49,266 nt of DNA, taken from positions 1 to 49,266 of the IMG/VR virus record IMGVR_UViG_2710723508_000002. One strand, 5' to 3'. The notes under the pieces are model-generated. The model saw nothing but the letters and a program-made list of their open reading frames with translations, was not told the origin of the DNA and searched no databases. Made by a program: the position numbers and the translations under genes. Shown here one piece after another: positions 1 to 49,266 of the stretch; positions within the stretch are counted from its first letter, which is position 1, and the number at the start of each line of letters is the position of its first letter. This stretch comes from a virus.

Positions 1-90
1 TGAGAAATTGCAACGTCATAGTCGTTGTTTGAACGCTTCAAAACTAGCTTAAACTGCTCTGCCAGTGACTTGTTTTTGTTAGTTTCGATA
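1..90. repeat. Terminal direct repeat copy A, identical to 49177-49266. Interpreted as a circular-assembly overlap.
   Basis: Read directly. The string tgagaaattgcaacgtcatagtcg...tttgttagtttcgata is present at both window ends, 90/90 identical. Confidence 0.97.
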
Positions 91-3000
91 AAAGAAACAA
101 CGTCTTCTTTAGTCACAAACTTAACTACCTCACGTTTTTGTGAACCCTCAACACGGGCTTTGATTTTCTCAGCCTGTCCCTCTTTGACTTCGATACCTAC
201 AGCTTTACGGCCGGACTTTACCGCTTCATCAAGTGTTACACCAGAACCAGCAAACGGGTCGAGTACCACATCGCCTTCGTTGGTCGTCATTTCGATCATC
301 TTCTTGAGCATCTGTGCTGGTTTCTCAGTCTGGTAGCCCTTCGGTCGAACCAGCTTAAAATCAAGTCCCTCAATTTGCTTGTCTGTTTTGCCGCTTTGAG
401 TGAACACCAAGATACCTTCTGGCTGTGCTACCTTTCCGTTTGGAGATGTCACTGGAGAACCATCAGCAAAAGTCTTCTGGTATTCTCCACGACCAACTGG
501 AATAAACCCTTTTGTAGTGAAGAGGTCATTGTACTTTTGCATTTTAGCCAAGCCTGATTTGGCTTGAGAGAACATGTGGATGACTGGTGAGTTCTTGTTG
601 CGCAGAATCTTTTTGACTGCAGTAAGTACCTTGTCGAATTGATTGATTGAAATGAGGTCGTATTTAACACCACGATTTCCACCCTTTACAGCTGGAGTGT
701 CATATGGGATATCAAGAAAAACCATGTCAGCCTTGAAACCTTCCTTGGCGAGTCGAGGTAGCGTAGATACAGCGTCTCCAGGGATGATGACTGCAACATC
801 TTTACCATCACGCTTGACGGTGTACACACCACTATCGACACGTTCAAATTCTCCATCTTTTGCACCCATACCAAGAATACGGCGCACGTTTGGCACCAGG
901 ATATTTGTTTCCTCAGCAATTTCTTTAATTGAAGCCTTACCCTTTTTGGCCACAACTTCCTTAACTTTGTCTTTTTGAGTCTCTGGTTTAGATGCAACTG
1001 CAGTGCCTTTTTTTTGGCTTTGGATAAACTCAACGGCCTTCTTCCTCGTGCTAAATGTGCCGAGTATGATATTTTTTCCATCCTTACTTTCACGCACGAC
1101 AAAACCCATCTCCTTGTCTTCTTTGATTGAGTACTTTTTATCCTTTTTGGTAGTAGTTTTCTTCGGCTCAACTTTGGTCGGTTCGGCTGACTTCGGCTCA
1201 CTTTTCGGAGTTTTTGGCGCGATACGGGCAGCGTTCTGTGCCACCATCTGACGCACTGTAGTGCCACCAGAACGGCGTACACCCCCTTCACTGGTAAGTT
1301 GGTCACTTACGCCATCAACGACGCTCTGACGCTGTTCTGGGGTTAAATCCGGGTAGTCTTTGGCCACTAGCTGTTCAATCGAACTGCGGGTTTGGTTTGA
1401 CGACTCTACAAGCTCACTATCAAAGTTGGTCTTGGAGATACCAGACTCCTCAGTCAAATCATCAATTTTTTGCTGCAAAGTTGCTTTTTGCGCTGGATCA
1501 GTAGCAGCCTCAAGTTCAATCTTGAGCTGTTCAATTTGAGCCATCATTTCTGACTGGCCTTTTTCAAACGTCTCGTTCATTTCATTGAACTGGTCTTGGA
1601 GGTCGGCAGCAGTACGGTCAGCAAAATCTAGTGCCGTGGTTGTATCAGTTTGGCCACTAACAATGTTCTCAACCAGGGTACTGGCTTCTTGTATTCCAAG
1701 CCCTTTGTTACCCAATCCAAGTACAATCTCCTCCGCACTTTTACCATTTTGAAGGTCAGCAGTAATCTGGGGTATTAATTCTTCTAACTCAGCTTCTTTT
1801 TTTGTGTTATTAAGCTGGTCTTGATATTTGCTGTCTACAGCGGCGGCGGCGGCTTCAACAACAGCGGGACTAGTTTTGGCCAATTGTTCAACGATATCAA
1901 CCTTCTCTTCCGCTGTCGTGCTGTCGGAGATTTGATTCTTTTGCTCGGGAGGTAGGTTTTCAACTATCTGATTTATATAATCCTCCTCTGCTTCCTTCTT
2001 CTCTTTTGGTGATGTTGCAAATCCCACTCCTTGGAAAGCTAATCCTCCAATCACACCCAATATAAACGACTGTTGGGCTTCATTTCCAAACATGTCAAAA
2101 TTCTCATCCTCTGCTTTTTTCTGTAAGTAAAGCTGGTAGACTTCCTCCCCACCCTCAGTTGTTGCACCAACTGCGCTGGTGACTGTCCCGTATATCAACT
2201 TGCTCAAAAATGAGCTATCTTTACCTAGTACATTTTTGAACGGGGTAATAGCAAGAGCCAACTGGACAGCATCCAGACCAACAAGTTTCATATTACCCTC
2301 AAAGACCTCTTGAGCAGATGTCATAGCCTCCTCCTCACTCGCGCCTTTCTCCAACATCGCTGTGTATGTATCACCAGCTTCGGATGCAGATTCTATTGGT
2401 CGCATCAGCGCAGAACCAGCCATTGAGCCGGTAACTACTCTCAAAAGAGTAGGGGCTGTTCCCATAACAGCTCCACCTATACCAAGTCCAGGCAAAGCCA
2501 AGGCGACTGATGGTACTAATGTTTGAGGTACATTAGTGAGCCAAAATTCTTTGTAACGCAGTGCTTCTATGGGGTCATCGGCCAGGATAGTTCGTATGGC
2601 TTCCGAGTCTTTTGTGGCTAACTTTTCAGCCATTCCCTCTCCACCCTTCGTCATAAATTCTCCAGCTTTCGTGTAATACTTCCATAACCCAGCATCATCA
2701 TTTGATTTCCCCAAAAATGATAGGGCTTTACCGAACATGTTTACAGTATCCCCTATACCCCGGTTGGCAGAAGCTAAGACCTCGTTTACATCGTGGGAGT
2801 ATTGCTTAAGTAATCCTCTTTTTGTACCTAGTTGTTCTTTAGCAGATTTTAGTTGTTCCGATTGATAGTTAGCCTGTTGGAGCTCTTCTTGAAAATCAGC
2901 AGTCTCTGGTTTTATTCCAAGTAATTTATCAGTCGCACCGAAGGAGTACTGCGTTGACCTCAGCGGAGCAGCCGCGGGGGTAGGTTTAGGAGCTGGCTTT

Positions 3001-3143
3001 AGAGTGCCGCCACTAGCTACGTTCATAGACGCCAAACGCTGCCTAGCCGTTACCGTGGCAGCAGCTGGAGTCGCTGGAGCAGAAGGCGCTGGAGCGTTCT
3101 TACCTGTCTTCATTTTGTTTAGAAGGTCGCGTGCTGTTGACAT
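1..3143 (-). CDS. Giant polyvalent protein, N-terminal part (codons 1-1047 of about 3345). It runs off the left edge and continues at 49176.
   Basis: ATG at 3143, 3 nt after the TAA of the upstream gene. My manual translation is open all the way to base 1. The ORF track shows no ORF of 60 aa or more in 1307-3146, as expected for an ORF with no stop inside the window. The frame (codon starts = 2 mod 3) matches the 42282-49217 ORF across the 90-bp overlap. The product starts MSTARDLLNKMKTGKN and contains Gly-rich hydrophobic segments (LALPGLGIGGAVMG, ILGVIGGLAFQGVGF). Confidence 0.85.
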   Translation of the reverse strand, partial: MSTARDLLNKMKTGKNAPAPSAPATPAAATVTARQRLASMNVASGGTLKPAPKPTPAAAPLRSTQYSFGATDKLLGIKPETADFQEELQQANYQSEQLKSAKEQLGTKRGLLKQYSHDVNEVLASANRGIGDTVNMFGKALSFLGKSNDDAGLWKYYTKAGEFMTKGGEGMAEKLATKDSEAIRTILADDPIEALRYKEFWLTNVPQTLVPSVALALPGLGIGGAVMGTAPTLLRVVTGSMAGSALMRPIESASEAGDTYTAMLEKGASEEEAMTSAQEVFEGNMKLVGLDAVQLALAITPFKNVLGKDSSFLSKLIYGTVTSAVGATTEGGEEVYQLYLQKKAEDENFDMFGNEAQQSFILGVIGGLAFQGVGFATSPKEKKEAEEDYINQIVENLPPEQKNQISDSTTAEEKVDIVEQLAKTSPAVVEAAAAAVDSKYQDQLNNTKKEAELEELIPQITADLQNGKSAEEIVLGLGNKGLGIQEASTLVENIVSGQTDTTTALDFADRTAADLQDQFNEMNETFEKGQSEMMAQIEQLKIELEAATDPAQKATLQQKIDDLTEESGISKTNFDSELVESSNQTRSSIEQLVAKDYPDLTPEQRQSVVDGVSDQLTSEGGVRRSGGTTVRQMVAQNAARIAPKTPKSEPKSAEPTKVEPKKTTTKKDKKYSIKEDKEMGFVVRESKDGKNIILGTFSTRKKAVEFIQSQKKGTAVASKPETQKDKVKEVVAKKGKASIKEIAEETNILVPNVRRILGMGAKDGEFERVDSGVYTVKRDGKDVAVIIPGDAVSTLPRLAKEGFKADMVFLDIPYDTPAVKGGNRGVKYDLISINQFDKVLTAVKKILRNKNSPVIHMFSQAKSGLAKMQKYNDLFTTKGFIPVGRGEYQKTFADGSPVTSPNGKVAQPEGILVFTQSGKTDKQIEGLDFKLVRPKGYQTEKPAQMLKKMIEMTTNEGDVVLDPFAGSGVTLDEAVKSGRKAVGIEVKEGQAEKIKARVEGSQKREVVKFVTKEDVVSFIETNKNKSLAEQFKLVLKRSNNDYDVAIS
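160..790 (-). other. Beta-class (N6A/N4C, PF01555-like) DNA methyltransferase domain embedded in the giant ORF.
   Basis: Translated motifs are DMVFLDIPYD (a variant of motif IV D/SPPY, around nt 694-720) followed by YQTEKPAQMLKKMI and VVLDPFAGSGVT (motif I FxGxG, around nt 240-270). The order IV then I is typical of the beta class. Confidence 0.8.
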
Positions 3144-3146
3144 AGT

Positions 3147-4556
3147 TTATAGTCCTCTGAGTGCATTAATTTCTGCTTGAGTAAGTTTGTAATCCTTAAT
3201 TCTTTCTGAATCTGTATTAATCAGGTAGCCGTATTCAGCTATAAAATCTTTTCTTGAAATTCCTTTTTGTTTAGCCACTGCGAGTGACTCGGCAAATATC
3301 TCAGGGTTTGCATATCCGTCATCTCCAATCACTGGATTGCCGTCATCGTTAGCGGATTCAAAAACTGAATTGAACTCAGCCCATGCGTTATCTTCATCGT
3401 CGCCACCTCCAGCTTGTAATCTATCCTCGGTTCGATTGCGGTTGTACATTTGGTTTTCAATGTTAGCAATTTCAGTCTCGGTTTTTTTAGTCTTCAGTGC
3501 CGCGTCTCTCTTTTCACTAATAGACGTTTGTATTGAACTATAAATATCGTAATAGTCAGTATCAGTAAACATTCCTCCAGAATCACGAATAATTTTCTTG
3601 ACAATTTTATCCATGTCTTCTGGTGTTTTAGCCTCCTCAAAGTCATCCATGTACGTCAAAGCAGCTCGTTTTAGTGCTTTGTCCACTGCTTCTAAGCGTT
3701 TTGTTTCCTTTTCCTCACGCGCTTTTTCGGTAATTTCAAACCTAGTCTGTACTTCTTTTAATAAAAAGTCCACACGTTCTCGCATTTGTTCTTCAACTTT
3801 TCGTAAATCTTCTACCGAATCACGCATTGCTCCAACACGACCTTCTTGGCGTGCTGCTTTTGCTTTGGCAATTAAACTAGTGCGTTCGTTTTCAAGTTTA
3901 GAAATCTCATTTGCATTAGATTGCTCTTGTTTTGAAATTCCCTTAGTGAATTCGAGTGGAACATAACCGCCAAGGTTTTGAACCCCATACGCTTTAACTC
4001 TACCAAGGTCTACTTGGTTTATTTTTACTTGACTATCTAGTAGTTTTTCGTAAGTTGATTCAATATTAGTTACGGTAGATTTATAGGTAGCATCAATAGC
4101 CGCCAAGGTTTTCGGTAAAAGGCGGTCAATTTTCTTTTTTTCTTCGTCGTACCATTGCTGTTCTTTTTTGGTTTCGTCTTCACGATTCTTCAAATAAGCA
4201 TCGTATACAGCGTCACCACTACCATCAGAGGTAGTAGTTGTAGTGGTGGTTGTGTCAGAACCAGTAGGTGTATCTTTCTTTTCGTTAAGTCCAGTGTCTG
4301 GGATGTCTTCCGTAGGTGTCTCTCGATCAGTGATATCGCTTGAGAGACTATTATATTCCCCTACACGGTCTTCTGACGAGATAACTGGAGAACCTACTTG
4401 AATTCTGTCTACAGTGCCTGTAGGGGTCAAAATACCAGCACCAGGAATCATGTCCCCCTCACGAATACCCTGAGCACTAAGGTCATTAATTTGTGTCTCA
4501 GTGAAAGGACTTTCAGTTGTCCCCCTTCCGCTGCGGTCGTCTTTTTTTGGTGGCAT
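3147..4556 (-). CDS. Coiled-coil virion-associated protein of unknown function, with an acidic, poly-Thr N-terminal region.
   Basis: 469-aa ORF with ATG start, packed 1 nt from its neighbours. It has a T8 tract and long E/K-rich heptad-like stretches. It lies between the fibre gene and the giant ORF. Confidence 0.7.
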   Translation of the reverse strand: MPPKKDDRSGRGTTESPFTETQINDLSAQGIREGDMIPGAGILTPTGTVDRIQVGSPVISSEDRVGEYNSLSSDITDRETPTEDIPDTGLNEKKDTPTGSDTTTTTTTTSDGSGDAVYDAYLKNREDETKKEQQWYDEEKKKIDRLLPKTLAAIDATYKSTVTNIESTYEKLLDSQVKINQVDLGRVKAYGVQNLGGYVPLEFTKGISKQEQSNANEISKLENERTSLIAKAKAARQEGRVGAMRDSVEDLRKVEEQMRERVDFLLKEVQTRFEITEKAREEKETKRLEAVDKALKRAALTYMDDFEEAKTPEDMDKIVKKIIRDSGGMFTDTDYYDIYSSIQTSISEKRDAALKTKKTETEIANIENQMYNRNRTEDRLQAGGGDDEDNAWAEFNSVFESANDDGNPVIGDDGYANPEIFAESLAVAKQKGISRKDFIAEYGYLINTDSERIKDYKLTQAEINALRGL

Positions 4557-4557
4557 A

Positions 4558-6039
4558 TTAATATTTGACTATATAGGTTAAGGCCAAGAACGGTGGCATG
4601 TTGTTGTGGGGGGTGTCAGAGCCGACTGAACCTGTATTTCCAGCACTACCAATACCTCCAGAAGTACCACCTCCGCCACTTGTCTGACTTTCGGCGGAGT
4701 GTACATGACTTGCCAATTCTTCTGTTTGAATAGTGTGACTTTCTTCTCCCCCTTCTGCTGCTAGCGCACGGTCAGTAAGCGTGAGGGTAAGGGTGTGGGT
4801 ACCACCACCAGCGGCTGCGGTAATGTTTACAGCGGTTCCATCGTCTGCATTAGCGCGTGAGGTAGCAAGTTTAATTGTTGTGTCAGAAACATAAATGACG
4901 TAGTAGGTAGTGGCTGAAAGTCCGGTTGGTAGTGCTCCTCCAGAGTTTGTGAGAGCAACGGCTTGACCTGTATACAGAAATTGGTTTGAAGGCACTGTAA
5001 TAACATCAGTACCTGTATTGACATCAGCATCAAGAAAGTCAAAGGTCTTAACCTTTTGCCCGACTCCAATGATGACTGACCCTCTTATATCAGGAACCTT
5101 GAATTCAGTATGGAAATAATGAGTACTTGAGCCAGTGTCTGTGATATCCACCGCTGAGCCTCCAGCAGTCTCAGAGACTTTGAAGGTATTGGTGGTCGCG
5201 TCTCGAACATAATAGGCAGTATTCAAAGACAATCCAGCTGGGAGTGTACCGAGAGTACTAAAGAAAAGCATGTCACCGTCGCTCAGCCCGTGCGCAGTAG
5301 CTGTAATGATATCTGTGACAGCGGCGGTAAATGTGGACCCTGCGTTATACCCATATCTACCCTTAGCAATTAAAGCCAACGCTGAGTAAGTGTCATTGGC
5401 ATAAGCTGTACCATCACAAAGCAAGAACCCAGTCGGAGCGGTATCACCCATGTACGGTAAAGGAATACCAACCATTGCGTCGAGGAAAGTCTTTTGATTA
5501 GCACTAGGTAACCTAGTTGCATATTTTGAAGCTCCCAATTTAGCTGGTGTGACAACTAGAGGGGCAGAAGTATCACCACTGCCATCTGCGGCATCTGCGT
5601 CAACCTCAGCGGTTGTGGCTACTTCACTAATACCTTTTATTGAGGTAGTTGCGTCTGGCGCTCCAGCAATAGCCAATGCATCAGCATAAGCTTTAGTAAT
5701 TTGGTATACCGTGTATGGGTCATTACCGCAAACAACCTCAGCCCCAGAGCCAAAGTCTTCACCGATAGCACTGCCTGTATACGGGTATTTAGCTGCAATA
5801 TCACGGCCGTTGGTGGCGACGTCGAGTGTGGCCGAACCATCGTCATTTTGAGTCAAATTATCACATATAACCATTTCGACAGTAGAGCCTTGACGAACTG
5901 TTACAACAAACAAGTTGTCAAAATCAGCAATGACCAAGGCATTTCCTTTATGGTCAACAAATTCTTTAACAGTGAAGCTGGTGTCAGTAGAACTGAAAGG
6001 AGAGAGTGTGGATGTTTTGCGAACTTTTATGATTTCCAT
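4558..6039 (-). CDS. Tail fibre / receptor-binding protein with a phage tail-collar domain.
   Basis: Collar-domain signatures are present: GIPLPYMGDTAPTGFLLCDGTAY..YSALALI, FKVPDIRGSVIIGVG and the C-terminal HNNMPPFLALTYIVKY. Confidence 0.85.
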   Translation of the reverse strand: MEIIKVRKTSTLSPFSSTDTSFTVKEFVDHKGNALVIADFDNLFVVTVRQGSTVEMVICDNLTQNDDGSATLDVATNGRDIAAKYPYTGSAIGEDFGSGAEVVCGNDPYTVYQITKAYADALAIAGAPDATTSIKGISEVATTAEVDADAADGSGDTSAPLVVTPAKLGASKYATRLPSANQKTFLDAMVGIPLPYMGDTAPTGFLLCDGTAYANDTYSALALIAKGRYGYNAGSTFTAAVTDIITATAHGLSDGDMLFFSTLGTLPAGLSLNTAYYVRDATTNTFKVSETAGGSAVDITDTGSSTHYFHTEFKVPDIRGSVIIGVGQKVKTFDFLDADVNTGTDVITVPSNQFLYTGQAVALTNSGGALPTGLSATTYYVIYVSDTTIKLATSRANADDGTAVNITAAAGGGTHTLTLTLTDRALAAEGGEESHTIQTEELASHVHSAESQTSGGGGTSGGIGSAGNTGSVGSDTPHNNMPPFLALTYIVKY

Positions 6040-6066
6040 ATAGTTATTTTAACACTTATTAAATGA

Positions 6067-7881
6067 CTATTCCCTATTAATAAACAAGTCAGGGTCAAGA
6101 AGGTCGTCAGAATCTTCTTCATTAATCATCCAGGCCAAAACCTGAAATTCTGCGTCGCTACCGGTGATATTCAAAACGGGACGGAAATCGAACCAGGAAA
6201 CCATCTCTTGCTGATCGAACAAGAAAAATCCCTTGAGAGGGTTCTCAGGCACATCATCAACACCTGCAAAACTGTGTGAAGCAAAGGGATTTGCACCAAA
6301 ACTGACGTCAGTAGACACGTCATACGTTTTGATGTTCTTGACCTTAAACTGCGCCGGTTTTAGATGTTCAGCCCCAAATTCTTCGTATTGGTACTCCATA
6401 TCACAGACAGCCGTGACTGTACCGCGGCCATGTATACCAAACTTATCATGCTTCTTTGGAGTGAAGTTTTGTTTGTCGCTACCATGTGTAAAACCAAAGG
6501 CAATAGTGGAGGCAATCTGGCCATCTAGGTCATTTCGTCCAGAAAATAATTCAAACGTTTCATTGCGCGAGTTACTGTGGCCGTAGCGCAGACCATCAAT
6601 AATACTCATACAGCTCATGCCTATTTCCTGAGGCGGCATGTATTCTCCTTCAATAATATCTAACATTAGCGTGACCCCTTCCCCCGCAGAGATGACAAAA
6701 ACATACCGTTGGTGGTAGTAGATACGGATATCCTCAAGCTCTAAGCGGTCAAGTAGTCCGTCAATCTGGTCTGAAATAAGCTCAATGTCATCAATACCAA
6801 GTACTTCAAGGGTGATGATGCGACGCAAACGCTTGTCTTGCGCCATAAATACTACGTCTCCCTTCTGAATTGCCACCGCAAAAGGCTTGGCTCCAATAGA
6901 TTCAGCTGCTTCAAACTTCTCTACGGTAGTCCAGAATCCGTAGGCATTTTCTTCAATCGCCTTAGTAATTTTGTACCAGTCATCAACAGTAGAAATCCAC
7001 AAAATGCCCTTACGTTCAATCATGGCGGTGTAGTTACCATCTAGGTCTAAAAGCCCCGCTGTGACGGCTGTAGTGGTCACTGGGACGGTAAAATCGAGCG
7101 GTTCAATAGCATCTGAGTAGTAGATACGTCCTGACTCTAGACTTGCAACATAAAGCTGGTTTTTAGAAGAATAAACGTCATCCTTTTCAATACCTGTCAA
7201 GATGTCAGTGTGTTTTACAACTGACGCCATCAGTAAGTCTCCAGCGGCTTGAACCGGAGAAGGTGTACTTCCTAGAGTGAGACTGTCATTGCTAGAGAGT
7301 GCGTCTTCGTGTGTATATTCAGTGTAGTCATCTGGAACACCATTTGCATCGAGTGAGACAATTTGCACGTTCTGTGGTGTGGTGTCGCCTGGGTCAAAGC
7401 CTAACTGCAGCAATGTCTTAGTGTCTGAAATTCTCACTAATCCTCCAGCGTCACCCCCTTGAATTGCAGCAATGGTTCCAATCGCTCCGTTCCATTCGTA
7501 CACAGCATCAGAGCCGTCTACCATATAAAGCCGACTCTTAATAATTGCACCGTTAGTGTCAATCCAAGAAGTGAAACGGACGCGGGTAGTGTCCGCACTA
7601 AACCCGGCATAGAGAGTGATCCATTTGCCATTCCACTTCACCTGCAGAGTAGTACCCCAAACCCGGAGAGCCTTAGCTCCTCCCGGGGCTTTCTTCCAAA
7701 CAAACTCGCTATGAACTTTAGTATTCTCAGTATGGGCTGTTCCGTCGTTCTTGATACCAAGACGAGTAATAATCTTACCCTTGTAGGTAAGACAGTTTTT
7801 ACTCGGGTACGCCAAATAGTTTGGTGGAATTGTGAGGATGTCTTGCCCCTCTCGATACCCTTTAAAGTTTTGAATTATCAT
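6067..7881 (-). CDS. Large virion (tail/nozzle-like) structural protein.
   Basis: 604-aa ORF in the tail module, translationally packed against its neighbours. I recognise no motif. Confidence 0.6.
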   Translation of the reverse strand: MIIQNFKGYREGQDILTIPPNYLAYPSKNCLTYKGKIITRLGIKNDGTAHTENTKVHSEFVWKKAPGGAKALRVWGTTLQVKWNGKWITLYAGFSADTTRVRFTSWIDTNGAIIKSRLYMVDGSDAVYEWNGAIGTIAAIQGGDAGGLVRISDTKTLLQLGFDPGDTTPQNVQIVSLDANGVPDDYTEYTHEDALSSNDSLTLGSTPSPVQAAGDLLMASVVKHTDILTGIEKDDVYSSKNQLYVASLESGRIYYSDAIEPLDFTVPVTTTAVTAGLLDLDGNYTAMIERKGILWISTVDDWYKITKAIEENAYGFWTTVEKFEAAESIGAKPFAVAIQKGDVVFMAQDKRLRRIITLEVLGIDDIELISDQIDGLLDRLELEDIRIYYHQRYVFVISAGEGVTLMLDIIEGEYMPPQEIGMSCMSIIDGLRYGHSNSRNETFELFSGRNDLDGQIASTIAFGFTHGSDKQNFTPKKHDKFGIHGRGTVTAVCDMEYQYEEFGAEHLKPAQFKVKNIKTYDVSTDVSFGANPFASHSFAGVDDVPENPLKGFFLFDQQEMVSWFDFRPVLNITGSDAEFQVLAWMINEEDSDDLLDPDLFINRE

Positions 7882-7882
7882 A

Positions 7883-9322
7883 TTAGCTGTATCTATAGAA
7901 CGCTACAAAAGGTGTGCCAGCGAAGAGTATGTCTGGCGGAGTAGTGAACGTGATGATATTGGTAGACAAGGTATAGTCCACTCCTTGTTGCAAGTAGGTA
8001 CCGTTCAACCAGAGCATGAGTGAACTGCCTGGGTTTGGCGTCTCAGAGAGCGTGAAGGTGGCATTGACGCCGTCTATAGTGCCACTTGGTGTCTCATTGT
8101 CTGCAAAGTTAGTACCTGTGTAGACGGCTTCTAGTTCCACACCGGCCTTTAGATTCATTCCGATTGAATCTGGCAAGTACGGCATTCTATCGTCGTGAAG
8201 AGTGTTGTATGACACAGGCTCTTCGGTTGAAGGGAATTTCTCCCAATATGAGTTATAGACCCGTGAGAGTTGCCCAGTGAAATTGTCAAAACCACTACGA
8301 CTCTGACGAATCTTAGTGTTACCTTGAGCAATCAAAAGCACAGTCTCATAGTGGAGGATGTCGCGAGCCTCTTGTGCTAGGTTGACGAGGTCGCCCTTTG
8401 CTGGTGACTCTTTCCAAGCCCCTGTAGTACCGTCAATGAACATTCGATTTGAGTAGTACTCGAAGTAGTAGTGCGCTGACTTCTGCAGTGTGATTTTGTC
8501 GATAATGACTGTCTCTTCTTCACCGGCAGTGGTTTCAATAACCAGCTCCCAACTGGCAATGGAAGTAAACACTGGGGTACCAGTGGCAACACGATTCGCA
8601 AGTGTCAATCGAACCATGTTGAGTCCGTTAATGAAGTTGTCTCCGATACTATCAGTAACAGATGACAGAGTGATGTAGTTGTCATCATCGTTCTTAAATC
8701 TGAACTTCACTACTGCGATATTCTCAGCGTTCTCAAACACGGCTGGGATGATGACCAAACCATTCAAAAAGTCGCTGATATCAAGTTCGTTATCAAATGT
8801 ATCACTGACTGTGTTTGCTCCCGGAGTGGCTGAGTTAGGAGAAAACTGACGTTGCAGTGCACCACTGCCAGAAATAAAGTTGAACTGATTTACGGTCAAA
8901 GTCTCGTCAGACACCTTAGTACCAATCTCGTCCATCTCGTCAATTGTGAGTACTGTGTACGGTATTGACTGGCGAACCAAAAGAAAACGTACCCCATTAA
9001 TGTATTCAAGTGTGAATAAGTCCTTCTTGTTTTGACTGAAAAAGTGTGCTGGGTCAGTATAGGTTGCGACCGGGCGCCGGTCATGTGGCTGCTTGTAGAT
9101 AGCACTAGGTACACGCACATCCTCTGGACAGTAGTACACAACCATGTTGTTGGCGATACCACCAAAAATAGGCACTCTACGCTTGAGTGTTTCAGGATTT
9201 ATGTTATTCAGAGTATTTCGAGCACCTCGTTTGAGTTGCGCAAAAAAGTCTAGGGACATGGCTTTCCCTCCTTCAAATTCCCCGCGAATCTCTGTGATGG
9301 CCTCTGATACTTGATAAGACAT
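7883..9322 (-). CDS. Virion structural protein with a C-terminal Ig-like/beta-sandwich module.
   Basis: 479-aa ORF. The C-terminal pattern GVNATFTLSETPNPGSSLMLWLNGTYLQQGVDYTLSTNIITFTTPP is typical of phage structural Ig-like repeats. Confidence 0.6.
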   Translation of the reverse strand: MSYQVSEAITEIRGEFEGGKAMSLDFFAQLKRGARNTLNNINPETLKRRVPIFGGIANNMVVYYCPEDVRVPSAIYKQPHDRRPVATYTDPAHFFSQNKKDLFTLEYINGVRFLLVRQSIPYTVLTIDEMDEIGTKVSDETLTVNQFNFISGSGALQRQFSPNSATPGANTVSDTFDNELDISDFLNGLVIIPAVFENAENIAVVKFRFKNDDDNYITLSSVTDSIGDNFINGLNMVRLTLANRVATGTPVFTSIASWELVIETTAGEEETVIIDKITLQKSAHYYFEYYSNRMFIDGTTGAWKESPAKGDLVNLAQEARDILHYETVLLIAQGNTKIRQSRSGFDNFTGQLSRVYNSYWEKFPSTEEPVSYNTLHDDRMPYLPDSIGMNLKAGVELEAVYTGTNFADNETPSGTIDGVNATFTLSETPNPGSSLMLWLNGTYLQQGVDYTLSTNIITFTTPPDILFAGTPFVAFYRYS

Positions 9323-9325
9323 ATA

Positions 9326-9775
9326 TTATTGCTTAATTATTCTAAATAACATCTCCTTCACTCGACCAAGCATCCAAGCTAACGCGTCGAACTCCATCTT
9401 TGGTTCCCCTGTGCGTGCTGAATGGATATTACCCAGAATAGAGAACAACTCCCCAAGAATGATGACCGATACAACTCCCTGGGCAAACTCTTGCATCTCA
9501 AACCCGAGAGCCTTACTAGTTATAGCTACTGAAAATAACCCAGCCCAAAGAAGTAGTTTCGCAGTAATTCCCTTTTTTAGAACGGCAGATTTAATATTAC
9601 GGCCACCTTCATTGAGCCAGACGCGAGCAATAGCAGTGACGATATCTATGATCATAAGTGCCCCAAGCACTGCCAGCATCTCCGGCTTAAACCCGAGATA
9701 CTCAATACTAGACACGAAAGCCAACACGTATGCCGAGTTTTTTAGAAAAGTTGTTGTGAGGATGGTTTCGTGCAT
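9326..9775 (-). CDS. Holin-family membrane protein (Phage_holin_4-like).
   Basis: ATG at 9775; the track start at 9802 is a TTG. There are 3-4 hydrophobic helices, a DIVTAIARVW motif and ELFSILGNIHSARTGEP, which resembles the E..SI.EN....G.P holin signature. Confidence 0.6.
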   Translation of the reverse strand: MHETILTTTFLKNSAYVLAFVSSIEYLGFKPEMLAVLGALMIIDIVTAIARVWLNEGGRNIKSAVLKKGITAKLLLWAGLFSVAITSKALGFEMQEFAQGVVSVIILGELFSILGNIHSARTGEPKMEFDALAWMLGRVKEMLFRIIKQ

Positions 9776-9794
9776 ATTGTTTCTATTATAGTAA

Positions 9795-11555
9795 TTAATC
9801 AAATATTACAGCACCACTGTCTGTGGAAGCCGCAGCTGGCGCGTCTGTCTCTTCTGGACCGATGTAGTAGAAGGTTGAGGGTGAGGATTGGTTGTTGTAT
9901 TCGGTGGCAAGCCAGTCTAAACTTAATAATGAATTAACAACTTTTCCTTCATCGACATACCCATCCATTCTCTGTGTCGTCTCGTCACCACGAGAAAGCC
10001 AATTAAAAACACGAGTCGTTGTTACATGGGCAGCCGTACCGGACTTTGCTTCTGTTCCGTTGATGTAAACACGGGCTGTCGTACCGTCGTGCCGCCAATA
10101 AACAAACGCCCAAGAAGTAGATAAACGATTAGGAGCACTTGACCAACCAATATCTACTGAGAAGTTAGAGTACCCAAGTTCACCTGCTCCGATAGAGACA
10201 TAGCCATTGGCAGTACCTGAACCAACTCCTGTACCGTTATATGTAGAGAACGCTGTTTGCACACCAGTCACTGCGTCCAAACGAAGCCAAGCAGATACAG
10301 TGAACGCCGACGTTAAGGACCAACTACCGACTGCTATTTTACCGTTCTTACTTAGGTTAGATGCAGCACCACCCAGTTGACCAGTAGTATAAGTGATATT
10401 AGTGTCAGTACCATTTCTTCCGTTAGAAGTACTATCTGAAGAAGATGTATTCATATGCCACACCCCTTGGTATGCGCCCCACACCGCATTTCTTCCATAC
10501 GTATCAGTCACAGCATAACAAGAAGCGGCTGAGTTGCCATAGTAAACGTAAAATGTACTAGTGGAAGTAGTAGCTAGAGCGTCGGCCATGAAGTGGAGCT
10601 CCCCAGTATCAGTACTTGTGGCGTAGGCTACAAGCTCAAAAGCTGTTTCGGTGGTGTCGTCACTCTCTACTACACGGATATCACAGCCATCACCTTTGAC
10701 GTTGGTGTGAAAGCCCGCAGGGAGGTCAGCTAGGTTGAGGTATACAGGAAAAGACGTAATGGCTGTAGAAGTGCCTACTTTATTTGGATTGACTTCTACC
10801 TTTACTTTATAGTCCCAACTGGCGTTAAACCAAGGGTCTAAGTGAGAATATGCCCCTTTATCTCCAATCGCTTCAAAGTAAAAGTTGTCACTAGTGTTGG
10901 CAGGAAATTCAACATTAACTTTGTAGTAAATTACTCCATCAGTTGGTACGAGGTAGCCGACACTTTTAGTTTCCGCTATAAAGTTCTCAACGGACTTCCT
11001 GGCTTTTTTGTCTAGCTTGGTTACTTCTTTTGCTTTCTCTAAGACATCTCTAGGCTTCTGGTCTAGTGGCTGCCAAGCATTATAGACCTCAGTAGTTGTG
11101 CCTGTTTGTGTTTGGATTTCAGAACAAGTTGTCGTAGCTACGTTGTTCTTTTTTTTAGTTGAAGTAGCGATTACGTCAACACACTCAGTCCGTGTCTCAT
11201 AGGTAGGTACGTCTTGGGTGATTTCTGTCAGTACCGCGATATCAGATATCTTTTGCTTTGAATCACGAAAGTAGCCCATGAGTTCAACCTCTTGGTCTTT
11301 GCTGCTGTGGTTCTCTACTGCTACGTAGACTGTGGCGTGTGACAATCCGTCGGTGTAGGTGGATTTGTCAGTGTATATGATGAGGTCTTCTCCACTATTA
11401 TCATCAGTCCATGTGAATTCAATTGTTTGACCATTGACCGTAATAGGTTCTGGGAAGCCAGTTGCAGGGTTAATAGCACCAATATACAAGGTAGCCAGGA
11501 CCGTTCCCGCTATTCCTAAGGCAGTGATGTAAGTGGCAATAGTTTTATTTTTCAT
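9795..11555 (-). CDS. Membrane-anchored DUF2341 + LamG (concanavalin-like lectin) protein.
   Basis: N-terminal hydrophobic helix IATYITALGIAGTVLATLYIGAI. A DUF2341-like block is present (WDYKVKVEV..FPVYLNLADL..GCDIRVVESD..FYVYYGNSAAS). It is followed by a Laminin_G_3-like block (VWHMN..DSTSNGRNGT..FTVSAWLRL..RVYINGTE). The start could be the ATG at 11555 or the GTG at 11576. Confidence 0.7.
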   Translation of the reverse strand: MKNKTIATYITALGIAGTVLATLYIGAINPATGFPEPITVNGQTIEFTWTDDNSGEDLIIYTDKSTYTDGLSHATVYVAVENHSSKDQEVELMGYFRDSKQKISDIAVLTEITQDVPTYETRTECVDVIATSTKKKNNVATTTCSEIQTQTGTTTEVYNAWQPLDQKPRDVLEKAKEVTKLDKKARKSVENFIAETKSVGYLVPTDGVIYYKVNVEFPANTSDNFYFEAIGDKGAYSHLDPWFNASWDYKVKVEVNPNKVGTSTAITSFPVYLNLADLPAGFHTNVKGDGCDIRVVESDDTTETAFELVAYATSTDTGELHFMADALATTSTSTFYVYYGNSAASCYAVTDTYGRNAVWGAYQGVWHMNTSSSDSTSNGRNGTDTNITYTTGQLGGAASNLSKNGKIAVGSWSLTSAFTVSAWLRLDAVTGVQTAFSTYNGTGVGSGTANGYVSIGAGELGYSNFSVDIGWSSAPNRLSTSWAFVYWRHDGTTARVYINGTEAKSGTAAHVTTTRVFNWLSRGDETTQRMDGYVDEGKVVNSLLSLDWLATEYNNQSSPSTFYYIGPEETDAPAAASTDSGAVIFD

Positions 11556-11643
11556 ATCTTTGTCGATGCTCTTCACGCAAAGCCCAGACGAAGAACATTG
11601 CTATAGCGTATAAAACGATTAGTGTACCTATTACTGGTGTCAT
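11545..11643 (-). CDS. Possible 32-aa single-pass membrane micro-protein.
   Basis: Translates as MTPVIGTLIVLYAIAMFFVWALREEHRQRYEK. It fills the gap between two genes and is below the ORF-track length cutoff. Confidence 0.3.
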   Translation of the reverse strand: MTPVIGTLIVLYAIAMFFVWALREEHRQRYEK

Positions 11644-11652
11644 ATTTTTATA

Positions 11653-13875
11653 TTAATTATTTACTGTTACATCGACTGAACAAGATAGCTGCGCGGCAGT
11701 AAGGGGACCGATTTCTACGTAGCGCTGCTCAGAAACAGAAAAAGTATTATTAGTAGAAAGAGTATTGCGAGCTACAGTAGTGGTTGAGGTAAAGCCGTTC
11801 ATGCGGTTGGTGCCGTCAGTAAAGATAACGGCTCCAGTACCGCTTGGGTATATCCAACAATCAGCACTATTCCAGGCTTCAGCAGTGAAGGCTGTTCCTA
11901 GAGGTACTGTAGACGTCGCAGCGGTAGTTGTGGCTGTGCCTGGCCAGGTGAATGACTTATAAGTGTGTTGTTTGACAGTAGCGCCATTAAAGTTCCATGT
12001 ACCGAGTAGGGTAGTCACACCAGTGTTTAACATCTCCATGAATTTAGTACCCGTGTCTGAAAAGAGGGTTAGGATTTTACCAGAAGACGCTCCCCAGACA
12101 TCAAGCTTAGACTCTGGGGTGGTAGTGGAAATACCAACCCCTGTGGTGTTGATTGTAGCCATGGCTGCGCCATCAGCTGAAAAGCTTATTGAATTAGCAT
12201 TACCCGAAGTGGTCTTGTACATTCCTGTATTTGTATCTGCGGAGAAACCAAAAGAAGGGGATGATGCGGTACCTACACTACTTGATTGGAATGTACCAGT
12301 ACGGAACGTACCACTTGGCCAAGTAATTAAGTTCACACCAGTGCCTGATAGAAGATTGAGTGTATTTGACACACTCAAATCAAAGACAAAGTTTTCTGTT
12401 GAGGAGGCGTCAAAAGCTTCTAAGTATATTTGTTTGGCTGAGACAGAACCGTAAATCCTCGTACCATTTGTAGCAGTAGATGAACTAAACTGAATAAAAG
12501 GAAACGAACCGTCATACTCTATGTGTACACCTCCAGAATTACGACTAGATACAAATCCCTCTCCTAGACCTATTTCGCCTACTTCAGAATAAATTTGTGG
12601 ATAGGTACCTTCAAAATTAAACTGGATAGCATCTGAGGTACCTGCAGGGGCAACAAGCGAAAGTGCTGTGTTGGTGGCAGCATCTGAAATTGATGAATTT
12701 TGGAAATACATACCAGCATAATTTGGATCTTTAGAAAATGTAAGGCGATTGTTGACTGGATTTTGTAGAAGGATACTACCATCTGGGTTAATTTGAGATA
12801 AACTAGAGCTACTTGTTGTGCCTATCGTTAGCTTGGAAAGATGGTCTATCAAATAAGTTTCTCCAGTTGTGGTCGCAAAAAGACTAAGTGTGCCAGAACC
12901 TGCGGCTGCCTCAGCACAACTAAAAGTACCAGTATCTCCAATATCTTGTAGGAAGTTATTTCCTGTACAAGGGGTACCGAAGAAGGAAGTAAGAGTTGGG
13001 CTAGTGAGCACAGTACTTGAAGCAAATACAGCGGGACCAGTACCCACTTCGTCAGTCAATGCACTGCGTAGGTTGGCGCTTGAGGGTGTACCGAGCCAGG
13101 TAGCAATACCAGAAGCAAAGCCTGAGATGTCGGTGGCGACATCTATAGCCCCGCGGACAATGTCTTGGCCGACTAAAGTAATGTAGTCCAGCGCTCCAGA
13201 AAGAGTAACGGCATCGTGGCGCGCAGCAGTATTAGACGCTACATCGGTGTTGTTAGATACCTCAGTGTCAAAATCAGAAATAGTAGAGGCGGCTTGTGTG
13301 CCAGTATGGTTGGCGCGGTCTAGGTAGTAAGTACCCTGTTGACCATCAAAGGTACCAGTCCAGTCACCAGTGGTGGTTGAAAGGTACCCAGCTGAGGCAT
13401 GATTACCCCATCCAAAAGCCGTATTCCAGTTTGTGAAGTCCGTGGTGGTTGGGATTGCATAGCCAGAAGACAAAGAAAGGATAGCCGAACCGCCTACAAG
13501 CCCTCTAGTGGCACTTAGTTCTAGCCCCGTAGCGTTTGTAGTGAGTGAGCCGGTAGCGACGCTCCCAAGGGCATTTTCACTCGTCCAGTACGACAAATGA
13601 CCCCCGGTTGGGGTTGTAGATGTACCTATCGTACCACCAGTCGATTCTGCCCACTGTGGCACTCCACCGACGATTGTAAGCACCTCTCCAGTATCACCGG
13701 GTGTGAGACATGTAAAAGGACTAGTGCCGTTGCCCCGGAGAAGACCTCCGACAACGCAAGAAGCTACTCCAGTTCCTCCTTGCGGGACGATCAAAGTCGC
13801 AGCAAGGACGATACTAGGCAAGATGAGAATTGTGAGTATCGCCCCTAAAATATTGTTTTTTAGGAAGCTAAGCAT
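11653..13875 (-). CDS. Fibre-like S/T/G-rich protein with an N-terminal signal/anchor and a GGTG fibre motif.
   Basis: 740 aa. The N-terminus ILGAILTILILPSIVLAATLIVPQGGTGVAS combines a hydrophobic helix with the xxGGTGxxS motif common at the N-termini of phage side-tail fibres. Confidence 0.65.
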   Translation of the reverse strand: MLSFLKNNILGAILTILILPSIVLAATLIVPQGGTGVASCVVGGLLRGNGTSPFTCLTPGDTGEVLTIVGGVPQWAESTGGTIGTSTTPTGGHLSYWTSENALGSVATGSLTTNATGLELSATRGLVGGSAILSLSSGYAIPTTTDFTNWNTAFGWGNHASAGYLSTTTGDWTGTFDGQQGTYYLDRANHTGTQAASTISDFDTEVSNNTDVASNTAARHDAVTLSGALDYITLVGQDIVRGAIDVATDISGFASGIATWLGTPSSANLRSALTDEVGTGPAVFASSTVLTSPTLTSFFGTPCTGNNFLQDIGDTGTFSCAEAAAGSGTLSLFATTTGETYLIDHLSKLTIGTTSSSSLSQINPDGSILLQNPVNNRLTFSKDPNYAGMYFQNSSISDAATNTALSLVAPAGTSDAIQFNFEGTYPQIYSEVGEIGLGEGFVSSRNSGGVHIEYDGSFPFIQFSSSTATNGTRIYGSVSAKQIYLEAFDASSTENFVFDLSVSNTLNLLSGTGVNLITWPSGTFRTGTFQSSSVGTASSPSFGFSADTNTGMYKTTSGNANSISFSADGAAMATINTTGVGISTTTPESKLDVWGASSGKILTLFSDTGTKFMEMLNTGVTTLLGTWNFNGATVKQHTYKSFTWPGTATTTAATSTVPLGTAFTAEAWNSADCWIYPSGTGAVIFTDGTNRMNGFTSTTTVARNTLSTNNTFSVSEQRYVEIGPLTAAQLSCSVDVTVNN

Positions 13876-13879
13876 ATTT

Positions 13880-14173
13880 TTAGAAAAAGTAAGTGTAAGT
13901 AACTCCTTCCCCGTTTGTAACAGAGTCGATGTAGATATCCTTGAGGTCTACGTCACACATTTCAATTGTCTGTTCTGTAGTAGCATCGACATCGAGTGGG
14001 ATACCTACTCGTGTGGCAAGCGCGCCTACTACGTCAGCACCACCTACAGTAACTGGGTTTGTGTTGTCTGTTTCAGCAGCAATAATGATTCTAGCAACAT
14101 GTAGGTTAGTATCAGATAATGCTACCCGAGTACCGGCAGTGGTCACTACTTTGCGTCCTGAGCGAATATTCAT
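13880..14173 (-). CDS. Small beta-rich structural-module protein, paralog of 14790-15095.
   Basis: 97 aa. It shares ..AGT..ALS.., ENT/DNT..V.VGG..VV.A.ATR.GI.. and the C-terminal IY.D.V..GEGV....F with the 101-aa ORF. Confidence 0.7.
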   Translation of the reverse strand: MNIRSGRKVVTTAGTRVALSDTNLHVARIIIAAETDNTNPVTVGGADVVGALATRVGIPLDVDATTEQTIEMCDVDLKDIYIDSVTNGEGVTYTYFF

Positions 14174-14236
14174 AGTAAAATGTGTTATGTGATAAGCCCC
14201 TATTCCTGTCCCCCGGATAAGGGACAGAGTAGAGGT

Positions 14237-14785
14237 TTAGTCTGCAGCAGCTAGTTCAGAGACGCTACAAGCAATATTTGTGTCGTATTTTCTCCAACAA
14301 CTGAGGCGTGATTTTTCAACTCCATCAATCACGTCATCGTTAGCAGTGACTGCAATCAAGTCGATACCTGTACCGGCGACAACTGTAGTAGTAGTTGCGG
14401 CCGCGTGTTGGTTGTCAATAATCCATTCTCGAAAGTCTCCAGCGGCTGGGATAATAGCCGTCCAGGTCGAGGTGGCTGGCAGTGTAAGTGTCAAAGCGGG
14501 TGAACTAGTACTTACAATGTCAATGACGTTGTAAGCTGCCATTTCTGCCGCTGTAAGCGTACGGGCTGCTTGTGTGGTTGTAGCCTCAAAGCGCAAGATT
14601 CCTCCACCTTGAGTGAATTCCTCTACGTTCAGAGAAGTGTCTTTGGTGATAATGAGTTCTGTTCCGTCCTTTGTGAAGGTCGGCACAGATTGACTCTCGA
14701 CGTTCATAAACCCGTAGCCGAGAGTAAGCGCGATAGCACCTACAGAGAAGATGGTAGCCGCTTGTAATTTTGCTGAGTTTATCAT
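14237..14785 (-). CDS. Membrane-anchored protein of unknown function.
   Basis: ATG at 14785, 4 nt after the upstream stop; the track start at 14815 is a GTG. N-terminal helix ATIFSVGAIALTLGYGFMNV. Confidence 0.6.
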   Translation of the reverse strand: MINSAKLQAATIFSVGAIALTLGYGFMNVESQSVPTFTKDGTELIITKDTSLNVEEFTQGGGILRFEATTTQAARTLTAAEMAAYNVIDIVSTSSPALTLTLPATSTWTAIIPAAGDFREWIIDNQHAAATTTTVVAGTGIDLIAVTANDDVIDGVEKSRLSCWRKYDTNIACSVSELAAAD

Positions 14786-14789
14786 AGCT

Positions 14790-15095
14790 TTATTTGAAAT
14801 AAACGAATGACACACCCTCTCCAGTAACCACTGCGTCGACGTAAATCTTGTTTACATCAGTCACTCGAAGTAGTACTGAACCTCCTGGAACGATTGCGAT
14901 ACCTCTGCGTGTTGCAGCCGCAGCTACCACAGTAGAAGCACCAACCACCACTTGGTCAGTGTTCTCTGGACGAGCGTTGATAAGCACTGCACGACAAGGT
15001 ACAGAAGTAGCAGATAGTGCCTCAGCCGTTCCAGCCGCTGCCACCAACTGTAGTCCGTCCCCAATTTCATTGTATGAATAGTCTTGATCTCCCAT
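14790..15095 (-). CDS. Small beta-rich structural-module protein, paralog of 13880-14173.
   Basis: 101 aa. See the paralog entry at 13880-14173. It lies immediately downstream of the capsid gene. Confidence 0.7.
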   Translation of the reverse strand: MGDQDYSYNEIGDGLQLVAAAGTAEALSATSVPCRAVLINARPENTDQVVVGASTVVAAAATRRGIAIVPGGSVLLRVTDVNKIYVDAVVTGEGVSFVYFK

Positions 15096-15140
15096 ACTTA
15101 GTTGAATTAAATGTATAAGACAAGGTTTGACACCCTGACT

Positions 15141-15170
15141 CCAGCCCCAAAACTCACATAAAGGGGCTGG
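15141..15170 (-). other. 8-bp GC-rich stem-loop directly after the major capsid gene.
   Basis: CCAGCCCC..14 nt..GGGGCTGG. There is no clear U-tract, so this is more likely an RNA-stabilising or attenuating hairpin than a strong terminator. Confidence 0.5.
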
Positions 15171-15183
15171 GTCAAAGTACGAC

Positions 15184-16191
15184 TTAAGAAGTCGCCTTTG
15201 AGACGAGGATACCCTTTCCGGATACCGCCGCGATTCCGTAACATGCTCGCGCAGTGTAACTAAGAATCCACGCGTCTTGGTCTACTTCTGGAGTCGCTAC
15301 CATTGGAGACATCCAAGATACGTAGTACGCCTGGAATCGTTCTTCTGGCATACCGTTGAGGGAAGCCAACATCCAGTAGTATGAGTAAGTTGAATTGGTC
15401 TTTCCGTTTGAATCAACGTCGAAACGAATTTGGAGGTGAGTGTACTTATCCTTGTACGTGTTAATCACACCTGGGTTTTGGTTCGCTGTACCACCAATTG
15501 ATTCTGGACTTGGTGAACCAAAGAGACGCTTCACACGGTTGACCATAATAGCCTTTCGAGTTGTGATGAGTGTGTCTGGAGTCATCTCGATGTTCTGGCC
15601 ATAGTTGTCATACACGTTGTACTCAAAGTAGTCTTCTGCGTTCTCCATCGCCACGTTAGTGAGCGTTGGGTTACCTGAGAGGATGTTTGAGTAAGTTGTG
15701 GTTGAGTGCTTCAAAGTGTGGGCAGTGTCGAATACAGACTTTCCGTCTCCAACTGTGAGGTCTACTAGGAATCCACCGTTGTCTGTGTACGATACTCCGG
15801 CAGTCGCATAACCAAGATAGTTACGCATGTCGAGCTCAATCTTGTCTACCACGTCCTTCTTGGTTTGAATTGAGTACTCTGCAAGCTTGTGAGCTGTAAG
15901 AGCCTGATACGCTTCACCGGATACTACACGAGTGATCGAAATAGTCTTTCGTTCAACATCCTTGTAATATCCTTGCGCGACACCACGTTGCGCTGACTTT
16001 TGGCCTTCAACCTTCTGTTCTGCAAATCGCTCACGGTCGAATTCATGAACACGCTTTGAAGAACTTTCCCAACTACCAGTTTCCTTGATGAAAACTCGGC
16101 GTACGGCTTCGTTCTTTTGGTGCACCTCAGTCTTAAAAGACTTCTTGATGAGGTCTTGGATGGCTGGGATGGACATTGTGCTGACTAACAT
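15184..16191 (-). CDS. Major capsid protein (putative).
   Basis: 335-aa ORF downstream of the portal, scaffold and decoration-like genes. It is preceded by a terminator-plus-promoter-like region and followed by a strong hairpin. The call rests on size and position only. Confidence 0.6.
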   Translation of the reverse strand: MLVSTMSIPAIQDLIKKSFKTEVHQKNEAVRRVFIKETGSWESSSKRVHEFDRERFAEQKVEGQKSAQRGVAQGYYKDVERKTISITRVVSGEAYQALTAHKLAEYSIQTKKDVVDKIELDMRNYLGYATAGVSYTDNGGFLVDLTVGDGKSVFDTAHTLKHSTTTYSNILSGNPTLTNVAMENAEDYFEYNVYDNYGQNIEMTPDTLITTRKAIMVNRVKRLFGSPSPESIGGTANQNPGVINTYKDKYTHLQIRFDVDSNGKTNSTYSYYWMLASLNGMPEERFQAYYVSWMSPMVATPEVDQDAWILSYTARACYGIAAVSGKGILVSKATS

Positions 16192-16224
16192 ATTGTTGTT
16201 TTAAGCGTTAAAAGTGGCTAATAC

Positions 16225-16641
16225 CTAACTTGCTAGGTCAGAAGTTTGGAATCTACCCACGACCTTAGTGGTAGAAATAATTTTTGTGATACGGAAACAC
16301 TTGATGGTTTGCGCGTTTACGTCAAGCTCGTTTTCATCCTTGAGGTCATATACCCCACCCACCATTGACTGTACGGCTGACCCTGTCCCTACGTCTGCAA
16401 GGAATTCTTCTGGGTTTTGGTCTAGAACAAGCACTGGTACGGCGGTTTCTGACGCGTAATCAGCATCTGTTGAGAGGACAGTTCGTTGAATAAGTCCGAG
16501 AATTGCAGTTCTAGCAGTTGAAGCAGTTGCCTTTACAAGCAAACCTGAACTCACCGTTACGACATCACCGAAAGCAAAGGCGGTAGAAGCGGTCTTCTTG
16601 TATGCCTCAATTTTAGGCATACCTGAATGTTGCTGTATCAT
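16225..16641 (-). CDS. Head decoration-like / small capsid-associated protein (putative).
   Basis: I take the start as the ATG at 16641 (MIQQHSGMPKIE..), preceded by tttcacaat. The longer track ORF, which runs to 16686, would read through a terminator hairpin. Confidence 0.55.
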   Translation of the reverse strand: MIQQHSGMPKIEAYKKTASTAFAFGDVVTVSSGLLVKATASTARTAILGLIQRTVLSTDADYASETAVPVLVLDQNPEEFLADVGTGSAVQSMVGGVYDLKDENELDVNAQTIKCFRITKIISTTKVVGRFQTSDLAS

Positions 16642-16664
16642 ATTGTGAAATATAAAAGTAAATA

Positions 16665-16695
16665 AAAAACCCGTGCGATAAAGCACGGGTTTTTG
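16665..16695. terminator. Rho-independent terminator, bidirectional in appearance.
   Basis: AAAAAA-CCCGTGC-gataaa-GCACGGG-TTTTT. Confidence 0.8.
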
Positions 16696-16702
16696 TATAG
16701 CA

Positions 16703-16725
16703 AAAAGTAGCGCTTTACCGCTACC
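16703..16725 (-). terminator. Second, upstream rho-independent terminator on the minus strand.
   Basis: The minus strand reads GTAGCG-gtaaag-CGCTAC followed by TTTTT. Confidence 0.65.
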
Positions 16726-16867
16726 TCTGCTTTTTGGTTGGTCGGAAGCAAGCCGACATGTAGGTTACCCTACGTTGAGGTGAGACTTATGGAGTCGTCT
16801 CAAACTCGCTGATTGTCCCTTCATTGTACTGCCTGTTTGACAACTAGGCAAACGTGAGGGCTGTGGA

Positions 16868-17389
16868 TTACCGCCTTGCTACCTCTTCGTAGTATGCCGC
16901 AAGTGATGCCACTGGGAGGTTGTCTCCGAACTTATCACCAGCAATTGTAGCAATGGCTGTAGCACACATGTTGTTCATGCGTGTGCCAGCTGCTTCAATC
17001 GTGGCACCAATTGTACTAGCAAAGTTCTTAATGAGTACGTCGATTTCTCGGTACTCAATGCCGTTTGCGGCGCACATCTCTGCGATTTCAACCTCCAATT
17101 GTTCGTTCTGCTCTTTTATCTCGCTCTTCTTAGTCTCCCCTACGTAGTCTGGGATGTACTGATACTTCTGAATAATCTGCAGAATAAGTGGGATGATGAC
17201 CATTGCGCGCTGATCGTGGAAATACTGATAGCGATGGTCTTGGTACGCACCTTCACTGAGGAACTCGTACCCCATACGCTTACAGTAAGAATCCAATACT
17301 GAGTTGGCCACCTTTGGGTGGAAGTTGAAACGCTTGAGGATATCAAGGATTTCAAGCTGGCGTGATGCCGGTTTTGTTTGTTCTGACAT
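16868..17389 (-). CDS. Hypothetical head-module protein.
   Basis: 173-aa ORF with ATG start, 3 nt from the upstream stop. Confidence 0.65.
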   Translation of the reverse strand: MSEQTKPASRQLEILDILKRFNFHPKVANSVLDSYCKRMGYEFLSEGAYQDHRYQYFHDQRAMVIIPLILQIIQKYQYIPDYVGETKKSEIKEQNEQLEVEIAEMCAANGIEYREIDVLIKNFASTIGATIEAAGTRMNNMCATAIATIAGDKFGDNLPVASLAAYYEEVARR

Positions 17390-17392
17390 AGA

Positions 17393-18091
17393 TTATGCGT
17401 TAGCCATCTTACCTTCTAATTCAACTGTAGTGCCGTCAGGCAGCTTCACAGTGTAGAAATACTGCACTGTCTTTAACTCTTTCATCACGAGCTTGCCTGT
17501 TTCGCGTGAAATAACCTCCCCTTCTTCGATAACCCCTTCAACGGTTCGAGTACTGATTACCTCTACTTTTACCCGGTCAGACTGCATGAACTCAGTGTAA
17601 TTCATGTCTACATACTCCGTTGCTCCGTTCAAAAGCACTGAAATAACGTGCGCTTCTACCTCTGCACCTGTCTCTGCGTGGTACTCAAGCGCCATACGAG
17701 CACGCTTAATGTCCACTACATAGCGTGGTTCGTCTTGGATATTCACTCGGCGAATCTCAATCTGGATATTGCCACGCTTTTGCTGCACGCGGTCTGGGGT
17801 AACACTCAACATTGATTTCAACATTGAGAGCTGTTCGGTACTAAGGTTCGCTAGGTCAATCATCATAGGTGTGTTATGCACTGGCTTGTCTGTATTATCT
17901 ACAGTTGCAGTCACACTTTCCTTCTCTAGGCGACTAGCAATGTTGTTCACTACTGGTGCGGCTGGTGCTGGCTTAGCTACCTCATCATTCATTTGTTCTG
18001 GAGCTGGTGGTGGTACAGTCTGTTGTTCTGCTGGGTTGATTGGTGGTACTGGTGCGTTTCCCTTGTCTTCCTCTGTGTTAGTTGGTTGCAT
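17393..18091 (-). CDS. Hypothetical head-module protein with a P/A-rich N-terminus.
   Basis: 232-aa ORF, tightly packed. Confidence 0.65.
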   Translation of the reverse strand: MQPTNTEEDKGNAPVPPINPAEQQTVPPPAPEQMNDEVAKPAPAAPVVNNIASRLEKESVTATVDNTDKPVHNTPMMIDLANLSTEQLSMLKSMLSVTPDRVQQKRGNIQIEIRRVNIQDEPRYVVDIKRARMALEYHAETGAEVEAHVISVLLNGATEYVDMNYTEFMQSDRVKVEVISTRTVEGVIEEGEVISRETGKLVMKELKTVQYFYTVKLPDGTTVELEGKMANA

Positions 18092-18104
18092 AATGTGAGT
18101 TTAA

Positions 18105-18896
18105 TTAAAGTTCGTAAGTTCCTCCCTCAGATTGCTTCTGCACACTCTTGATAATACCGTCTACGCCATGCGGGTCACTCTTTGAGGTACCAGCTGGCTT
18201 ACCTTGCCCTGGAATCACTGTTTCTTCCTTCTTTGGCTTGAACTCAGTGACTGTCTTAGACACTAAATCAATAGCTCTCTGGACGTCCTCAGCGGTCATT
18301 TCCTTAGTGTTGAACTTTTGACCATTGAAAGCGTCGATAATCTTGTTCGCGACTTCTACGTCATTCCCCGCGGCTGCAAGTGCCTTCTCCTTGACTGAAC
18401 CAGCCACATCGAACTCAGGCGCAGCTGTCTTGGCATTGAGCGCTTGGTGCATTTGGTTCATTGTGGTTTTGAGAGCTGCCATTTCATCCAGCGCCTTGAT
18501 TTCAGCGTCAGTCATCTCCTCCTTCTCATCAGCGGTCAAATCCTTACTGGTCTTGATTTCTTTAAACAAAACGTCACCTTCTTGCTTCTCTCCACCCTTT
18601 TGCTCTCCGCCATTCTCTTTCTCGTAACGCTTGATTTTGTCAGCCATTGCGCGAATATCCTCGTCCTTCTTGAGGTTCTTATCATTAAGCTGCTTTACTT
18701 GCTCAGTCAAAGTACCTACCTGTTGCGCGAGAGCAACTGGATCCGCTTCTTTCTTTGGCTCCTCTTTCTTTTCATCCTTCACATCCACCACCTCAACATC
18801 AGTTACCTTCACTTCAACGCCAAAAGCATCAACCTGTGGTTGTGCTGGCACATCGTCCTTCTTTGCCTCCTCCTGTGAGTTTTTATCTGGTTCCAT
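18105..18896 (-). CDS. Scaffolding protein (putative).
   Basis: 263 aa, very E/K-rich and predicted helical. It lies between the portal and capsid genes. Confidence 0.55.
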   Translation of the reverse strand: MEPDKNSQEEAKKDDVPAQPQVDAFGVEVKVTDVEVVDVKDEKKEEPKKEADPVALAQQVGTLTEQVKQLNDKNLKKDEDIRAMADKIKRYEKENGGEQKGGEKQEGDVLFKEIKTSKDLTADEKEEMTDAEIKALDEMAALKTTMNQMHQALNAKTAAPEFDVAGSVKEKALAAAGNDVEVANKIIDAFNGQKFNTKEMTAEDVQRAIDLVSKTVTEFKPKKEETVIPGQGKPAGTSKSDPHGVDGIIKSVQKQSEGGTYEL

Positions 18897-18897
18897 A

Positions 18898-18916
18898 TTG
18901 TGAATTTATTTATTAA
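18898..18916 (-). promoter_or_regulatory. Conserved 19-nt upstream motif, copy 1.
   Basis: Identical to 40691-40709. It abuts the scaffold gene ATG. Confidence 0.5.
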
Positions 18917-19329
18917 GTCCCTTCGGTAGGGGCAACTTCCTCTTTCTGTACTACCTCTGGACGCGTCTTTTGACTGCGTCGGACGTTCTCTTGGTGTAGG
19001 TTGCTAAAGTCTTTGAGTAGCCCTATAAGCTCTAAGATGGCTTGTCTCGTGACCATTACCTCTTGTGGGATATCACTAAGCGCTGCTTGAATGATGAGTG
19101 GCTTAATACGTGCCGCTATGACGGCTGTAATGCCCTCCTTGTCGTTTTCCCATGCCTTAGCTACCTTCGCTAGTACTTCTTGGTTTAAAGTTATCTCAGC
19201 CACTCCTACGCTGCCTTCTTGGCCATTCATTACTTGCGCTGTAAGGATGTCAAAGTCTACAAGCTCTCGGGACATTAGATGCTCTTCAAGGGACATCTTT
19301 CCACGCTCTACTGGGTTGTCGATTTTCAT
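18913..19329 (-). CDS. Hypothetical protein downstream of portal.
   Basis: 138-aa ORF. Confidence 0.6.
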   Translation of the reverse strand: MKIDNPVERGKMSLEEHLMSRELVDFDILTAQVMNGQEGSVGVAEITLNQEVLAKVAKAWENDKEGITAVIAARIKPLIIQAALSDIPQEVMVTRQAILELIGLLKDFSNLHQENVRRSQKTRPEVVQKEEVAPTEGT

Positions 19330-19334
19330 AGCTA

Positions 19335-21311
19335 TTATTTACCAGGGTTATTTTTAACTGCTTCACGCGTAGCTCCTGGTCTGCCTTGCGGTTTCATCTC
19401 CCCGGTCTGTTGTGGGTCTGGTTTAGGCATCAATTCAGCTGGAATAAAGAGGTTTGCAGGACGTCCGGTGATGTCCAAGTACTCTTTCTTAAGTACGTCT
19501 TTATCCACTTGGTCTGCCCATACAGCCAGCAAGAAGTCTGCTTCTTCTTTGAGTTCAATAATCTGCAGGTATGAATCCTTGCGGCGCTCTGGGACGAGCT
19601 CAACATCAAACGAATATTTACGCTGACGGATGAGCTTAGGGTTTACCATGTGGAATTCAATATCCTTGCCATTCTTCTTGGCTTTGAAAGACTTTTCAAA
19701 TAGTTCATCCTTCTTGGCTGCTTCAACCTCGCCGGCCATTGCCTCAGTACCTACCTGGTCATCAAAGACAACTTGGTGTTCTGTGCCGCCTAGTGACACA
19801 GTGAAGTTCTGGTATACCGGGATAGTATTACCATCTACGATAGTCTCGCCCACCTGAGTGGTGTACTTAGTCTCAACAGTCTCACCACGACGCTCTGCCA
19901 TGTCAATCATGCCGCCAATGATACCGTCGAGTAGGTAACCTAGTTTCTCAATCTGGTTCGATTGCGCAGCGTTCACAGCTGTAGCTGTATCGCCAGACAC
20001 CTCGCCGCCAGTAGTTGAGTTCAGTGTCTGACCCTCAAGAATCTCTTTAAGCAAGCCAACAAAGCCGAACTCACTCTGGGTAAGTCCCCTGTTCTCAGGG
20101 TCTGCCTTCTCGTAGTCGTCCTTTGACACACCATGTGTACGTTGTCCTGCCTTGAACAAATCCTTTGTGAGAGTGTACTTACCCTTCACCAAGAGGGCTG
20201 GGTCAATACCTTGCTCGAATCGTTCAGCTAGCTTAGTGAGTGACCAGTCGAGGAAATCAGCGTTGAACTTGGTCTTCATCGGCACTGAACGTGGGTAGAT
20301 AGAACCAAACATTTTCTCAGCTGCTACCAAAGAGAGTGGGAAATTGTTACGTGGGTAGAAGTATTTAAATGCTGTGTTACGCGGCAGCATCATTGTACCG
20401 TTCAAGTATAGGTTGAACCGGTTTTTTTCTTTATCAAAGACAATATGACGCATCACGTGTTTGCTTGGGTCAGCTAATCTATCAGCACTAAAGAGGGTGA
20501 ATTTCTCTCCAACCCCGGCTCCAGCTGTAATCATTTCAGTTCGATCAGTCGGCACACCATCCCATCGAGACATTGAACCATACATGGCCTCAGCATCAGC
20601 ACGACTAATCACGTCTTCAATCGTGATACGTGGCTGGTCTTGCACTTCGTTTATCTCCGGGTTGCCGTAGATAATACAGCGTCCATCCATGAGTCGAGAC
20701 ACTGCGCGGCGCTCTTGTACCATTTCTCCATCTTGCCAAGTGAGGTTATCAAAGAACTCCATTGTGTAGTCCACACCATCAAGGTCTACTTTATTACCCT
20801 CTTTGTCATAGGCCACACGCTCGATAACGTTGCGTACTTCCCATTCTTCGAACACTGGAGCAGCCCCTTGAGTAAACACTTCCCAGTAGATGAGTCCTAT
20901 CTTGCGAATGAACTTCTCCAAGCGGTATGAGTGCTCAATTGAGAGGTTGTAGATGTCACCCATGCCTTCAACTACATTGCCACTTTGGTCGTAACACTTG
21001 ACGCGACGTTTGTAGATATTCTTCAAAAAGAACGAACAAAACCCGACAATCTTCTCATGAACTAGTCCATAAGAGATATCTCGGGCTCCTCCGTCTTGGC
21101 GTGGTGGGGCGTAGTTAATGGCCTTGAGTACGTTGTATGCGTAAGCATCACTGTACGTCATGCCGTTGAACACCACTGTGTGTCCTTCGCGCTTCTCCAG
21201 GTCTTGGTTTATCTGCATCACAACTTCTTTGGCGTGTTTAGACTCCTCTTCGTCACCCTTGTACGGGTCAATAGGTACCTTCTTTGCCTCCTCTGGTGTA
21301 GTAGTTGACAT
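19335..21311 (-). CDS. Portal protein (putative).
   Basis: 658-aa ORF immediately downstream of the large terminase. The call rests on position and size. Confidence 0.7.
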   Translation of the reverse strand: MSTTTPEEAKKVPIDPYKGDEEESKHAKEVVMQINQDLEKREGHTVVFNGMTYSDAYAYNVLKAINYAPPRQDGGARDISYGLVHEKIVGFCSFFLKNIYKRRVKCYDQSGNVVEGMGDIYNLSIEHSYRLEKFIRKIGLIYWEVFTQGAAPVFEEWEVRNVIERVAYDKEGNKVDLDGVDYTMEFFDNLTWQDGEMVQERRAVSRLMDGRCIIYGNPEINEVQDQPRITIEDVISRADAEAMYGSMSRWDGVPTDRTEMITAGAGVGEKFTLFSADRLADPSKHVMRHIVFDKEKNRFNLYLNGTMMLPRNTAFKYFYPRNNFPLSLVAAEKMFGSIYPRSVPMKTKFNADFLDWSLTKLAERFEQGIDPALLVKGKYTLTKDLFKAGQRTHGVSKDDYEKADPENRGLTQSEFGFVGLLKEILEGQTLNSTTGGEVSGDTATAVNAAQSNQIEKLGYLLDGIIGGMIDMAERRGETVETKYTTQVGETIVDGNTIPVYQNFTVSLGGTEHQVVFDDQVGTEAMAGEVEAAKKDELFEKSFKAKKNGKDIEFHMVNPKLIRQRKYSFDVELVPERRKDSYLQIIELKEEADFLLAVWADQVDKDVLKKEYLDITGRPANLFIPAELMPKPDPQQTGEMKPQGRPGATREAVKNNPGK

Positions 21312-21321
21312 ATATAAATTA

Positions 21322-23019
21322 TTACATGCTTGACGTCTTCATGTTTGCGTTGGCTGTGGATTGTGCTCTTTGTAAAAACTCTTTGATTTCAGCAGTCTGC
21401 AACTCCTCTTTGGTCAAGTGTACTGGTCTACTAGGCTCGTCTTTGAAAAACGAGTGAATGGCGGAGTCAAAGCGGTCGGGACTGAACCCAAACTCTTTCT
21501 TAAACATCGGCTTGGGCATCAGTTGCATCGTACCTTGCTTGGTACGCTTGTACTTGATTTTCTCAAGCTCTTTCAACCAAGCGGCCGCATTGTTGGTCAC
21601 GATTATACCACCTGCAATGAGCCATGCACGGAATTTCCACGCCAACTCCATCTTGTATGAGTCAAACTCGTCCTCGGTACCTTCCCGCGGCTTGTCAGTG
21701 AGAATGCCAGTCACATGTTCACCCAACTTAACAGAAACCTCGCCTACTACCTTGGCTCCAATACCAAAGGCTTCAATACCAATATCATTACTGGTGCAAT
21801 TGTACGCGTCTCGTATCACTTCTAGCTTACGCGCTAGGTCTTTAGGCTCACTGGTTTGCTCGTTGAGTACCTCTTTCATGTACACACTGTCGCGGATTGT
21901 GGCGATTGAACGGTCTTTACCACCACCAGCAGGGTCAAGAGAGATGATGCCCCGGTTAATTATCTGGCCTTTCTCTGGCTCCATGTTGATACGCACGTTG
22001 GCAAACAGTGGAATCCAGCCTTTATCGTCCATGATGGCCGTACCAGCAAACTCGCCATCTACACGAATCAACACCTTGTCACTTGGCTGCCCTCCAATAC
22101 CCGGATAGTCAGCCTCCATACCCTCAATAAACCCTTCCTTTACAATCGGTGACTCGCGAGATGAGAAGTGTAGCTTAGTGTACCGACTACCAGGCTTATG
22201 GCTCTCGAAGAACTCCCCTTCATTACGCGTTGGGTTTGAACAGTAGATAACGATGTAATACTCACCCGTGAGTGCTCCCTTCATAACCTCAAACACTTTG
22301 TCATGAACTCCTGATGCCTCATCCACAATGATTAGGACGTACTTACCGTGCAAACCAGCCAACGCTTCTGGTTTCTCAGCCCGTGCCACTTGAGCACGCA
22401 AGAACCAGTCCTCACTGTCATCAATGCGAATGTGGTCGTTAGTCTGATTGATTGAGTTCTGGATGTCCTGGGGTAGCTTGCGCTTCCAGATACTAAACTC
22501 CTTCAAGAAAATGTCCTGTACTTGTTGCTCAGTGTTGGCTGTCATACCGATTTGGGCACCGGGTAGACACACAAGGAAATGCAGCGCAATTACTGCCTCA
22601 GTACCGGTCTTGCCAGTACCGTGACCAGAGCGAACTGTTATCCAGCGCCTAGCCAAGTCGTATGCGTCTAGTCCGAACGTCCAAAGCCCTCGGTTGTATG
22701 CCGTGAGGGTGATGGTCTGTTGCCACGTGAAACGTGTGCCATTGTATTGCCTAAACTCAGCTCGTGACTGATGCTTGAACATGTCCACCGTGTAGAACGC
22801 TAGATCATGATACGTAAGCCGCCCTGCTTCATCGAACAAAAGTACTTGGCGCTTCACTCCATACGCGTCTGTGTATTGAATTGGTTTATTACGTAGCTCA
22901 TCAATCGGCTCGCTTGGTAACATCTTGAGTGTGTCAGCAGCGAATACGAACACATCATTCGCCCATTCGCGCAATACTTCTGCATCTTCAAACCACTGTT
23001 CATTAATTTTTGGTTGCAT
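21322..23019 (-). CDS. terL: Terminase large subunit.
   Basis: Walker A RSGHGTGKTGTEAV and Walker B YVLIIVDEASGV, followed by a C-terminal nuclease-sized domain. 565 aa. Confidence 0.9.
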   Translation of the reverse strand: MQPKINEQWFEDAEVLREWANDVFVFAADTLKMLPSEPIDELRNKPIQYTDAYGVKRQVLLFDEAGRLTYHDLAFYTVDMFKHQSRAEFRQYNGTRFTWQQTITLTAYNRGLWTFGLDAYDLARRWITVRSGHGTGKTGTEAVIALHFLVCLPGAQIGMTANTEQQVQDIFLKEFSIWKRKLPQDIQNSINQTNDHIRIDDSEDWFLRAQVARAEKPEALAGLHGKYVLIIVDEASGVHDKVFEVMKGALTGEYYIVIYCSNPTRNEGEFFESHKPGSRYTKLHFSSRESPIVKEGFIEGMEADYPGIGGQPSDKVLIRVDGEFAGTAIMDDKGWIPLFANVRINMEPEKGQIINRGIISLDPAGGGKDRSIATIRDSVYMKEVLNEQTSEPKDLARKLEVIRDAYNCTSNDIGIEAFGIGAKVVGEVSVKLGEHVTGILTDKPREGTEDEFDSYKMELAWKFRAWLIAGGIIVTNNAAAWLKELEKIKYKRTKQGTMQLMPKPMFKKEFGFSPDRFDSAIHSFFKDEPSRPVHLTKEELQTAEIKEFLQRAQSTANANMKTSSM

Positions 23020-23188
23020 ATTGTAGAGGTCTACTAGCTTCCAAGGCAGAAATCTCTTCTTCTACACGCAGTATACGCTGTTTTAAGACCGCGCAATGTG
23101 AGAGCTTGGGGTTAATACCAGCCAAATCACGCCGCAGAGCGCGTATTTGCCGTTGTTTACTTTCTATTTGGTCGCCGATTGTTTGCAT
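23003..23188 (-). CDS. Small coiled-coil protein.
   Basis: 61 aa with ATG start. It overlaps the terL start by 17 nt. Confidence 0.5.
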   Translation of the reverse strand: MQTIGDQIESKQRQIRALRRDLAGINPKLSHCAVLKQRILRVEEEISALEASRPLQYATKN

Positions 23189-23342
23189 AAAAATATCCTG
23201 ATGCGCTTGTTAAATGCCAGAAGTTACATAGTTCACATTGATAAAGCCTCAATTTATTCTTGTTCCCCTTCTGCAGATAATTAAGCCTGGTCTGCCCGTC
23301 TTTCTTGTGAAAGCACACCTTGCCACTGATAGGACAAAGCAT
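23157..23342 (-). CDS. Small zinc-ribbon protein.
   Basis: Cysteine pairs CPISGKVC ... CELCNFWH. Confidence 0.5.
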   Translation of the reverse strand: MLCPISGKVCFHKKDGQTRLNYLQKGNKNKLRLYQCELCNFWHLTSASGYFYANNRRPNRK

Positions 23343-23344
23343 AG

Positions 23345-24031
23345 CTACTCAATTACTTTCACATCACTGGCTGGAATTTCCCGGGGCTTAATAATCTCGT
23401 ACCCATTTCTCTCCATATTCTGGCGTAGTCCGGAGAGACTGAACGTGTGATTGACCTGACCTTTCAAGTCCACCTTCTTTGGTGCGTCTAGACCAAGCAT
23501 GTCCTTGAACATCTCAGCTGCTTTGAGCTGTGCTTTGGCATCATCATGCCAGTAGTACACGTGTCTAGCAGTCTCACTGTGCGTAATTCTGAACACTACG
23601 CCATTGTTCCCCTCGATAAAAAGCCTCAAGTCTTCGTCGGTCATTTGTGACTTACGAATCTTAAGGCTGCGGTCTACTAGGTCTATCTCACTCTGTTTTT
23701 GCCATTCTAGAGCTTTTTCAGGGTCATAGGTAGGGAATACCATGTGGACGGGTTTACGAGCCTTAGTGTGGCGCTCAATCACTTTGAGGACACTTTGAGG
23801 CGTGACTCCGATACTAGCCATGAGTTCCTGTACGCCTTCTGAACCAAAGATACGCTTGGGATTGTCAGCCATTTTCTGACTATATCCAGCATCAAGAGCG
23901 GCCTTGCGTTTGTTTCCCCCGTTTTCCCCCAGCAGCATAACAGCCAATTTCTGACGCTCACTTGGCGTTCTGGCTGGTATTTTCTTATGTTCTTTGCGCT
24001 TCTCAGGAATTAAAAAGTTCTTTGACTCCAT
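23345..24031 (-). CDS. terS: Terminase small subunit (putative).
   Basis: An HTH-like segment NKRKAALDAGYSQKMADNPKRIF, typical of Terminase_2-type TerS proteins. The gene lies upstream of terL. Confidence 0.7.
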   Translation of the reverse strand: MESKNFLIPEKRKEHKKIPARTPSERQKLAVMLLGENGGNKRKAALDAGYSQKMADNPKRIFGSEGVQELMASIGVTPQSVLKVIERHTKARKPVHMVFPTYDPEKALEWQKQSEIDLVDRSLKIRKSQMTDEDLRLFIEGNNGVVFRITHSETARHVYYWHDDAKAQLKAAEMFKDMLGLDAPKKVDLKGQVNHTFSLSGLRQNMERNGYEIIKPREIPASDVKVIE

Positions 24032-24038
24032 TATTTAA

Positions 24039-24407
24039 TTATTCTAACGTCTTCTCGTATTCTTCAAAGTCTCTGTAGGCTTTCTCGAAGTTGATTCCCT
24101 TTCCTTCTGGGTGTGAGTTTTTATTCAAAATGTAGTTCACGAGGGTGTAGTGTTTCAATTTTTCCTCTCGTAAAGCTTCTTCTACTGCGATTTGGATTCG
24201 CTCTTTTTCAAATTGAAAATTAATTTGTACTGATTTCGGGTAGAAGGATGTATTAGGGTACGGGTTTTCTATTCTAACGCTAGTTACAGGTTCTTGAAGC
24301 ATATCCACTAGGTTACTTGTGACTGATTCAAGCTCGAACCAGTTTCCGTCGATATGTTGAACCACGATTTTGCCGTTGTGATGATATATTCTTTGGACTT
24401 TTATCAT
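24039..24407 (-). CDS. Hypothetical protein.
   Basis: 122-aa ORF. Confidence 0.6.
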   Translation of the reverse strand: MIKVQRIYHHNGKIVVQHIDGNWFELESVTSNLVDMLQEPVTSVRIENPYPNTSFYPKSVQINFQFEKERIQIAVEEALREEKLKHYTLVNYILNKNSHPEGKGINFEKAYRDFEEYEKTLE

Positions 24408-24416
24408 AGTTATTAT

Positions 24417-24656
24417 TTATTCGTTTTCTGCTATCGCGCCACATCGTCTACACTCGTAGTAAACCCAAGGCTTTGTTGCACATCCTGTCATGATTTCTGC
24501 CTCACCAAACTTAGTCCATGCGTCTGGGTTGCTTTGCCACCCCTTCCGCATCTTCCAGCTATGCCCATGAACGTAGCAGTACCCAAATATCCGTTTAAGT
24601 AGCTTCTTTTTGAGCTTCCTGAGTACCTTCTTGAAATTTATGTGTGGGTATTTCAT
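24417..24656 (-). CDS. Small Cys/His-rich protein.
   Basis: ATG at 24656 is preceded by AAGGA. Cys/His motifs CYVHGH ... CRRCG. It overlaps the 24595-24801 ORF out of frame. Confidence 0.5.
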   Translation of the reverse strand: MKYPHINFKKVLRKLKKKLLKRIFGYCYVHGHSWKMRKGWQSNPDAWTKFGEAEIMTGCATKPWVYYECRRCGAIAENE

Positions 24657-24801
24657 GGGTTTTGTCCTTAATCTTTTGTACACGTCTCATTTTTTGCATG
24701 CGGCGTTTGCAATCGAAGCAAGTGGCGGTTCTGGTCTGTGCTGATCGAACTACAATGTTGGGACAGTAGGTGCAAACCATCTTTACTTCGTTTGGCTTCA
24801 T
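24595..24801 (-). CDS. Small C4 zinc-ribbon protein.
   Basis: Cysteine pairs CTYCPN ... CFDCKRR. Confidence 0.55.
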   Translation of the reverse strand: MKPNEVKMVCTYCPNIVVRSAQTRTATCFDCKRRMQKMRRVQKIKDKTHEIPTHKFQEGTQEAQKEAT

Positions 24802-24962
24802 ACCCTGTCCGCGAACGGCGAGTCTTCGAAGTCTTCCGTTACTGGGTGTCTGTCTAGGTTATTAAGCTCTGCTTGGCGTTGCTCCTCGGTCATGTTCACT
24901 CGGTCGTCTCGATAGACCATTGCTATAAACGGCTTTGGTTGTTCTTCGTCGAAGAAAGACAT
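24798..24962 (-). CDS. 54-aa acidic protein missed by the ORF track.
   Basis: MSFFDEEQPKPF...PFADRV. The ATG lies 3 nt after the upstream TAG. Its stop overlaps the next start as ATGA. Confidence 0.55.
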   Translation of the reverse strand: MSFFDEEQPKPFIAMVYRDDRVNMTEEQRQAELNNLDRHPVTEDFEDSPFADRV

Positions 24963-24965
24963 AGT

Positions 24966-25424
24966 CTATTCGTTACCTTTGCAAATTACGTTATTGTAGC
25001 GTCCGTCACCTGATTCATGCCATTGCGTCGACATCTTTCGTGCATGGCATTCATCCACCCTTTCAATAAACTCATCAAATTCAAGTGGTTCCGGCTCTGT
25101 AATCCAGCCATGTAGTCCGCTTACTGCAGCAATCATCATAAAACCTAATATTCCAGCCGCCAAGAACATGCCTGCTATAGCCCAAACTAATTCTACAGAT
25201 GATTCTTTTGGCTCTTCGGGCAAGTCTTCAAGCATGAATTGAATCATTGCTTCGGCTTGTTCTGCGTTAAATAGGTTGGTTCCTTCCGGCTCGTGTCTAC
25301 CACCTTGCTTTGTCCCATTATCGTATGAGCTGGTGAATACTATGCCGCCATCTGGGTGAAAGTCCTCTGGCAGTCTCCAGCCAAGAAAACGATTCACCAT
25401 GTGTTTTATTTGTTCTTTTTCCAT
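24966..25424 (-). CDS. Membrane protein of unknown function.
   Basis: 152 aa with a central hydrophobic helix, LVWAIAGMFLAAGILGFMMIAAV. Confidence 0.6.
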   Translation of the reverse strand: MEKEQIKHMVNRFLGWRLPEDFHPDGGIVFTSSYDNGTKQGGRHEPEGTNLFNAEQAEAMIQFMLEDLPEEPKESSVELVWAIAGMFLAAGILGFMMIAAVSGLHGWITEPEPLEFDEFIERVDECHARKMSTQWHESGDGRYNNVICKGNE

Positions 25425-25427
25425 AAA

Positions 25428-25727
25428 TTATGCTATGCCGGTGCTATGTACACCACGATTAAGCCGATAATTACTCTTTTCTGTCTGTCCTGGCTCAAGT
25501 ACCAGCATACTGATGCGCTCGCCGGTCTTCATGCCGTAGTGTCTCAGAATCGTTCTGAGAGACTTGGCCGTGTTGCCTTCACGGCCAATAATGGCTCCCA
25601 TATCCTCTTGGTGGACTGAAACAGACAAAAGCACGCCCATTTCGTCTAGGCTGCGTGTGACTTTCACATCATCTTGGTGTTTCACCAGTCCTTTAATTAT
25701 TGATTTCAAAAATTCAGTTGCTTCCAT
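25428..25727 (-). CDS. KH-domain RNA-binding protein (KhpA/YlqC-like, KH_4).
   Basis: LKSIIKGLVKHQDDVKV...LLSVSVHQEDMGAIIGREGNTAKSLRTIL contains the GxxG-type core IGREG and matches the family layout. Confidence 0.7.
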   Translation of the reverse strand: MEATEFLKSIIKGLVKHQDDVKVTRSLDEMGVLLSVSVHQEDMGAIIGREGNTAKSLRTILRHYGMKTGERISMLVLEPGQTEKSNYRLNRGVHSTGIA

Positions 25728-25728
25728 G

Positions 25729-26076
25729 TTATTCTGGCTTAATTTCCTTCATTCCCTCGACCATATTGGTCAAGACGTGAAGAACGTGGTTAATAGCGGC
25801 TTCAAATGTCTTGTCCCCACAGTTAAACTGCGCAACTTGAAATGACCCAGGTTGACCGGGTAAAAGTTCAGTGGCAGTTATAACAATAGCCGAATGAGCG
25901 TTGCTCTCTTCGGCTATTTTTCTTATGAGTTCAGTACTTACTGGCTTCAACTCCCCTTGCGGTTTGTATCCATCCAAATCCACCATTTGAATTGGTGAAA
26001 GTATTGGTTCACTGTTACTGTCTTGTCTATCCATACCCTTATATTTTAACATCGTTTGGGTAAAAGATGTTGACAA
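25729..26076 (-). CDS. Hypothetical protein with an uncertain start (TTG at 26076 or ATG at 26052).
   Basis: 115-aa ORF. Confidence 0.55.
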   Translation of the reverse strand: MSTSFTQTMLKYKGMDRQDSNSEPILSPIQMVDLDGYKPQGELKPVSTELIRKIAEESNAHSAIVITATELLPGQPGSFQVAQFNCGDKTFEAAINHVLHVLTNMVEGMKEIKPE

Positions 26077-26085
26077 GGGTGTGAA

Positions 26086-26670
26086 TTACTTGTTCCAGCA
26101 CGGCTTCGATGCTTCCCAAGGCTGGAGTCCGTTCGTGTCGTACATAATGCGTGCAAAAGCAATGTTTTGGCGCACATCTGTCATGTCTGTGAAGCCGAGA
26201 GAACGATACCACTTGCCGTTCCATTTTTTACTGATTTGAAATACTCCTTCATCATCACTTCCATTCGTCGGGTTAAAAGCATTTGGATCAAGCTTACCGT
26301 TAACGACTCCTTCACATTGCGCGACGCGTACCATGATGGGTGCGTCCCAGAACGTTGTATTGATTTCTTTAATGATTCTCTCTTGAGTCCAGTCTATTTT
26401 CACTTCGATTAGTACCTCCTTAGCCGGCTCTGCAGCCGGCGTAAGTATCAGAGGGTCTTCGTCTATAACGTCTATATTTTCAACACTATATGCGAACACT
26501 TCCCGGATATGTGGGTAGTAAAAGAAGTAAATTGCAGCGCCTAAAAATAATGACGCAATGGCAACGTTTGCCATTTTTGTCATTATTTTAAGCCTTAATT
26601 GCTTTCTTTTTGCTTTTGCCTTACGCGTTCTATCGTAATTGAGGTAAGGGGTTTCTGATGTAAAATTCAT
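26086..26670 (-). CDS. Membrane-anchored lytic transglycosylase / lysozyme-like protein.
   Basis: A basic N-terminus and a TM helix (VAIASLFLGAAIYFFYY) are followed by VAQCEGVV...DDEGVFQISKKW...IAFARIMY, which resembles an SLT/transglycosylase catalytic Glu plus the G.FQI motif. Confidence 0.6.
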   Translation of the reverse strand: MNFTSETPYLNYDRTRKAKAKRKQLRLKIMTKMANVAIASLFLGAAIYFFYYPHIREVFAYSVENIDVIDEDPLILTPAAEPAKEVLIEVKIDWTQERIIKEINTTFWDAPIMVRVAQCEGVVNGKLDPNAFNPTNGSDDEGVFQISKKWNGKWYRSLGFTDMTDVRQNIAFARIMYDTNGLQPWEASKPCWNK

Positions 26671-26881
26671 ATTGATTTGTTACCCACTTATACTACATCA
26701 TGGCTTTACACTTTTTTATAGGCTCTGGGGATAACGTTATGCACTTGCCAATAACTCAACCATGTGCCTTGGTGCTATCCTATGTATAGGAGCGGCCGCC
26801 TAAACGCTGAGGCTGTGAGAACCAGCCACCGCTCGCCAGTACCTTACAACAACCTTACAACCATTTTTATGGAGGGTTACA

Positions 26882-27073
26882 ATGAAACAAAGCTTTAAGC
26901 TTCACGAGGCTCAGCAAAAGAAAAGAGAGGACGACTTGGCTGCTTGGATTAAGCAACCTACCTGCTGCGTCTGTCAGCGGAACTGCGAGGGTTACTATGG
27001 CCGTCATGGTGACTCAGGCTCATGTAGCAAAAAATGCGAGGAGAGATACGATGCAAACGCAGGACGTGGTTGA
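26882..27073 (+). CDS. Small Cys-rich (zinc-binding?) protein, first gene of the plus-strand island.
   Basis: Strong SD GGAGGG 6 nt before the ATG. Cysteines fall in CCVCQRNC ... CSKKC. Confidence 0.65.
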   Translation: MKQSFKLHEAQQKKREDDLAAWIKQPTCCVCQRNCEGYYGRHGDSGSCSKKCEERYDANAGRG

Positions 27074-27242
27074 GGCCATGACACGAGCAAAAGTGGATGA
27101 ACAAACATTCTTCCGCCTGGCTCATATCTACTGCTTTGGCAGCGATGCCAATGTCTCTACCGATGTCGCGCAGTTCAAACTGCATGCCATCGTTCCACCT
27201 TTTGTACTTCGGTACGTCAGGGAAAGTAAACAACCTGTCTAG
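27051..27242 (+). CDS. Hypothetical 63-aa protein, second gene of the plus-strand island.
   Basis: ATG at 27051 is preceded by GAGGAGAG. It overlaps the previous gene by 23 nt. The track's longer ORF from 26997 has no comparable RBS. Confidence 0.55.
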   Translation: MQTQDVVEAMTRAKVDEQTFFRLAHIYCFGSDANVSTDVAQFKLHAIVPPFVLRYVRESKQPV

Positions 27243-27251
27243 GAGTACGTC

Positions 27252-27545
27252 ATGAAGTTCTACTTCAAAGTCGCCCTGGTTCTAGTCATCATCTTCATGG
27301 TGGTCAAAGCCTGGGCAGTCCCACCCGAAGTGAAGGCCGAAGTCTTGACTGGGAGCCAACAAGTCCACCAGGGCTTGTGCATCTACCAGGCACAAGAAGT
27401 GAAGTGCCAAATCTTCTACCGCGAGTCGGACGAGACTGTTTACCTGGTCTTGTACACCAACGACACGACTGCCATCACACACGTGGTGAAAGTCAAAGAC
27501 AAAGTGGAGACCATTTTATGGATAAATCCATCCTACTCGATGTAA
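27252..27545 (+). CDS. Secreted small protein with a signal peptide, third gene of the plus-strand island.
   Basis: AGGAG lies 7 nt before the ATG. The N-terminus MKFYFKVALVLVIIFMVVKAWA is followed by a mature region with two Cys. Confidence 0.65.
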   Translation: MKFYFKVALVLVIIFMVVKAWAVPPEVKAEVLTGSQQVHQGLCIYQAQEVKCQIFYRESDETVYLVLYTNDTTAITHVVKVKDKVETILWINPSYSM

Positions 27546-27556
27546 ACCGAGCAATC

Positions 27557-27594
27557 AAAAAACCGCTAGCGTAATGCTGGCGGTTCTTCTTTTG
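27557..27594. terminator. Bidirectional rho-independent terminator where plus and minus transcription converge.
   Basis: AAAAAA-CCGCTAGC-gtaat-GCTGGCGG-TTCTTCTTTT. On the minus strand the stem is followed by TTTTTT. Confidence 0.8.
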
Positions 27595-28015
27595 TAGTAA
27601 GTATATGATTTAGGGGTTGAACCTAACACCCCTTGCGGGAGCCACCAGGGCACTTCTCACAACTACTACTTGTGGACGTGACGGGCTCTGCCCCCGTGTC
27701 CAGCAAACTGTCTACAAATAAATTTTGGTGAGAATCCTCAATAGTTGGCTCCAAACAAGTCATTGATACGCAATGACACGACACCTTTACTTTTATGAAA
27801 ACCATTGAGCCTAGGAAAAGGTATATCAAACGCCTTGCTCATGGTCTGACGTTAGGCTGGTACTAGACCGGCGTGGACGTCTTGCACCGTAGCAAAGTAC
27901 GGTGATGGGGTGGATGTTTTTGCAGTTATCGCAACCACACGTTTCGGATGTGTGGACGTTCCGTTCTCTTTATTTGCTTTCAAGGTGCTGTCGAAACTAA
28001 ATGCACGCCCATTTT

Positions 28016-28193
28016 TGGTGCACTGTACGGGACGCTCAACCATTGAGCTTCATGCGTGCACATGGTGGGATTCGAACCCAAAACCTTCCCGCTTGGGCTT
28101 GCTCTACCAACTGAGCTACGAACGGTAACCCCCGCCCGGCTGGATTCGAACCAGCGCGCTCGCCCCGTACAATGCACCACCTACCTCCCACCT
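28016..28193 (-). ncRNA. Structured RNA with two circularly permuted tRNA-like modules closed by a long terminal helix (a tRNA mimic with YrlA/Y-RNA-like topology). It is not a canonical tRNA.
   Basis: The minus strand carries canonical D-arms (GCTCAGTTGGTAGAGC and GCTCAATGGTTGAGC) and T-arms (GCTGGTTCGAATCCAGC and TGGGTTCGAATCCCA). The acceptor and anticodon stem halves pair only in permuted order. Details are given in the finding for this locus. Confidence 0.55.
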
Positions 28194-28198
28194 AAATT

Positions 28199-28227
28199 AT
28201 TATATACCACTTTCTTCTGGACGCTAA
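28199..28227 (-). promoter_or_regulatory. Sigma70-like promoter for the tRNA-mimic RNA.
   Basis: The minus strand reads TTAGCG (28227-28222), a 17-nt spacer, then TATAAT (28204-28199). It sits just after the stop of the upstream CDS. Confidence 0.5.
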
Positions 28228-28234
28228 GGTTTGT

Positions 28235-28663
28235 TCACTGCTTCGCTCCCGAACAATACGGACACTCTACAAACGTAGGTAACCCATGTTCACACTCAGC
28301 CGCTTTGACCGCTACTTGTGGCTTGTAGTCGTCGGTTATAGCCTCAAAGAACTCCTGCAGCCTTCCATCCTTAATCAACCGGGGTACAAAGTTTATATTC
28401 AGGCGATATTTGTAGTACTTACTACCGCTTTTGCTTTTGACCAAGACTCGCTCAAGTAGATCCGGATTCTCTTGAAATATCTCACTGAAACGTGCCGGGG
28501 TCTTCCAGGTGGTAAATACCCATTTGTTTAGTTCTTTTACCAGTACATCTCCAACGTCAACAATGTTTGGTGGGTGGTATTGCTCACGGTTCTTTAAGTG
28601 CTCAGTGAAGAGTATGTAGAACACGGCCATTTCGTGAGTGATTTTTTTGAGGTTTGATTTCAT
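28235..28663 (-). CDS. Hypothetical protein.
   Basis: 142-aa ORF, the last protein gene of the minus-strand transcription series. Confidence 0.6.
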   Translation of the reverse strand: MKSNLKKITHEMAVFYILFTEHLKNREQYHPPNIVDVGDVLVKELNKWVFTTWKTPARFSEIFQENPDLLERVLVKSKSGSKYYKYRLNINFVPRLIKDGRLQEFFEAITDDYKPQVAVKAAECEHGLPTFVECPYCSGAKQ

Positions 28664-28899
28664 ATGACTTTAGTAAACTTAGGGTCATAGACAAAGGAAT
28701 TAAATCCATCATACGTTACAACCAAGACTTTCTTTCTGCCCATACGCCTAACCCCAGTAAGCATCCCGTGTGCACTTTGACCACCATGACTTGAAAGCAC
28801 TAGGGCTTTCCCGTGAGAATCTATGTTTAGAAACCCGTTTTTCATATCAATGAATGTATGGCACCCAATAAAGGGGCGGAATTTTTCTTCAATTGTCAT
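28660..28899 (-). CDS. Hypothetical protein.
   Basis: 79 aa, with an ATGA overlap onto the next gene. Confidence 0.6.
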   Translation of the reverse strand: MTIEEKFRPFIGCHTFIDMKNGFLNIDSHGKALVLSSHGGQSAHGMLTGVRRMGRKKVLVVTYDGFNSFVYDPKFTKVI

Positions 28900-28900
28900 G

Positions 28901-29161
28901 TTACTTAGTTACGTCAAAGTTATCTCGTAAAAACCAACACAGTCCCAATAGATAACGGTCACTCACTGGTTCCCCTTTCTCTAGTCGGACTAGTGTGCTG
29001 TTACAAATCTCAGCTAGTCGGTTGCCTCCTATTGCATCACTGGCAATAGCTTCCCGTATCAAGAGATAGTTCAACCCTTGGCGGGCTTTCCATTGCCTAA
29101 ACCAAGACATTGCTGCTGGTGCTATAGGGTGGTATTCATTTTCTTTTAGTGTTGCTTCCAT
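28901..29161 (-). CDS. Hypothetical protein.
   Basis: 86 aa, tightly packed. Confidence 0.6.
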   Translation of the reverse strand: MEATLKENEYHPIAPAAMSWFRQWKARQGLNYLLIREAIASDAIGGNRLAEICNSTLVRLEKGEPVSDRYLLGLCWFLRDNFDVTK

Positions 29162-29162
29162 A

Positions 29163-29552
29163 CTATTTACTTACCTCAATGTTAAACTTATCTCTGATAG
29201 CATTTCTAAAACCTTTAAACGCCATCCACTGTTTCGTTCCTTTGTCCCCGTCTCTCCCGCACTCTAATTCTAATTCGTCGGCCATGTGGAGTATCTCCTC
29301 CACCATCTCCCTCTGTGCGGTGCGTTCGGCGGTGAGGGTGGTACGGAGCCAGTCCTTTGCAATCTTTTCTGTGTCTGGATTCTCACCCCTCATTTCAGAG
29401 ATAGCCGCCTGAATCATTACTTCGTCAAACGACTTCACTATCTCTTCAACACTCCTCCTCTCTGGGTTATCTTTTGGCATGGGGTCTCCGCATAGATTAC
29501 AGTAGTCTCCTAGTTCACTTCGCATGTGTTCATGTTTATTTTCCATACCCAT
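29163..29552 (-). CDS. Hypothetical protein.
   Basis: 129 aa. Confidence 0.6.
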   Translation of the reverse strand: MGMENKHEHMRSELGDYCNLCGDPMPKDNPERRSVEEIVKSFDEVMIQAAISEMRGENPDTEKIAKDWLRTTLTAERTAQREMVEEILHMADELELECGRDGDKGTKQWMAFKGFRNAIRDKFNIEVSK

Positions 29553-29737
29553 TATTCACTTACCTCGCTAGTAATATTTGTTCTCAGCCAGTCGATTTGT
29601 TTTTGAGCTTCTTCAATAGTAGAGACGGAGTAGGGTGTCGCCTGTACCCAAAACGGCCAGAACCAACTCCATTTTTGAACTATGTAGTCTGATTGATGAT
29701 ACCATTTTGTGGCTGCGACGATTCTGTATTTTGTCAT
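29552..29737 (-). CDS. Hypothetical Trp-rich small protein.
   Basis: 61 aa. Confidence 0.5.
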   Translation of the reverse strand: MTKYRIVAATKWYHQSDYIVQKWSWFWPFWVQATPYSVSTIEEAQKQIDWLRTNITSEVSE

Positions 29738-29740
29738 ATC

Positions 29741-30172
29741 CTATTCACTTACCTCTTCTCCTAATAATTCCAAGAAGGCTTTTGCATCAGCTTCGGTCGC
29801 TGGGGCACCTGTAGTGAGGTTGAACTTTAAATATTCAAACTCAATGCCATCAACATTTTTTCTGAGATTTACTTCCCAGACATCATCTTCAATACGGAAG
29901 GTGATATCTCGAAAATTATGTAAATCAGCCAACACACGGAGGTAATGTTGAAGTTGTGGGGGTTTGCCGAGTATTACAAACTGTTCGGCTGGTGCTAAAT
30001 ACACCTGCATTTTGTCGTAGTTAAGATAAGCGACCTGCTCATATGCTTCACCAACAACAACACCCTCCCACAGTTCACTTTTCGTTACTCGACATCCAAA
30101 CCCCAACTCCATCAACTCCTTGTTAACTTCATGATGCCTAACTAGATAGTCGGCGCGGTGTAGGTAGGTCAT
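29741..30172 (-). CDS. Hypothetical protein.
   Basis: 143 aa. Confidence 0.6.
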   Translation of the reverse strand: MTYLHRADYLVRHHEVNKELMELGFGCRVTKSELWEGVVVGEAYEQVAYLNYDKMQVYLAPAEQFVILGKPPQLQHYLRVLADLHNFRDITFRIEDDVWEVNLRKNVDGIEFEYLKFNLTTGAPATEADAKAFLELLGEEVSE

Positions 30173-30181
30173 AAATCTAAA

Positions 30182-30526
30182 TTAAACGGCTAAGTCCTCT
30201 GAGGGGCTTGGTTGGGGAGGGGTGTCTTCGGATAATACAGTTTCCTTATTATCTTTTGGTAGCACAAAAGATTCTATGACAAATGTTTCTAATGCTTCAT
30301 GACTCATTCCAGCTTCCTTACCCGCTTTAAATCGTGCTTGTATGGATTTAATAGCAAACGCACATATCTTACCCCTCTCCGCCTTCCTCCCAGCCTCATA
30401 AGCTAGTTCCATTGAGGTGGCGATAAGAGCGTTAACGTCTTCTCGGTGCATTACAAACCCCGTACCATCATCAATGTTGTTTTTGGCAAACTCTTTTTGT
30501 TGCTCCTCTATTAGTTTTGAAAGCAT
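30182..30526 (-). CDS. Hypothetical protein.
   Basis: 114 aa. Confidence 0.6.
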   Translation of the reverse strand: MLSKLIEEQQKEFAKNNIDDGTGFVMHREDVNALIATSMELAYEAGRKAERGKICAFAIKSIQARFKAGKEAGMSHEALETFVIESFVLPKDNKETVLSEDTPPQPSPSEDLAV

Positions 30527-30528
30527 GG

Positions 30529-30777
30529 TTATTCCAACTGCGACTTAGTGGCTAATTCAACAAACTTTAGTACCGTTTCCACATCCGTCTCCCCCTCGCT
30601 TTGACTCACTACGTTAGATGCGATTGCCCCGCATAGTGCCATGAGCACGTATGGACGGATTTCGTCTACGGCCGCTTGATCAAAAATGGCTTGTGCCATG
30701 TCGTCAACGAAAGCAAGTTCATCGTCTGTGAGTTTGGTAGCTGCTTCAATTTCTTCTGCGGTGTGTTTTCTTCCCAT
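30529..30777 (-). CDS. Hypothetical acidic protein.
   Basis: 82 aa. Confidence 0.6.
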   Translation of the reverse strand: MGRKHTAEEIEAATKLTDDELAFVDDMAQAIFDQAAVDEIRPYVLMALCGAIASNVVSQSEGETDVETVLKFVELATKSQLE

Positions 30778-30786
30778 AGTTTTTAA

Positions 30787-31311
30787 CTATTCTTGGATTA
30801 GTAATTTTTCTGCACCTTCCTTCAAAAGTCCCCCGTCCTTTAGGTTCTTAATGATTCCGGCCGCAAACTGCATATCGTATCGTTGTTGCAGTGTTTTTTG
30901 CATTTGCTCAATCTGCTCTTTGATACCTCTGTCGATTCGCTCCATAAAAGTACGGTTGTTTGTGACAGCTAGTTCGAACCTTTCTTGGACATAAGCATCT
31001 ACTTTGAAAGTCTTGCCATTTTTATCTGTAAAAATACCCCGCTCAATTGATTTTATGATTCTTTCACTAATTTTGGCTTCAAATTGGTCATTAAACTTTG
31101 CAATTGTTTCTTCCTTCAATTTCTTGGTAATTTCTGGGGTAAAACCTTTGATAATATGCTCAATTACTCGGCTTTGAATCTCACTTTTTAACACAGAGTT
31201 GAAATCTCCATCCTTATTTGGCTCACTGCACCCAGTCTCGTAGTCATACCCACCGTATTCGGTATAAAGGTCTTTCAGGTCAATGACTATTTGTAAATTT
31301 TTTGTCTCCAT
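30787..31311 (-). CDS. Hypothetical protein.
   Basis: 174 aa. Confidence 0.6.
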   Translation of the reverse strand: METKNLQIVIDLKDLYTEYGGYDYETGCSEPNKDGDFNSVLKSEIQSRVIEHIIKGFTPEITKKLKEETIAKFNDQFEAKISERIIKSIERGIFTDKNGKTFKVDAYVQERFELAVTNNRTFMERIDRGIKEQIEQMQKTLQQRYDMQFAAGIIKNLKDGGLLKEGAEKLLIQE

Positions 31312-31441
31312 ACTATTTTTTAGAATTAAGATACTCTATTGATAATCGTTTCCACTCACTAGCGACCGGTTGCCATAAATCTCTGTTTTCGTTAAAGAAA
31401 TTCATCCAGTCTTTGTTTTTCCAGTTGAGTGTTTCCACAAA

Positions 31442-31831
31442 TTATTTTAAGTGGTGTCGCACAGTACTTCGAGTAATCTGCAACTTACGAGCTATTAATA
31501 CTTCTGGGAATCCGTCGGTGTACATGGACTTGCACATCTCCTTAATTTCCTCTATCGTCGCGCCCTTTCGGTTCTTAGGCAGTACATCGAAGAGGATTTG
31601 GTACTTGTGAGTCCACAGAATCTCATTACGGGCTTCTTGTAGTGACTTTAGTATCATTCTATGGTTTCCCCCTTTTACGCGTCGTAGCGAGTCGTATAGA
31701 GCCGCACGCGTGATTTTGAACTGCTTGGCGACATCGGTAATCTTCTTCTTGGCGTTTTTGGCCTCAACGTACGCCCGGTAGATTTGGGCGTCCTTTTCGA
31801 GACGGCGGCTGGTTATTGTAGTAACGCTCAT
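31442..31831 (-). CDS. Helix-turn-helix DNA-binding protein.
   Basis: Two HTH-like segments: KQFKITRAALYDSLRRVK and ARKLQITRSTVRHHLK. Confidence 0.6.
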   Translation of the reverse strand: MSVTTITSRRLEKDAQIYRAYVEAKNAKKKITDVAKQFKITRAALYDSLRRVKGGNHRMILKSLQEARNEILWTHKYQILFDVLPKNRKGATIEEIKEMCKSMYTDGFPEVLIARKLQITRSTVRHHLK

Positions 31832-32376
31832 TTTGATTTTGAATTAAGTTTTTGGTTAATGGTTTCTGCGCTTGGCATTGCGTCGTGTTCAAGTCCTAGA
31901 TAGTCGAGCCAATCCCAATAGTGATTCCATTGCGTATCCATTGAGTAAGTATCTCGCCAAAGTAGGTACAGCTTCTCGTTTGGTACCGGCGCTCCGTTCT
32001 CTTGCGCCCAAGCTGTGTATTTATCGAGTACCTCGGCTTGCTGCTTCTTCCAGGACAGTAGGGACTTCTCCGGGGTACCGTCTCGCTTTTTGACAATTTC
32101 GTACCAGAAGTCTGCTTTGAATAGATCGCGCACCTTGTCTTCGTTTGGCACTCTGGGGTCGATACCGTACTGCCAGTAGCAGTAGACCGGCACGACAGCT
32201 CCTTCTAAGTACCCGCGCTGACTCTTTGAGCTTCGGACTCGTGGGTTTAGCTCGAACCACCTTACCCCTTGGTTGCGTACCATTTCTTTGATAACAAGCT
32301 TGTTGTATTCACTTGGAACAGTAAGCTTAAAGCTGTCGTTGAATGGTTCAGCTTGGAGTAGGATTTTTCGAGCCAT
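31828..32376 (-). CDS. Hypothetical protein.
   Basis: 182 aa, Trp/Tyr-rich. Its stop shares a 4-nt overlap with the start of the downstream gene (31442-31831). Confidence 0.6.
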   Translation of the reverse strand: MARKILLQAEPFNDSFKLTVPSEYNKLVIKEMVRNQGVRWFELNPRVRSSKSQRGYLEGAVVPVYCYWQYGIDPRVPNEDKVRDLFKADFWYEIVKKRDGTPEKSLLSWKKQQAEVLDKYTAWAQENGAPVPNEKLYLLWRDTYSMDTQWNHYWDWLDYLGLEHDAMPSAETINQKLNSKSK

Positions 32377-32379
32377 AGG

Positions 32380-32514
32380 TTATTTTAATAATTTAATTGT
32401 AATAAATAGAATACTCACCCACGCTAGTTTTTTATTGTGTGTGCCATACATAAACAACCAGCCCATGCCCTCCCACCAATAGCTTCGATAGTAGATTTTG
32501 AACGTTCTTTTCAT
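32380..32514 (-). CDS. Possible 44-aa membrane micro-protein.
   Basis: MKRTFKIYYRSYWWEGMGWLFMYG...SILFITIKLLK. The ATG lies 1 nt after the upstream stop and the ORF ends 3 nt before the next ATG. Confidence 0.4.
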   Translation of the reverse strand: MKRTFKIYYRSYWWEGMGWLFMYGTHNKKLAWVSILFITIKLLK

Positions 32515-32515
32515 G

Positions 32516-33703
32516 CTACTTTACAAACTTAGACTTTAACTCATAAAGTTCGATTACATTGCCGTTGTCTTTGAAATAGTACAAATATGCACGCTCCGGA
32601 GTCCAATTACATGAAGTAAGCCAAGCCTGGTATCTCTCGTTAGCTTCATTCTCAAGTCGCTTCTTTTCTTCTGCGCGCTTGTCGGCCAGGGTATTAATTG
32701 CAGTCTTGATCGAAACAATCTTTTCAGCCCAAGCGACGTCGCTGAGAGTTTTGACTTCTTCGCCAGATACTGCAAAATCTGCGTTTTTAAAGCTCTGTGT
32801 ATCAACGTCAGGCATCAATCCCATGGCCATAACCTCTCGCTTTCGGTTGTTGACTTTCTCTTCGTTTTCGCGCTTGATACGAGCGTCTTCTGCACGGCGG
32901 TTCATTTCGGCCTGGATTGAACTGATTTTCTGTGACCAAATAGTGTCATCGTCACCTTTAAGTTCAAAAGTTGATACCTGTAATTCATCTTTGTGCCATG
33001 AGTCTGAATCTAGGCTGAATTTAAACCCGAGCATTGTTAGGTTATTGATTCGACCCTTTTCTTTTTCTTCTTTACGAGCGATTTCTTCACGTTCCCGGGC
33101 GTTTTTCTCGTCTTCGAGTCTCTTTGCCTCTTTCTCCTGCTCTTCTCGCTTACGGTCAATTTCAGCTTGCTGGCGAGCAATCTCGGCTCGGTCGGCTTCC
33201 AGCTTTTCAGAGTTCATTCGGTTAATCAGCCCCTCAAAGGTAGCCCCGTCCATTTCGAGTAGTTCTTCTTCGGTAACGCCGAGATTGCTCCCCTCCCCCC
33301 AAATAGCTTTCAAGCGTTCAATACGCTGTGGCAATAGTGCCGTTCGTTCCTCACGCTCCTTAGCTTTCTTGGCCACCTCTATCATTTCGTCCAGTCTCTT
33401 TTCTTCTCCAACAAAAATGTCGTAGAGCATCTCCTCTATTTCACTTACACCCTCAGCTGCTTTCTTAATCTCGCGACGAGCATCAAGACAGTAGTTCTTG
33501 ATGTAGTTACGCCTGGAAACCATTTCCCTCTTTACCTCTTTGAGTTGTGGGTCATCTGCAGATTCAATGGCTTTGGCTCGGTCGGCGAGCTTGTTTAGCT
33601 CTTGCACTTTGAACTCTAGTGCGAGTCCAGATGTGGTTTCGAGTGAAGCCACCCGGTCTACGATAGTAATTTCTTTTGCTTCTTGGTTGTTTTCTTGTGA
33701 CAT
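32516..33703 (-). CDS. Long coiled-coil protein of the recombination module, possibly DUF1351-like.
   Basis: ATG at 33703 (MSQENNQEAK). Extended E/K/R heptad regions and two similar C-terminal subdomains. The family assignment is a guess based on context next to ERF. Confidence 0.55.
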   Translation of the reverse strand: MSQENNQEAKEITIVDRVASLETTSGLALEFKVQELNKLADRAKAIESADDPQLKEVKREMVSRRNYIKNYCLDARREIKKAAEGVSEIEEMLYDIFVGEEKRLDEMIEVAKKAKEREERTALLPQRIERLKAIWGEGSNLGVTEEELLEMDGATFEGLINRMNSEKLEADRAEIARQQAEIDRKREEQEKEAKRLEDEKNAREREEIARKEEKEKGRINNLTMLGFKFSLDSDSWHKDELQVSTFELKGDDDTIWSQKISSIQAEMNRRAEDARIKRENEEKVNNRKREVMAMGLMPDVDTQSFKNADFAVSGEEVKTLSDVAWAEKIVSIKTAINTLADKRAEEKKRLENEANERYQAWLTSCNWTPERAYLYYFKDNGNVIELYELKSKFVK

Positions 33704-33713
33704 AATTTTTAAT

Positions 33714-33899
33714 TTATACAACTTTACCGTTAGATAGTCCTACTATTGTGTTGTGCTCTAGTTGATAAGCTACTTCTTCTTTCAATACTTCGGTGAACCT
33801 CGTTACATTATTAAGCGTCCTGCCTTTACTCAGGAAATCTTTCACGACTTCCTTTGCTTCGGCTTTTAGCTTTTGCTCCATAATTTCTGAAAGGTTCAT
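33714..33899 (-). CDS. Hypothetical protein.
   Basis: 61 aa. Confidence 0.5.
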   Translation of the reverse strand: MNLSEIMEQKLKAEAKEVVKDFLSKGRTLNNVTRFTEVLKEEVAYQLEHNTIVGLSNGKVV

Positions 33900-33903
33900 A
33901 TCT

Positions 33904-34155
33904 TTATGATTTGTCGAGTAATTGGTCTAGCTCCCTCTCCACTACGTGCCGGTGGTATTTAGCCGGCTTTCCTTCTTGCATCACTGCTACAGTGCTTTTG
34001 CGCGTGAGCCAGATGTCTACTTTGGTTTTACCTCTGGTCAGGCGCAATTTTCTTTGTTCTGGTTCCCAAGAGTAGACGTTCCACCCCAGGTCATAGGCTT
34101 GAAGTTTGATTTTCTCCAAGCTCATGTCTTTGATAGCTAGGTCAGTTTCAAACAT
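33904..34155 (-). CDS. Hypothetical protein.
   Basis: 83 aa. Confidence 0.55.
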   Translation of the reverse strand: MFETDLAIKDMSLEKIKLQAYDLGWNVYSWEPEQRKLRLTRGKTKVDIWLTRKSTVAVMQEGKPAKYHRHVVERELDQLLDKS

Positions 34156-34157
34156 GG

Positions 34158-34352
34158 TTAATCTTTTGTGAGAGTGTCAATGACGTGACTGACACAATCC
34201 TTAATAAATATCTCCTTCGTTTCTACAACTTGCTCTAAGTCCTTCCGTGGCGTGTGGTGGCTTCTTAGAGATTCCCCGGTTCCAAACTTACGAGTCCCTT
34301 TAATTGTTAGACCTTCGTAGTTTTCAACAACTTCAATGATTATGTGCAGCAT
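34158..34352 (-). CDS. Hypothetical protein.
   Basis: ATG at 34352, 1 nt after the exonuclease stop. The track start at 34403 would overlap the exonuclease gene by 50 nt. Confidence 0.5.
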   Translation of the reverse strand: MLHIIIEVVENYEGLTIKGTRKFGTGESLRSHHTPRKDLEQVVETKEIFIKDCVSHVIDTLTKD

Positions 34353-34353
34353 G

Positions 34354-35001
34354 TTAGAAGAGATTTCCGGTGAGCTTAATAATGGTCGCTTCAATTGTGG
34401 CAAGCATATTCTGCTGCTGCGCTAGGTACGTCTTGACCTTCTCCTCTACGTCAGCTCGTTCGATTACTAGGTAGAAGAAACTATGGACTGACATTCGTGG
34501 GTCGTACATCACAAAGTAGAGACGCTCAAGTTTTTCATTGACAGTAAAGTATTGGATAACCTGGTCGTCGTAGTCGTCCGGGATTTCTTTTGTAATAAAC
34601 GCTTTGATGTGGTCAGCTGAGTTTAGACACTTCACTTCAACGGCTTCTCGGGTTCCTATTGATCCAATCACTACCGCCTCGGCTTCGTCTTCGGTGAATC
34701 CATCCGGAGAGACTGCGATTCGTGAGTTATCGTCGCGCTCCCAAATGACTAGGTCGGTATTAATCTTTTTGCCAGTTTCTTCAACAAACAGTGCAATTGC
34801 TTCTGACTCAAGGCGAGTCCCTCTGTCCATCGGCAATTCTGGGTCTTCTGGTACTGATAGACGTTCGGCAATGATTTCGTAGTACCCCTTCTTCATCTCA
34901 CTACCGCGCTTCACAATCAAATTCTTCAATCGTGAGCCTGTGATTCGTCCGCGCCGTGCATCGAGCCAGTCGGCTCGGTCTTCGAATTTAGTGGTTATCA
35001 T
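34354..35001 (-). CDS. YqaJ-type (lambda-exonuclease-like, PD-(D/E)xK) recombination exonuclease.
   Basis: N-terminal RADWLDARRGRITGSRLKNL and the catalytic-like AVEVKCL. Confidence 0.8.
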   Translation of the reverse strand: MITTKFEDRADWLDARRGRITGSRLKNLIVKRGSEMKKGYYEIIAERLSVPEDPELPMDRGTRLESEAIALFVEETGKKINTDLVIWERDDNSRIAVSPDGFTEDEAEAVVIGSIGTREAVEVKCLNSADHIKAFITKEIPDDYDDQVIQYFTVNEKLERLYFVMYDPRMSVHSFFYLVIERADVEEKVKTYLAQQQNMLATIEATIIKLTGNLF

Positions 35002-35824
35002 TTTTTTCTTGAACTAAGATTTCGAGTAATTCAATAATCCTTGGGATGTTCTCGTTGGTGTCAGGCCGCAAACCAGTAAGTTGGTAGATTCTTTCCGCTG
35101 TGGCTTCTGGGTCTTTGGTATCTTTAGTTCCTAGCAAACGCAACAAAGCAATCACTCTGGCTTTTGGGTCAAGTGGCAACTTCGTCTTAGGAGGCTTTTG
35201 TGTTAGTTCGCGTGCGTCTGTGTCTTCGTCTCCGGTAAGGATTCCTAGTGCGTTCATGAACGCGTACCGCTTCGCAAACGTGTTACGAGCGCCGTACTTC
35301 TGGGTGTCACTCATGAAACTTTCTGTACCAATTTCGACAGTAAAAGAACTTTCTTCACTGTGACCCATTGAGTGGGTAATAGTACAAATCACTGTCAGAC
35401 TTTTATTGTCTTGTGAGCGCTCTTCTCGGAATCCGTACGCGAGGCTGTTGTCGCCTAGTGGCTTCTTGACCTGCAGAACGATTGAATCGAGCGGGGCAAA
35501 CTTGTAACGTGGCTTGTTGTCTTTATCAGTTACCACCTTAGTCTTGGCAATAACCGGGCAGTCCTTCTGGAACTGTGCCATTGCCATCACAAAAGCTTCA
35601 CGTGCTTGGTCTGCGCGAAACTCTTTACGCATAGCGAGGAAACGTTCAATTGTTTCAACTGGCAGCCCTCTTTCAATTGCTTGGGAAATGAAGCCTTCAA
35701 TTGAATTGTCACTCTGGCGAATGACTGGCGGCGCTGGTGGTGGTACCACTATAGCTGCGTTTTCAGTTTCTACAGCTTGCTCTGGTGTTGACTCATTTGG
35801 ATTCTTGTCTACTTTGTCTCCCAT
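34988..35824 (-). CDS. erf: ERF-family single-strand annealing protein.
   Basis: FQKDCPVIAKTK..YKFAPLDSIVLQVKKPL ... QKYGARNTFAKRYAFMNALGILTGDEDTDA parallels the P22 Erf motifs (YKYRS..ILE.VKPLL and SSYARKYCLNGLFGIDD..DAD). Confidence 0.8.
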   Translation of the reverse strand: MGDKVDKNPNESTPEQAVETENAAIVVPPPAPPVIRQSDNSIEGFISQAIERGLPVETIERFLAMRKEFRADQAREAFVMAMAQFQKDCPVIAKTKVVTDKDNKPRYKFAPLDSIVLQVKKPLGDNSLAYGFREERSQDNKSLTVICTITHSMGHSEESSFTVEIGTESFMSDTQKYGARNTFAKRYAFMNALGILTGDEDTDARELTQKPPKTKLPLDPKARVIALLRLLGTKDTKDPEATAERIYQLTGLRPDTNENIPRIIELLEILVQEKNDNH

Positions 35825-35854
35825 ATAATTAAATTAAACTTTTATAAAAATATA

Positions 35855-36772
35855 CTACGGCTTCTGGTTTGAAGTGTCAAGGCGAGGTGTAGTATAACTT
35901 GTGGATAGTAATGTTTCCCTAATTGCAGCAAATATCTCCATGGCCACTTGCGGAACTATTGAATTGCCGCACGCCTTTAATCTTTCTTTGCGGTACTGCG
36001 CCGCCGTGATTTTGTTGGTTCGCACGCCACGAACGGTATATCCGTCCAACCTTCGGGGTAACCCATTATGTATTCCGTGAATGCAGGTTGCAGCTGCAAC
36101 CTCTTGCCAGTTTTTGTCCCAATCTCCGTACCTAATCTTTCGGTCTTCTTCCCGTTTTTCTGGTTCTGGTAACCCATAAAGTTTCTTGCTTCCAAGGTTT
36201 GCAATAATCCAGACTCTATCCCTTCTATGCAGCGCTCCAACGGCCACAGCTGGAATAATAAGCGGCTGGACTTCGTAACCTTCTCTTTCCAAATCAGTGC
36301 ACGTCTTTTCGAGAACCACACCTTCGTCCCAATCAACCAAGCCACGCACATTTTCAGCGATGACCCATTCAGGTCTGAGATTTTGTATGACAGTAAACAT
36401 TTCAGGCCACTTGTAGCGGTCGTCTGCCGTTCCTGCTCTTCGTCCAGCTCGACTGAAAGGCTGGCATGGGAAACCTCCGGTGAGAATAGTGAGTGTTTGT
36501 GTTTCGTCGCTCCGTTCTCTACCGCACTGTCCAAGGTGTCCCTGGGCTTTGTTTGACTGCCCCCCTTCCAATCCCTGGTGCTGGGTGTCGGTAACAAGGT
36601 CAGCGATGTCGCCGTAGAAGGTTCCTTCCGGCCAGTGCTTCTTGAGGACTGCTGTTGGGAACGCTTCCCATTCACAGAAAGTGTGTTTGATTTCTTGGTC
36701 ATGAAAAATAGTGTCTAGGGCTAATGAGAATCCACCAATACCAGCAAATAAATCATAGTGAATAATTTTCAT
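35855..36772 (-). CDS. dcm: DNA (cytosine-5) methyltransferase.
   Basis: Motif I DLFAGIGGFSLAL, motif IV GGFPCQPFSRAG, motif VI ENVRGL, RRDRVWIIA, and motif X GNSIVPQVA. I prefer the ATG at 36772 (MKIIHYDLF) over the track's alternative start at 36898. Confidence 0.9.
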   Translation of the reverse strand: MKIIHYDLFAGIGGFSLALDTIFHDQEIKHTFCEWEAFPTAVLKKHWPEGTFYGDIADLVTDTQHQGLEGGQSNKAQGHLGQCGRERSDETQTLTILTGGFPCQPFSRAGRRAGTADDRYKWPEMFTVIQNLRPEWVIAENVRGLVDWDEGVVLEKTCTDLEREGYEVQPLIIPAVAVGALHRRDRVWIIANLGSKKLYGLPEPEKREEDRKIRYGDWDKNWQEVAAATCIHGIHNGLPRRLDGYTVRGVRTNKITAAQYRKERLKACGNSIVPQVAMEIFAAIRETLLSTSYTTPRLDTSNQKP

Positions 36773-36942
36773 AGAAACTGACCAAGTACAATCCAGGTAA
36801 TAGCCACAGCTACGACCATGACCGCCTTCTGCTTCCAGCTGAGAGATTTCTGTGGTGGTTTGTAGTCTGGGCTCTTTGGACACCAGTAGACGTGGCAAAT
36901 CGCTTCACAGCATTCATTTTGTACACAGTAACGTTTTTGCAT
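36769..36942 (-). CDS. 57-aa Cys-rich protein with a C-terminal TM helix, missed by the ORF track.
   Basis: MQKRYCVQNECCEAICHVYWCPKSPDY...AVMVVAVAITWIVLGQFL. The ATG lies 1 nt after the upstream stop. Its stop overlaps the methyltransferase start as ATGA. Confidence 0.5.
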   Translation of the reverse strand: MQKRYCVQNECCEAICHVYWCPKSPDYKPPQKSLSWKQKAVMVVAVAITWIVLGQFL

Positions 36943-36943
36943 A

Positions 36944-37753
36944 TTATTTTGTTGTGGTTTCAGACATTAATTTTTTAATCTTTTTCAACTCGGTAACTCC
37001 CCCCAAAACAAGTGCTGCGGTACGTTCTATTTCTTTAATCTTGCAGTCCATAGACCAGCTGTTCATCTCAAGAGCAACCTTAACGTACTTGCCTATCTCC
37101 TCAGTCTTGCCCTTTGCGTTCCAGCCAGTTATTTCAATACCTGACGCTTTTTCAAACACCTGCACAGTGTTCCTTAGTTCTTTAAGTAATTCCTCAGTCT
37201 GTCTACCGTTGTACCCGCGTCCCTTCTCGTACCCTTTTAGCTCTGCTTCTTGGATTTGCTTTGCTATGCTCTCCTTGGCTATGTACTGACTGCGTATGCG
37301 CTCAACTTCTGTGGCGCCACGACGCAAGATGGAGGCCATAAAATGTAGTGGTATCGGAGCTGTCTTTTGTGGTGTTGGCCTTACCTTCATTACCAATTTG
37401 TCACCTTTAAGCACCAGCAGTCCCCAGTTTTTAGGCAGCTCACCCTCTTTCACAATGTCTGGGTCTGATACTACCAGGAACCACTTATCGCAGTACTCCA
37501 TCAATTCATTGGACTTGCTCATGTGTTTTAGTTCTGAGAGCCAGTCTGAGCGCGATACTTTAATTTCAAATCCTAAAATCTCGTAGCCTGTGCTGCCAAA
37601 CATGTTGAAAGCCATTGCATCAGCTATTCGATTTGCAGTACCTGTGCTAGAGCGAACCTGTGTAAGAAATACCCATTCGTACGAGTCGCAGTATCGTTTG
37701 TATAGATACTTCTCCATGTCAGCTGCTGTAATTTTTTGTGTGTCTGTATTCAT
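36944..37753 (-). CDS. MmcB-like PD-(D/E)xK nuclease / DNA repair protein (putative).
   Basis: RIADAMAFNMF...EILGFEIKVSRSDWLSEL...CDKWFLVV fits a D...E.K nuclease core, as in the MmcB family. Confidence 0.5.
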   Translation of the reverse strand: MNTDTQKITAADMEKYLYKRYCDSYEWVFLTQVRSSTGTANRIADAMAFNMFGSTGYEILGFEIKVSRSDWLSELKHMSKSNELMEYCDKWFLVVSDPDIVKEGELPKNWGLLVLKGDKLVMKVRPTPQKTAPIPLHFMASILRRGATEVERIRSQYIAKESIAKQIQEAELKGYEKGRGYNGRQTEELLKELRNTVQVFEKASGIEITGWNAKGKTEEIGKYVKVALEMNSWSMDCKIKEIERTAALVLGGVTELKKIKKLMSETTTK

Positions 37754-37757
37754 ATCG

Positions 37758-38180
37758 TTAATTCTTATCAGCTAGAACCTGTTGAGCAAAAGCACTGCCA
37801 GTTCGGTCAGTGAGCATGGAGTATTTTTCTCTAAGGTCAATCAAGGGAACTTGTAAATCTTCAACCTTTCCAAAAGTCGCAAATTGTCTGGCCATGGCCA
37901 TTATGCCGTTCATTTTTTGGGTGATTTCCTTGGCTCGTAACTCATTCCAATCATCACTCGTCAGCTGGTGGGTATGATTCCAGCCCATTGTCGCGTTGTA
38001 ATCCGGTTCAATCCGCTGGATATCACTGCCTTTGAGGGCGAGTCCGGTGTCGAACGTCCCTCGCTTCTCAGGATTGTTGAAAAGGTAGTACGCTTTGTGG
38101 GCTTCGTTCGCGTCGATAGTGAACTCTTGCTCTTTACGAAAACCACACACTATTTTCACCTTAAATTTTGACGTTTTCAT
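37758..38180 (-). CDS. Hypothetical protein.
   Basis: 140 aa. Confidence 0.6.
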   Translation of the reverse strand: MKTSKFKVKIVCGFRKEQEFTIDANEAHKAYYLFNNPEKRGTFDTGLALKGSDIQRIEPDYNATMGWNHTHQLTSDDWNELRAKEITQKMNGIMAMARQFATFGKVEDLQVPLIDLREKYSMLTDRTGSAFAQQVLADKN

Positions 38181-38182
38181 AG

Positions 38183-38689
38183 TTACTTGTAACAGCTAGG
38201 CATATCAAGTCCGGCAGCTTCGCTAGTAAGGTTCAAAATCATTTGCATAGTAGCGACCATTTCGGGGTTTCGCCAAGCACTAATCACATAAGACCGTGGT
38301 TTAGTGTAGTGGTGAAGATTCTGTCTGATATGCAACTCGCAAGCTGCTTCGGTAAAGAATACGCCAGCACGGTCGGACATGACGTACTCAATATCGTAAT
38401 CAACCTTACGCCAATCACCAAGGTCAATATCGTCAACTGATTCGACCCCAATAGCTTCAAGAGCGTCTTTCACTACGTCTGTGTCATGCGTCAGACGGTC
38501 TTGTGCTCTCTCAAGCTCGTCGTACTGGTCATCTGTGAGCGTTGCGTACTCGTCCGACCAATACTGTGACTCAGCGCCACAACCGTCTGGTTTCCCCACT
38601 TCCAACTCCTCCTGCACCACGAACAGTGGATATTGAGTACCTCGATTGCTCTGCGTTCGCATGAGCTTACTTGTTTCAATTAAATCCAT
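38183..38689 (-). CDS. Hypothetical protein.
   Basis: 168 aa. Confidence 0.6.
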   Translation of the reverse strand: MDLIETSKLMRTQSNRGTQYPLFVVQEELEVGKPDGCGAESQYWSDEYATLTDDQYDELERAQDRLTHDTDVVKDALEAIGVESVDDIDLGDWRKVDYDIEYVMSDRAGVFFTEAACELHIRQNLHHYTKPRSYVISAWRNPEMVATMQMILNLTSEAAGLDMPSCYK

Positions 38690-38691
38690 AC

Positions 38692-39390
38692 CTAAAATGC
38701 TATTATATTCTTTTTACTTTTAATCTCCTTTACGTGATCATCAATTCTTTTGCGCGCCCATACCTGAATCGTGGCGTAGTGCGACTTGTACCGCTTGCCT
38801 TTGGATTCCATGTAGCAACTAAGTTGTTCAATAAGACCCTCGACGGCTTGCATGTTTAGTGCCTCGACAAGCTTGGTGAGCTCATCGTCAGTAAGGAAAA
38901 CATTTTTGAATTCACCATAAGCTTTTTTCTCTGGTTTTGGTGTCTTTTCCTTAACCCTTTCCTTAACCATATCCCTATCCCTATCCATATCCCTATCCAA
39001 GGGGAGTATCGATAGGGTATCCATAGGGTATCCAAGACCTATAAAAACATCCAAAATATCCTTTGGTATAGCCTTAATTTCATTCGTAACAGCAACACTT
39101 AATTTTTCACCAGTAAACGACTGATATTTTGGGTAATTTACAACACACAACCAACCATCTCGGTAGATAATTTTTTTATCCTTCTCAAACCGATTCAACA
39201 TTTTTTGCACCATTTCTTTCTCAAAACCAATTTCAACAGCGATATATTTTAACGCTATTTCGTATATCCCGGTCAGCGACAATGCTGGACAAGTAATGCA
39301 GTACACGAACAACAATTTTTCACTTGGGTCGAGATTGGCAACGTAAGTATCTTGCCAAAACCGAGTGTTGAAAAATGTATTTTTACTCAT
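38692..39390 (-). CDS. Replisome organizer / DnaD-like replication initiation protein.
   Basis: ATG at 39390 (MSKNTFFNTRFWQD..). The N-terminal block LLFVYCITCPALSLTGIYEI is Phage_rep_org_N-like. The C-terminal block AYGEFKNVFLTDDELTKL...YKSHYATIQVWARKR is DnaD-like. The track's 5' extension to 39519 reads through a terminator. Confidence 0.65.
   Translation of the reverse strand: MSKNTFFNTRFWQDTYVANLDPSEKLLFVYCITCPALSLTGIYEIALKYIAVEIGFEKEMVQKMLNRFEKDKKIIYRDGWLCVVNYPKYQSFTGEKLSVAVTNEIKAIPKDILDVFIGLGYPMDTLSILPLDRDMDRDRDMVKERVKEKTPKPEKKAYGEFKNVFLTDDELTKLVEALNMQAVEGLIEQLSCYMESKGKRYKSHYATIQVWARKRIDDHVKEIKSKKNIIAF
38946..39033. repeat. Iteron-like repeat cluster inside the replisome-organizer gene, a candidate replication origin.
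   Basis: tttccttaacc x2 (38946 and 38958), atatccctatcc x2 (38969 and 38987), and the tandem atagggtatcc x2 (39012 and 39023), whose ATAGGG core is the reverse complement of the CCCTAT core in the left-arm repeats. Confidence 0.6.
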
Positions 39391-39399
39391 AGGTTTAAT

Positions 39400-39424
39400 A
39401 AAAAAACCACTCAACAGAGAGTGG
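39400..39424 (-). terminator. Rho-independent terminator upstream of the replication gene.
   Basis: The minus strand reads CCACTC-tctgtt-GAGTGG followed by TTTTTTT. Confidence 0.75.
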
Positions 39425-39501
39425 GAGTAACGCTGGCGTCTTCGCTCACCAGTGGGGTTGCCCCCTCCCTCCCTCTGTTCAATGGTCTTAATTATTCGCG
39501 A
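39400..39501 (-). ncRNA. Candidate small RNA or leader of about 100 nt, running from promoter to terminator.
   Basis: An extended -10 (TGtTATAAA, minus strand, 39516-39508) is followed by a purine/G-rich tract, a GGGG-GCAA-CCCC hairpin, a 6-bp hairpin and the terminator. Confidence 0.4.
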
Positions 39502-39618
39502 AGAAGATTTATAACACAATCAAATGCTCGTTACAGCAACTTAATTGTCATGCAACCAGAAGTCGCACGGTTAATATAACACCACCAAGTGAGATATTTC
39601 TTCACACCCTGTTTATAA

Positions 39619-40041
39619 CTATGGTCGGAGCTGAGCAAAGACTCGTTCTGTCAGTTCTTGATCGTGCTCAATTCGATTATGACAGTTGGTACATGCGCAT
39701 ATCCATTCGTCAGGGTCTGATAACTTACCAACATCGCCTTTGTACCACGCTCGTTTGTGCTTATGAGCTACCTGCAAAAACATATTTCCAAGACACTCTT
39801 CGAACATAAGCTCACAAGAGTGAATAGGGTTCTCTTCGATGTATTCCCGGATAATTTGATTCGCTTTTAGGTTTGCTTTGCCAATAGTGCCTACACGTTT
39901 AAGTCCAGACGTGCGTTTTTTGGAGAGATTTGACCCCATAGCGCTGTTTTTACGTGATAGTGAGGACTTTCTACCAGAACTACCCCAAGCGCTTCTCTTG
40001 AGCTGTTTTGTGCCTCTTTTTAATTGTGTCTTTCGTAACAT
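39619..40041 (-). CDS. HNH endonuclease.
   Basis: A basic Ser/Lys/Arg-rich N-terminus is followed by CELMFEEC...VAHKHKRAWY...CACTNCHNRIEH. Confidence 0.75.
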   Translation of the reverse strand: MLRKTQLKRGTKQLKRSAWGSSGRKSSLSRKNSAMGSNLSKKRTSGLKRVGTIGKANLKANQIIREYIEENPIHSCELMFEECLGNMFLQVAHKHKRAWYKGDVGKLSDPDEWICACTNCHNRIEHDQELTERVFAQLRP

Positions 40042-40043
40042 TG

Positions 40044-40124
40044 TGCTGTGTGTCGGAATCGAACCGACTGGGGTTTCCCATCAGATTTACAGTCTGACCT
40101 CGCGCCGTACGAGACTAACAAAGC
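40044..40124 (-). tRNA. tRNA-Tyr (anticodon GTA), class II-like with a short variable arm.
   Basis: Manual fold. Acceptor GCTTTGT/ACACAGC with one U-C mismatch. Anticodon arm TCAGA-CTGTAAA-TCTGA. Variable arm TGGGAAACCCCA. T-arm GTCGG-TTCGATT-CCGAC. Discriminator A. The D-arm is slightly atypical. Confidence 0.6.
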
Positions 40125-40187
40125 AAAACCGCCGATATTCTTTCGCGTCATTAAGAGGGGTCAATTCCCTTTCAACGTCGGCTTTTG

Positions 40188-40259
40188 TTCAGGGTGGGAG
40201 AATCGAACTCCGCATTTCCACGTTATGAGCGTGGCGACTTACCATTAGTCCAACCCCAA
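40188..40259 (-). tRNA. tRNA-Met (anticodon CAT); could instead be an Ile2-type tRNA.
   Basis: Manual cloverleaf. Acceptor TTGGGGT/ACCCTGA with two G-U pairs. D-arm GACT-AATGGTA-AGTC. Anticodon arm CCACG-CTCATAA-CGTGG. T-arm (C)GGAG-TTCGATT-CTCC(C). Confidence 0.75.
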
Positions 40260-40262
40260 ATC

Positions 40263-40284
40263 TGACCACGAGTTACCGTGGTCA
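40263..40284 (-). other. 8-bp hairpin between the 130-aa gene and tRNA-Met, a terminator- or processing-type stem-loop.
   Basis: The minus strand reads TGACCACG-gtaact-CGTGGTCA followed by GATTT. Confidence 0.5.
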
Positions 40285-40290
40285 AACAGC

Positions 40291-40683
40291 TTATTGCTGA
40301 CCTGCTGCTTGCGCGCCAGGTACGCTAGCCTCTGTCGGTGAAGCGACTGGTGTTTCAGGTTCTGGTGTTACCACCTCTGCTGCTACTCCAGTTGGCTGCG
40401 CTTCCTCGCTTTTGGTTTCTGTAGTCTCCGCGGCTACAGCCCCTGCGTTTTCAGGGGTAACCTCTGCAGCATTCGCTGCACTATCTCCACCATCCGGTAC
40501 AACCGGAACTTCCTCTACCTTTTCTGTTTCAGCTGCTACTGGTTCCTCTGGCATTTCCACCAAAGAACCATCAGCTACGTGGGGCGCAGCGTCATTTGGG
40601 AGAAGTTTTAGAATATCTCCCGGAGTGCGGAGCACACCAAGAATTTCTACTGTCTCTCCCTCACCTACTACTTGATACTTCAT
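40291..40683 (-). CDS. Hypothetical protein with an A/E/P/T-rich low-complexity tail.
   Basis: 130 aa. It is preceded by the conserved 19-nt motif. Confidence 0.6.
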   Translation of the reverse strand: MKYQVVGEGETVEILGVLRTPGDILKLLPNDAAPHVADGSLVEMPEEPVAAETEKVEEVPVVPDGGDSAANAAEVTPENAGAVAAETTETKSEEAQPTGVAAEVVTPEPETPVASPTEASVPGAQAAGQQ

Positions 40684-40690
40684 ACTGAAT

Positions 40691-40709
40691 TTGTGAATTT
40701 ATTTATTAA
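40691..40709 (-). promoter_or_regulatory. Conserved 19-nt upstream motif, copy 2 (copy 1 at 18898-18916).
   Basis: ttgtgaatttatttattaa is identical at both sites, each just upstream of a minus-strand start codon. A related tttcacaat precedes the ATG at 16641. Confidence 0.5.
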
Positions 40710-40768
40710 CAACATTGAACCTACTGATTATACTCCAAAAAACTTGACTACACCCACAATACTGTGGA

Positions 40769-41062
40769 CTAGTTTTCTTCTTTCTTGTTAAAGAAAGCGT
40801 GGTACGAGCCAAGAGACGAAAGCCAAGTTATAAATGTCAGGCCAAATGTTCCAATAACAGCATTTAGCGTATCCCCACTTACTAGGTCTGGTTCAATCCA
40901 AAGACCGAGTCCGACATATCCAAATGAAGCAAGGGCGGCTACTAAACGAATAATTGGTCTACGCGACTCTCGAAGAGAGGCAAACGATGGCAGCATTTTT
41001 ATAAGTCCAGTAACAGCGTTCACTAGAAACGGAGTCACTGATATCAATAGAGCGGTCAACAT
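40769..41062 (-). CDS. Holin-like membrane protein.
   Basis: 97 aa with about 3 hydrophobic helices, immediately downstream of the hydrolase gene. Confidence 0.55.
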   Translation of the reverse strand: MLTALLISVTPFLVNAVTGLIKMLPSFASLRESRRPIIRLVAALASFGYVGLGLWIEPDLVSGDTLNAVIGTFGLTFITWLSSLGSYHAFFNKKEEN

Positions 41063-41065
41063 ATT

Positions 41066-42109
41066 TTATTGTCTTAAACGATAATAATAAATCGGGAAGC
41101 CTCCATTTTTCATATACCGAGTCTTCCACGATTCCTCGGTAAAGTTTTTCTTGAACGTGCCTGTATAGCTATCGTTCGACATAATCTCTCCCTCAAAGCC
41201 ACAAATTCCAACGTGACCGGGGATGGTTCCATTACCCATACCAGTTGGAGAAATTATGATGGCTCCAGGTTCTGGTTCGCCAATGGCCTCAAACCTATCA
41301 TCGTTCTTTAACTTTTCCCAAAGAGTCCAAGTACCTGTGATGATGGGAAAAGAAATAAATTTTCGTATGAGCATACTGACAGTCTCAGCACAACCAAATT
41401 CATCTGGGACAAGGTCGTTTGGAGAAACATCGCTACCTAAAGATTGCAGAGAGAGAATAAACAAATTAACTGGTTCATCTACTACCTCTCCCTCTTCGTG
41501 ATGGTCTGGTGGATTTTTTGGGTTAAAATTTTCAATCATACCTTGAAGTTGCAAAATAAGTGATAACACTTGAGCGTGTAATTTATTCCAGGCAGTGAAG
41601 TCGTGGGTCAGAAATATTCCCTTCATGTTCTTTAGGGTGTAGTCAAAGAGATGGGTGTAGTCAAAGACGCCGCGCCAGTGAGAGAATCCATGAGATAGTT
41701 CATGACAAAAGATGCGCACAAAAGAAGTCATGTCATCATAGGAGGTACCGTTCTTGTCGGCAATAACCACAAAGTCAAAGACCGCATCGCTGTCTCTGTT
41801 GTATACCCCGCCGAGTTCTTTATTTGGGTTTGGATGTTTGAGTCCAAGCCGGTCGCGCTCGTACCGTGAGATGTGTAGGCAGACAGCGTTGTGTCCTTCT
41901 GCCGGGCAGTTGGTTTTCATCCAGTCCCAGCGAATGTACGTGCCGCCATTTACGTAAGTCGGAACTACCGATGGTAGACTCATGTATTTCACAGTGAAAG
42001 TTTCAAAAGTCAAACCCTTAGCTTTTTTTATGATTTCATAAATCGCCTTGAAATGACTCTTAACCCAGAGAGACTTATTGGTCGTGTAAATGATGGTTTT
42101 TACGTGCAT
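41066..42109 (-). CDS. Cell-wall hydrolase (endolysin candidate) with a C-terminal papain-like Cys-His peptidase domain (CHAP/NlpC-P60 type) and an N-terminal HExxH region.
   Basis: C-terminal PDEFGCAETVSMLI ... GAIIISPTGMGNGTIPGHVGICG ... IMSNDS. N-terminal FCHELSHGFSH. It is flanked by two small membrane-protein genes. Confidence 0.6.
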   Translation of the reverse strand: MHVKTIIYTTNKSLWVKSHFKAIYEIIKKAKGLTFETFTVKYMSLPSVVPTYVNGGTYIRWDWMKTNCPAEGHNAVCLHISRYERDRLGLKHPNPNKELGGVYNRDSDAVFDFVVIADKNGTSYDDMTSFVRIFCHELSHGFSHWRGVFDYTHLFDYTLKNMKGIFLTHDFTAWNKLHAQVLSLILQLQGMIENFNPKNPPDHHEEGEVVDEPVNLFILSLQSLGSDVSPNDLVPDEFGCAETVSMLIRKFISFPIITGTWTLWEKLKNDDRFEAIGEPEPGAIIISPTGMGNGTIPGHVGICGFEGEIMSNDSYTGTFKKNFTEESWKTRYMKNGGFPIYYYRLRQ

Positions 42110-42111
42110 AC

Positions 42112-42273
42112 TTAGAAAAAGAGCGCGTTACCTGTTAATGCTGCTGCACAAACAAGGATGAATACCCCGCCAGACGCAAGAGTGAATGCGGTGTAATCCT
42201 CCCTTACCCTTTTTGCCAAAATTATTAGGGCTGAACCTAGAACTGCGAAACATATAGCTGAAATTATTGTCAT
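42112..42273 (-). CDS. Holin-like two-TM protein.
   Basis: ATG at 42273, 8 nt after the giant ORF's stop. MTIISAICFAVLGSALIILAKRVREDYTAFTLASGGVFILVCAAALTGNALFF. Confidence 0.55.
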   Translation of the reverse strand: MTIISAICFAVLGSALIILAKRVREDYTAFTLASGGVFILVCAAALTGNALFF

Positions 42274-42281
42274 GTCTTTAA

Positions 42282-45200
42282 TTATATACTCTCGTAATAT
42301 GCTTTTGGTACAACTTTCCACTCCGAGTATGCACGTCGTGCAAACTCCTTGTCCCCTTGAATCACTGCGTTTCGATCAGCGTCGTCTTCGGCTTCGGCCA
42401 AAAGTGCTATTTTTTCTCGCTCTTCTGGGGTTGCAAATGAAATACTACGCAATTCTTTTCGAAGTTGGTCACTGAAAAGTGGTGTAGCAATACCAAACAT
42501 AGACATACTTACGTCGTACTTGTCAAGTGCCTGACTTGGTTCTGGCAGTCTTGCGACCACCGCCTTTACCACGTTGTTGTCCTTTCCTTCGAGAGCAGCA
42601 TTGACGATTGGGTCGTCATATCCAAACTTTTGTCGGATAGAAACTTCCTTAATAATCTCAGCTTTTTTGTCTGCTTTGTACTGAGCATCTCCTTCGACGT
42701 AGTCCTTTCCGTACACCTCAATCGCCATCTCGTTTATTTGTTCAGCTGTGATTTCACCATCGCCCTGTATTTGTGATTGCAACATCTCGGTTCGCTTTTC
42801 AGCGTTGGTGCGGTCGTCGTAGGCAATATCAAGATTACGTCCGATACTACCAAGTCCGGCAATATCTGGGGCGGTGAGGAATTGGTGTAATTGCTGAGTT
42901 CCAGGGAAACCAAGCACCATGAGAGTATTTTTAAGCACGTTGTATACCTCCTTGTTACTGGCTCCGTCCTTAAACAGGTTAGTGACATTCTCCGCAATTT
43001 TGTCAATGGCTTCAATACTAGGGTTGTTGATTCGGAGTCCTTCAAGAGAGCCGTCAAATCCAAGAAGGTACCCTGTTCCAGGAACACGTCCGGCAATAGC
43101 AACGAAGTATCGCTTCCACAGAGTTTGATCCTCGTCGTCTTCATAACCAAAGAGTGAGGAGAGCACCATGTACATGATGATTTCGTACGTTACAGCCATG
43201 CCAATATAACTCAAGTTTCCAGCCCCCTTTAGTAAACCTTTACTAGTCCCGTGCTTCTTAAGCTCCATGATGACACCGTCGTAGCGAGCGTTGTTAAAGG
43301 CATTAAAGATGAAAGAACTAAACGGTAAGAAGAATTTGGCGCTAGAGTTATTGAGGATTTGTGGACGATTCGCGACGTTGTGTGAAGACTGAGACAAAAT
43401 CATTATTTGTTCAGACCGGGCAATCGCTTCACTCTCTGACAGCCCTTGCTTCATATAGCCATTCTTCATCACGTTGAATACGGATGTAGCAACACGTATG
43501 TCAACTGTGCGAATACCGATATAGGCATGTTCACGATACTTCTGCCAGCCACGTGCCCAAGCATTTGGAGAGAAGACACCACGATACATACTTTGCATTT
43601 CAGCAATATCAATCTGGCCACCTTGGCGGTTTTGAAGTTCTTTACTACTAGCAACACTGGCATCTAGTTTCGCTTTATTGAGTGCCAAAGAAATAAGCTC
43701 TGGGAAGACTTTTGCTGCAGCTCTCCAGCCAAGCTCTTTGTGAACGTTCATCATTCCGTCAAACGCACCAGAAATCTGCACCAAAACAGTTGAAATTTTG
43801 TAACCAAGAATCGCTAAAGTGACGTTACCGCGCGCCCAGTCCATGATATTTTGCATCCAACTACGCTGACCACGGCCGTTGGTGGCGACGTCAGTAATGT
43901 ACTGACTCCAGTAATCGAGGGTGACTTTGTCAGCCTTGGCCTTGTATTCTTTTGAGTTCACAAGCGCCTTAATACTCTCAAGCTCTGGCTGTACCTTGGC
44001 GTAGAATACCTGCTTCTTTACCTGAGAAACAAACGTTCTGAAAATGTTGGTATCAAGCACACGGCCGACTTGGTTTGTACGTTCCATCGTGAAGCCTTGC
44101 GCAGTCTTCTTCACATCAAAGTCAAATACGTTTTCTTCAATCGTAAACGACTCCACATTTGAGTCGTAACTTAGTGGGAAATAGTTTTCAATATTCGGGA
44201 ATGGTCGGTTATTGATTGCTTCGTAGGTGGCAGCAATCTGGCCGCGAATATCTTTGAACACAGACTGCATGATTTCTAGCGCCGCTGACTCTTTCTCGGA
44301 GAGTGGTGTCGAAAAGTCCACCTTCTTGGCAGGGTCTTTTACCTGAGTGTTGTAGTAATCAACAAGTGCCTCAGCTTGGCTAGTGGCCTCCTGAGCCATT
44401 GCAGACTGATATGTGATACGAACCATCTCGTCGTCAGTAAACGACTCAGCGACCAATTTTAGGTCTTCTAGGGCATCTTTGATAACAAGGTTGGTTTCAA
44501 GTTCAGCTTCGTTAATAGCCTGGCGAACTGGCTCCACTAGCTGTTTATAGTTTTCGCCTTGGTAATCAGCAGCGCCGTCAATATAAGATGCCATACGAGC
44601 TGGGTCGTAGATTTTGGCAGAGGCTTTATCTGTGCCACGTCGCATACGGTTAATGAATGAGTTTGCATCCTTTCCGGGAACTTGTTTGTTGAATTGGTGG
44701 GTACTAGCGACTAGCTTAGAGATATTCTCAGCGAGTGTCTTCTCGTCTCGCGACTTCATCAACTTTTTCTTAAGCACACCCTGGTCATAGATACGTTCTA
44801 CCTCAGCCACAAGCGCAGTGAGTGTGGCGTCGTCTAATTTACCAATTGGTGTACGAGAAAGTCGCTGTAGGTTTTGAGCTACGTTTTCTGGAATTTCCCC
44901 TTCTTGTTTTGCAAAGAATTCAGCTGTCTCAGTCAGTTTCTTTTGAGTAGCGACGCTCATCGACACCAGGTCAATTGTTTCGTAGAGAGCCATCAAACGC
45001 TCTTGGTAATCCAACGGCAAATACGCACCTGTCTTGGTGGCTTTTTTAACCCGGCGGAAAATAGTTTTGAGGGTGTCAATTTTATCCTTACGTTCTCGCT
45101 TGATACGAGTCTCTTGGCGAATCTGTTGACGGCCAGCTACTGAACCGTCACGATAACCACGCTTCTCGCCCATAGTGACGTAGTACTCCTTGCGCATCAA

Positions 45201-48200
45201 AAACTTCTTGCGCATGTTAAGCCGCCGCTGCAAATCTCGCAGCGCTTTGTTGACAGTCTGACCTTGGCGACGTGAGGCAGCAATATCCTTTCTCAAGGTG
45301 CGCAAACGCTTCTTGGTTTCAGCCAATTCAGTCCGGCGTTCTAGGTAATCGTAGAGTTCCTTGGTAGTTACATCTGTCTCTTTCAAAGCGGCCTCTCCGG
45401 CCTTTGTAAGCGTCTTAGGGGGCTTTTTGGTAGTGAAGCGTGCCACTTTACGCACTTCGGTACTTGCTCCCTTCACAACGGTGGCCAGCATACCCTTAGT
45501 CTCCAGCTTCTGCCCGAGTTCGTCCTTCCATAAATCAGCGTCCTTCTCAAGTTGAGCAAGCTGAGTTGATGCTTGGTTGTGCTGGACAATTAGTTTTTGA
45601 GTATAAGCGTCGTCTGTTTCCTTCTTCTTCAATCGAACCTCATTTGGTGTATTGCGTAGATCCAACACACCTTCTTCAATAAACGATTGGACTAGGCCAG
45701 TGTTCTCCAAGAAAACCATTTGCGCGTTTACATCCTCACCAAACTCCAGCAGGTCGTAGTAATCCTTAATGATGTCTGGGTAGCCCTTAATAAAGTTCTT
45801 AAAAGAGCCATACAGCTTCTTAAGCAGCGCGTAGAATTTGCGGATGATGCCCTTGGCCTCGTAGGTATTCTGTCGGTAGGACTCGAAATTTTTAGCCAAA
45901 TCTTCTTCCACCTTTTCAATCTGTTGAGCATTCATTTTATCCAACTCAAAGAAACTCCAGCCAGACTGCATAGCCTGGGCGCGAAGCAGTTTCTCTCTAG
46001 TGATACCGTTCTTGACCATGATTGGAATACGGTGTGCATTCGCTACTGTGAGGTGGACTACCTCATGGCGGTCAGTATTTTCTACCGCGTCTTTTACAAG
46101 AGCAATCGTGTTGTCTGAGTACAAACCAAAAGCCTCAATGTTGTCTTGGTTTTTTGTGATAGCGTTTTCTTTGATACCAGCAAGAATGACGTCGGCATAC
46201 ACCACATCGAACGAAAGGTTCCACCGGTTGCGAATATCACTCAAAAAGGCAGACCGAGTGACGGTTTGCGAGTTTCTTTTGGACTTATTGGCACTGTCAA
46301 ACTTTGCAAAGTCTGAGATAAACTCCCGGCTCTGGTCAGACGAATTGACGTCGTGGCGCAGCTTATACATTGCCTTGCTAGGACTGTCTTCCACCACAAT
46401 GGCTTCAAAGATTTTATCAAAGCCTTCCATGACCATCTTGACCTCTTGCTCTCCGCGAGCGTATGGGTACACTTCTGCCAAGGTTGTATCTACGTCAGCA
46501 TGCTTTCGTAGACCTACAAGTGCGTTGTTTTCAACGCCAGCCTCCTGCATCTTATTGAAGATATACGACTCAAACATACGAGCCGACATTTCAATGTGAG
46601 TAGAAAAGTATGGCTTACTCTTATTTCCATCAGCTTTTTTAGAACGAGTGTACACGTCAGAAATTCCTACATTTAACATCAAATCTCTAAATGCGTTCTC
46701 TACCTCTTTTCGTTGGTACTTTAGTTTGTCCGACACAAAACCATAGACATCGCCATTGCGACGGCCAAGGTAGTTATCAAAAGCGTGCCACCACTCATGT
46801 GCGATTGAACCAATACCACCCTCTTTGGTTAGGTTGATTACAACAAAGTCTGGCTCATAGTGAGCAATTGCTCCCTTGCGGCCGCGAGAACCAAAAGCAA
46901 AACCTAGTTCGCCGTTAAGGGACAATGATTTGTCTGGCACTCCTAGTGTGTTTGCAAGCTCCTTAAACGCATCATACGCGAGGTTAAGACGCTCTTGACG
47001 CTCTTGTTGAGTCACCCAATTACCAAACTCAACACCTTTGAATCCGAAGGTGTTGCGGAAATCCTCAGCACTAATATCTTTGCCGTCTCGGTATGAACGT
47101 GACGATTCTAGTCCGGCTACACGGAAATTGTTTTCATCAAAACTGACTGACTCCGCAATTGACTTTACGTACTCCTGTAGCTTATCCGGGTCTTTGAGAG
47201 CCTCACGCGCTTCGGCAGCAGACGCAAAGACTTCAAATTCAACAAAGCGGCTACCTTTCTTAAAGGCGGTCATGATTTTAGAGCCTTGACGAAATACGCT
47301 TATGTAGTCTGCAAGGTCAAGTTGTTTCTTCCCGGCTTTTTCTTGTGCCATTTCCCCTTCCATCACCGCGTACACCTCTTCTATATTGGTTCCGTAGCTT
47401 TTATGCTGTCCCTGTTGAGTAGTGTAGTTTTTATTAAGTGTCTTGCCGTTCTTTCGCAGACTGTAAAATGTAACCGGTTCAGTATTTTGACTACTACTTG
47501 ACCTGCCCCTTTGAACAAAAACGGTATACTTCTGCACCTCTGGATTGTTCAAGAAATCAAACTTCTTATGAAGGTTGACGGTCGCACCGATACTGCTAGT
47601 CAGTTCTTTTTCTCCGGCTTTTTCTATCACTTCATTTAGCTTCTCAAATACCCCAGTCGCACCTTCGGTATTTTTATTGATTAGCATTTTACCAGCCACG
47701 TCACGCAAGAATTTTACATCTTTAATCCACTTTTCAGTCTTGAGTCGAGCATACCTACCAGTTGGCTTTTTAGGTAGCTCAGCGCGCATTGTAGCGTACA
47801 AAGAGAGTGCGTTTACATCTACACCAGCCTCAGCTAAAGCTGCAAAGTCAACGGATGGTAAAAGCTTTGCGACCGGCTGCGTCATGATGTCTGAGTCAGA
47901 CAAATCTTTGGTGTACTTCTCAGCAAGTGCTGCAAATTTATCTTTGGCAGCGCCTCCGATTTTTTTACCGACATCAACGTTTTTAACTGCAGTGGTATCT
48001 ACTTTTGGTGGGTTCTTTGACTTATCAGCTTTCTTTGCTGGCTTAGTCACTTTGCTTTTCTCCTCTAGAATTACTTTAGCGTCAGCCATTTGAATTTGCT
48101 CTACATCGAACACTACGTACTCATAAATAGTCTGACCGTTCTCATCTTTACCAAACGCAGAAACGATACCGTCAAAGCCAGCGTCAATCATTTTCTGTTT

Positions 48201-49266
48201 ATTCTCAATGTCGCTGTAAAGTCCGTCCTGTAATTCACCTAGAGTACCCAAATCAATCGCGTCATCTAAGTATTCCAATGCTTCTTTAGGGCTAATAGCT
48301 TTTTCACCAGATAGTAATTCGTATACAAATTCAGCTTGAGACTCTTTCGTGAGAATGCCAGCAAGAGTTAAGTCAAGTGGATTTTTAAGACTAAGCTTTG
48401 CTTTCTTTACTTGTGCAGGACGGTTATCGCCTTGTGGTCGGGTGTCTTCTACGAATTGCTTGGCTCGGGCTTCATCACCAATGAAGAACGTACCAAAACT
48501 GGCATTGTCCCATTGTGTGTTTTCGCCTACACGCTTTGCGTCAAACTTATCGAAGTCAGCAAGTGTACCGTGATACACCACGTCAGGAATTACAATAGCG
48601 TCTTCACTTTTTTTTTCAGTGGACGGTGTGTCGCCGTCTTCGTCAGCGTCGTCAGCTTTTTCTCGACGCATTAAATAGCCGTCTTCGTCAACTTGGTACA
48701 ACTGATATGTAGTATTTCCAGCTTTGAGCTTGCCGTCTTTGTCGATACTTTCAATCACCCAACGCTTGCCGTCGAGTTCGATAATCTCACCAACTTTACC
48801 CAAAGGTTTTGAGCTAGGGAGAACACCATAACCGAGTCCAATAAATGAACCCTCGTAGTTGATAGTGTTATTCATCGGGTCAGCCTTCTTAGCGTCGAGG
48901 TCTGTAGCAAGAATCTTGGGGAACTTTGTTGTTTTATCTAGTTCCGCAACTACGTCTGGCTGGTATTTTTCAGCTACATCTTTTGGAATTAACTTGTTTT
49001 TGTACAAAAACTTAATCACTGAAATGTCAGTAAATATAAGAAATTGTTTAGCTTCTTCTATGCCGTATTTTTCTTCTTGATATTCTCGCCACGCTTTTGC
49101 ACCCTCTAGGGTCATACCCTCAGTTTCAGTGTCTTGGTGAAAAAACTCTTTTTCTTTTTTTAGTAACAGTAAATACTGAGAAATTGCAACGTCATAGTCG
49201 TTGTTTGAACGCTTCAAAACTAGCTTAAACTGCTCTGCCAGTGACTTGTTTTTGTTAGTTTCGATA
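42282..49266 (-). CDS. Giant polyvalent protein, C-terminal part (about 2,300 codons). It is open to the right window edge, and 49177-49266 duplicates 1-90.
   Basis: The track ORF 42282-49217 begins at an internal TTG. The frame stays open upstream to base 49266 and is continuous with 1-3143 after the 90-bp overlap is removed. The combined ORF is 10,038 nt, encoding 3,345 aa. Confidence 0.9.
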   Translation of the reverse strand, partial: IETNKNKSLAEQFKLVLKRSNNDYDVAISQYLLLLKKEKEFFHQDTETEGMTLEGAKAWREYQEEKYGIEEAKQFLIFTDISVIKFLYKNKLIPKDVAEKYQPDVVAELDKTTKFPKILATDLDAKKADPMNNTINYEGSFIGLGYGVLPSSKPLGKVGEIIELDGKRWVIESIDKDGKLKAGNTTYQLYQVDEDGYLMRREKADDADEDGDTPSTEKKSEDAIVIPDVVYHGTLADFDKFDAKRVGENTQWDNASFGTFFIGDEARAKQFVEDTRPQGDNRPAQVKKAKLSLKNPLDLTLAGILTKESQAEFVYELLSGEKAISPKEALEYLDDAIDLGTLGELQDGLYSDIENKQKMIDAGFDGIVSAFGKDENGQTIYEYVVFDVEQIQMADAKVILEEKSKVTKPAKKADKSKNPPKVDTTAVKNVDVGKKIGGAAKDKFAALAEKYTKDLSDSDIMTQPVAKLLPSVDFAALAEAGVDVNALSLYATMRAELPKKPTGRYARLKTEKWIKDVKFLRDVAGKMLINKNTEGATGVFEKLNEVIEKAGEKELTSSIGATVNLHKKFDFLNNPEVQKYTVFVQRGRSSSSQNTEPVTFYSLRKNGKTLNKNYTTQQGQHKSYGTNIEEVYAVMEGEMAQEKAGKKQLDLADYISVFRQGSKIMTAFKKGSRFVEFEVFASAAEAREALKDPDKLQEYVKSIAESVSFDENNFRVAGLESSRSYRDGKDISAEDFRNTFGFKGVEFGNWVTQQERQERLNLAYDAFKELANTLGVPDKSLSLNGELGFAFGSRGRKGAIAHYEPDFVVINLTKEGGIGSIAHEWWHAFDNYLGRRNGDVYGFVSDKLKYQRKEVENAFRDLMLNVGISDVYTRSKKADGNKSKPYFSTHIEMSARMFESYIFNKMQEAGVENNALVGLRKHADVDTTLAEVYPYARGEQEVKMVMEGFDKIFEAIVVEDSPSKAMYKLRHDVNSSDQSREFISDFAKFDSANKSKRNSQTVTRSAFLSDIRNRWNLSFDVVYADVILAGIKENAITKNQDNIEAFGLYSDNTIALVKDAVENTDRHEVVHLTVANAHRIPIMVKNGITREKLLRAQAMQSGWSFFELDKMNAQQIEKVEEDLAKNFESYRQNTYEAKGIIRKFYALLKKLYGSFKNFIKGYPDIIKDYYDLLEFGEDVNAQMVFLENTGLVQSFIEEGVLDLRNTPNEVRLKKKETDDAYTQKLIVQHNQASTQLAQLEKDADLWKDELGQKLETKGMLATVVKGASTEVRKVARFTTKKPPKTLTKAGEAALKETDVTTKELYDYLERRTELAETKKRLRTLRKDIAASRRQGQTVNKALRDLQRRLNMRKKFLMRKEYYVTMGEKRGYRDGSVAGRQQIRQETRIKRERKDKIDTLKTIFRRVKKATKTGAYLPLDYQERLMALYETIDLVSMSVATQKKLTETAEFFAKQEGEIPENVAQNLQRLSRTPIGKLDDATLTALVAEVERIYDQGVLKKKLMKSRDEKTLAENISKLVASTHQFNKQVPGKDANSFINRMRRGTDKASAKIYDPARMASYIDGAADYQGENYKQLVEPVRQAINEAELETNLVIKDALEDLKLVAESFTDDEMVRITYQSAMAQEATSQAEALVDYYNTQVKDPAKKVDFSTPLSEKESAALEIMQSVFKDIRGQIAATYEAINNRPFPNIENYFPLSYDSNVESFTIEENVFDFDVKKTAQGFTMERTNQVGRVLDTNIFRTFVSQVKKQVFYAKVQPELESIKALVNSKEYKAKADKVTLDYWSQYITDVATNGRGQRSWMQNIMDWARGNVTLAILGYKISTVLVQISGAFDGMMNVHKELGWRAAAKVFPELISLALNKAKLDASVASSKELQNRQGGQIDIAEMQSMYRGVFSPNAWARGWQKYREHAYIGIRTVDIRVATSVFNVMKNGYMKQGLSESEAIARSEQIMILSQSSHNVANRPQILNNSSAKFFLPFSSFIFNAFNNARYDGVIMELKKHGTSKGLLKGAGNLSYIGMAVTYEIIMYMVLSSLFGYEDDEDQTLWKRYFVAIAGRVPGTGYLLGFDGSLEGLRINNPSIEAIDKIAENVTNLFKDGASNKEVYNVLKNTLMVLGFPGTQQLHQFLTAPDIAGLGSIGRNLDIAYDDRTNAEKRTEMLQSQIQGDGEITAEQINEMAIEVYGKDYVEGDAQYKADKKAEIIKEVSIRQKFGYDDPIVNAALEGKDNNVVKAVVARLPEPSQALDKYDVSMSMFGIATPLFSDQLRKELRSISFATPEEREKIALLAEAEDDADRNAVIQGDKEFARRAYSEWKVVPKAYYESI
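46548..47075 (-). other. Zincin-like metallopeptidase domain (MPTase-PolyVal type) in the giant ORF.
   Basis: FGFKGVEFGNWVTQQERQ ... AFGSRGRKGAIAHYEP..VINLTKEGGIGSIAHEWWHAFDNYL. The HExxH motif is at nt 46799-46785. Confidence 0.65.
48084..48596 (-). other. ART-like (ADP-ribosyltransferase of polyvalent proteins type) domain in the giant ORF.
   Basis: IPDVVYHGTLADFDKFD ... SFGTFFIGDEARAKQF ... GFDGIVSAF ... YEYVVFDVEQIQ. This matches my recollection of the H-Y-E ART-PolyVal pattern. No search was run. Confidence 0.5.
49177..49266. repeat. Terminal direct repeat copy B, identical to 1-90.
   Basis: Direct comparison of the window ends. Confidence 0.97.

Follow-up and report, generated by a model that had tools for sequence, protein, structure and literature searches.

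An uncultured phage encodes a self-contained DNA methyltransferase cassette inside a 3,345-aa protein, and other phages carry the same unit as a ~285-aa stand-alone gene of their replication modules. The cassette occupies residues 721-1000 of the giant protein (positions 144-983 on the minus strand of the window, by which we mean the whole 49,266-nt stretch of DNA analysed here) and consists of a winged helix followed by a beta-class methyltransferase domain whose catalytic tetrad reads DIPY. We lean, if only modestly, toward the reading that this is an active, most likely adenine-N6-specific cassette within a packaged polyvalent protein, and that it would methylate phage DNA on entry. The features on which the analysis draws are collected in Table 1.

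Table 1. Positions of the giant gene, its domains and motifs, and a separate methyltransferase gene in the window.
Feature	Residues of giant protein	Window positions	Strand	Evidence
Giant polyvalent-protein gene, 5' part	1-1047	1..3143	-	Open frame, ATG at 3143 to base 3
Beta-class SAM-dependent amino-methyltransferase domain	785-1000	144..791	-	PF01555, phrog_67, PDB sequence matches, AF2/Foldseek
Motif I, FAGSG (FxGxG), SAM binding	F964-G968	240..254	-	F in 147, G in 147 and G in 148 of 151 family members
TEKP, equivalent of CcrM TQKP	T939-P942	318..329	-	Alignment; K in 149/151 family members
Motif IV, DIPY, catalytic tetrad (DPPY variant)	D811-Y814	702..713	-	Aligned with CcrM DPPY
Winged-helix domain	721-778	810..983	-	AF2 topology, Foldseek, conservation profile
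C5-cytosine DNA methyltransferase gene, stand-alone, in replication/recombination module		35855..36898	-	PF00145, E 2.3e-33; phrog_363
Giant gene, 3' part	1019-3345	42282..49266	-	Across junction; Pfam ART-PolyVal, LPD5, LPD1
LPD5, zincin (HEWWH at 46785-46799) and LPD1 core		46401..47477	-	PF18799, PF18796; homologous to phi24B gp47
ART-PolyVal ADP-ribosyltransferase	~1245-1414	48078..48587	-	PF18760, E 7.8e-12, 46.6 against 31.2-bit cut-off

The methyltransferase domain and its winged helix

The genome in the window is complete (49.2 kb), with a 90-nt terminal duplication in which bases 1-90 equal bases 49177-49266; 25 kb of it gave zero megablast matches to GenBank phages. The duplication at the junction is exact and preserves the frame of the giant ORF, which, once one 90-nt copy is removed, runs from 3143 to 1 and on from 49176 to 42282. 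A first-pass annotation of the sequence had placed a methyltransferase within a giant protein, some 800 aa from its start, rather than in a gene of its own, and this continuous frame bears it out. The stretches DMVFLDIPYD and VLDPFAGSGVT are residues 806-815 and 960-970 in the frame that opens at 3143 on the minus strand, and the interval 160-790 originally assigned to the enzyme corresponds to residues ~785-995, that is, to the catalytic domain.

The domain had been taken for a beta-class N6A/N4C methyltransferase with motif IV ahead of motif I, and its identity as a beta-class DNA amino-methyltransferase is confirmed. Comparison with the PF01555 (N6_N4_Mtase) profile, which had been proposed as a check, gave 73.6 bits for the giant protein against a cut-off of 26.7 bits (E 2.9e-20); in a six-frame search of the genome the score was 74.2 bits, and no second PF01555 gene was found in the window genome. 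Residues 786-1021 match phrog_67 (E 7e-29), and the PDB sequence matches of the domain are CcrM, TTHA0409 and RsrI. In the CcrM alignment the counterparts of DIPY, TEKP and FAGSG are DPPY, TQKP and FFGVG, respectively, and the domain has the class-beta order of motif IV, TRD and motif I. The AF2 model (pLDDT 86.6) retrieves CcrM (7e-13), M1.HpyAVI, RsrI and PvuII in Foldseek at E-values of 1e-13 to 1e-10, as well as TTHA0409, and an ESM Atlas search returned generic PF01555 clusters only. A loss of SAM-binding residues, which the first-pass annotation had named, together with a lack of methylation motifs in virion DNA, as evidence against an enzyme, is not seen in the alignment, where FxGxG is retained (Table 1).

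Motif IV itself is unusual. D811 and Y814 supply the D/N/S of position 1 and the aromatic residue of position 4, and the canonical Pro-Pro of positions 2-3, a consensus feature that the profile does not require, is absent, position 2 being Ile. Among 151 family members the tetrad is DIPY in 111, DPAY in 21, DPPY in 12, DVPY and DLPY in three each, and DIAY in one; its Asp and Tyr are invariant (151/151), and an acidic residue follows beta-2 in 149/151. A FastTree phylogeny, whose branches carry only local SH-like supports, separates a DIPY side of 116 rows from a DPPY/DPAY side of 33 rows, with the canonical DPPY members nested within the same family tree, and the DIPY form is also present in 15 stand-alone genes. 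In CcrM the residue that follows the motif IV Asp takes part in N6 binding only through its main-chain carbonyl (PMC10406627), and for this reason we regard DIPY as a variant rather than a disqualifier; dead paralogs lose the first or last residue of motif IV instead, as in the NALW of MTA9 (PMC7544214). Nor does the tetrad look like a sign of decay, since Asp and Tyr are invariant, FxGxG is nearly so, and DIPY is the majority state. It had been thought to leave open both whether the enzyme is active and which base it modifies. The doubt about activity is largely resolved by an inherited majority state with invariant Asp and Tyr and a kept SAM motif, and the predicted enzyme is very probably catalytically active. 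For the base, adenine-N6 specificity is most likely, because motif IV position 1 is Asp, as in CcrM and RsrI, as opposed to the Ser of the N4C enzyme N4CMT, whose motif IV is SPPY (PMC10406627).

The winged-helix-like segment that had been noticed ahead of the methyltransferase contains KASIKEIAEETNILVPNVRRIL (residues 736-757) and is modelled by AF2 as three helices and a beta-hairpin (H9-20, H25-32, H36-48, E52-56, E59-62; H-H-H-beta-beta, pLDDT ~90), in agreement with that description. Its top Foldseek matches are all winged-helix DNA binders (IdeR, IclR, MarR, AspA and Z-alpha), with TMq of 0.6-0.7 but E-values of only 4e-3 to 4e-2, and membership of a curated Pfam HTH family is not reached (best HTH_24, E 0.025, 14.6 against a 21.9-bit cut-off). 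A specific Z-alpha identity was considered and set aside, as it looks like generic winged-helix similarity. In the conservation profile the recognition helix, PNVRRILG, equals the catalytic motifs in conservation, and the edges of the cassette are sharp; the solo genes begin with MTQK, aligned with residue 721, and finish near residue 1000. Separate synthesis of the cassette by internal initiation was considered but has no support, there being no Met at the cassette boundary, and at the nearest Met (~669) an AAGGAG abuts the ATG without a spacer.

Virion context and comparison with DarB

The giant protein is a polyvalent protein: it combines several unrelated enzymatic domains with LPDs and is encoded among late virion genes. 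It matches phrog_616 (E 2.7e-84), has an ART domain ~250 residues downstream of the methyltransferase, and contains the zincin-type motifs HEWWH and HEVVH. As in the polyvalent proteins of Iyer, Burroughs, Anand, de Souza and Aravind (2017), methyltransferase, ART-PolyVal, zincin, LPD1 and LPD5 thus occur in one chain, and proteins of this class are predicted to be delivered with the DNA (PMC5512222). All genes of the genome lie on one strand, with TerS and TerL in the same operon direction; tail and tail-fibre genes stand directly upstream of the giant gene, which is the last of the tail operon. The gene order is syntenic in loci L003 and L005, and virion or packaging neighbours are found in divergent loci as well. 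The stand-alone C5-cytosine methyltransferase gene of Table 1 is separate from the giant protein and would confound a reading of the phage methylome, though the base it makes would be 5mC and not 6mA or 4mC.

Residues 1449-2089 align with residues 919-1568 of gp47 of Stx phage phi24B (2,807-2,811 aa; HM208303 49148-57571) at 30.6% identity over 680 columns (blastp, E 1e-68). The two proteins share the LPD5-zincin-LPD1 core, and both are encoded by the final gene after the tail genes in a podovirus-type late operon. Proteomics has found gp47 in purified virions, and a role as an ejection protein packaged in the capsid has been proposed for it (bioRxiv 10.64898/2026.04.10.717836). Given its place at the end of the tail operon and the homology of its core to this virion-detected protein, the giant protein is probably packaged in the virion and injected with the DNA. 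Only the central core ties it to gp47, which lacks the methyltransferase and the ART domain and both of whose ends are without detectable similarity to the giant protein. The N-terminal (60-420) and C-terminal (2500-3345) modules of the giant protein gave no tblastn match in phages and none in PHROG or Pfam.

The analogy to phage P1 DarB drawn in the first-pass annotation holds as a functional concept and fails as homology. DarB too is a DNA methyltransferase in a large virion protein that could shield the incoming genome, and together with the polyvalent proteins it is precedent for the concept (PMC5512222). However, DarB is a gamma-class NPPY methyltransferase-helicase that acts in anti-restriction in cis, whereas the enzyme described here is beta-class with DIPY. 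The giant protein has no PF02384 or PF07669 match and no NPP[YFW] in its 3,345 aa; no match to Helicase_C, ResIII, SNF2 or LPD36 and no GxGK[ST] or DExH motif; and it scores negatively against a profile of the DarB-type dyad built from 13 relatives. Lacking a gamma-class NPPY methyltransferase, LPD36 and an SF2 helicase, it was rejected as a DarB-type protein. The methyltransferases of polyvalent proteins are mostly monophyletic gamma-class EcoKI/TaqI-like enzymes with NPP(Y/F), flanked by LPD36 and an SF2 helicase (PMC5512222); the giant protein differs from those surveyed in that its PF01555 domain is beta-class and has a winged helix of its own, and in lacking a helicase, and we found no mention of a beta-class winged-helix module in that survey. 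At least 15 of 113 relatives of the giant protein bear a DarB-type dyad besides the cassette, a count that, like others of co-occurring domains (by single-probe BLAST and iterative profiles), is a lower bound, given the strong divergence of the giants and the truncation of many of them at contig ends. In one of them (P0005) the dyad lies downstream of the cassette. Since such relatives carry both, cassette and dyad are not interchangeable members of one family, and their frequent presence in one polypeptide means that the cassette does not duplicate the dyad.

The orphan beta-class enzymes CcrM, M.RsrI, M1.HpyAVI and M.EcoGII share with the cassette its motif order, fold, SAM motif and catalytic Asp and Tyr. 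The cassette differs from them in having DIPY instead of DPPY, in an N-terminal winged helix that replaces their ParB or C-terminal DNA-binding domains, and in that most of its copies sit in giant proteins.

Distribution of the cassette family

The cassette is abundant in metagenomic phages: at E <= 1e-30 it matches 165 database clusters (clustered at 50% identity). It is embedded in giant proteins in 35 of 38 viral contigs (IMG/VR loci), and 113 of the best 150 database clusters are proteins of 1500 aa or longer. Of these 113 giants, all of them relatives chosen by the cassette module itself, 111 share it at 60-75% identity although their flanks are mostly unalignable, which argues that the cassette is under strong constraint. 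Conservation in these giant proteins, which form more than 100 clusters of otherwise mosaic chains from uncultured phages, is highest in the cassette. Very different phages share a moderately conserved target-recognition region. Stand-alone members lie in replication modules, where they adjoin helicase, primase, exonuclease and DNA polymerase genes, and the tree contains at least seven switches between solo and fused forms. The family is absent from 50,697 GenBank phage records, in which tblastn gave only stand-alone methyltransferases of at most 28% identity, and on this basis cultured phages appear to be without it. In GTDB species-representative genomes, the matches listed include weak partial motif I matches only and no family member.

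Where the enzyme would act

According to the reading that we favor, the giant protein would be packed in the capsid and then ejected with the genome. Its methyltransferase, possibly freed by the giant's own zincin peptidase and possibly dimeric like other beta-class enzymes, would methylate the entering phage DNA and so protect it against host restriction ahead of all phage gene expression. The data establish what the domain is, its fold and conserved motifs, the limits of the cassette, how often it is fused, its setting in a virion module and the homology to a protein physically detected in virions; from these we infer that this protein is packaged, that the enzyme is active, adenine-specific and proteolytically released, and when and on which DNA it acts. 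Enzymes of the beta class have to dimerise (PMC7544214), and this sits awkwardly with a domain embedded in a 3,345-aa chain; an injected methyltransferase must also outrun the restriction enzymes. A moderately conserved target-recognition region would not be expected of an enzyme obliged to imitate many different host R-M specificities; its conservation may point to a shared target that is short or relaxed.

The giant protein is made late, so the producer cell would contain the methyltransferase as well and could be a place where it acts. It is possible, though we judge it unlikely, that progeny genomes are methylated in that cell before or during packaging and not after injection, much as the stand-alone homologues presumably methylate DNA during replication; the fusion would then merely couple enzyme supply to virion assembly, or tether the enzyme near the portal, a proposal of the same doubtful standing. 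The stand-alone relatives beside replication genes fit this explanation, as do the solo/fused switches, which suggest that the two forms can replace each other, and a window genome that has its giant gene in the late operon and shows no other PF01555 gene. It leaves unexplained, however, why so large a share of the viral loci and best-matching clusters have the cassette within a giant, why it keeps company with ART, zincin and DarB-type dyad, effectors typical of injected proteins, and why it is the most conserved part of the giants.

Appreciably less likely is that the injected methyltransferase targets the host, acting on its DNA, or on RNA as the promiscuous M.EcoGII can, and thereby disturbs expression, replication or the self/non-self discrimination of defence systems. 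Polyvalent proteins bear host-directed effectors (PMC5512222), and an ART domain lies close downstream here; the beta class includes RNA-active and sequence-nonspecific members (PMC7544214), and a target-recognition region and a winged-helix recognition helix conserved in very divergent phages fit a conserved target or low specificity. Against this, the few enzyme copies that a virion brings would probably not manage to modify an entire host chromosome quickly, and the solo relatives in replication modules look like ordinary self-protecting phage methyltransferases.

We consider it very improbable that catalysis has been lost and that the domain only binds DNA or plays a structural part, for example by anchoring a genome end in the capsid. 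The replaced first proline of (D/N/S)PP(Y/F/W) and the need of beta-class enzymes to dimerise (PMC7544214) might suggest this, but 151 diverged sequences all keep the catalytic Asp and Tyr and essentially all keep FxGxG, the 15 stand-alone DIPY genes would have no reason to persist if inactive, and canonical DPPY members are nested in the family. Finally, the idea that the fusion is an artefact, in which mis-assembly, a missed stop or a frameshift joined a separate methyltransferase gene to its neighbours, can be dismissed: the ORF does cross the contig junction, but the exact 90-nt duplication keeps the frame, the methyltransferase lies ~140 nt or more from the junction with more than 2 kb of open frame upstream, and the same embedding occurs in 35 independent viral contigs and 113 protein clusters.

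Few routes are open to a phage for protecting its DNA ahead of any gene expression, and a virion-borne methyltransferase is one of them. To our knowledge P1 DarB is the only studied example, and its mechanism is still not understood. The cassette is apparently a widespread, undescribed variant of this known anti-restriction strategy; the finding is incremental rather than surprising, because the general picture of polyvalent proteins is unchanged by it. That the winged helix and the DIPY beta-class domain together constitute a distinct, undescribed class of virion-delivered DNA methyltransferase, marking the genome in cis while its DNA is moving out of or into the capsid, is a suggestion that we make only tentatively. 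The family indicates that one proline of DPPY is replaceable over long evolutionary spans (DIPY, DVPY, DLPY, DPAY), and its motif IV variants should help in annotating amino-methyltransferases and in judging variants called 'dead'. With 280 residues, no helicase, and an existence either as a free gene or embedded in a giant protein, the cassette offers a second model that is much simpler than DarB, and if its specificity is relaxed it could be a compact tool enzyme.

Extent of the giant gene and identity of its methyltransferase domain

IMG/VR classes the window as a complete viral genome (49,266 nt) of the direct-terminal-repeat class, and bases 49177-49266 are identical to bases 1-90. All of its long ORFs are on the minus strand. 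One, from 3143, is open at the left end and another, ending at 42282, at the right end; the two translations have 29 residues in common, and removal of one repeat copy gives a single 3,345-aa ORF, in which window 160-790 corresponds to residues ~785-995. The exact 90-nt duplication falls within this giant gene with the frame kept, and is more readily explained by overlap in the assembly of a circular or permuted genome than by a physical direct terminal repeat. An assembly artefact as the source of the fusion described below is excluded, since the same fusion recurs in independent contigs.

The first-pass annotation had placed a beta-class DNA methyltransferase domain, preceded by a winged-helix-like segment, inside this protein; all the strings it quoted are found in the translation, and this observation and its main interpretation are borne out by what follows. 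Comparison with PF01555 (N6_N4_Mtase, Pfam), which it had called for, gives 73.6 bits against a cut-off of 26.7 bits, and phrog_67 "DNA methyltransferase" (PHROGs) matches residues 786-1021 with an E of 7e-29. Sequence matches in the PDB are CcrM, TTHA0409, M.RsrI, rotifer N4CMT, M1.HpyAVI, M.BceJIV and M.MboIIA; aligned with CcrM, the domain pairs its DIPY, TEKP and FAGSG with DPPY, TQKP and FFGVG of that enzyme. Residues 715-1030, modelled with AlphaFold2 (mean pLDDT 86.6), retrieve the same beta-class enzymes in Foldseek (E 7e-13 to 1e-9).

Residues 721-778 are predicted to form three helices and a beta-hairpin. Folded alone (pLDDT 80), this segment finds only winged-helix DNA binders in Foldseek (IdeR, IclR, MarR, AspA, Z-alpha and TFE-alpha, TMq 0.6-0.7), with the modest E-values expected of only about 60 residues; no curated Pfam HTH family matches it at threshold. 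Among these neighbours, the Z-DNA-binding Z-alpha domains superpose on the model (window 774-1001) at rmsd 0.8 A, probably through generic winged-helix similarity. Just upstream lies a small predicted domain between Lys/Pro/Thr-rich linkers, for which Pfam gives no match.

Features of the giant protein and of the accompanying cytosine methyltransferase gene
Feature	Giant residues	Window position	Strand	Remark
Small predicted domain, KYSIKEDKEMGFVV...KKAVEFIQ	~655-712	1008-1181	-	just upstream of winged helix
Helix-turn-helix-like segment	736-757			translation
DMVFLDIPYD	806-815			translation
TEKP	939-942			translation
VLDPFAGSGVT	960-970			translation
HEWWH	1841	46785-46799	-	HExxH motif
HEVVH	2085	46053-46067	-	HExxH motif
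Stand-alone C5-cytosine methyltransferase		35855-36898	-	PF00145, E 2.3e-33; replication/recombination module

Conservation of the cassette and of its motif IV

The family is well delimited: phmmer, run exhaustively against 1.84 billion cluster representatives, gave 165 proteins at E <= 1e-30 and just 224 at E <= 1e-10. When the best 150 of these matches were aligned with the query (151 rows), motif IV had its Asp and its Tyr in all 151; the tetrad is DIPY in 111 rows, DPAY in 21, DPPY in 12, DVPY and DLPY in 3 each, and DIAY in 1. The K of (T/S)(E/Q)KP and the acidic residue following beta-2 are each kept in 149 of the 151, and FxGxG is essentially invariant, rather than the SAM-binding residues being lost, which the first-pass annotation had named, together with a lack of adenine or N4-cytosine methylation motifs in virion DNA, as evidence against its reading. 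A FastTree tree places the DPPY/DPAY forms on one side (33 rows) and mostly DIPY on the other (116 rows). This indicates that DIPY is a derived, stably inherited state and not a sign of decay.

The beta-class consensus is (D/N/S)PP(Y/F/W), whose first residue acts on the amino group and whose last stacks on the base, and dead paralogs lose the end positions, as in NALW of MTA9 (PMC7544214). CcrM holds the N6 of adenine through bonds with the side chain of Asp31 and the main-chain carbonyl of Pro32 (PMC10406627); because only a main-chain group is contributed there, Ile at position 2 should keep the chemistry. Asp at position 1, not the Ser of N4CMT (SPPY), favours adenine N6 as the probable target. 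Of the doubts originally raised by DIPY, that over activity is largely resolved, and that over the base is answered with a prediction.

Some 20 members of the family occur as genes of their own (~285 aa), which start with MTQK aligned to T721-Q-K of the giant and end near residue 1000; column conservation falls sharply beyond residues 721-1000. Within this cassette, conservation of the recognition helix in the winged-helix domain (PNVRRILGxGAKxGxFxR) equals that of motifs IV and I, while for the target-recognition region it is moderate. In one 285-aa stand-alone homolog (P0146), nearly all conserved Gly positions carry Trp (FAWTWVTW in place of FAGSGVT), which looks as if its genome used TGA for Gly (code 25) and the translation had taken TGA as Trp. 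In two viral contigs (L035 and L039) the stand-alone copy belongs to a replication module and adjoins helicase, primase, exonuclease and DNA polymerase genes.

Fusion is the usual state: 113 of the best 150 clusters are proteins of >= 1500 aa (median module start, residue 748), and at 35 of 38 IMG/VR loci the module lies in an open frame of 939 to > 5,000 aa, some of these frames ending at contig edges, with 3 stand-alone. Stand-alone genes are dispersed among fused ones on the tree, whose starred branches require at least 7 switches. Among GenBank phages (50,697 records) the best match, at 28% identity, is to ordinary stand-alone methyltransferases, and among the matches listed for species-representative bacterial genomes no family member is present.

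The giants compared were chosen by presence of the module, and at the BLAST level residues ~715-1000 are common to 111 of 113, any other segment to at most ~20. One relative (P0016, 3,817 aa) is collinear with the window protein nearly end to end, its C-terminal 1,160 residues being 56% identical; four others (P0007, P0008, P0013 and P0014) have in common with it the cassette alone, at ~70% identity, and P0010 carries its ART domain ahead of the cassette rather than behind. By these comparisons the architectures are mosaic.

Relation to DarB and virion context

Iyer et al. (PMC5512222) describe the methyltransferases of polyvalent proteins as mostly monophyletic and gamma-class, EcoKI/TaqI-like with NPP(Y/F), having LPD36 and an SF2 helicase on their flanks; P1 DarB is the archetype. 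In the window protein, searches with PF02384, PF07669, helicase and LPD36 profiles gave no match, no NPPY, Walker A or DExH was found, and a profile of this methyltransferase-helicase dyad built from its own relatives scores negative. Membership of the DarB family is therefore ruled out, and the analogy first drawn with DarB holds for strategy only. The dyad lies downstream of the cassette in 7-8 of 12 long relatives scanned, and by profile search in at least 15 of the 113 giants, always after the cassette; since the two coexist, they are different components. Such relatives (P0005, P0009, P0020 and others, 3,800-4,900 aa) have two DNA methyltransferases per chain: the beta-class cassette at about residues 700-1000 and, downstream of it, a gamma-class Eco57I/N6_Mtase that forms a dyad with an SNF2 helicase. 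A weak Zeta-toxin-like match is also present in P0005.

The ART-PolyVal, LPD5 and LPD1 Pfam domains of the giant and its HExxH motifs are polyvalent-protein signatures of Iyer et al. 2017, who argued from late-gene context that such phage proteins are packaged and injected and may be processed by zincin peptidases (PMC5512222). The two HExxH motifs mark candidate zincin peptidases, which could split the polyprotein into modules. In transcription order the window begins with replication/recombination genes (DnaD-like, C5 methyltransferase, Erf, exonuclease), followed by TerS, TerL, head, tail and tail-fibre genes, with the giant gene last. Two related loci (L003 and L005) keep the window's order of tail, 604-aa protein, fibre, 469-aa protein and giant, and at divergent loci the neighbours are virion or packaging genes wherever PHROGs recognises them. 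On one divergent 62-kb contig (L020; positions 2676-7154 and the giant ORF from 7151) the cassette-bearing giant gene comes after TerL and an ORF of 554 aa that may encode the portal, rather than after tail-fibre genes. This slot is typical of MuF-like head proteins.

Residues 919-1568 of gp47, the giant of Stx phage phi24B, match residues 1449-2089 of the window giant (30.6% identity, E 1e-68). In tblastn against phages the two end modules of the window giant (residues 60-420 and 2500-3345) gave no match, BPP-1 Bbp10 included. A 2026 preprint reports LC-MS/MS detection of gp47 in purified virions; its authors did not see the protein in their cryo-EM map and proposed a capsid-packaged ejection protein (bioRxiv 10.64898/2026.04.10.717836). 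Through its core alone, homology supports packaging of the window protein. The cultured Pseudoalteromonas phage vB_Pun_Y3 (48.9 kb; L002, OR779980.1 24147-37521) has a 3,421-aa giant gene, residues 2247-3047 of whose product match the window LPD5/LPD1 core (E 2e-68), with an ADP-ribosyltransferase gene of its own (1,027 aa) next in line; among cultured systems this phage is the nearest one in which packaging of such giants could be studied. Unlike the window protein, neither gp47 nor the vB_Pun_Y3 giant has a methyltransferase, and the cassette is therefore an accessory insert.

Possible roles of the cassette

We favour, with some reserve, the reading that the virion-borne cassette is an active methyltransferase, probably specific for adenine, which would enter the cell with the DNA and shield it from restriction. 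The main alternative, less probable, is that the enzyme acts on progeny DNA at a late stage in the producer cell, as the stand-alone homologs presumably do, and that fusion merely ties its supply to assembly; the repeated switches between stand-alone and fused forms fit either model. Methylation aimed at the host is unlikely, and a dead scaffold domain most improbable.

Since dimerisation is obligatory for beta-class enzymes (PMC7544214), the embedded domain would have to pair between two giants or be released. That the recognition region is retained in phages so different from one another speaks for a specificity that is shared or relaxed, and not for mimicry of individual host R-M systems. 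With its C5 enzyme, the window phage encodes two methyltransferases differing in chemistry and expression timing; virion DNA may therefore also carry 5mC, and of the possible marks only 6mA or 4mC could be traced to the cassette. We found no description in the literature searched of a beta-class winged-helix cassette in polyvalent proteins; judged by sequence, this cassette, with its own winged helix, is conserved in predicted polyvalent ejection proteins of uncultured phages.

Follow-up and report, generated by a model that had tools for sequence, protein, structure and literature searches.

We have found on the minus strand of a phage sequence (the window, meaning the whole stretch of 49,266 nt that was analyzed) an RNA in which an outer helix formed by the RNA's own ends carries two tRNA-like domains of the YrlA type, each with its parts in circularly permuted order. 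This three-way junction is shown by comparison of the sequence with homologs from other phages, and the twin RNA is best filed as a doubled variant of the YrlA/Y RNA kind in a phage without a Ro gene. As to what it does, we lean modestly toward a self-contained accessory noncoding gene of ~165–180 nt, horizontally mobile, whose minus-strand product would act in trans as a twin mimic of the tRNA body and engage a host factor.

Results

Parts of the Twin RNA

The pieces from which a preliminary description had assembled two permuted tRNA-like modules are all present on the minus strand between 28016 and 28181. The T-loop core GGTTCGAATCC occurs exactly at 28142–28152 and again at 28068–28078, 74 nt away, and nowhere else in the 49 kb; a search that tolerates one mismatch gives 3 matches where 0.68 would be expected. 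Two canonical D-arms (GCUC-A..GG..-GAGC) are present as well, and a self-complementary hairpin lies between each T-arm and the next D-arm. An inverted repeat (28016–28034 with 28161–28179; 19 nt, 89% complementary) forms an outer helix of 12 bp, and up to 18–19 bp, that encloses both modules, and its two imperfections become G-U pairs in a minus-strand RNA, just as had been pointed out before. Folding of the region compared with shuffled sequences gives z = −5.05. The features, in the order of the presumed transcript, are the following.

28222–28227, minus strand: possible −35 element, TTAGCG (3/6 vs. TTGACA), read from the sequence
28199–28204, minus strand: possible −10 element, TATAAT (perfect), 17 nt after the −35 element and directly past the stop of a 142-aa ORF
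28182–28193, minus strand: putative 5′ leader, the transcription start being placed from the −10 position
28168–28181, minus strand: outer helix P1, 5′ strand, inverted repeat with core UGGUGCAUUGUA at 28168–28179
28095–28165, minus strand: module Y (Rfam YrlA local match, 28.7 bits; covariation; G15:C48 within the module)
28162–28165 with 28095–28098, minus strand: module Y closing stem, GGGC/GCCC
28156–28161 and 28139–28155, minus strand: module Y variable region and T-arm (GCUGG-UUCGAAU-CCAGC)
28119–28138, minus strand: module Y capped acceptor-like hairpin, 7 bp with 2 G-U pairs and loop GGGUUA, then UA
28101–28116, minus strand: module Y D-arm, GCUC-AGUUGGUA-GAGC
28092–28094, minus strand: AAG linker between the modules (AAG also in phage BAjuniper; 2–3 nt in homologs)
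28028–28091, minus strand: module Z (Rfam YrlA local match, 30.3 bits; covariation; A15:U48 within the module)
28087–28091 with 28028–28032, minus strand: module Z closing stem, CGGGA/UCCCG
28082–28086 and 28065–28081, minus strand: module Z variable region (AGGUU) and T-arm
28051–28064, minus strand: module Z hairpin, 5 bp (CAUGU/GCAUG) with a GCAC tetraloop, then AA
28034–28048, minus strand: module Z D-arm, GCUC-AAUGGUU-GAGC
28016–28027, minus strand: outer helix P1, 3′ strand, UACAGUGCACCA, its terminal ACCA paired with UGGU

The leader also contains a partial duplicate of the start of the helix, TAGGTGG being found at both 28189–28195 and 28178–28184.

The capped hairpin of module Z exists, but the pairing first given for it (CATGTGC-A-CGCATG) is wrong because a 1-nt loop is impossible; what the sequence allows is the 5-bp stem and tetraloop listed above. 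The suggestion that the closing helix doubles as a 7-bp acceptor stem followed by a discriminator A and an encoded CCA has to be given up: the ACCA is paired, and the 3′ ends of homologs read CAUCAC, AAUCAC, and CCCCAA.

Could the element be an ordinary tRNA or a tmRNA? ARAGORN calls neither there (its only calls in the window are tRNA-Tyr and tRNA-Met, near 40.0–40.3 kb), and Rfam at curated thresholds reports nothing at the element. When thresholds were relaxed in a search over 451 nt, the only family to match in a meaningful way was YrlA (RF02553), with one local match to module Z (30.3 bits) and one to module Y (28.7 bits), at E values of 1e-4 and 3e-4 and below the cutoff of 69. These matches cover the tRNA-like core only (model positions 23–85 and 30–81), and the Ro-binding stem (positions 1–22 and 86–114) is unaligned in the twin RNA. 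The tRNA model (RF00005) reaches 28.0 bits against a cutoff of 29 by combining Y's D-arm with Z's T-arm. We rejected this linear tRNA: 13 nt stand in place of a 17-nt anticodon arm, and five of the seven acceptor pairs are broken. We likewise rejected tmRNA and permuted tmRNA (RF00023 and RF04321; 5.3 and 11.5 bits vs. a cutoff of 47, E > 3, with no ARAGORN call), the permuted-tmRNA match being noise (11.5 bits, E 3.6).

Homologs in Unrelated Phages

Pattern scans of IMG/VR returned mostly tandem tRNAs, together with three contigs of the same architecture (L078, L261, and L264) in which, as in the window, two modules sit on a long outer helix. Compared pairwise, the four long-helix loci have no protein-level similarity, and the RNA alone is common to them; it lies beside terminase and portal genes in L261 and beside primase and ERF genes in L264. 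A covariance model (R1) built from these four RNAs, which themselves score 169–185 bits (178 for the window), found about ten more phages whose twin modules have no outer helix and score 75–105 bits. In all, there are 15 distinct twin-module loci with scores of 75–185 bits.

The helix-less RNAs resemble the others in having the same two modules, a linker of 2–3 nt, and the same closing stems, and they differ in having no long outer helix. Among them are the IMG/VR contigs L056, L041, L255, and L258 and a cultured phage, Microbacterium phage BAjuniper (OQ938582.1, 41280–41430), where the unannotated twin module exactly fills the gap between tRNA-Pro and tRNA-Asn. The twin module of L056 is flanked directly by tRNA-Lys and tRNA-Trp. 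Because tRNA genes abut the element in both BAjuniper and L056, its ends there are probably made by tRNA processing. The acceptor-like hairpin is 5–8 bp long across the homologs.

Searches that began from the locus itself yielded less. Megablast against GenBank phages gave no match, a search of IMG/VR for relatives by way of the 142-aa upstream protein gave none, and the terminase led to three relatives on short contigs that end before the locus. One metagenome pattern scan found only tRNA-like genes with shortened anticodon arms and no homologs, and a scan of GTDB genomes with a subfamily pattern found only tRNAs or chance matches.

Covariation and the Permuted Topology

In a MAFFT alignment of the four long-helix RNAs, 95.3% of cells are paired and 19 of 54 pairs show compensatory changes; none of 500 shuffles is as good, and slid controls are 28–46% paired. 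The outer helix has compensatory changes at 6 of its 13 pairs in these RNAs, with 92% of cells paired. A model-based alignment of 14 twin-module RNAs gives 95.4% of cells paired and compensatory changes at 37 of 53 pairs (0/500 shuffles as good; slid controls 33–44% paired), counts that lean toward the structure because this alignment was fitted to the model. Across the 14 RNAs, both closing stems are 98–100% paired with seven of eight pairs covarying, each acceptor-like hairpin has compensatory changes at six of seven pairs, T stems covary at their outer pairs, and D stems are invariant.

The tertiary contacts tell the same story in a different way. In each module, the Levitt pair 15:48 (nucleotide 15 of the D-loop with nucleotide 48, at the end of the same module's variable region) is G:C or A:U, and this holds for 28 of 28 modules in the 14 RNAs. 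Where the two modules of an RNA differ from each other, which is the case in four RNAs (the window, L078, L094, and L239), the partner is always found in the same module. This within-module covariation argues for two separately folded L-shapes. The permuted order that had been proposed from one sequence (variable region, T-arm, capped hairpin, D-arm) is thus borne out by the Rfam matches, the homologs, the covariation, and the 15:48 pair; compensatory changes do occur in the permuted helices, and homologs and covariation also uphold the placing of two modules on a common helix in a minus-strand RNA.

These data bear on the possibility that the element is nonfunctional debris, either decayed tandem tRNA genes or a phage attachment site in which a portion of a host tRNA gene is duplicated. 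It speaks for such an origin that the 3′ halves of tRNAs are frequent components of phage attachment sites. So does the ability of tandem tRNAs to mimic the T-to-D order (PMC4201824); most matches in one of our pattern scans were of that kind. However, compensatory changes are found in every variable helix, the tertiary pair covaries, the architecture is conserved among unrelated phages, and the hairpins are capped rather than consisting of two acceptor halves, with G-U pairs on one strand only. We have rejected an attachment-site or pseudogene origin on the grounds of the covariation, the conserved architecture, and the capped hairpins, and we consider debris of any sort very improbable.

A more interesting challenge comes from the folding energies. 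The 5′ strand of the Y closing stem can pair with the 3′ strand of the Z closing stem, lengthening the outer helix to 18–19 bp and leaving a domain-swapped molecule in which the D-arm of Y faces the T-arm of Z, either as the alternative fold or as one state of a switch. By nearest-neighbor rules, this fold is 11–13 kcal/mol more stable in all four long-helix RNAs and lies near the unconstrained minimum-energy fold; the complementarity is kept in 4/4, with two-sided changes at two positions, and the D(Y)+T(Z) reading scores 28.0 bits with the Rfam tRNA model here and 32.9 in L078. With the four long-helix RNAs, covariation alone cannot separate the closed-module fold from this one. The wider family can: across 14 RNAs, only 53% of cells are paired in the extension, which is the level of the slid controls, and the 15:48 partner belongs to the same module in four of four informative RNAs. 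Moreover, the acceptor of D(Y)+T(Z) is unpaired in the window, and the energy rules ignore tRNA tertiary contacts. We therefore prefer closed modules on the strength of the wider family and the 15:48 pair, despite the nearest-neighbor energies, and we think it distinctly unlikely that the extended fold is the functional one, alone or as one state of a switch.

Kinship with YrlA and the Question of Ro

The preliminary description had likened the topology to the tRNA-like domain of YrlA-type Y RNAs, and that likeness has held up in the local Rfam matches, the homologs, the covariation, and the 15:48 pair. Like YrlA, each module has a variable region, a T-arm, a loop-capped hairpin, and a D-arm in the same permuted order, with near-invariant T and D arms and a closing stem of ~4 bp that leads to a helix made by the two ends of the RNA. 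The 15:48 covariation is common to both; for YrlA, covariation between G15:C48 and A15:U48 was reported by Chen et al. in 2014 (PMC4201824). Unlike YrlA, which has one domain per RNA, the twin RNA has two; its variable region is 5–6 single-stranded nucleotides with no V stem-loop; and it has neither the GNCGAA motif nor a bulged Ro-binding stem.

The sequence GNCGAAN0-1G near the 5′ end of YrlA is the presumed contact of Ro60/Rsr (PMC4201824) and occupies positions 3–10 of the Rfam model. We rejected the nearest string in the twin RNA, GGCGAGCG, as a Ro-binding motif: it abuts the T-stem, where it consists of the closing stem and a GAGGUC-type variable region, and it is not conserved across twin-module RNAs.

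The absence of a visible Ro gene, which had been noticed at the outset, also stands. Pfam finds no TROVE, DUF2828, or DUF7788 domain in the 30 ORFs scanned, among which is every ORF of at least 335 aa except the terminase (identified with PHROGs). A tblastn search of the window with two phage Ro-like proteins gave nothing significant (best E 0.33), and the same queries found no Ro-like protein in BAjuniper, whose genome is complete, or in the examined sequence of the twin-module loci. The YrlA criterion of a Ro60 (TROVE) ortholog within ~4 kb on the same strand finds no such gene in the window, and neither module reaches the Rfam gathering score of 69 bits. The twin RNA is not a curated YrlA member, given that it lacks two of the features by which that family is defined, namely the Ro motif and a Ro gene nearby.

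In Mycobacterium phage Kingsolomon, a genuine YrlA RNA of a single module with a 4-bp closing stem lies just downstream of a Ro-like gene and scores only 37.9 bits to Rfam YrlA; because an RNA in that position also fails, the 69-bit criterion is a weak one for phages. The Ro-like protein of Kingsolomon shares 34% identity with a DUF2828+DUF7788/vWA protein from Enterococcus phage EfV12-phi1, and upstream of that gene, we find four unannotated repeat units, with YrlA-type modules in two of the four. This agrees with a proposal of 2025 that places Y RNAs in Listeria phage CKA15, which is of the same family (PMC12282133). These Herelleviridae arrays resemble the twin RNA in their T-hairpin-D modules and in closing these by a 4-bp stem that is itself enclosed in a longer helix, and they differ in having one module per unit, a conserved scaffold of ~130–170 nt repeated four times, and a Ro-like protein gene immediately downstream. 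Of 50,697 phage records, 709 contain a homolog of this Ro-like protein. Our literature search turned up no account of YrlA-like RNAs that are doubled or that lack a Ro gene.

Might the twin RNA nevertheless be an ordinary Y RNA at work, tethering a host Ro60/Rsr ring through its tRNA-like domains to PNPase or another nuclease and remodeling host RNA decay during infection? Proposals of such Ro60–nuclease tethering or of a role in RNA decay exist for YrlA/Yrn1 and Thermus phage phiLo (PMC4201824 and PMC12135203). The core matches Rfam YrlA, the layout (an end-to-end stem with a tRNA-like domain on a 4-bp stem) is the same, and Ro-like proteins are common among phages (the 709 records), with a YrlA-like RNA adjacent in Kingsolomon and EfV12-phi1. 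Set against this are a match confined to positions 23–85 that leaves the Ro-binding stem unaligned, the absence of GNCGAAN0-1G, an outer helix that is a near-perfect duplex without a bulge, and the failure to find a Ro-like gene in the window, in the whole genome of BAjuniper, or in the examined sequence of the twin-module loci. We judge this role unlikely, if worth keeping in mind; should the host encode Ro60, it would apply.

The Locus

Every long ORF in the window is on the minus strand. The products include a large terminase (PHROGs), a tail-collar protein, an ERF recombinase, a YqaJ exonuclease, and a C5 methylase (all Pfam), a gene content from which we conclude that the DNA is that of a phage. 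A KhpA-like KH protein is encoded at 25428–25727, and an ADP-ribosyltransferase domain forms part of a polyvalent protein of 2311 aa. None of the 10 ORFs neighboring the twin RNA has a PHROGs annotation. Identical copies of the locus occur in contigs of other samples, one of them labeled as a groundwater metagenome, and look-ups of exact proteins returned identical copies only. NCBI files a flanking protein under a Candidatus Kaiserbacteria bin.

The RNA element starts 40 nt past the stop of the 142-aa ORF (28235–28663), and on its other side, there is a small plus-strand cassette (26997–27545) with a terminator at 27561–27585; RNA and cassette together look like an insertion at the junction of the flanking genes. 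Relatives of the 142-aa protein at 55–72% identity come without the twin RNA. One of these relatives (L251) keeps the flanking genes, the KH gene included, and has between them a 262-nt spacer without tRNA-like motifs, and a second one (L254) carries an RNA of another kind in that position, with a long helix around a tRNA-like fold of normal order. The notion that the RNA is a scaffold for the KH protein does not survive this comparison: L251 has the KH gene without the RNA, and other loci have the RNA without a KH gene in the sequence examined. No conserved neighboring gene hints at a function.

A promoter for the twin RNA is plausible, to judge from a perfect −10 and a weak −35 element. A consensus promoter scanner makes no call at TTAGCG-17-TATAAT, homologs have A/T-rich, −10-like strings just 5′ of the helix at differing distances, and no intrinsic terminator was found 3′ of the RNA. 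With a weak −35, no scanner call, shifting spacing in homologs, and no terminator, we can only infer the expression of the RNA and the formation of its end.

That leaves room for a cis-acting element of the upstream operon, that is, a tRNA-like processing or stability signal (punctuation read by RNase P or by RNase III, or else a barrier against 3′ exonucleases) that ends the minus-strand early operon. The position 40 nt past the ORF stop, at a place where minus-strand transcription meets the convergent plus-strand cassette, suits this idea, as do the lack of an intrinsic terminator after the RNA, the putative nature of the promoter, and the location of the RNA in other phages between gene modules near terminase or portal genes. 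Yet the exact twin architecture and the covarying tertiary pair in unrelated phages go beyond what a processing hairpin needs, the RNA behaves as a separate gene-like unit in tRNA arrays, and relatives do without it at the same junction. An element of this kind seems improbable to us.

Discussion

What might a phage gain from two tRNA bodies that cannot do the work of tRNA? Each domain of the twin RNA would consist of two coaxial parts, with the T-arm stacked on the loop-capped "acceptor" hairpin and the D-arm stacked on a stem of 4–5 bp that replaces the anticodon arm. Because the D- and T-loops and the 15:48 pair are kept, each domain should adopt the L-shape of tRNA; because an anticodon loop and a free acceptor end are both missing, neither domain can be decoded or aminoacylated. 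What remains would be a bivalent mimic of the tRNA body, offering its elbow and the D/anticodon-stem side, that acts in trans: a host factor that recognizes tRNA shape would be bound by it and thereby sequestered or redirected.

The most likely partner would be a tRNA-directed defense or toxin enzyme or else a factor of RNA processing or decay; a Ro protein encoded by the phage would not be needed. With hairpins that vary from 5 to 8 bp while the elbow and D side are constant, the conserved surface would seem to be the elbow rather than the acceptor length that RNase P or the CCA-adding enzyme gauges. The outer helix could be an adaptation for stand-alone expression that seals both ends of the RNA, its role being taken in tRNA arrays by the processing of flanking tRNAs, which probably releases the unit.

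Nature has made other RNAs that borrow from tRNA. In circularly permuted tRNA genes (of the Cyanidioschyzon merolae type) and in permuted tmRNA, the T-side 3′ half precedes the D-side 5′ half, and the products are processed to functional, aminoacylatable molecules that have either an anticodon loop or the reading frame of a tag. The twin RNA has the T-before-D order in common with them, but here, the acceptor is loop capped, and there is no anticodon loop. The tRNA-like domain of tmRNA, the 3′ tRNA-like structures of plant viruses, and mascRNA recruit tRNA-binding proteins by the shape of the T-arm/acceptor or the elbow, and they have a free, CCA-bearing acceptor and are substrates of RNase P, the CCA-adding enzyme, or an aminoacyl-tRNA synthetase. 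In contrast, the twin RNA lacks a free acceptor end, and the ACCA at its terminus is base-paired and varies among homologs.

We can also imagine, more speculatively and with a good deal less confidence than in the reading above, that phages carry a hitherto unrecognized, Ro-independent class of "twin tRNA" in which two inert bodies are held next to each other, only a few nucleotides separating their anticodon-stem ends. Such a molecule could serve as an antidefense sponge by binding with avidity to a dimeric defense nuclease or toxin that targets tRNA, or could equally occupy two tRNA sites of the ribosome, and the extended fold could make it a switch.

Whatever the partner, Y RNA-like tRNA mimics had previously been catalogued only beside Ro60 genes because they were searched for in that way. 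What is new is a doubled version that has strong support from covariation, that moves between unrelated phages, and that is present in phages where no Ro-like gene was found, including the cultured and genetically tractable BAjuniper. Taken together, the doubling, the mobility, and the lack of a detectable Ro-like gene suggest an independent function for the tRNA-like domain, a question that has been open since 2014. With the twin RNA, the annotator has a definite model to apply to a feature that is overlooked or mislabeled by tRNA finders, and the conflict between phages and the tRNA-targeting defenses of their hosts gains a candidate RNA participant.

The RNA site and the phage that carries it

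What occupies the intergenic space behind the 142-aa gene (28235-28663), and how did the RNA gene (28016-28181, minus strand), with its two YrlA-type tRNA-like modules on an outer helix, come to lie there? Three features bear on the site and on the genome around it.

Window 26997-27585, plus strand: small two-ORF cassette (81 and 97 aa) that converges on the RNA gene
L254 (a relative; Logan contig SRR20217181_5162874) 515-640, plus strand: structured RNA distinct from the window RNA, in the syntenic position behind the homologue of the 142-aa gene
Window 42282-49217, minus strand: 2311-aa polyvalent protein with ART-PolyVal (ADP-ribosyltransferase), LPD1 and LPD5 domains

The cassette ends in a strong terminator-like hairpin (27561-27585), and neither of its ORFs has a PHROG match. 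Because cassette and RNA are both missing from L251, another relative found through the 142-aa protein, the pair looks like an insertion. In the RNA of L254, which matches no Rfam family at E <= 1, a helix of 12-13 bp (GUACUAUCCUGG/CCAGGAUAGUGC) surrounds a tRNA-like fold whose parts follow the normal order and whose T-arm is GUCAG-UUCAACU-CUGAC. tRNA-like RNAs seem to gather at this site.

Polyvalent proteins of the kind listed are characteristic of mobile elements whose anti-defence proteins are injected. Although deposited in a genome bin of Candidatus Kaiserbacteria (CPR) from Rifle groundwater (compare the NCBI name of the 28235-28663 protein), the contig is a phage genome that lacks flanking cellular genes; either the phage was mis-binned or its host belongs to the CPR.

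The outer helix and its leader

The motif TAGGTGG occurs twice within window 28178-28195 (minus strand), the copies 11 nt apart, one just upstream of the outer helix and one at its start (AGGTGGGAGGTAGGTGGTG), whereas homologues have only one copy, with an A/T-rich stretch directly 5' of it; the 5' leader of the window RNA therefore looks like a short duplication.

Window 28168-28172/28023-28027: junction-proximal outer helix (columns 11-15/168-172 of alignment A1)

Here alignment A1 shows a conserved sequence, U-G-N-A/U-N-C-A, in which two positions are a wobble or a mismatch in most members: the first reads U·G, U·G, C-G and A·G across them, and the second is an A·C mismatch in two. The distal helix varies freely with compensation. 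We suggest that the junction-proximal part may be a protein-contact site.

Related RNAs in other phages

Many viral contigs carry tRNA-like genes in which the acceptor, D and T arms are normal and the anticodon arm is shortened to a 4-bp stem and a loop of 4-7 nt (e.g., GCCAC-ACUUCC-GUGG); many of these genes are followed by a second similar unit, and one pattern scan for homologues was swamped by them. These and the other forms are as follows.

IMG/VR L125, L150, L160, L124 and others; metagenome L243, L244: tRNA-like genes with shortened anticodon arm
L278 2955-3105 (Microbacterium phage BAjuniper, OQ938582.1 41280-41430): unannotated twin-module element in a cultured phage
L277 2000-2720 (Enterococcus phage EfV12-phi1, MH880817.1, about 44950-45670), plus strand: four tandem repeat units
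L047 160-560, L019 7528-7830, L229 8460-8700, L260 (reverse complement) 5400-5560: chains of at least three modules in phage contigs

In BAjuniper, the element exactly fills the gap between the annotated tRNA-Pro(agg), unusually long at 90 nt, and tRNA-Asn, and no Ro-like gene was found in the complete genome. Partial matches in two Mycobacterium phages, Typha and Nadezda, fall on features with tRNA-Met and tRNA-Arg annotations.

The EfV12-phi1 units occupy an unannotated gap of ~750 nt downstream of a tRNA cluster and share the conserved scaffold …GGTTTTGRC…CATAAAGAA…ACAGCRA…TTCTTG…; two of the four contain YrlA-type modules (45.2 and 34.3 bits with Rfam YrlA), matched in 22 Enterococcus phage records. 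Directly after the units lies a gene for a 510-aa DUF2828+DUF7788/vWA protein, which shares 34% identity with a Ro-like protein of a mycobacteriophage.

In the longer chains, T-arms, capped hairpins and D-arms alternate, joined by irregular connectors, which suggests that multi-elbow RNAs exist beyond the twin form.

Follow-up and report, generated by a model that had tools for sequence, protein, structure and literature searches.

A giant phage protein with polyvalent enzyme domains between two conserved end modules, probably an internal virion protein of the Bbp10 type

The 49,266-nucleotide stretch of viral DNA analysed here (the window) encodes across the junction of its two ends a single protein of 3,345 residues, which we interpret, with a probability of roughly two in three, as an internal virion (ejection) protein of the type of BPP-1 Bbp10 that carries about 2,000 residues of polyvalent effector domains between conserved end modules. 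Most likely, the protein is packaged and ejected at infection, so that its enzymes are delivered into the cell. Virion-borne polyvalent giants are already known in podoviruses, and the present protein is a large and clear example of this known strategy; what is new here is that both of its ends are conserved modules without a match to any Pfam family, the LPD families included.

The giant reading frame and its enzyme cassette

Positions 1-90 and 49177-49266, at the two ends of the window, match exactly over 90 bp, and the contig therefore circularises at 49,176 bp. When 42282-49176 is joined to 1-3143 and reverse-complemented, the result is 10,038 nt long, a multiple of three, and translates into 3,345 residues with a stop at the end only. 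The ORF is intact and occupies 20.4% of the 49,176-bp genome, in agreement with the sequence-only reading, which had proposed a junction-spanning frame covering about a fifth of it. Its ATG at 3143 lies 3 nt past the TAA of the upstream gene, with AGAGGA 9 nt upstream, and its C-terminal part is represented by a database protein of 1,384 aa (P0001) with 100% identity to aa 1962-3345. A minus-strand terminator was searched for 3' of the ORF, and none was found. The features of the giant are as follows.

49177-49266, no strand: terminal overlap of a circular or circularly permuted assembly, duplicating positions 1-90
1-3143, minus strand: 5' portion of the giant ORF (aa 1-1047 and the first two bases of codon 1048), beginning with the ATG at 3143
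42282-49176, minus strand: 3' portion of the giant ORF, running from the third base of codon 1048 through the stop codon (42282-42284)
1887-2777, minus strand: conserved N-module, aa 123-419 (HMM and hydropathy)
1227-1886, minus strand: acidic, Gln-rich helical/coiled-coil spacer, aa 420-639 (composition)
789-1226, minus strand: Lys-rich linker, aa 640-740 (29% Lys plus Arg), then a possible winged-helix segment at about aa 745-785 (composition)
144-788, minus strand: predicted beta-class N6/N4 DNA methyltransferase domain, aa 786-1000 (PF01555, E 2.4e-20; phrog_67, E 8.9e-27)
48078-48587, minus strand: predicted ART-PolyVal ADP-ribosyltransferase domain, aa 1245-1414 (PF18760, E 1.2e-11, 46 bits against a cut-off of 31.2)
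46053-48059, minus strand: conserved central block, aa 1421-2089 (phrog_616, E 8.1e-84)
within the central block: LPD5-like region, aa 1615-1757 (LPD5, E 4.2e-4, under the Pfam cut-off)
46776-46799, minus strand: zincin metallopeptidase motif HEWWHAFD, aa 1841-1848 (with an upstream His; CLCA_X)
within the central block: LPD1, aa 1897-1973 (E 1.3e-11, above the Pfam cut-off)
46053-46067, minus strand: second HExxH motif (HEVVH), aa 2085-2089, at the end of the central block
45030-46052, minus strand: helical region, aa 2090-2430 (composition), very basic at its end (aa 2250-2430, 28% Lys plus Arg)
42876-45029, minus strand: conserved all-alpha C-module, aa 2431-3148 (HMMER, module HMM and AF2)
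42285-42875, minus strand: C-terminal extension, aa 3149-3345, ending in YYESI, found in the closest relatives only

The methyltransferase domain is a predicted enzyme of the beta class, as had been proposed: motif IV (DIPY, aa 811, positions 702-713) lies N-terminal to motif I (DPFAGSG, aa 962, positions 240-260), and PF01555 (N6_N4_Mtase) scores 73.9 bits against a cut-off of 26.7. Its solved relatives are CcrM, the best, and RsrI, and adenine methyltransferase models of NCBIfam also match. Motif IV is DIPY and not DPPY, so activity is not assured; this variant, with Ile for the first Pro, is kept in the giant and six related proteins. Downstream, the ART-like module of the sequence-only reading could be named as ART-PolyVal by its Pfam match (four ART domain sequences were retrieved for a comparison of catalytic residues), and its HEWWH zincin also found support, in that HEWWHAFD and the upstream His fit the phage-type metallopeptidase described by Iyer et al. 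(2017; PMC5512222), while NCBIfam CLCA_X aligns over aa 1740-1965 at E 3.2e-45, yet under its curated cut-off. The spacing of the paired HExxH motifs is kept in seven proteins. A PDB sequence search with aa 1230-2340 gave no match, and the helical region that follows the central block is common to close relatives only.

ART-PolyVal, LPD1, the HExxHxxD phage-type zincin and an N6-adenine methylase, all present in the giant among virion genes, also figure in the account of polyvalent proteins by Iyer et al., which makes no mention of transmembrane segments, BPP-1 or Bcep22. Judged by its domains, the giant is a polyvalent protein, with at least two unrelated predicted effector domains that include polyvalent-specific families; it is phage-encoded and lies in a DNA-delivery context, the end of the virion module. 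A protein of the P1 DarB antirestriction type, which combines a methyltransferase with a superfamily-2 helicase, was considered and rejected, as helicase families are absent from the Pfam, PHROG and NCBIfam matches of the giant. The suggestion that this domain combination may be uncharacterised holds at the experimental level. The methyltransferase, however, was found again in at least six relatives from metagenomes, in four of them together with the paired HExxH zincin block, and the concept is published.

Conserved end modules and related or similar phage proteins

The N-module was matched at E 1.3e-37 by an HMM built from 15 "minimal" family members. It contains the motif RPIES..EA and two Gly-zipper-like hydrophobic helices (aa 209-230, positions 2454-2519; aa 359-377, positions 2013-2069), which are the Gly-rich segments that had been noticed in this part of the protein. 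Its AF2 model is helical and confident for about aa 229-440 only, and Foldseek returned no PDB fold match. The spacer behind it can be aligned in few close relatives only. The basic linker that had been proposed to come next is evident from composition, but the wHTH segment proposed with it is not supported, since profile and PDB searches of the whole stretch (789-1226) gave no match.

The C-module HMM matches the giant at E 1e-108, and the hydrophobic helices that had been quoted for the C-terminal third lie within the module at aa 2833-2853 (positions 43761-43823) and aa 3036-3057 (positions 43149-43214). An AF2 model of aa 2400-3345 is almost entirely helical (pLDDT 84.3, pTM 0.73) and has 107 fold matches in BFVD, the matches listed being later chunks of large phage proteins. 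Foldseek found no solved structure in the PDB that matched the C-module model, T7 ejectosome entries being covered only if present in the library, and PDB sequence searches with the C-terminus and with the profile of the "minimal" members were also without a match. Relatives of the C-module came from an exhaustive HMMER search; a word-indexed protein search recovered nothing beyond the query protein when run with the C-terminus and had no match when run with the N-terminus, megablast and tblastn with the C-terminal 1,144 aa (aa 2202-3345) gave no match in GenBank phages, and scans of IMG/VR, GTDB genomes (twice) and JGI metagenome contigs yielded no relatives of the module. A TerL scan of IMG/VR gave three short contigs only.

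The exhaustive search recovered 425 relatives of the C-module, which is always C-terminal, in proteins of 1,100-3,800 aa; on the basis of both ends, several hundred large proteins form one family. In 56 of these, both modules bracket inserts of 188-2,119 aa with differing cargo, and the insert of the giant (2,012 aa) is among the largest. Cargo found across the family includes ART-PolyVal, RadC, MuF_C, ParB, kinase-PolyVal, PBECR5, ddrB-ParB and methyltransferases. At the other extreme, the "minimal" members (about 1,400 aa) combine the N- and C-modules with almost no cargo, indicating that the scaffold has a function of its own.

The kinship that carries our interpretation is with Bordetella phage BPP-1 Bbp10 (2,052 aa), whose all-alpha C-terminal module is homologous to that of the giant by profile comparison (hhalign probability 98.3%, E 1.8e-14 over 490 columns; HMM E 4.8e-20) at an identity below the reach of BLAST. 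Homologues of Bbp10 occur in the Xanthomonas CP2-like phages, Pseudomonas AF/HU1, Caulobacter Jess A, Vibrio 1.021, OANV1 and other podoviruses, and Bbp10 itself is annotated in databases as a crystallin-motif protein or "lysin". As in the giant, the gene is a large member of the virion cassette beside tail and fibre genes, another large helical protein is encoded before it, and cysteine is nearly absent from the product. Unlike the giant, Bbp10 has no detectable N-module and carries other cargo, and the fibre genes of BPP-1 follow Bbp10, whereas those of the window precede the giant.

Hardies et al. [quoted passage not shown] The giant resembles this class in being large, mainly alpha-helical in the AF2 model of aa 2400-3345 and encoded beside tail genes. 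The proposal that it doubles as an internal or ejected virion protein thus gains support from the homology of its C-module to a member of the class. Direct comparisons of the C-module gave a probability of 5% (E 0.008, 52 columns) with T7 gp16 and E values of 0.28-0.44 with epsilon15 gp17, each against a single target sequence, and module profile comparisons with N4 gp50, T7 gp15, epsilon15 gp16, Stx gp77 and Bcep22 gp75 were not significant except for an 80-aa helical domain in Bcep22 gp75. For its connection to T7 gp16, the giant thus depends on a single transitive analysis in the literature.

Other virion giants resemble the protein in organization. The "DarB-like" Bcep22 gp75 and JC1 gp69 (4,515-4,602 aa) likewise take up about 22% of the genome, contain no cysteine and are encoded at the end of the virion module, shortly upstream of the lysis cassette, and JC1 gp69 (4,515 aa) was seen in purified virions by mass spectrometry (PMC9144972); they have only the 80-aa helical domain in common with the minimal family members and carry other cargo. 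The N4 virion RNA polymerase gp50 (3,500 aa) is of similar size and cysteine-free. It comprises a membrane-spanning N-terminal domain, the enzyme and a C-terminal domain, and is ejected as beads on a string with an anchor in the inner membrane (PMC13434306). No sequence similarity to the giant is detectable, and the cargo is an RNA polymerase as opposed to methyltransferase, ART and zincin.

Gene neighbourhood, cysteine content and rival explanations

The giant is the last large gene of a virion module in which it is preceded by terminase, large ORFs including a collar-fibre gene, and a 469-aa partner. In seven of seven contigs the context is alike, with the family gene as the last large one of the module after tail/fibre genes and a partner of about 470-580 aa, and the context of one relative holds an epsilon15-type GP7 capsid protein, Bbp16 and a Gp10-like protein. 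The immediate neighbours of the giant are the following.

3147-4556, minus strand: upstream partner gene, 469 aa, cysteine-free and coiled-coil-rich, candidate second ejection protein
42112-42321, minus strand: downstream ORF of 69 aa, candidate holin, which contains two hydrophobic segments and overlaps the 3' end of the giant ORF
41066-42109, minus strand: downstream 347-aa protein, candidate endolysin

The partner appears to be translationally coupled to the giant ORF. Homologues of 483-500 aa are encoded directly upstream of the giant gene in three related contigs (L009, L015 and L016), and cysteine is absent from the partner and from both homologues counted (L015 and L016). Profile searches with the partner gave no match; it is probably a second ejection protein. 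Two statements of the sequence-only reading have to be amended here: it is this protein, not a fibre gene, that the giant directly follows, and because of it the claim that no internal core proteins are otherwise visible was too strong. The transmembrane segments make a downstream lysis cassette plausible, as does a PG_binding_1 protein that L015 encodes in the corresponding position, but profile searches with the genes at 41066-42321 of the window gave no match for this part of the proposal. Pairwise comparisons of the other virion proteins of the window with those of epsilon15, BPP-1 and the related contig L006 gave nothing below E 0.01, and there was no Pfam, PHROG or NCBIfam match to tail-tube or core proteins, so that a short-tailed morphology is something we infer.

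Composition supplies further evidence. The giant has no cysteine among its 3,345 residues, compared with 0.70% in the 28 other proteins of the window (about 23 expected; Poisson 7e-11), and 166 of 195 family proteins are cysteine-free. So are T7 gp15 and gp16, N4 gp50, gp51 and gp52, and Bcep22 gp75. T7 gp14, with one cysteine, is the sole exception among the proven ejection proteins compared, to which the absence of cysteine is otherwise a common and simple compositional clue.

The most serious rival, although improbable in our view, gives the giant a structural or assembly role in the tail: it would either remain part of the particle or serve in morphogenesis only, and its enzymes would be active in the cell that produces the phage, where they might, for instance, methylate progeny DNA ahead of packaging. 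The location of the gene within the late virion operon would suit such a role, and the Stx-phage relatives provide another argument for it. The "LPD5 domain-containing protein" of Sp5 (ORF80) and other 933W-type Stx phages (2,793-2,807 aa) is 31-32% identical to the giant over about 640 aa of the central block, has both HExxH motifs at a similar spacing and is encoded by the last gene of the late region; its ends show no detectable kinship to the N- or C-module, and the aligned part is without methyltransferase or ART. Sp5 ORF80 (2,793 aa) is essential for infectious particles, and its deletion gave DNA-filled heads that were not bound by a tail-fibre antibody, from which the authors inferred a defect in tail assembly (PMC5155283). 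However, loss of a core or ejection protein can block tail attachment too, and the phenotype fits both readings. A cysteine-free composition like that of proven ejected proteins is also hard to explain for a protein of the assembly phase only, as is the effector-type cargo of the family (ART, RNases, kinase, ParB, RadC). Assignment of the giant to the F116 group (Sp5 ORF80/Bcep22 gp75) was considered and rejected: the C-terminal module of about 900 aa common to Stx gp77 and Bcep22 gp75 (E 1e-67) is absent from the giant, whose overlap with the group is confined to the central LPD5-zincin-LPD1 block of Stx gp77.

It is unlikely that the giant is an unpackaged, cytoplasmic multi-enzyme counter-defence protein lying next to virion genes by chance. 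That its recognisable domains are all enzymes acting on DNA or proteins would agree with this idea, but the end modules have no enzymatic signature, and the same position in the virion module with a cysteine-free partner gene recurs in every context examined. The "minimal" members, nearly free of cargo, speak against the idea as well.

A tape measure protein of a long-tailed phage, bearing enzymatic domains, would also be long, mostly helical and furnished with Gly-rich hydrophobic segments, and the window offers no other candidate. This explanation was nevertheless rejected as very improbable on gene position, the gene occupying the end of the module, behind the fibre genes, and not the interval between tail chaperones and distal tail proteins; on missing profiles, no tail tube, sheath or chaperone having been found; and on the ten-fold variation of insert length across the family, unlike a length ruler. 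A tape measure specifies about 0.15 nm of tail per residue, by which rule 3,345 residues would give a tail of about 500 nm, and relatives of the module occur in BPP-1-like podoviruses of 39-48 kb.

Finally, an assembly artefact in which circularisation joined two unrelated ORFs in frame is the least credible explanation of all: the 90-bp repeat encodes aa 1018-1048 and homologue alignments stop at about aa 1030, none spanning the whole repeat, so that continuity at the junction rests on the exact overlap, the kept frame and the PHROG methyltransferase match, which covers aa 786-1085 across it, but in homologues such as P0003 and P0120, on contigs unsplit at this point, a single gene encodes the N-module, then the methyltransferase and then the central block, and that of P0003 also the ART domain and C-module.

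A proposed delivery route and its implications

If the giant is an ejection protein of the Bbp10 type, a few copies, along with the cysteine-free partner, would be packaged above the portal inside the capsid. Upon adsorption they would be expelled, largely unfolded, through the portal and a probably short tail. The Gly-zipper helices of the N-module would enter the inner membrane or attach to it, contributing to a DNA conduit, and the hydrophobic helix pair of the C-module may do likewise, a role that parallels those of T7 gp16 and of the N-terminal domain of N4 gp50. The central enzymes, strung like beads, would refold in the cytoplasm. There, the methyltransferase could shield the incoming DNA from restriction, and host proteins could be targets of the ADP-ribosyltransferase. 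The zincin domain or domains could release active pieces by cleaving the polyprotein, a function that Iyer et al. (PMC5512222) suggested for polyvalent proteins.

A broader reading, which we offer tentatively and with less confidence than the assignment of the giant itself, is that the N- and C-modules together form an undescribed split carrier for protein injection, in which the site between them may take almost any cargo of about 190-2,100 residues (methyltransferase, ART, kinase, RNases, ParB or RadC), the ends may build or dock a trans-envelope conduit, the embedded zincins may free the cargo, and a near absence of cysteine may be a genome-wide signature for ejected phage proteins.

The analysis provides boundaries for two unannotated conserved modules, one of them with a confident structural model, which could become family models, together with a comparative set in which interchangeable cargo lies between these modules in at least 56 of several hundred related proteins. 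Together with the cysteine clue, the modules would aid the annotation of podovirus giants now named "hypothetical" or "lysin", and they point to a natural chassis for protein delivery into bacteria. From the point of view of the phage, if the protein is packaged and injected, a fifth of the coding capacity would be devoted to a pre-made DNA methylase, an ADP-ribosyltransferase and one or two proteases, a toolkit that would be in the host before phage gene expression, at the time when restriction and perhaps other immediate defences must be met.

Conserved end modules, central cargo, and the Bbp10 family

The giant, the 3,345-residue product of the junction-spanning open reading frame, is best described as a two-part conserved carrier whose mid-chain cassette holds a very large cargo, because its end modules flank varied inserts across a family of phage proteins. 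Its main features, all on the minus strand, are as follows.

Features of the giant (domain positions in residues)
3143 to 1 joined to 49176 to 42282: open reading frame, 10,038 nt, 3,345 residues, the sole stop being the terminal one
123-419: N-module (module HMM, E 1.3e-37)
786-1000: N6_N4_Mtase (Pfam, E 2.4e-20)
1245-1414: ART-PolyVal (Pfam, E 1.2e-11)
1615-1757: LPD5 (Pfam, E 4.2e-4, sub-threshold)
1897-1973: LPD1 (Pfam, E 1.3e-11)
2431-3148: C-module (module HMM, E 1e-108)

Residues 1-640 and 2200-3345 have no family match in Pfam, PHROG, or NCBIfam, the ends have no sequence match in the PDB, and a tblastn search of GenBank phages with the C-terminal 1,144 residues returned nothing. An exhaustive HMMER search with these 1,144 residues as query recovered 425 relatives of 1,100-3,800 residues, in all of which the match lies at the C-terminus, and local BLAST and phmmer showed the N-terminal region to be common to many of them as well. 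The "minimal" members of about 1,400 residues comprise scarcely more than the two modules, whose boundaries were set by HMMs from fifteen of these proteins. Among 56 proteins with both modules, the insert ranges from 188 to 2,119 residues (median 481; 2,012 in the giant) and carries domains as varied as ART-PolyVal, RadC, MuF_C, ParB, kinase-PolyVal, PBECR5, ddrB-ParB, LPD38, and methyltransferases. The 3,817-residue relative P0003 shares with the giant the N-module, methyltransferase, ART, zincin/LPD1 block, and C-module. Minimal members also hold between their modules an 80-residue helical domain (columns 501-581 of their alignment, A1) that is without counterpart in the giant and is found in Bcep22 gp75 (residues 1344-1426; L008:22951-36759) with an hhalign probability of 96.5% (E 9e-10). 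In five other giants with much of the same architecture (P0113, P0120, P0122, P0132, and P0145; for example, L015:8001-17378), the basic region corresponding to residues 2200-2400 occurs in all five, the N-module in P0113, P0120, and P0122, and the DIPY methyltransferase in each except P0122 and thus in P0113, P0120, P0132, and P0145. The last ~900 residues of these five proteins have no C-module HMM match; this end of the protein may be open to exchange, or its module may have diverged past detection.

An AlphaFold2 model of residues 2400-3345, built on a 44-sequence alignment, is confident and nearly all helical (pLDDT 84.3, pTM 0.73). It matches no PDB structure (best E 0.22, TM 0.1 or less), and 107 BFVD models match it at E <= 0.001. 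Among the BFVD matches listed, nearly all cover later segments of large proteins from phages, under names such as "PolyVal ADP-ribosyltransferase," "large polyvalent protein-associated domain," "crystallin beta/gamma motif-containing protein," "MuF C-terminal domain," and "nuclease." The N-module model is also helical, with confidence limited to about residues 229-440, and has no match in the PDB. At the level of profiles, the family matches the C-terminal part of BPP-1 Bbp10 (2,052 residues) over 490 columns with an hhalign probability of 98.3% (E 1.8e-14), and the C-module HMM finds Bbp10 at E 4.8e-20; on this comparison, the C-module can be assigned to the Bbp10 family. A tblastn search with that part of Bbp10 yielded 48 phage records, every one of 39-48 kb, including BPP-1-like phages, Xanthomonas CP2-like phages, Pseudomonas AF/HU1, Caulobacter Jess A, Vibrio 1.021, Acinetobacter Ab9, OANV1, and Nostoc/Microcystis phages, where the annotations are "hypothetical," "lysin," or "coil containing." The proteins that Hardies et al. 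(2016) related to T7 internal virion protein D (gp16) by homology are Bbp10 and epsilon15 gp17, together with VT2-Sakai orf71 (2,793 residues), BcepMigl gp69, the C-terminal domain of N4 gp50, and H66 gp60, a protein with a mid-chain methylase site (PMC4819975). Direct comparison of the C-module with T7 gp16 gave a probability of 5%, and comparisons with epsilon15 gp17, N4 gp50, and the C-terminus common to Stx gp77 and Bcep22 gp75 were not significant; as no direct link beyond Bbp10 was recovered in these comparisons, it is Hardies et al. who supply the basis for placing the giant in the gp16 superfamily.

Predicted enzymes of the central cassette

The sequence-only reading had proposed a beta-class DNA methyltransferase, an ART-like module, and an HEWWH zincin, and each found support. 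The methyltransferase is beta-class because motif IV (DIPY, residue 811) precedes motif I (DPFAGSG, residue 962) and the nearest solved relatives are CcrM and M.RsrI. Motif IV, canonically DPPY, reads DIPY (residues 811-814; 702-713, minus strand), and the giant shares this conserved Ile with every one of the six related proteins bearing the domain. A stand-alone DNA methyltransferase is encoded at 35855-36898 (minus strand; phrog_363, E 5e-55) in the replication/recombination module, so the phage has two, one free and one inside the giant. The ART-like module is ART-PolyVal in Pfam. As for the zincin, HEWWHAFD at residue 1841 and the preceding AIAHYEP fit the "widely distributed phage-type" enzyme of Iyer et al. 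(PMC5512222), in which a His closes strand 2 and an Asp lies three residues past HExxH, and CLCA_X (NCBIfam) covers residues 1740-1965 (E 3e-45, under its cut-off). A second HExxH motif, HEVVH (residues 2085-2089; 46053-46067, minus strand), 244 residues past HEWWHAFD, was missed by that reading; such a pair, at a conserved spacing of 224-294 residues, occurs in seven proteins, including the 2,807-residue Stx-phage protein. The HEVVH region has no Pfam match and may represent a second, unannotated metallopeptidase-like domain. Residues 1421-2080 as a whole match phrog_616 (E 8e-84), and the Stx-phage protein, annotated "LPD5 domain-containing protein," is 31-32% identical to this block over about 640 residues. 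A proposed basic linker stands (residues 640-740, 29% Lys + Arg), and the wHTH-like segment placed beside it gained no support in any search.

Gene neighborhood

In each of seven contigs with family members (L005, L006, L009, L010/L011, L015, and L016), the family gene is the final large gene of the virion module, past the tail and fibre genes, and is directly preceded by a gene of 470-580 codons. The L006 neighborhood includes a GP7 capsid protein of the epsilon15 type, together with Bbp16 and a Gp10-like protein. Contigs of 44.9-50.4 kb (L009, L015, and L016) carry the three closest relatives and keep the block of a 479-residue protein, a 604-residue protein, the collar-fibre, the 469-residue partner, and the giant (block upstream of the giant, 3147-9322, minus strand). 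Conservation of the L015 and L016 fibre genes is restricted to the first ~115 residues, and their variable distal part is as expected of a receptor-binding protein. A 158-residue protein with several hydrophobic segments, encoded amid the tail genes (9326-9802, minus strand), matches the PHROG "holin" phrog_13191 (E 9e-8), but its location would also suit a small virion or ejection protein that acts on membranes.

Past the giant lie a 69-residue ORF with two hydrophobic segments, a 347-residue protein, and a 97-residue hydrophobic protein. The sequence-only reading placed a lysis cassette after the giant; none of the three has a profile match, and a lysis role is plausible in that L015 encodes a PG_binding_1 protein at the position corresponding to the 347-residue protein. 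The latter (41066-42109, minus strand) has an HELSH motif and a C-terminal Cys...His pair (FGCAETVS ... GHVGICG) that recalls a cysteine peptidase, making it a candidate endolysin. Replication and recombination genes come after these putative lysis genes, and two tRNA genes, Tyr-GTA and Met-CAT (40043-40124 and 40187-40259, minus strand), lie between the two groups.

Cysteine content, proposed ejection, and alternative roles

The giant has no Cys in 3,345 residues. Because about 23 would be expected from the other 28 proteins of the window (58 Cys in 8,306 residues, 0.70%), the Poisson probability of zero is 7e-11. Family members of more than 1,000 residues are Cys-free in 166 of 195 cases, as are T7 gp15 and gp16; N4 gp50, gp51, and gp52; Bcep22 gp74 and gp75; Bbp11 and Bbp12; and the 469-residue partner encoded directly upstream (3147-4556, minus strand) with its L015 and L016 homologues, Bbp10 having one Cys. 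Absence of Cys could mark proteins that travel unfolded through tail and periplasm, which is our interpretation and not an established rule.

In the best-supported reading, the head would package the giant and its Cys-free partner, and both would be ejected when the phage infects. Hydrophobic helices of the N-module, and perhaps of the C-module, would join or anchor to an envelope-spanning conduit, and the central enzymes would refold in the cytoplasm, where the methyltransferase could shield DNA as it enters, host proteins could be modified by the ART, and the zincins could cleave the giant's own chain. The analysis demonstrates the domains, the layout of the family, its gene neighborhood, and its homology to Bbp10; that the giant is packaged, ejected, inserted in membranes, enzymatically active, and cleaved is inferred. 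N4 gp50, an ejected protein of 3,500 residues, is described as beads on a string, with an N-terminal domain that spans the membrane, an RNA polymerase, and a C-terminal domain, and as being anchored at the inner membrane once ejected (PMC13434306). Sp5 ORF80, the 2,793-residue form of the Stx-phage protein, is essential, and its deletion gives DNA-filled heads without tail-fibre antibody binding (PMC5155283). The gene for JC1 gp69 (4,515 residues) takes up 22.1% of that phage's genome and closes the virion module, shortly before the lysis genes; mass spectrometry detected the protein in purified virions (PMC9144972), and its homologue Bcep22 gp75 has the same genome position. Less likely for the giant are a role in tail assembly without injection, a role as tape measure, and that of an unpackaged cytoplasmic enzyme.

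An assembly artefact is also a less likely explanation. An exact terminal repeat commonly marks a genome that is circular or circularly permuted and has been assembled as a single contig, and bases 1-90 match 49177-49266 exactly, which indicates such a genome, of 49,176 bp once one repeat copy is taken off. The uninterrupted junction-spanning frame of the sequence-only reading is upheld by this repeat and by the joined translation; it takes up 20.4% of the genome, and its ATG (3143) lies 3 bases past the upstream gene's stop, with AGAGGA 9 bases 5', on the single strand that carries every long ORF. No homologue alignment crosses the full repeat (residues 1018-1048), all ending at about residue 1030, and a PHROG methyltransferase profile match bridges the junction (residues 786-1085). 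The large terminase has its top similarity (27-31% identity) to P1 PacB and Salmonella phage terminases.

The general idea is already in print twice (PMC5512222 and PMC4819975), and giant virion-borne examples are already known. New here are the delimitation of two carrier modules, the finding that the cargo between them is interchangeable, the confident C-module model, and the Cys-free character of these proteins, which may serve as a sequence signature of ejected proteins.
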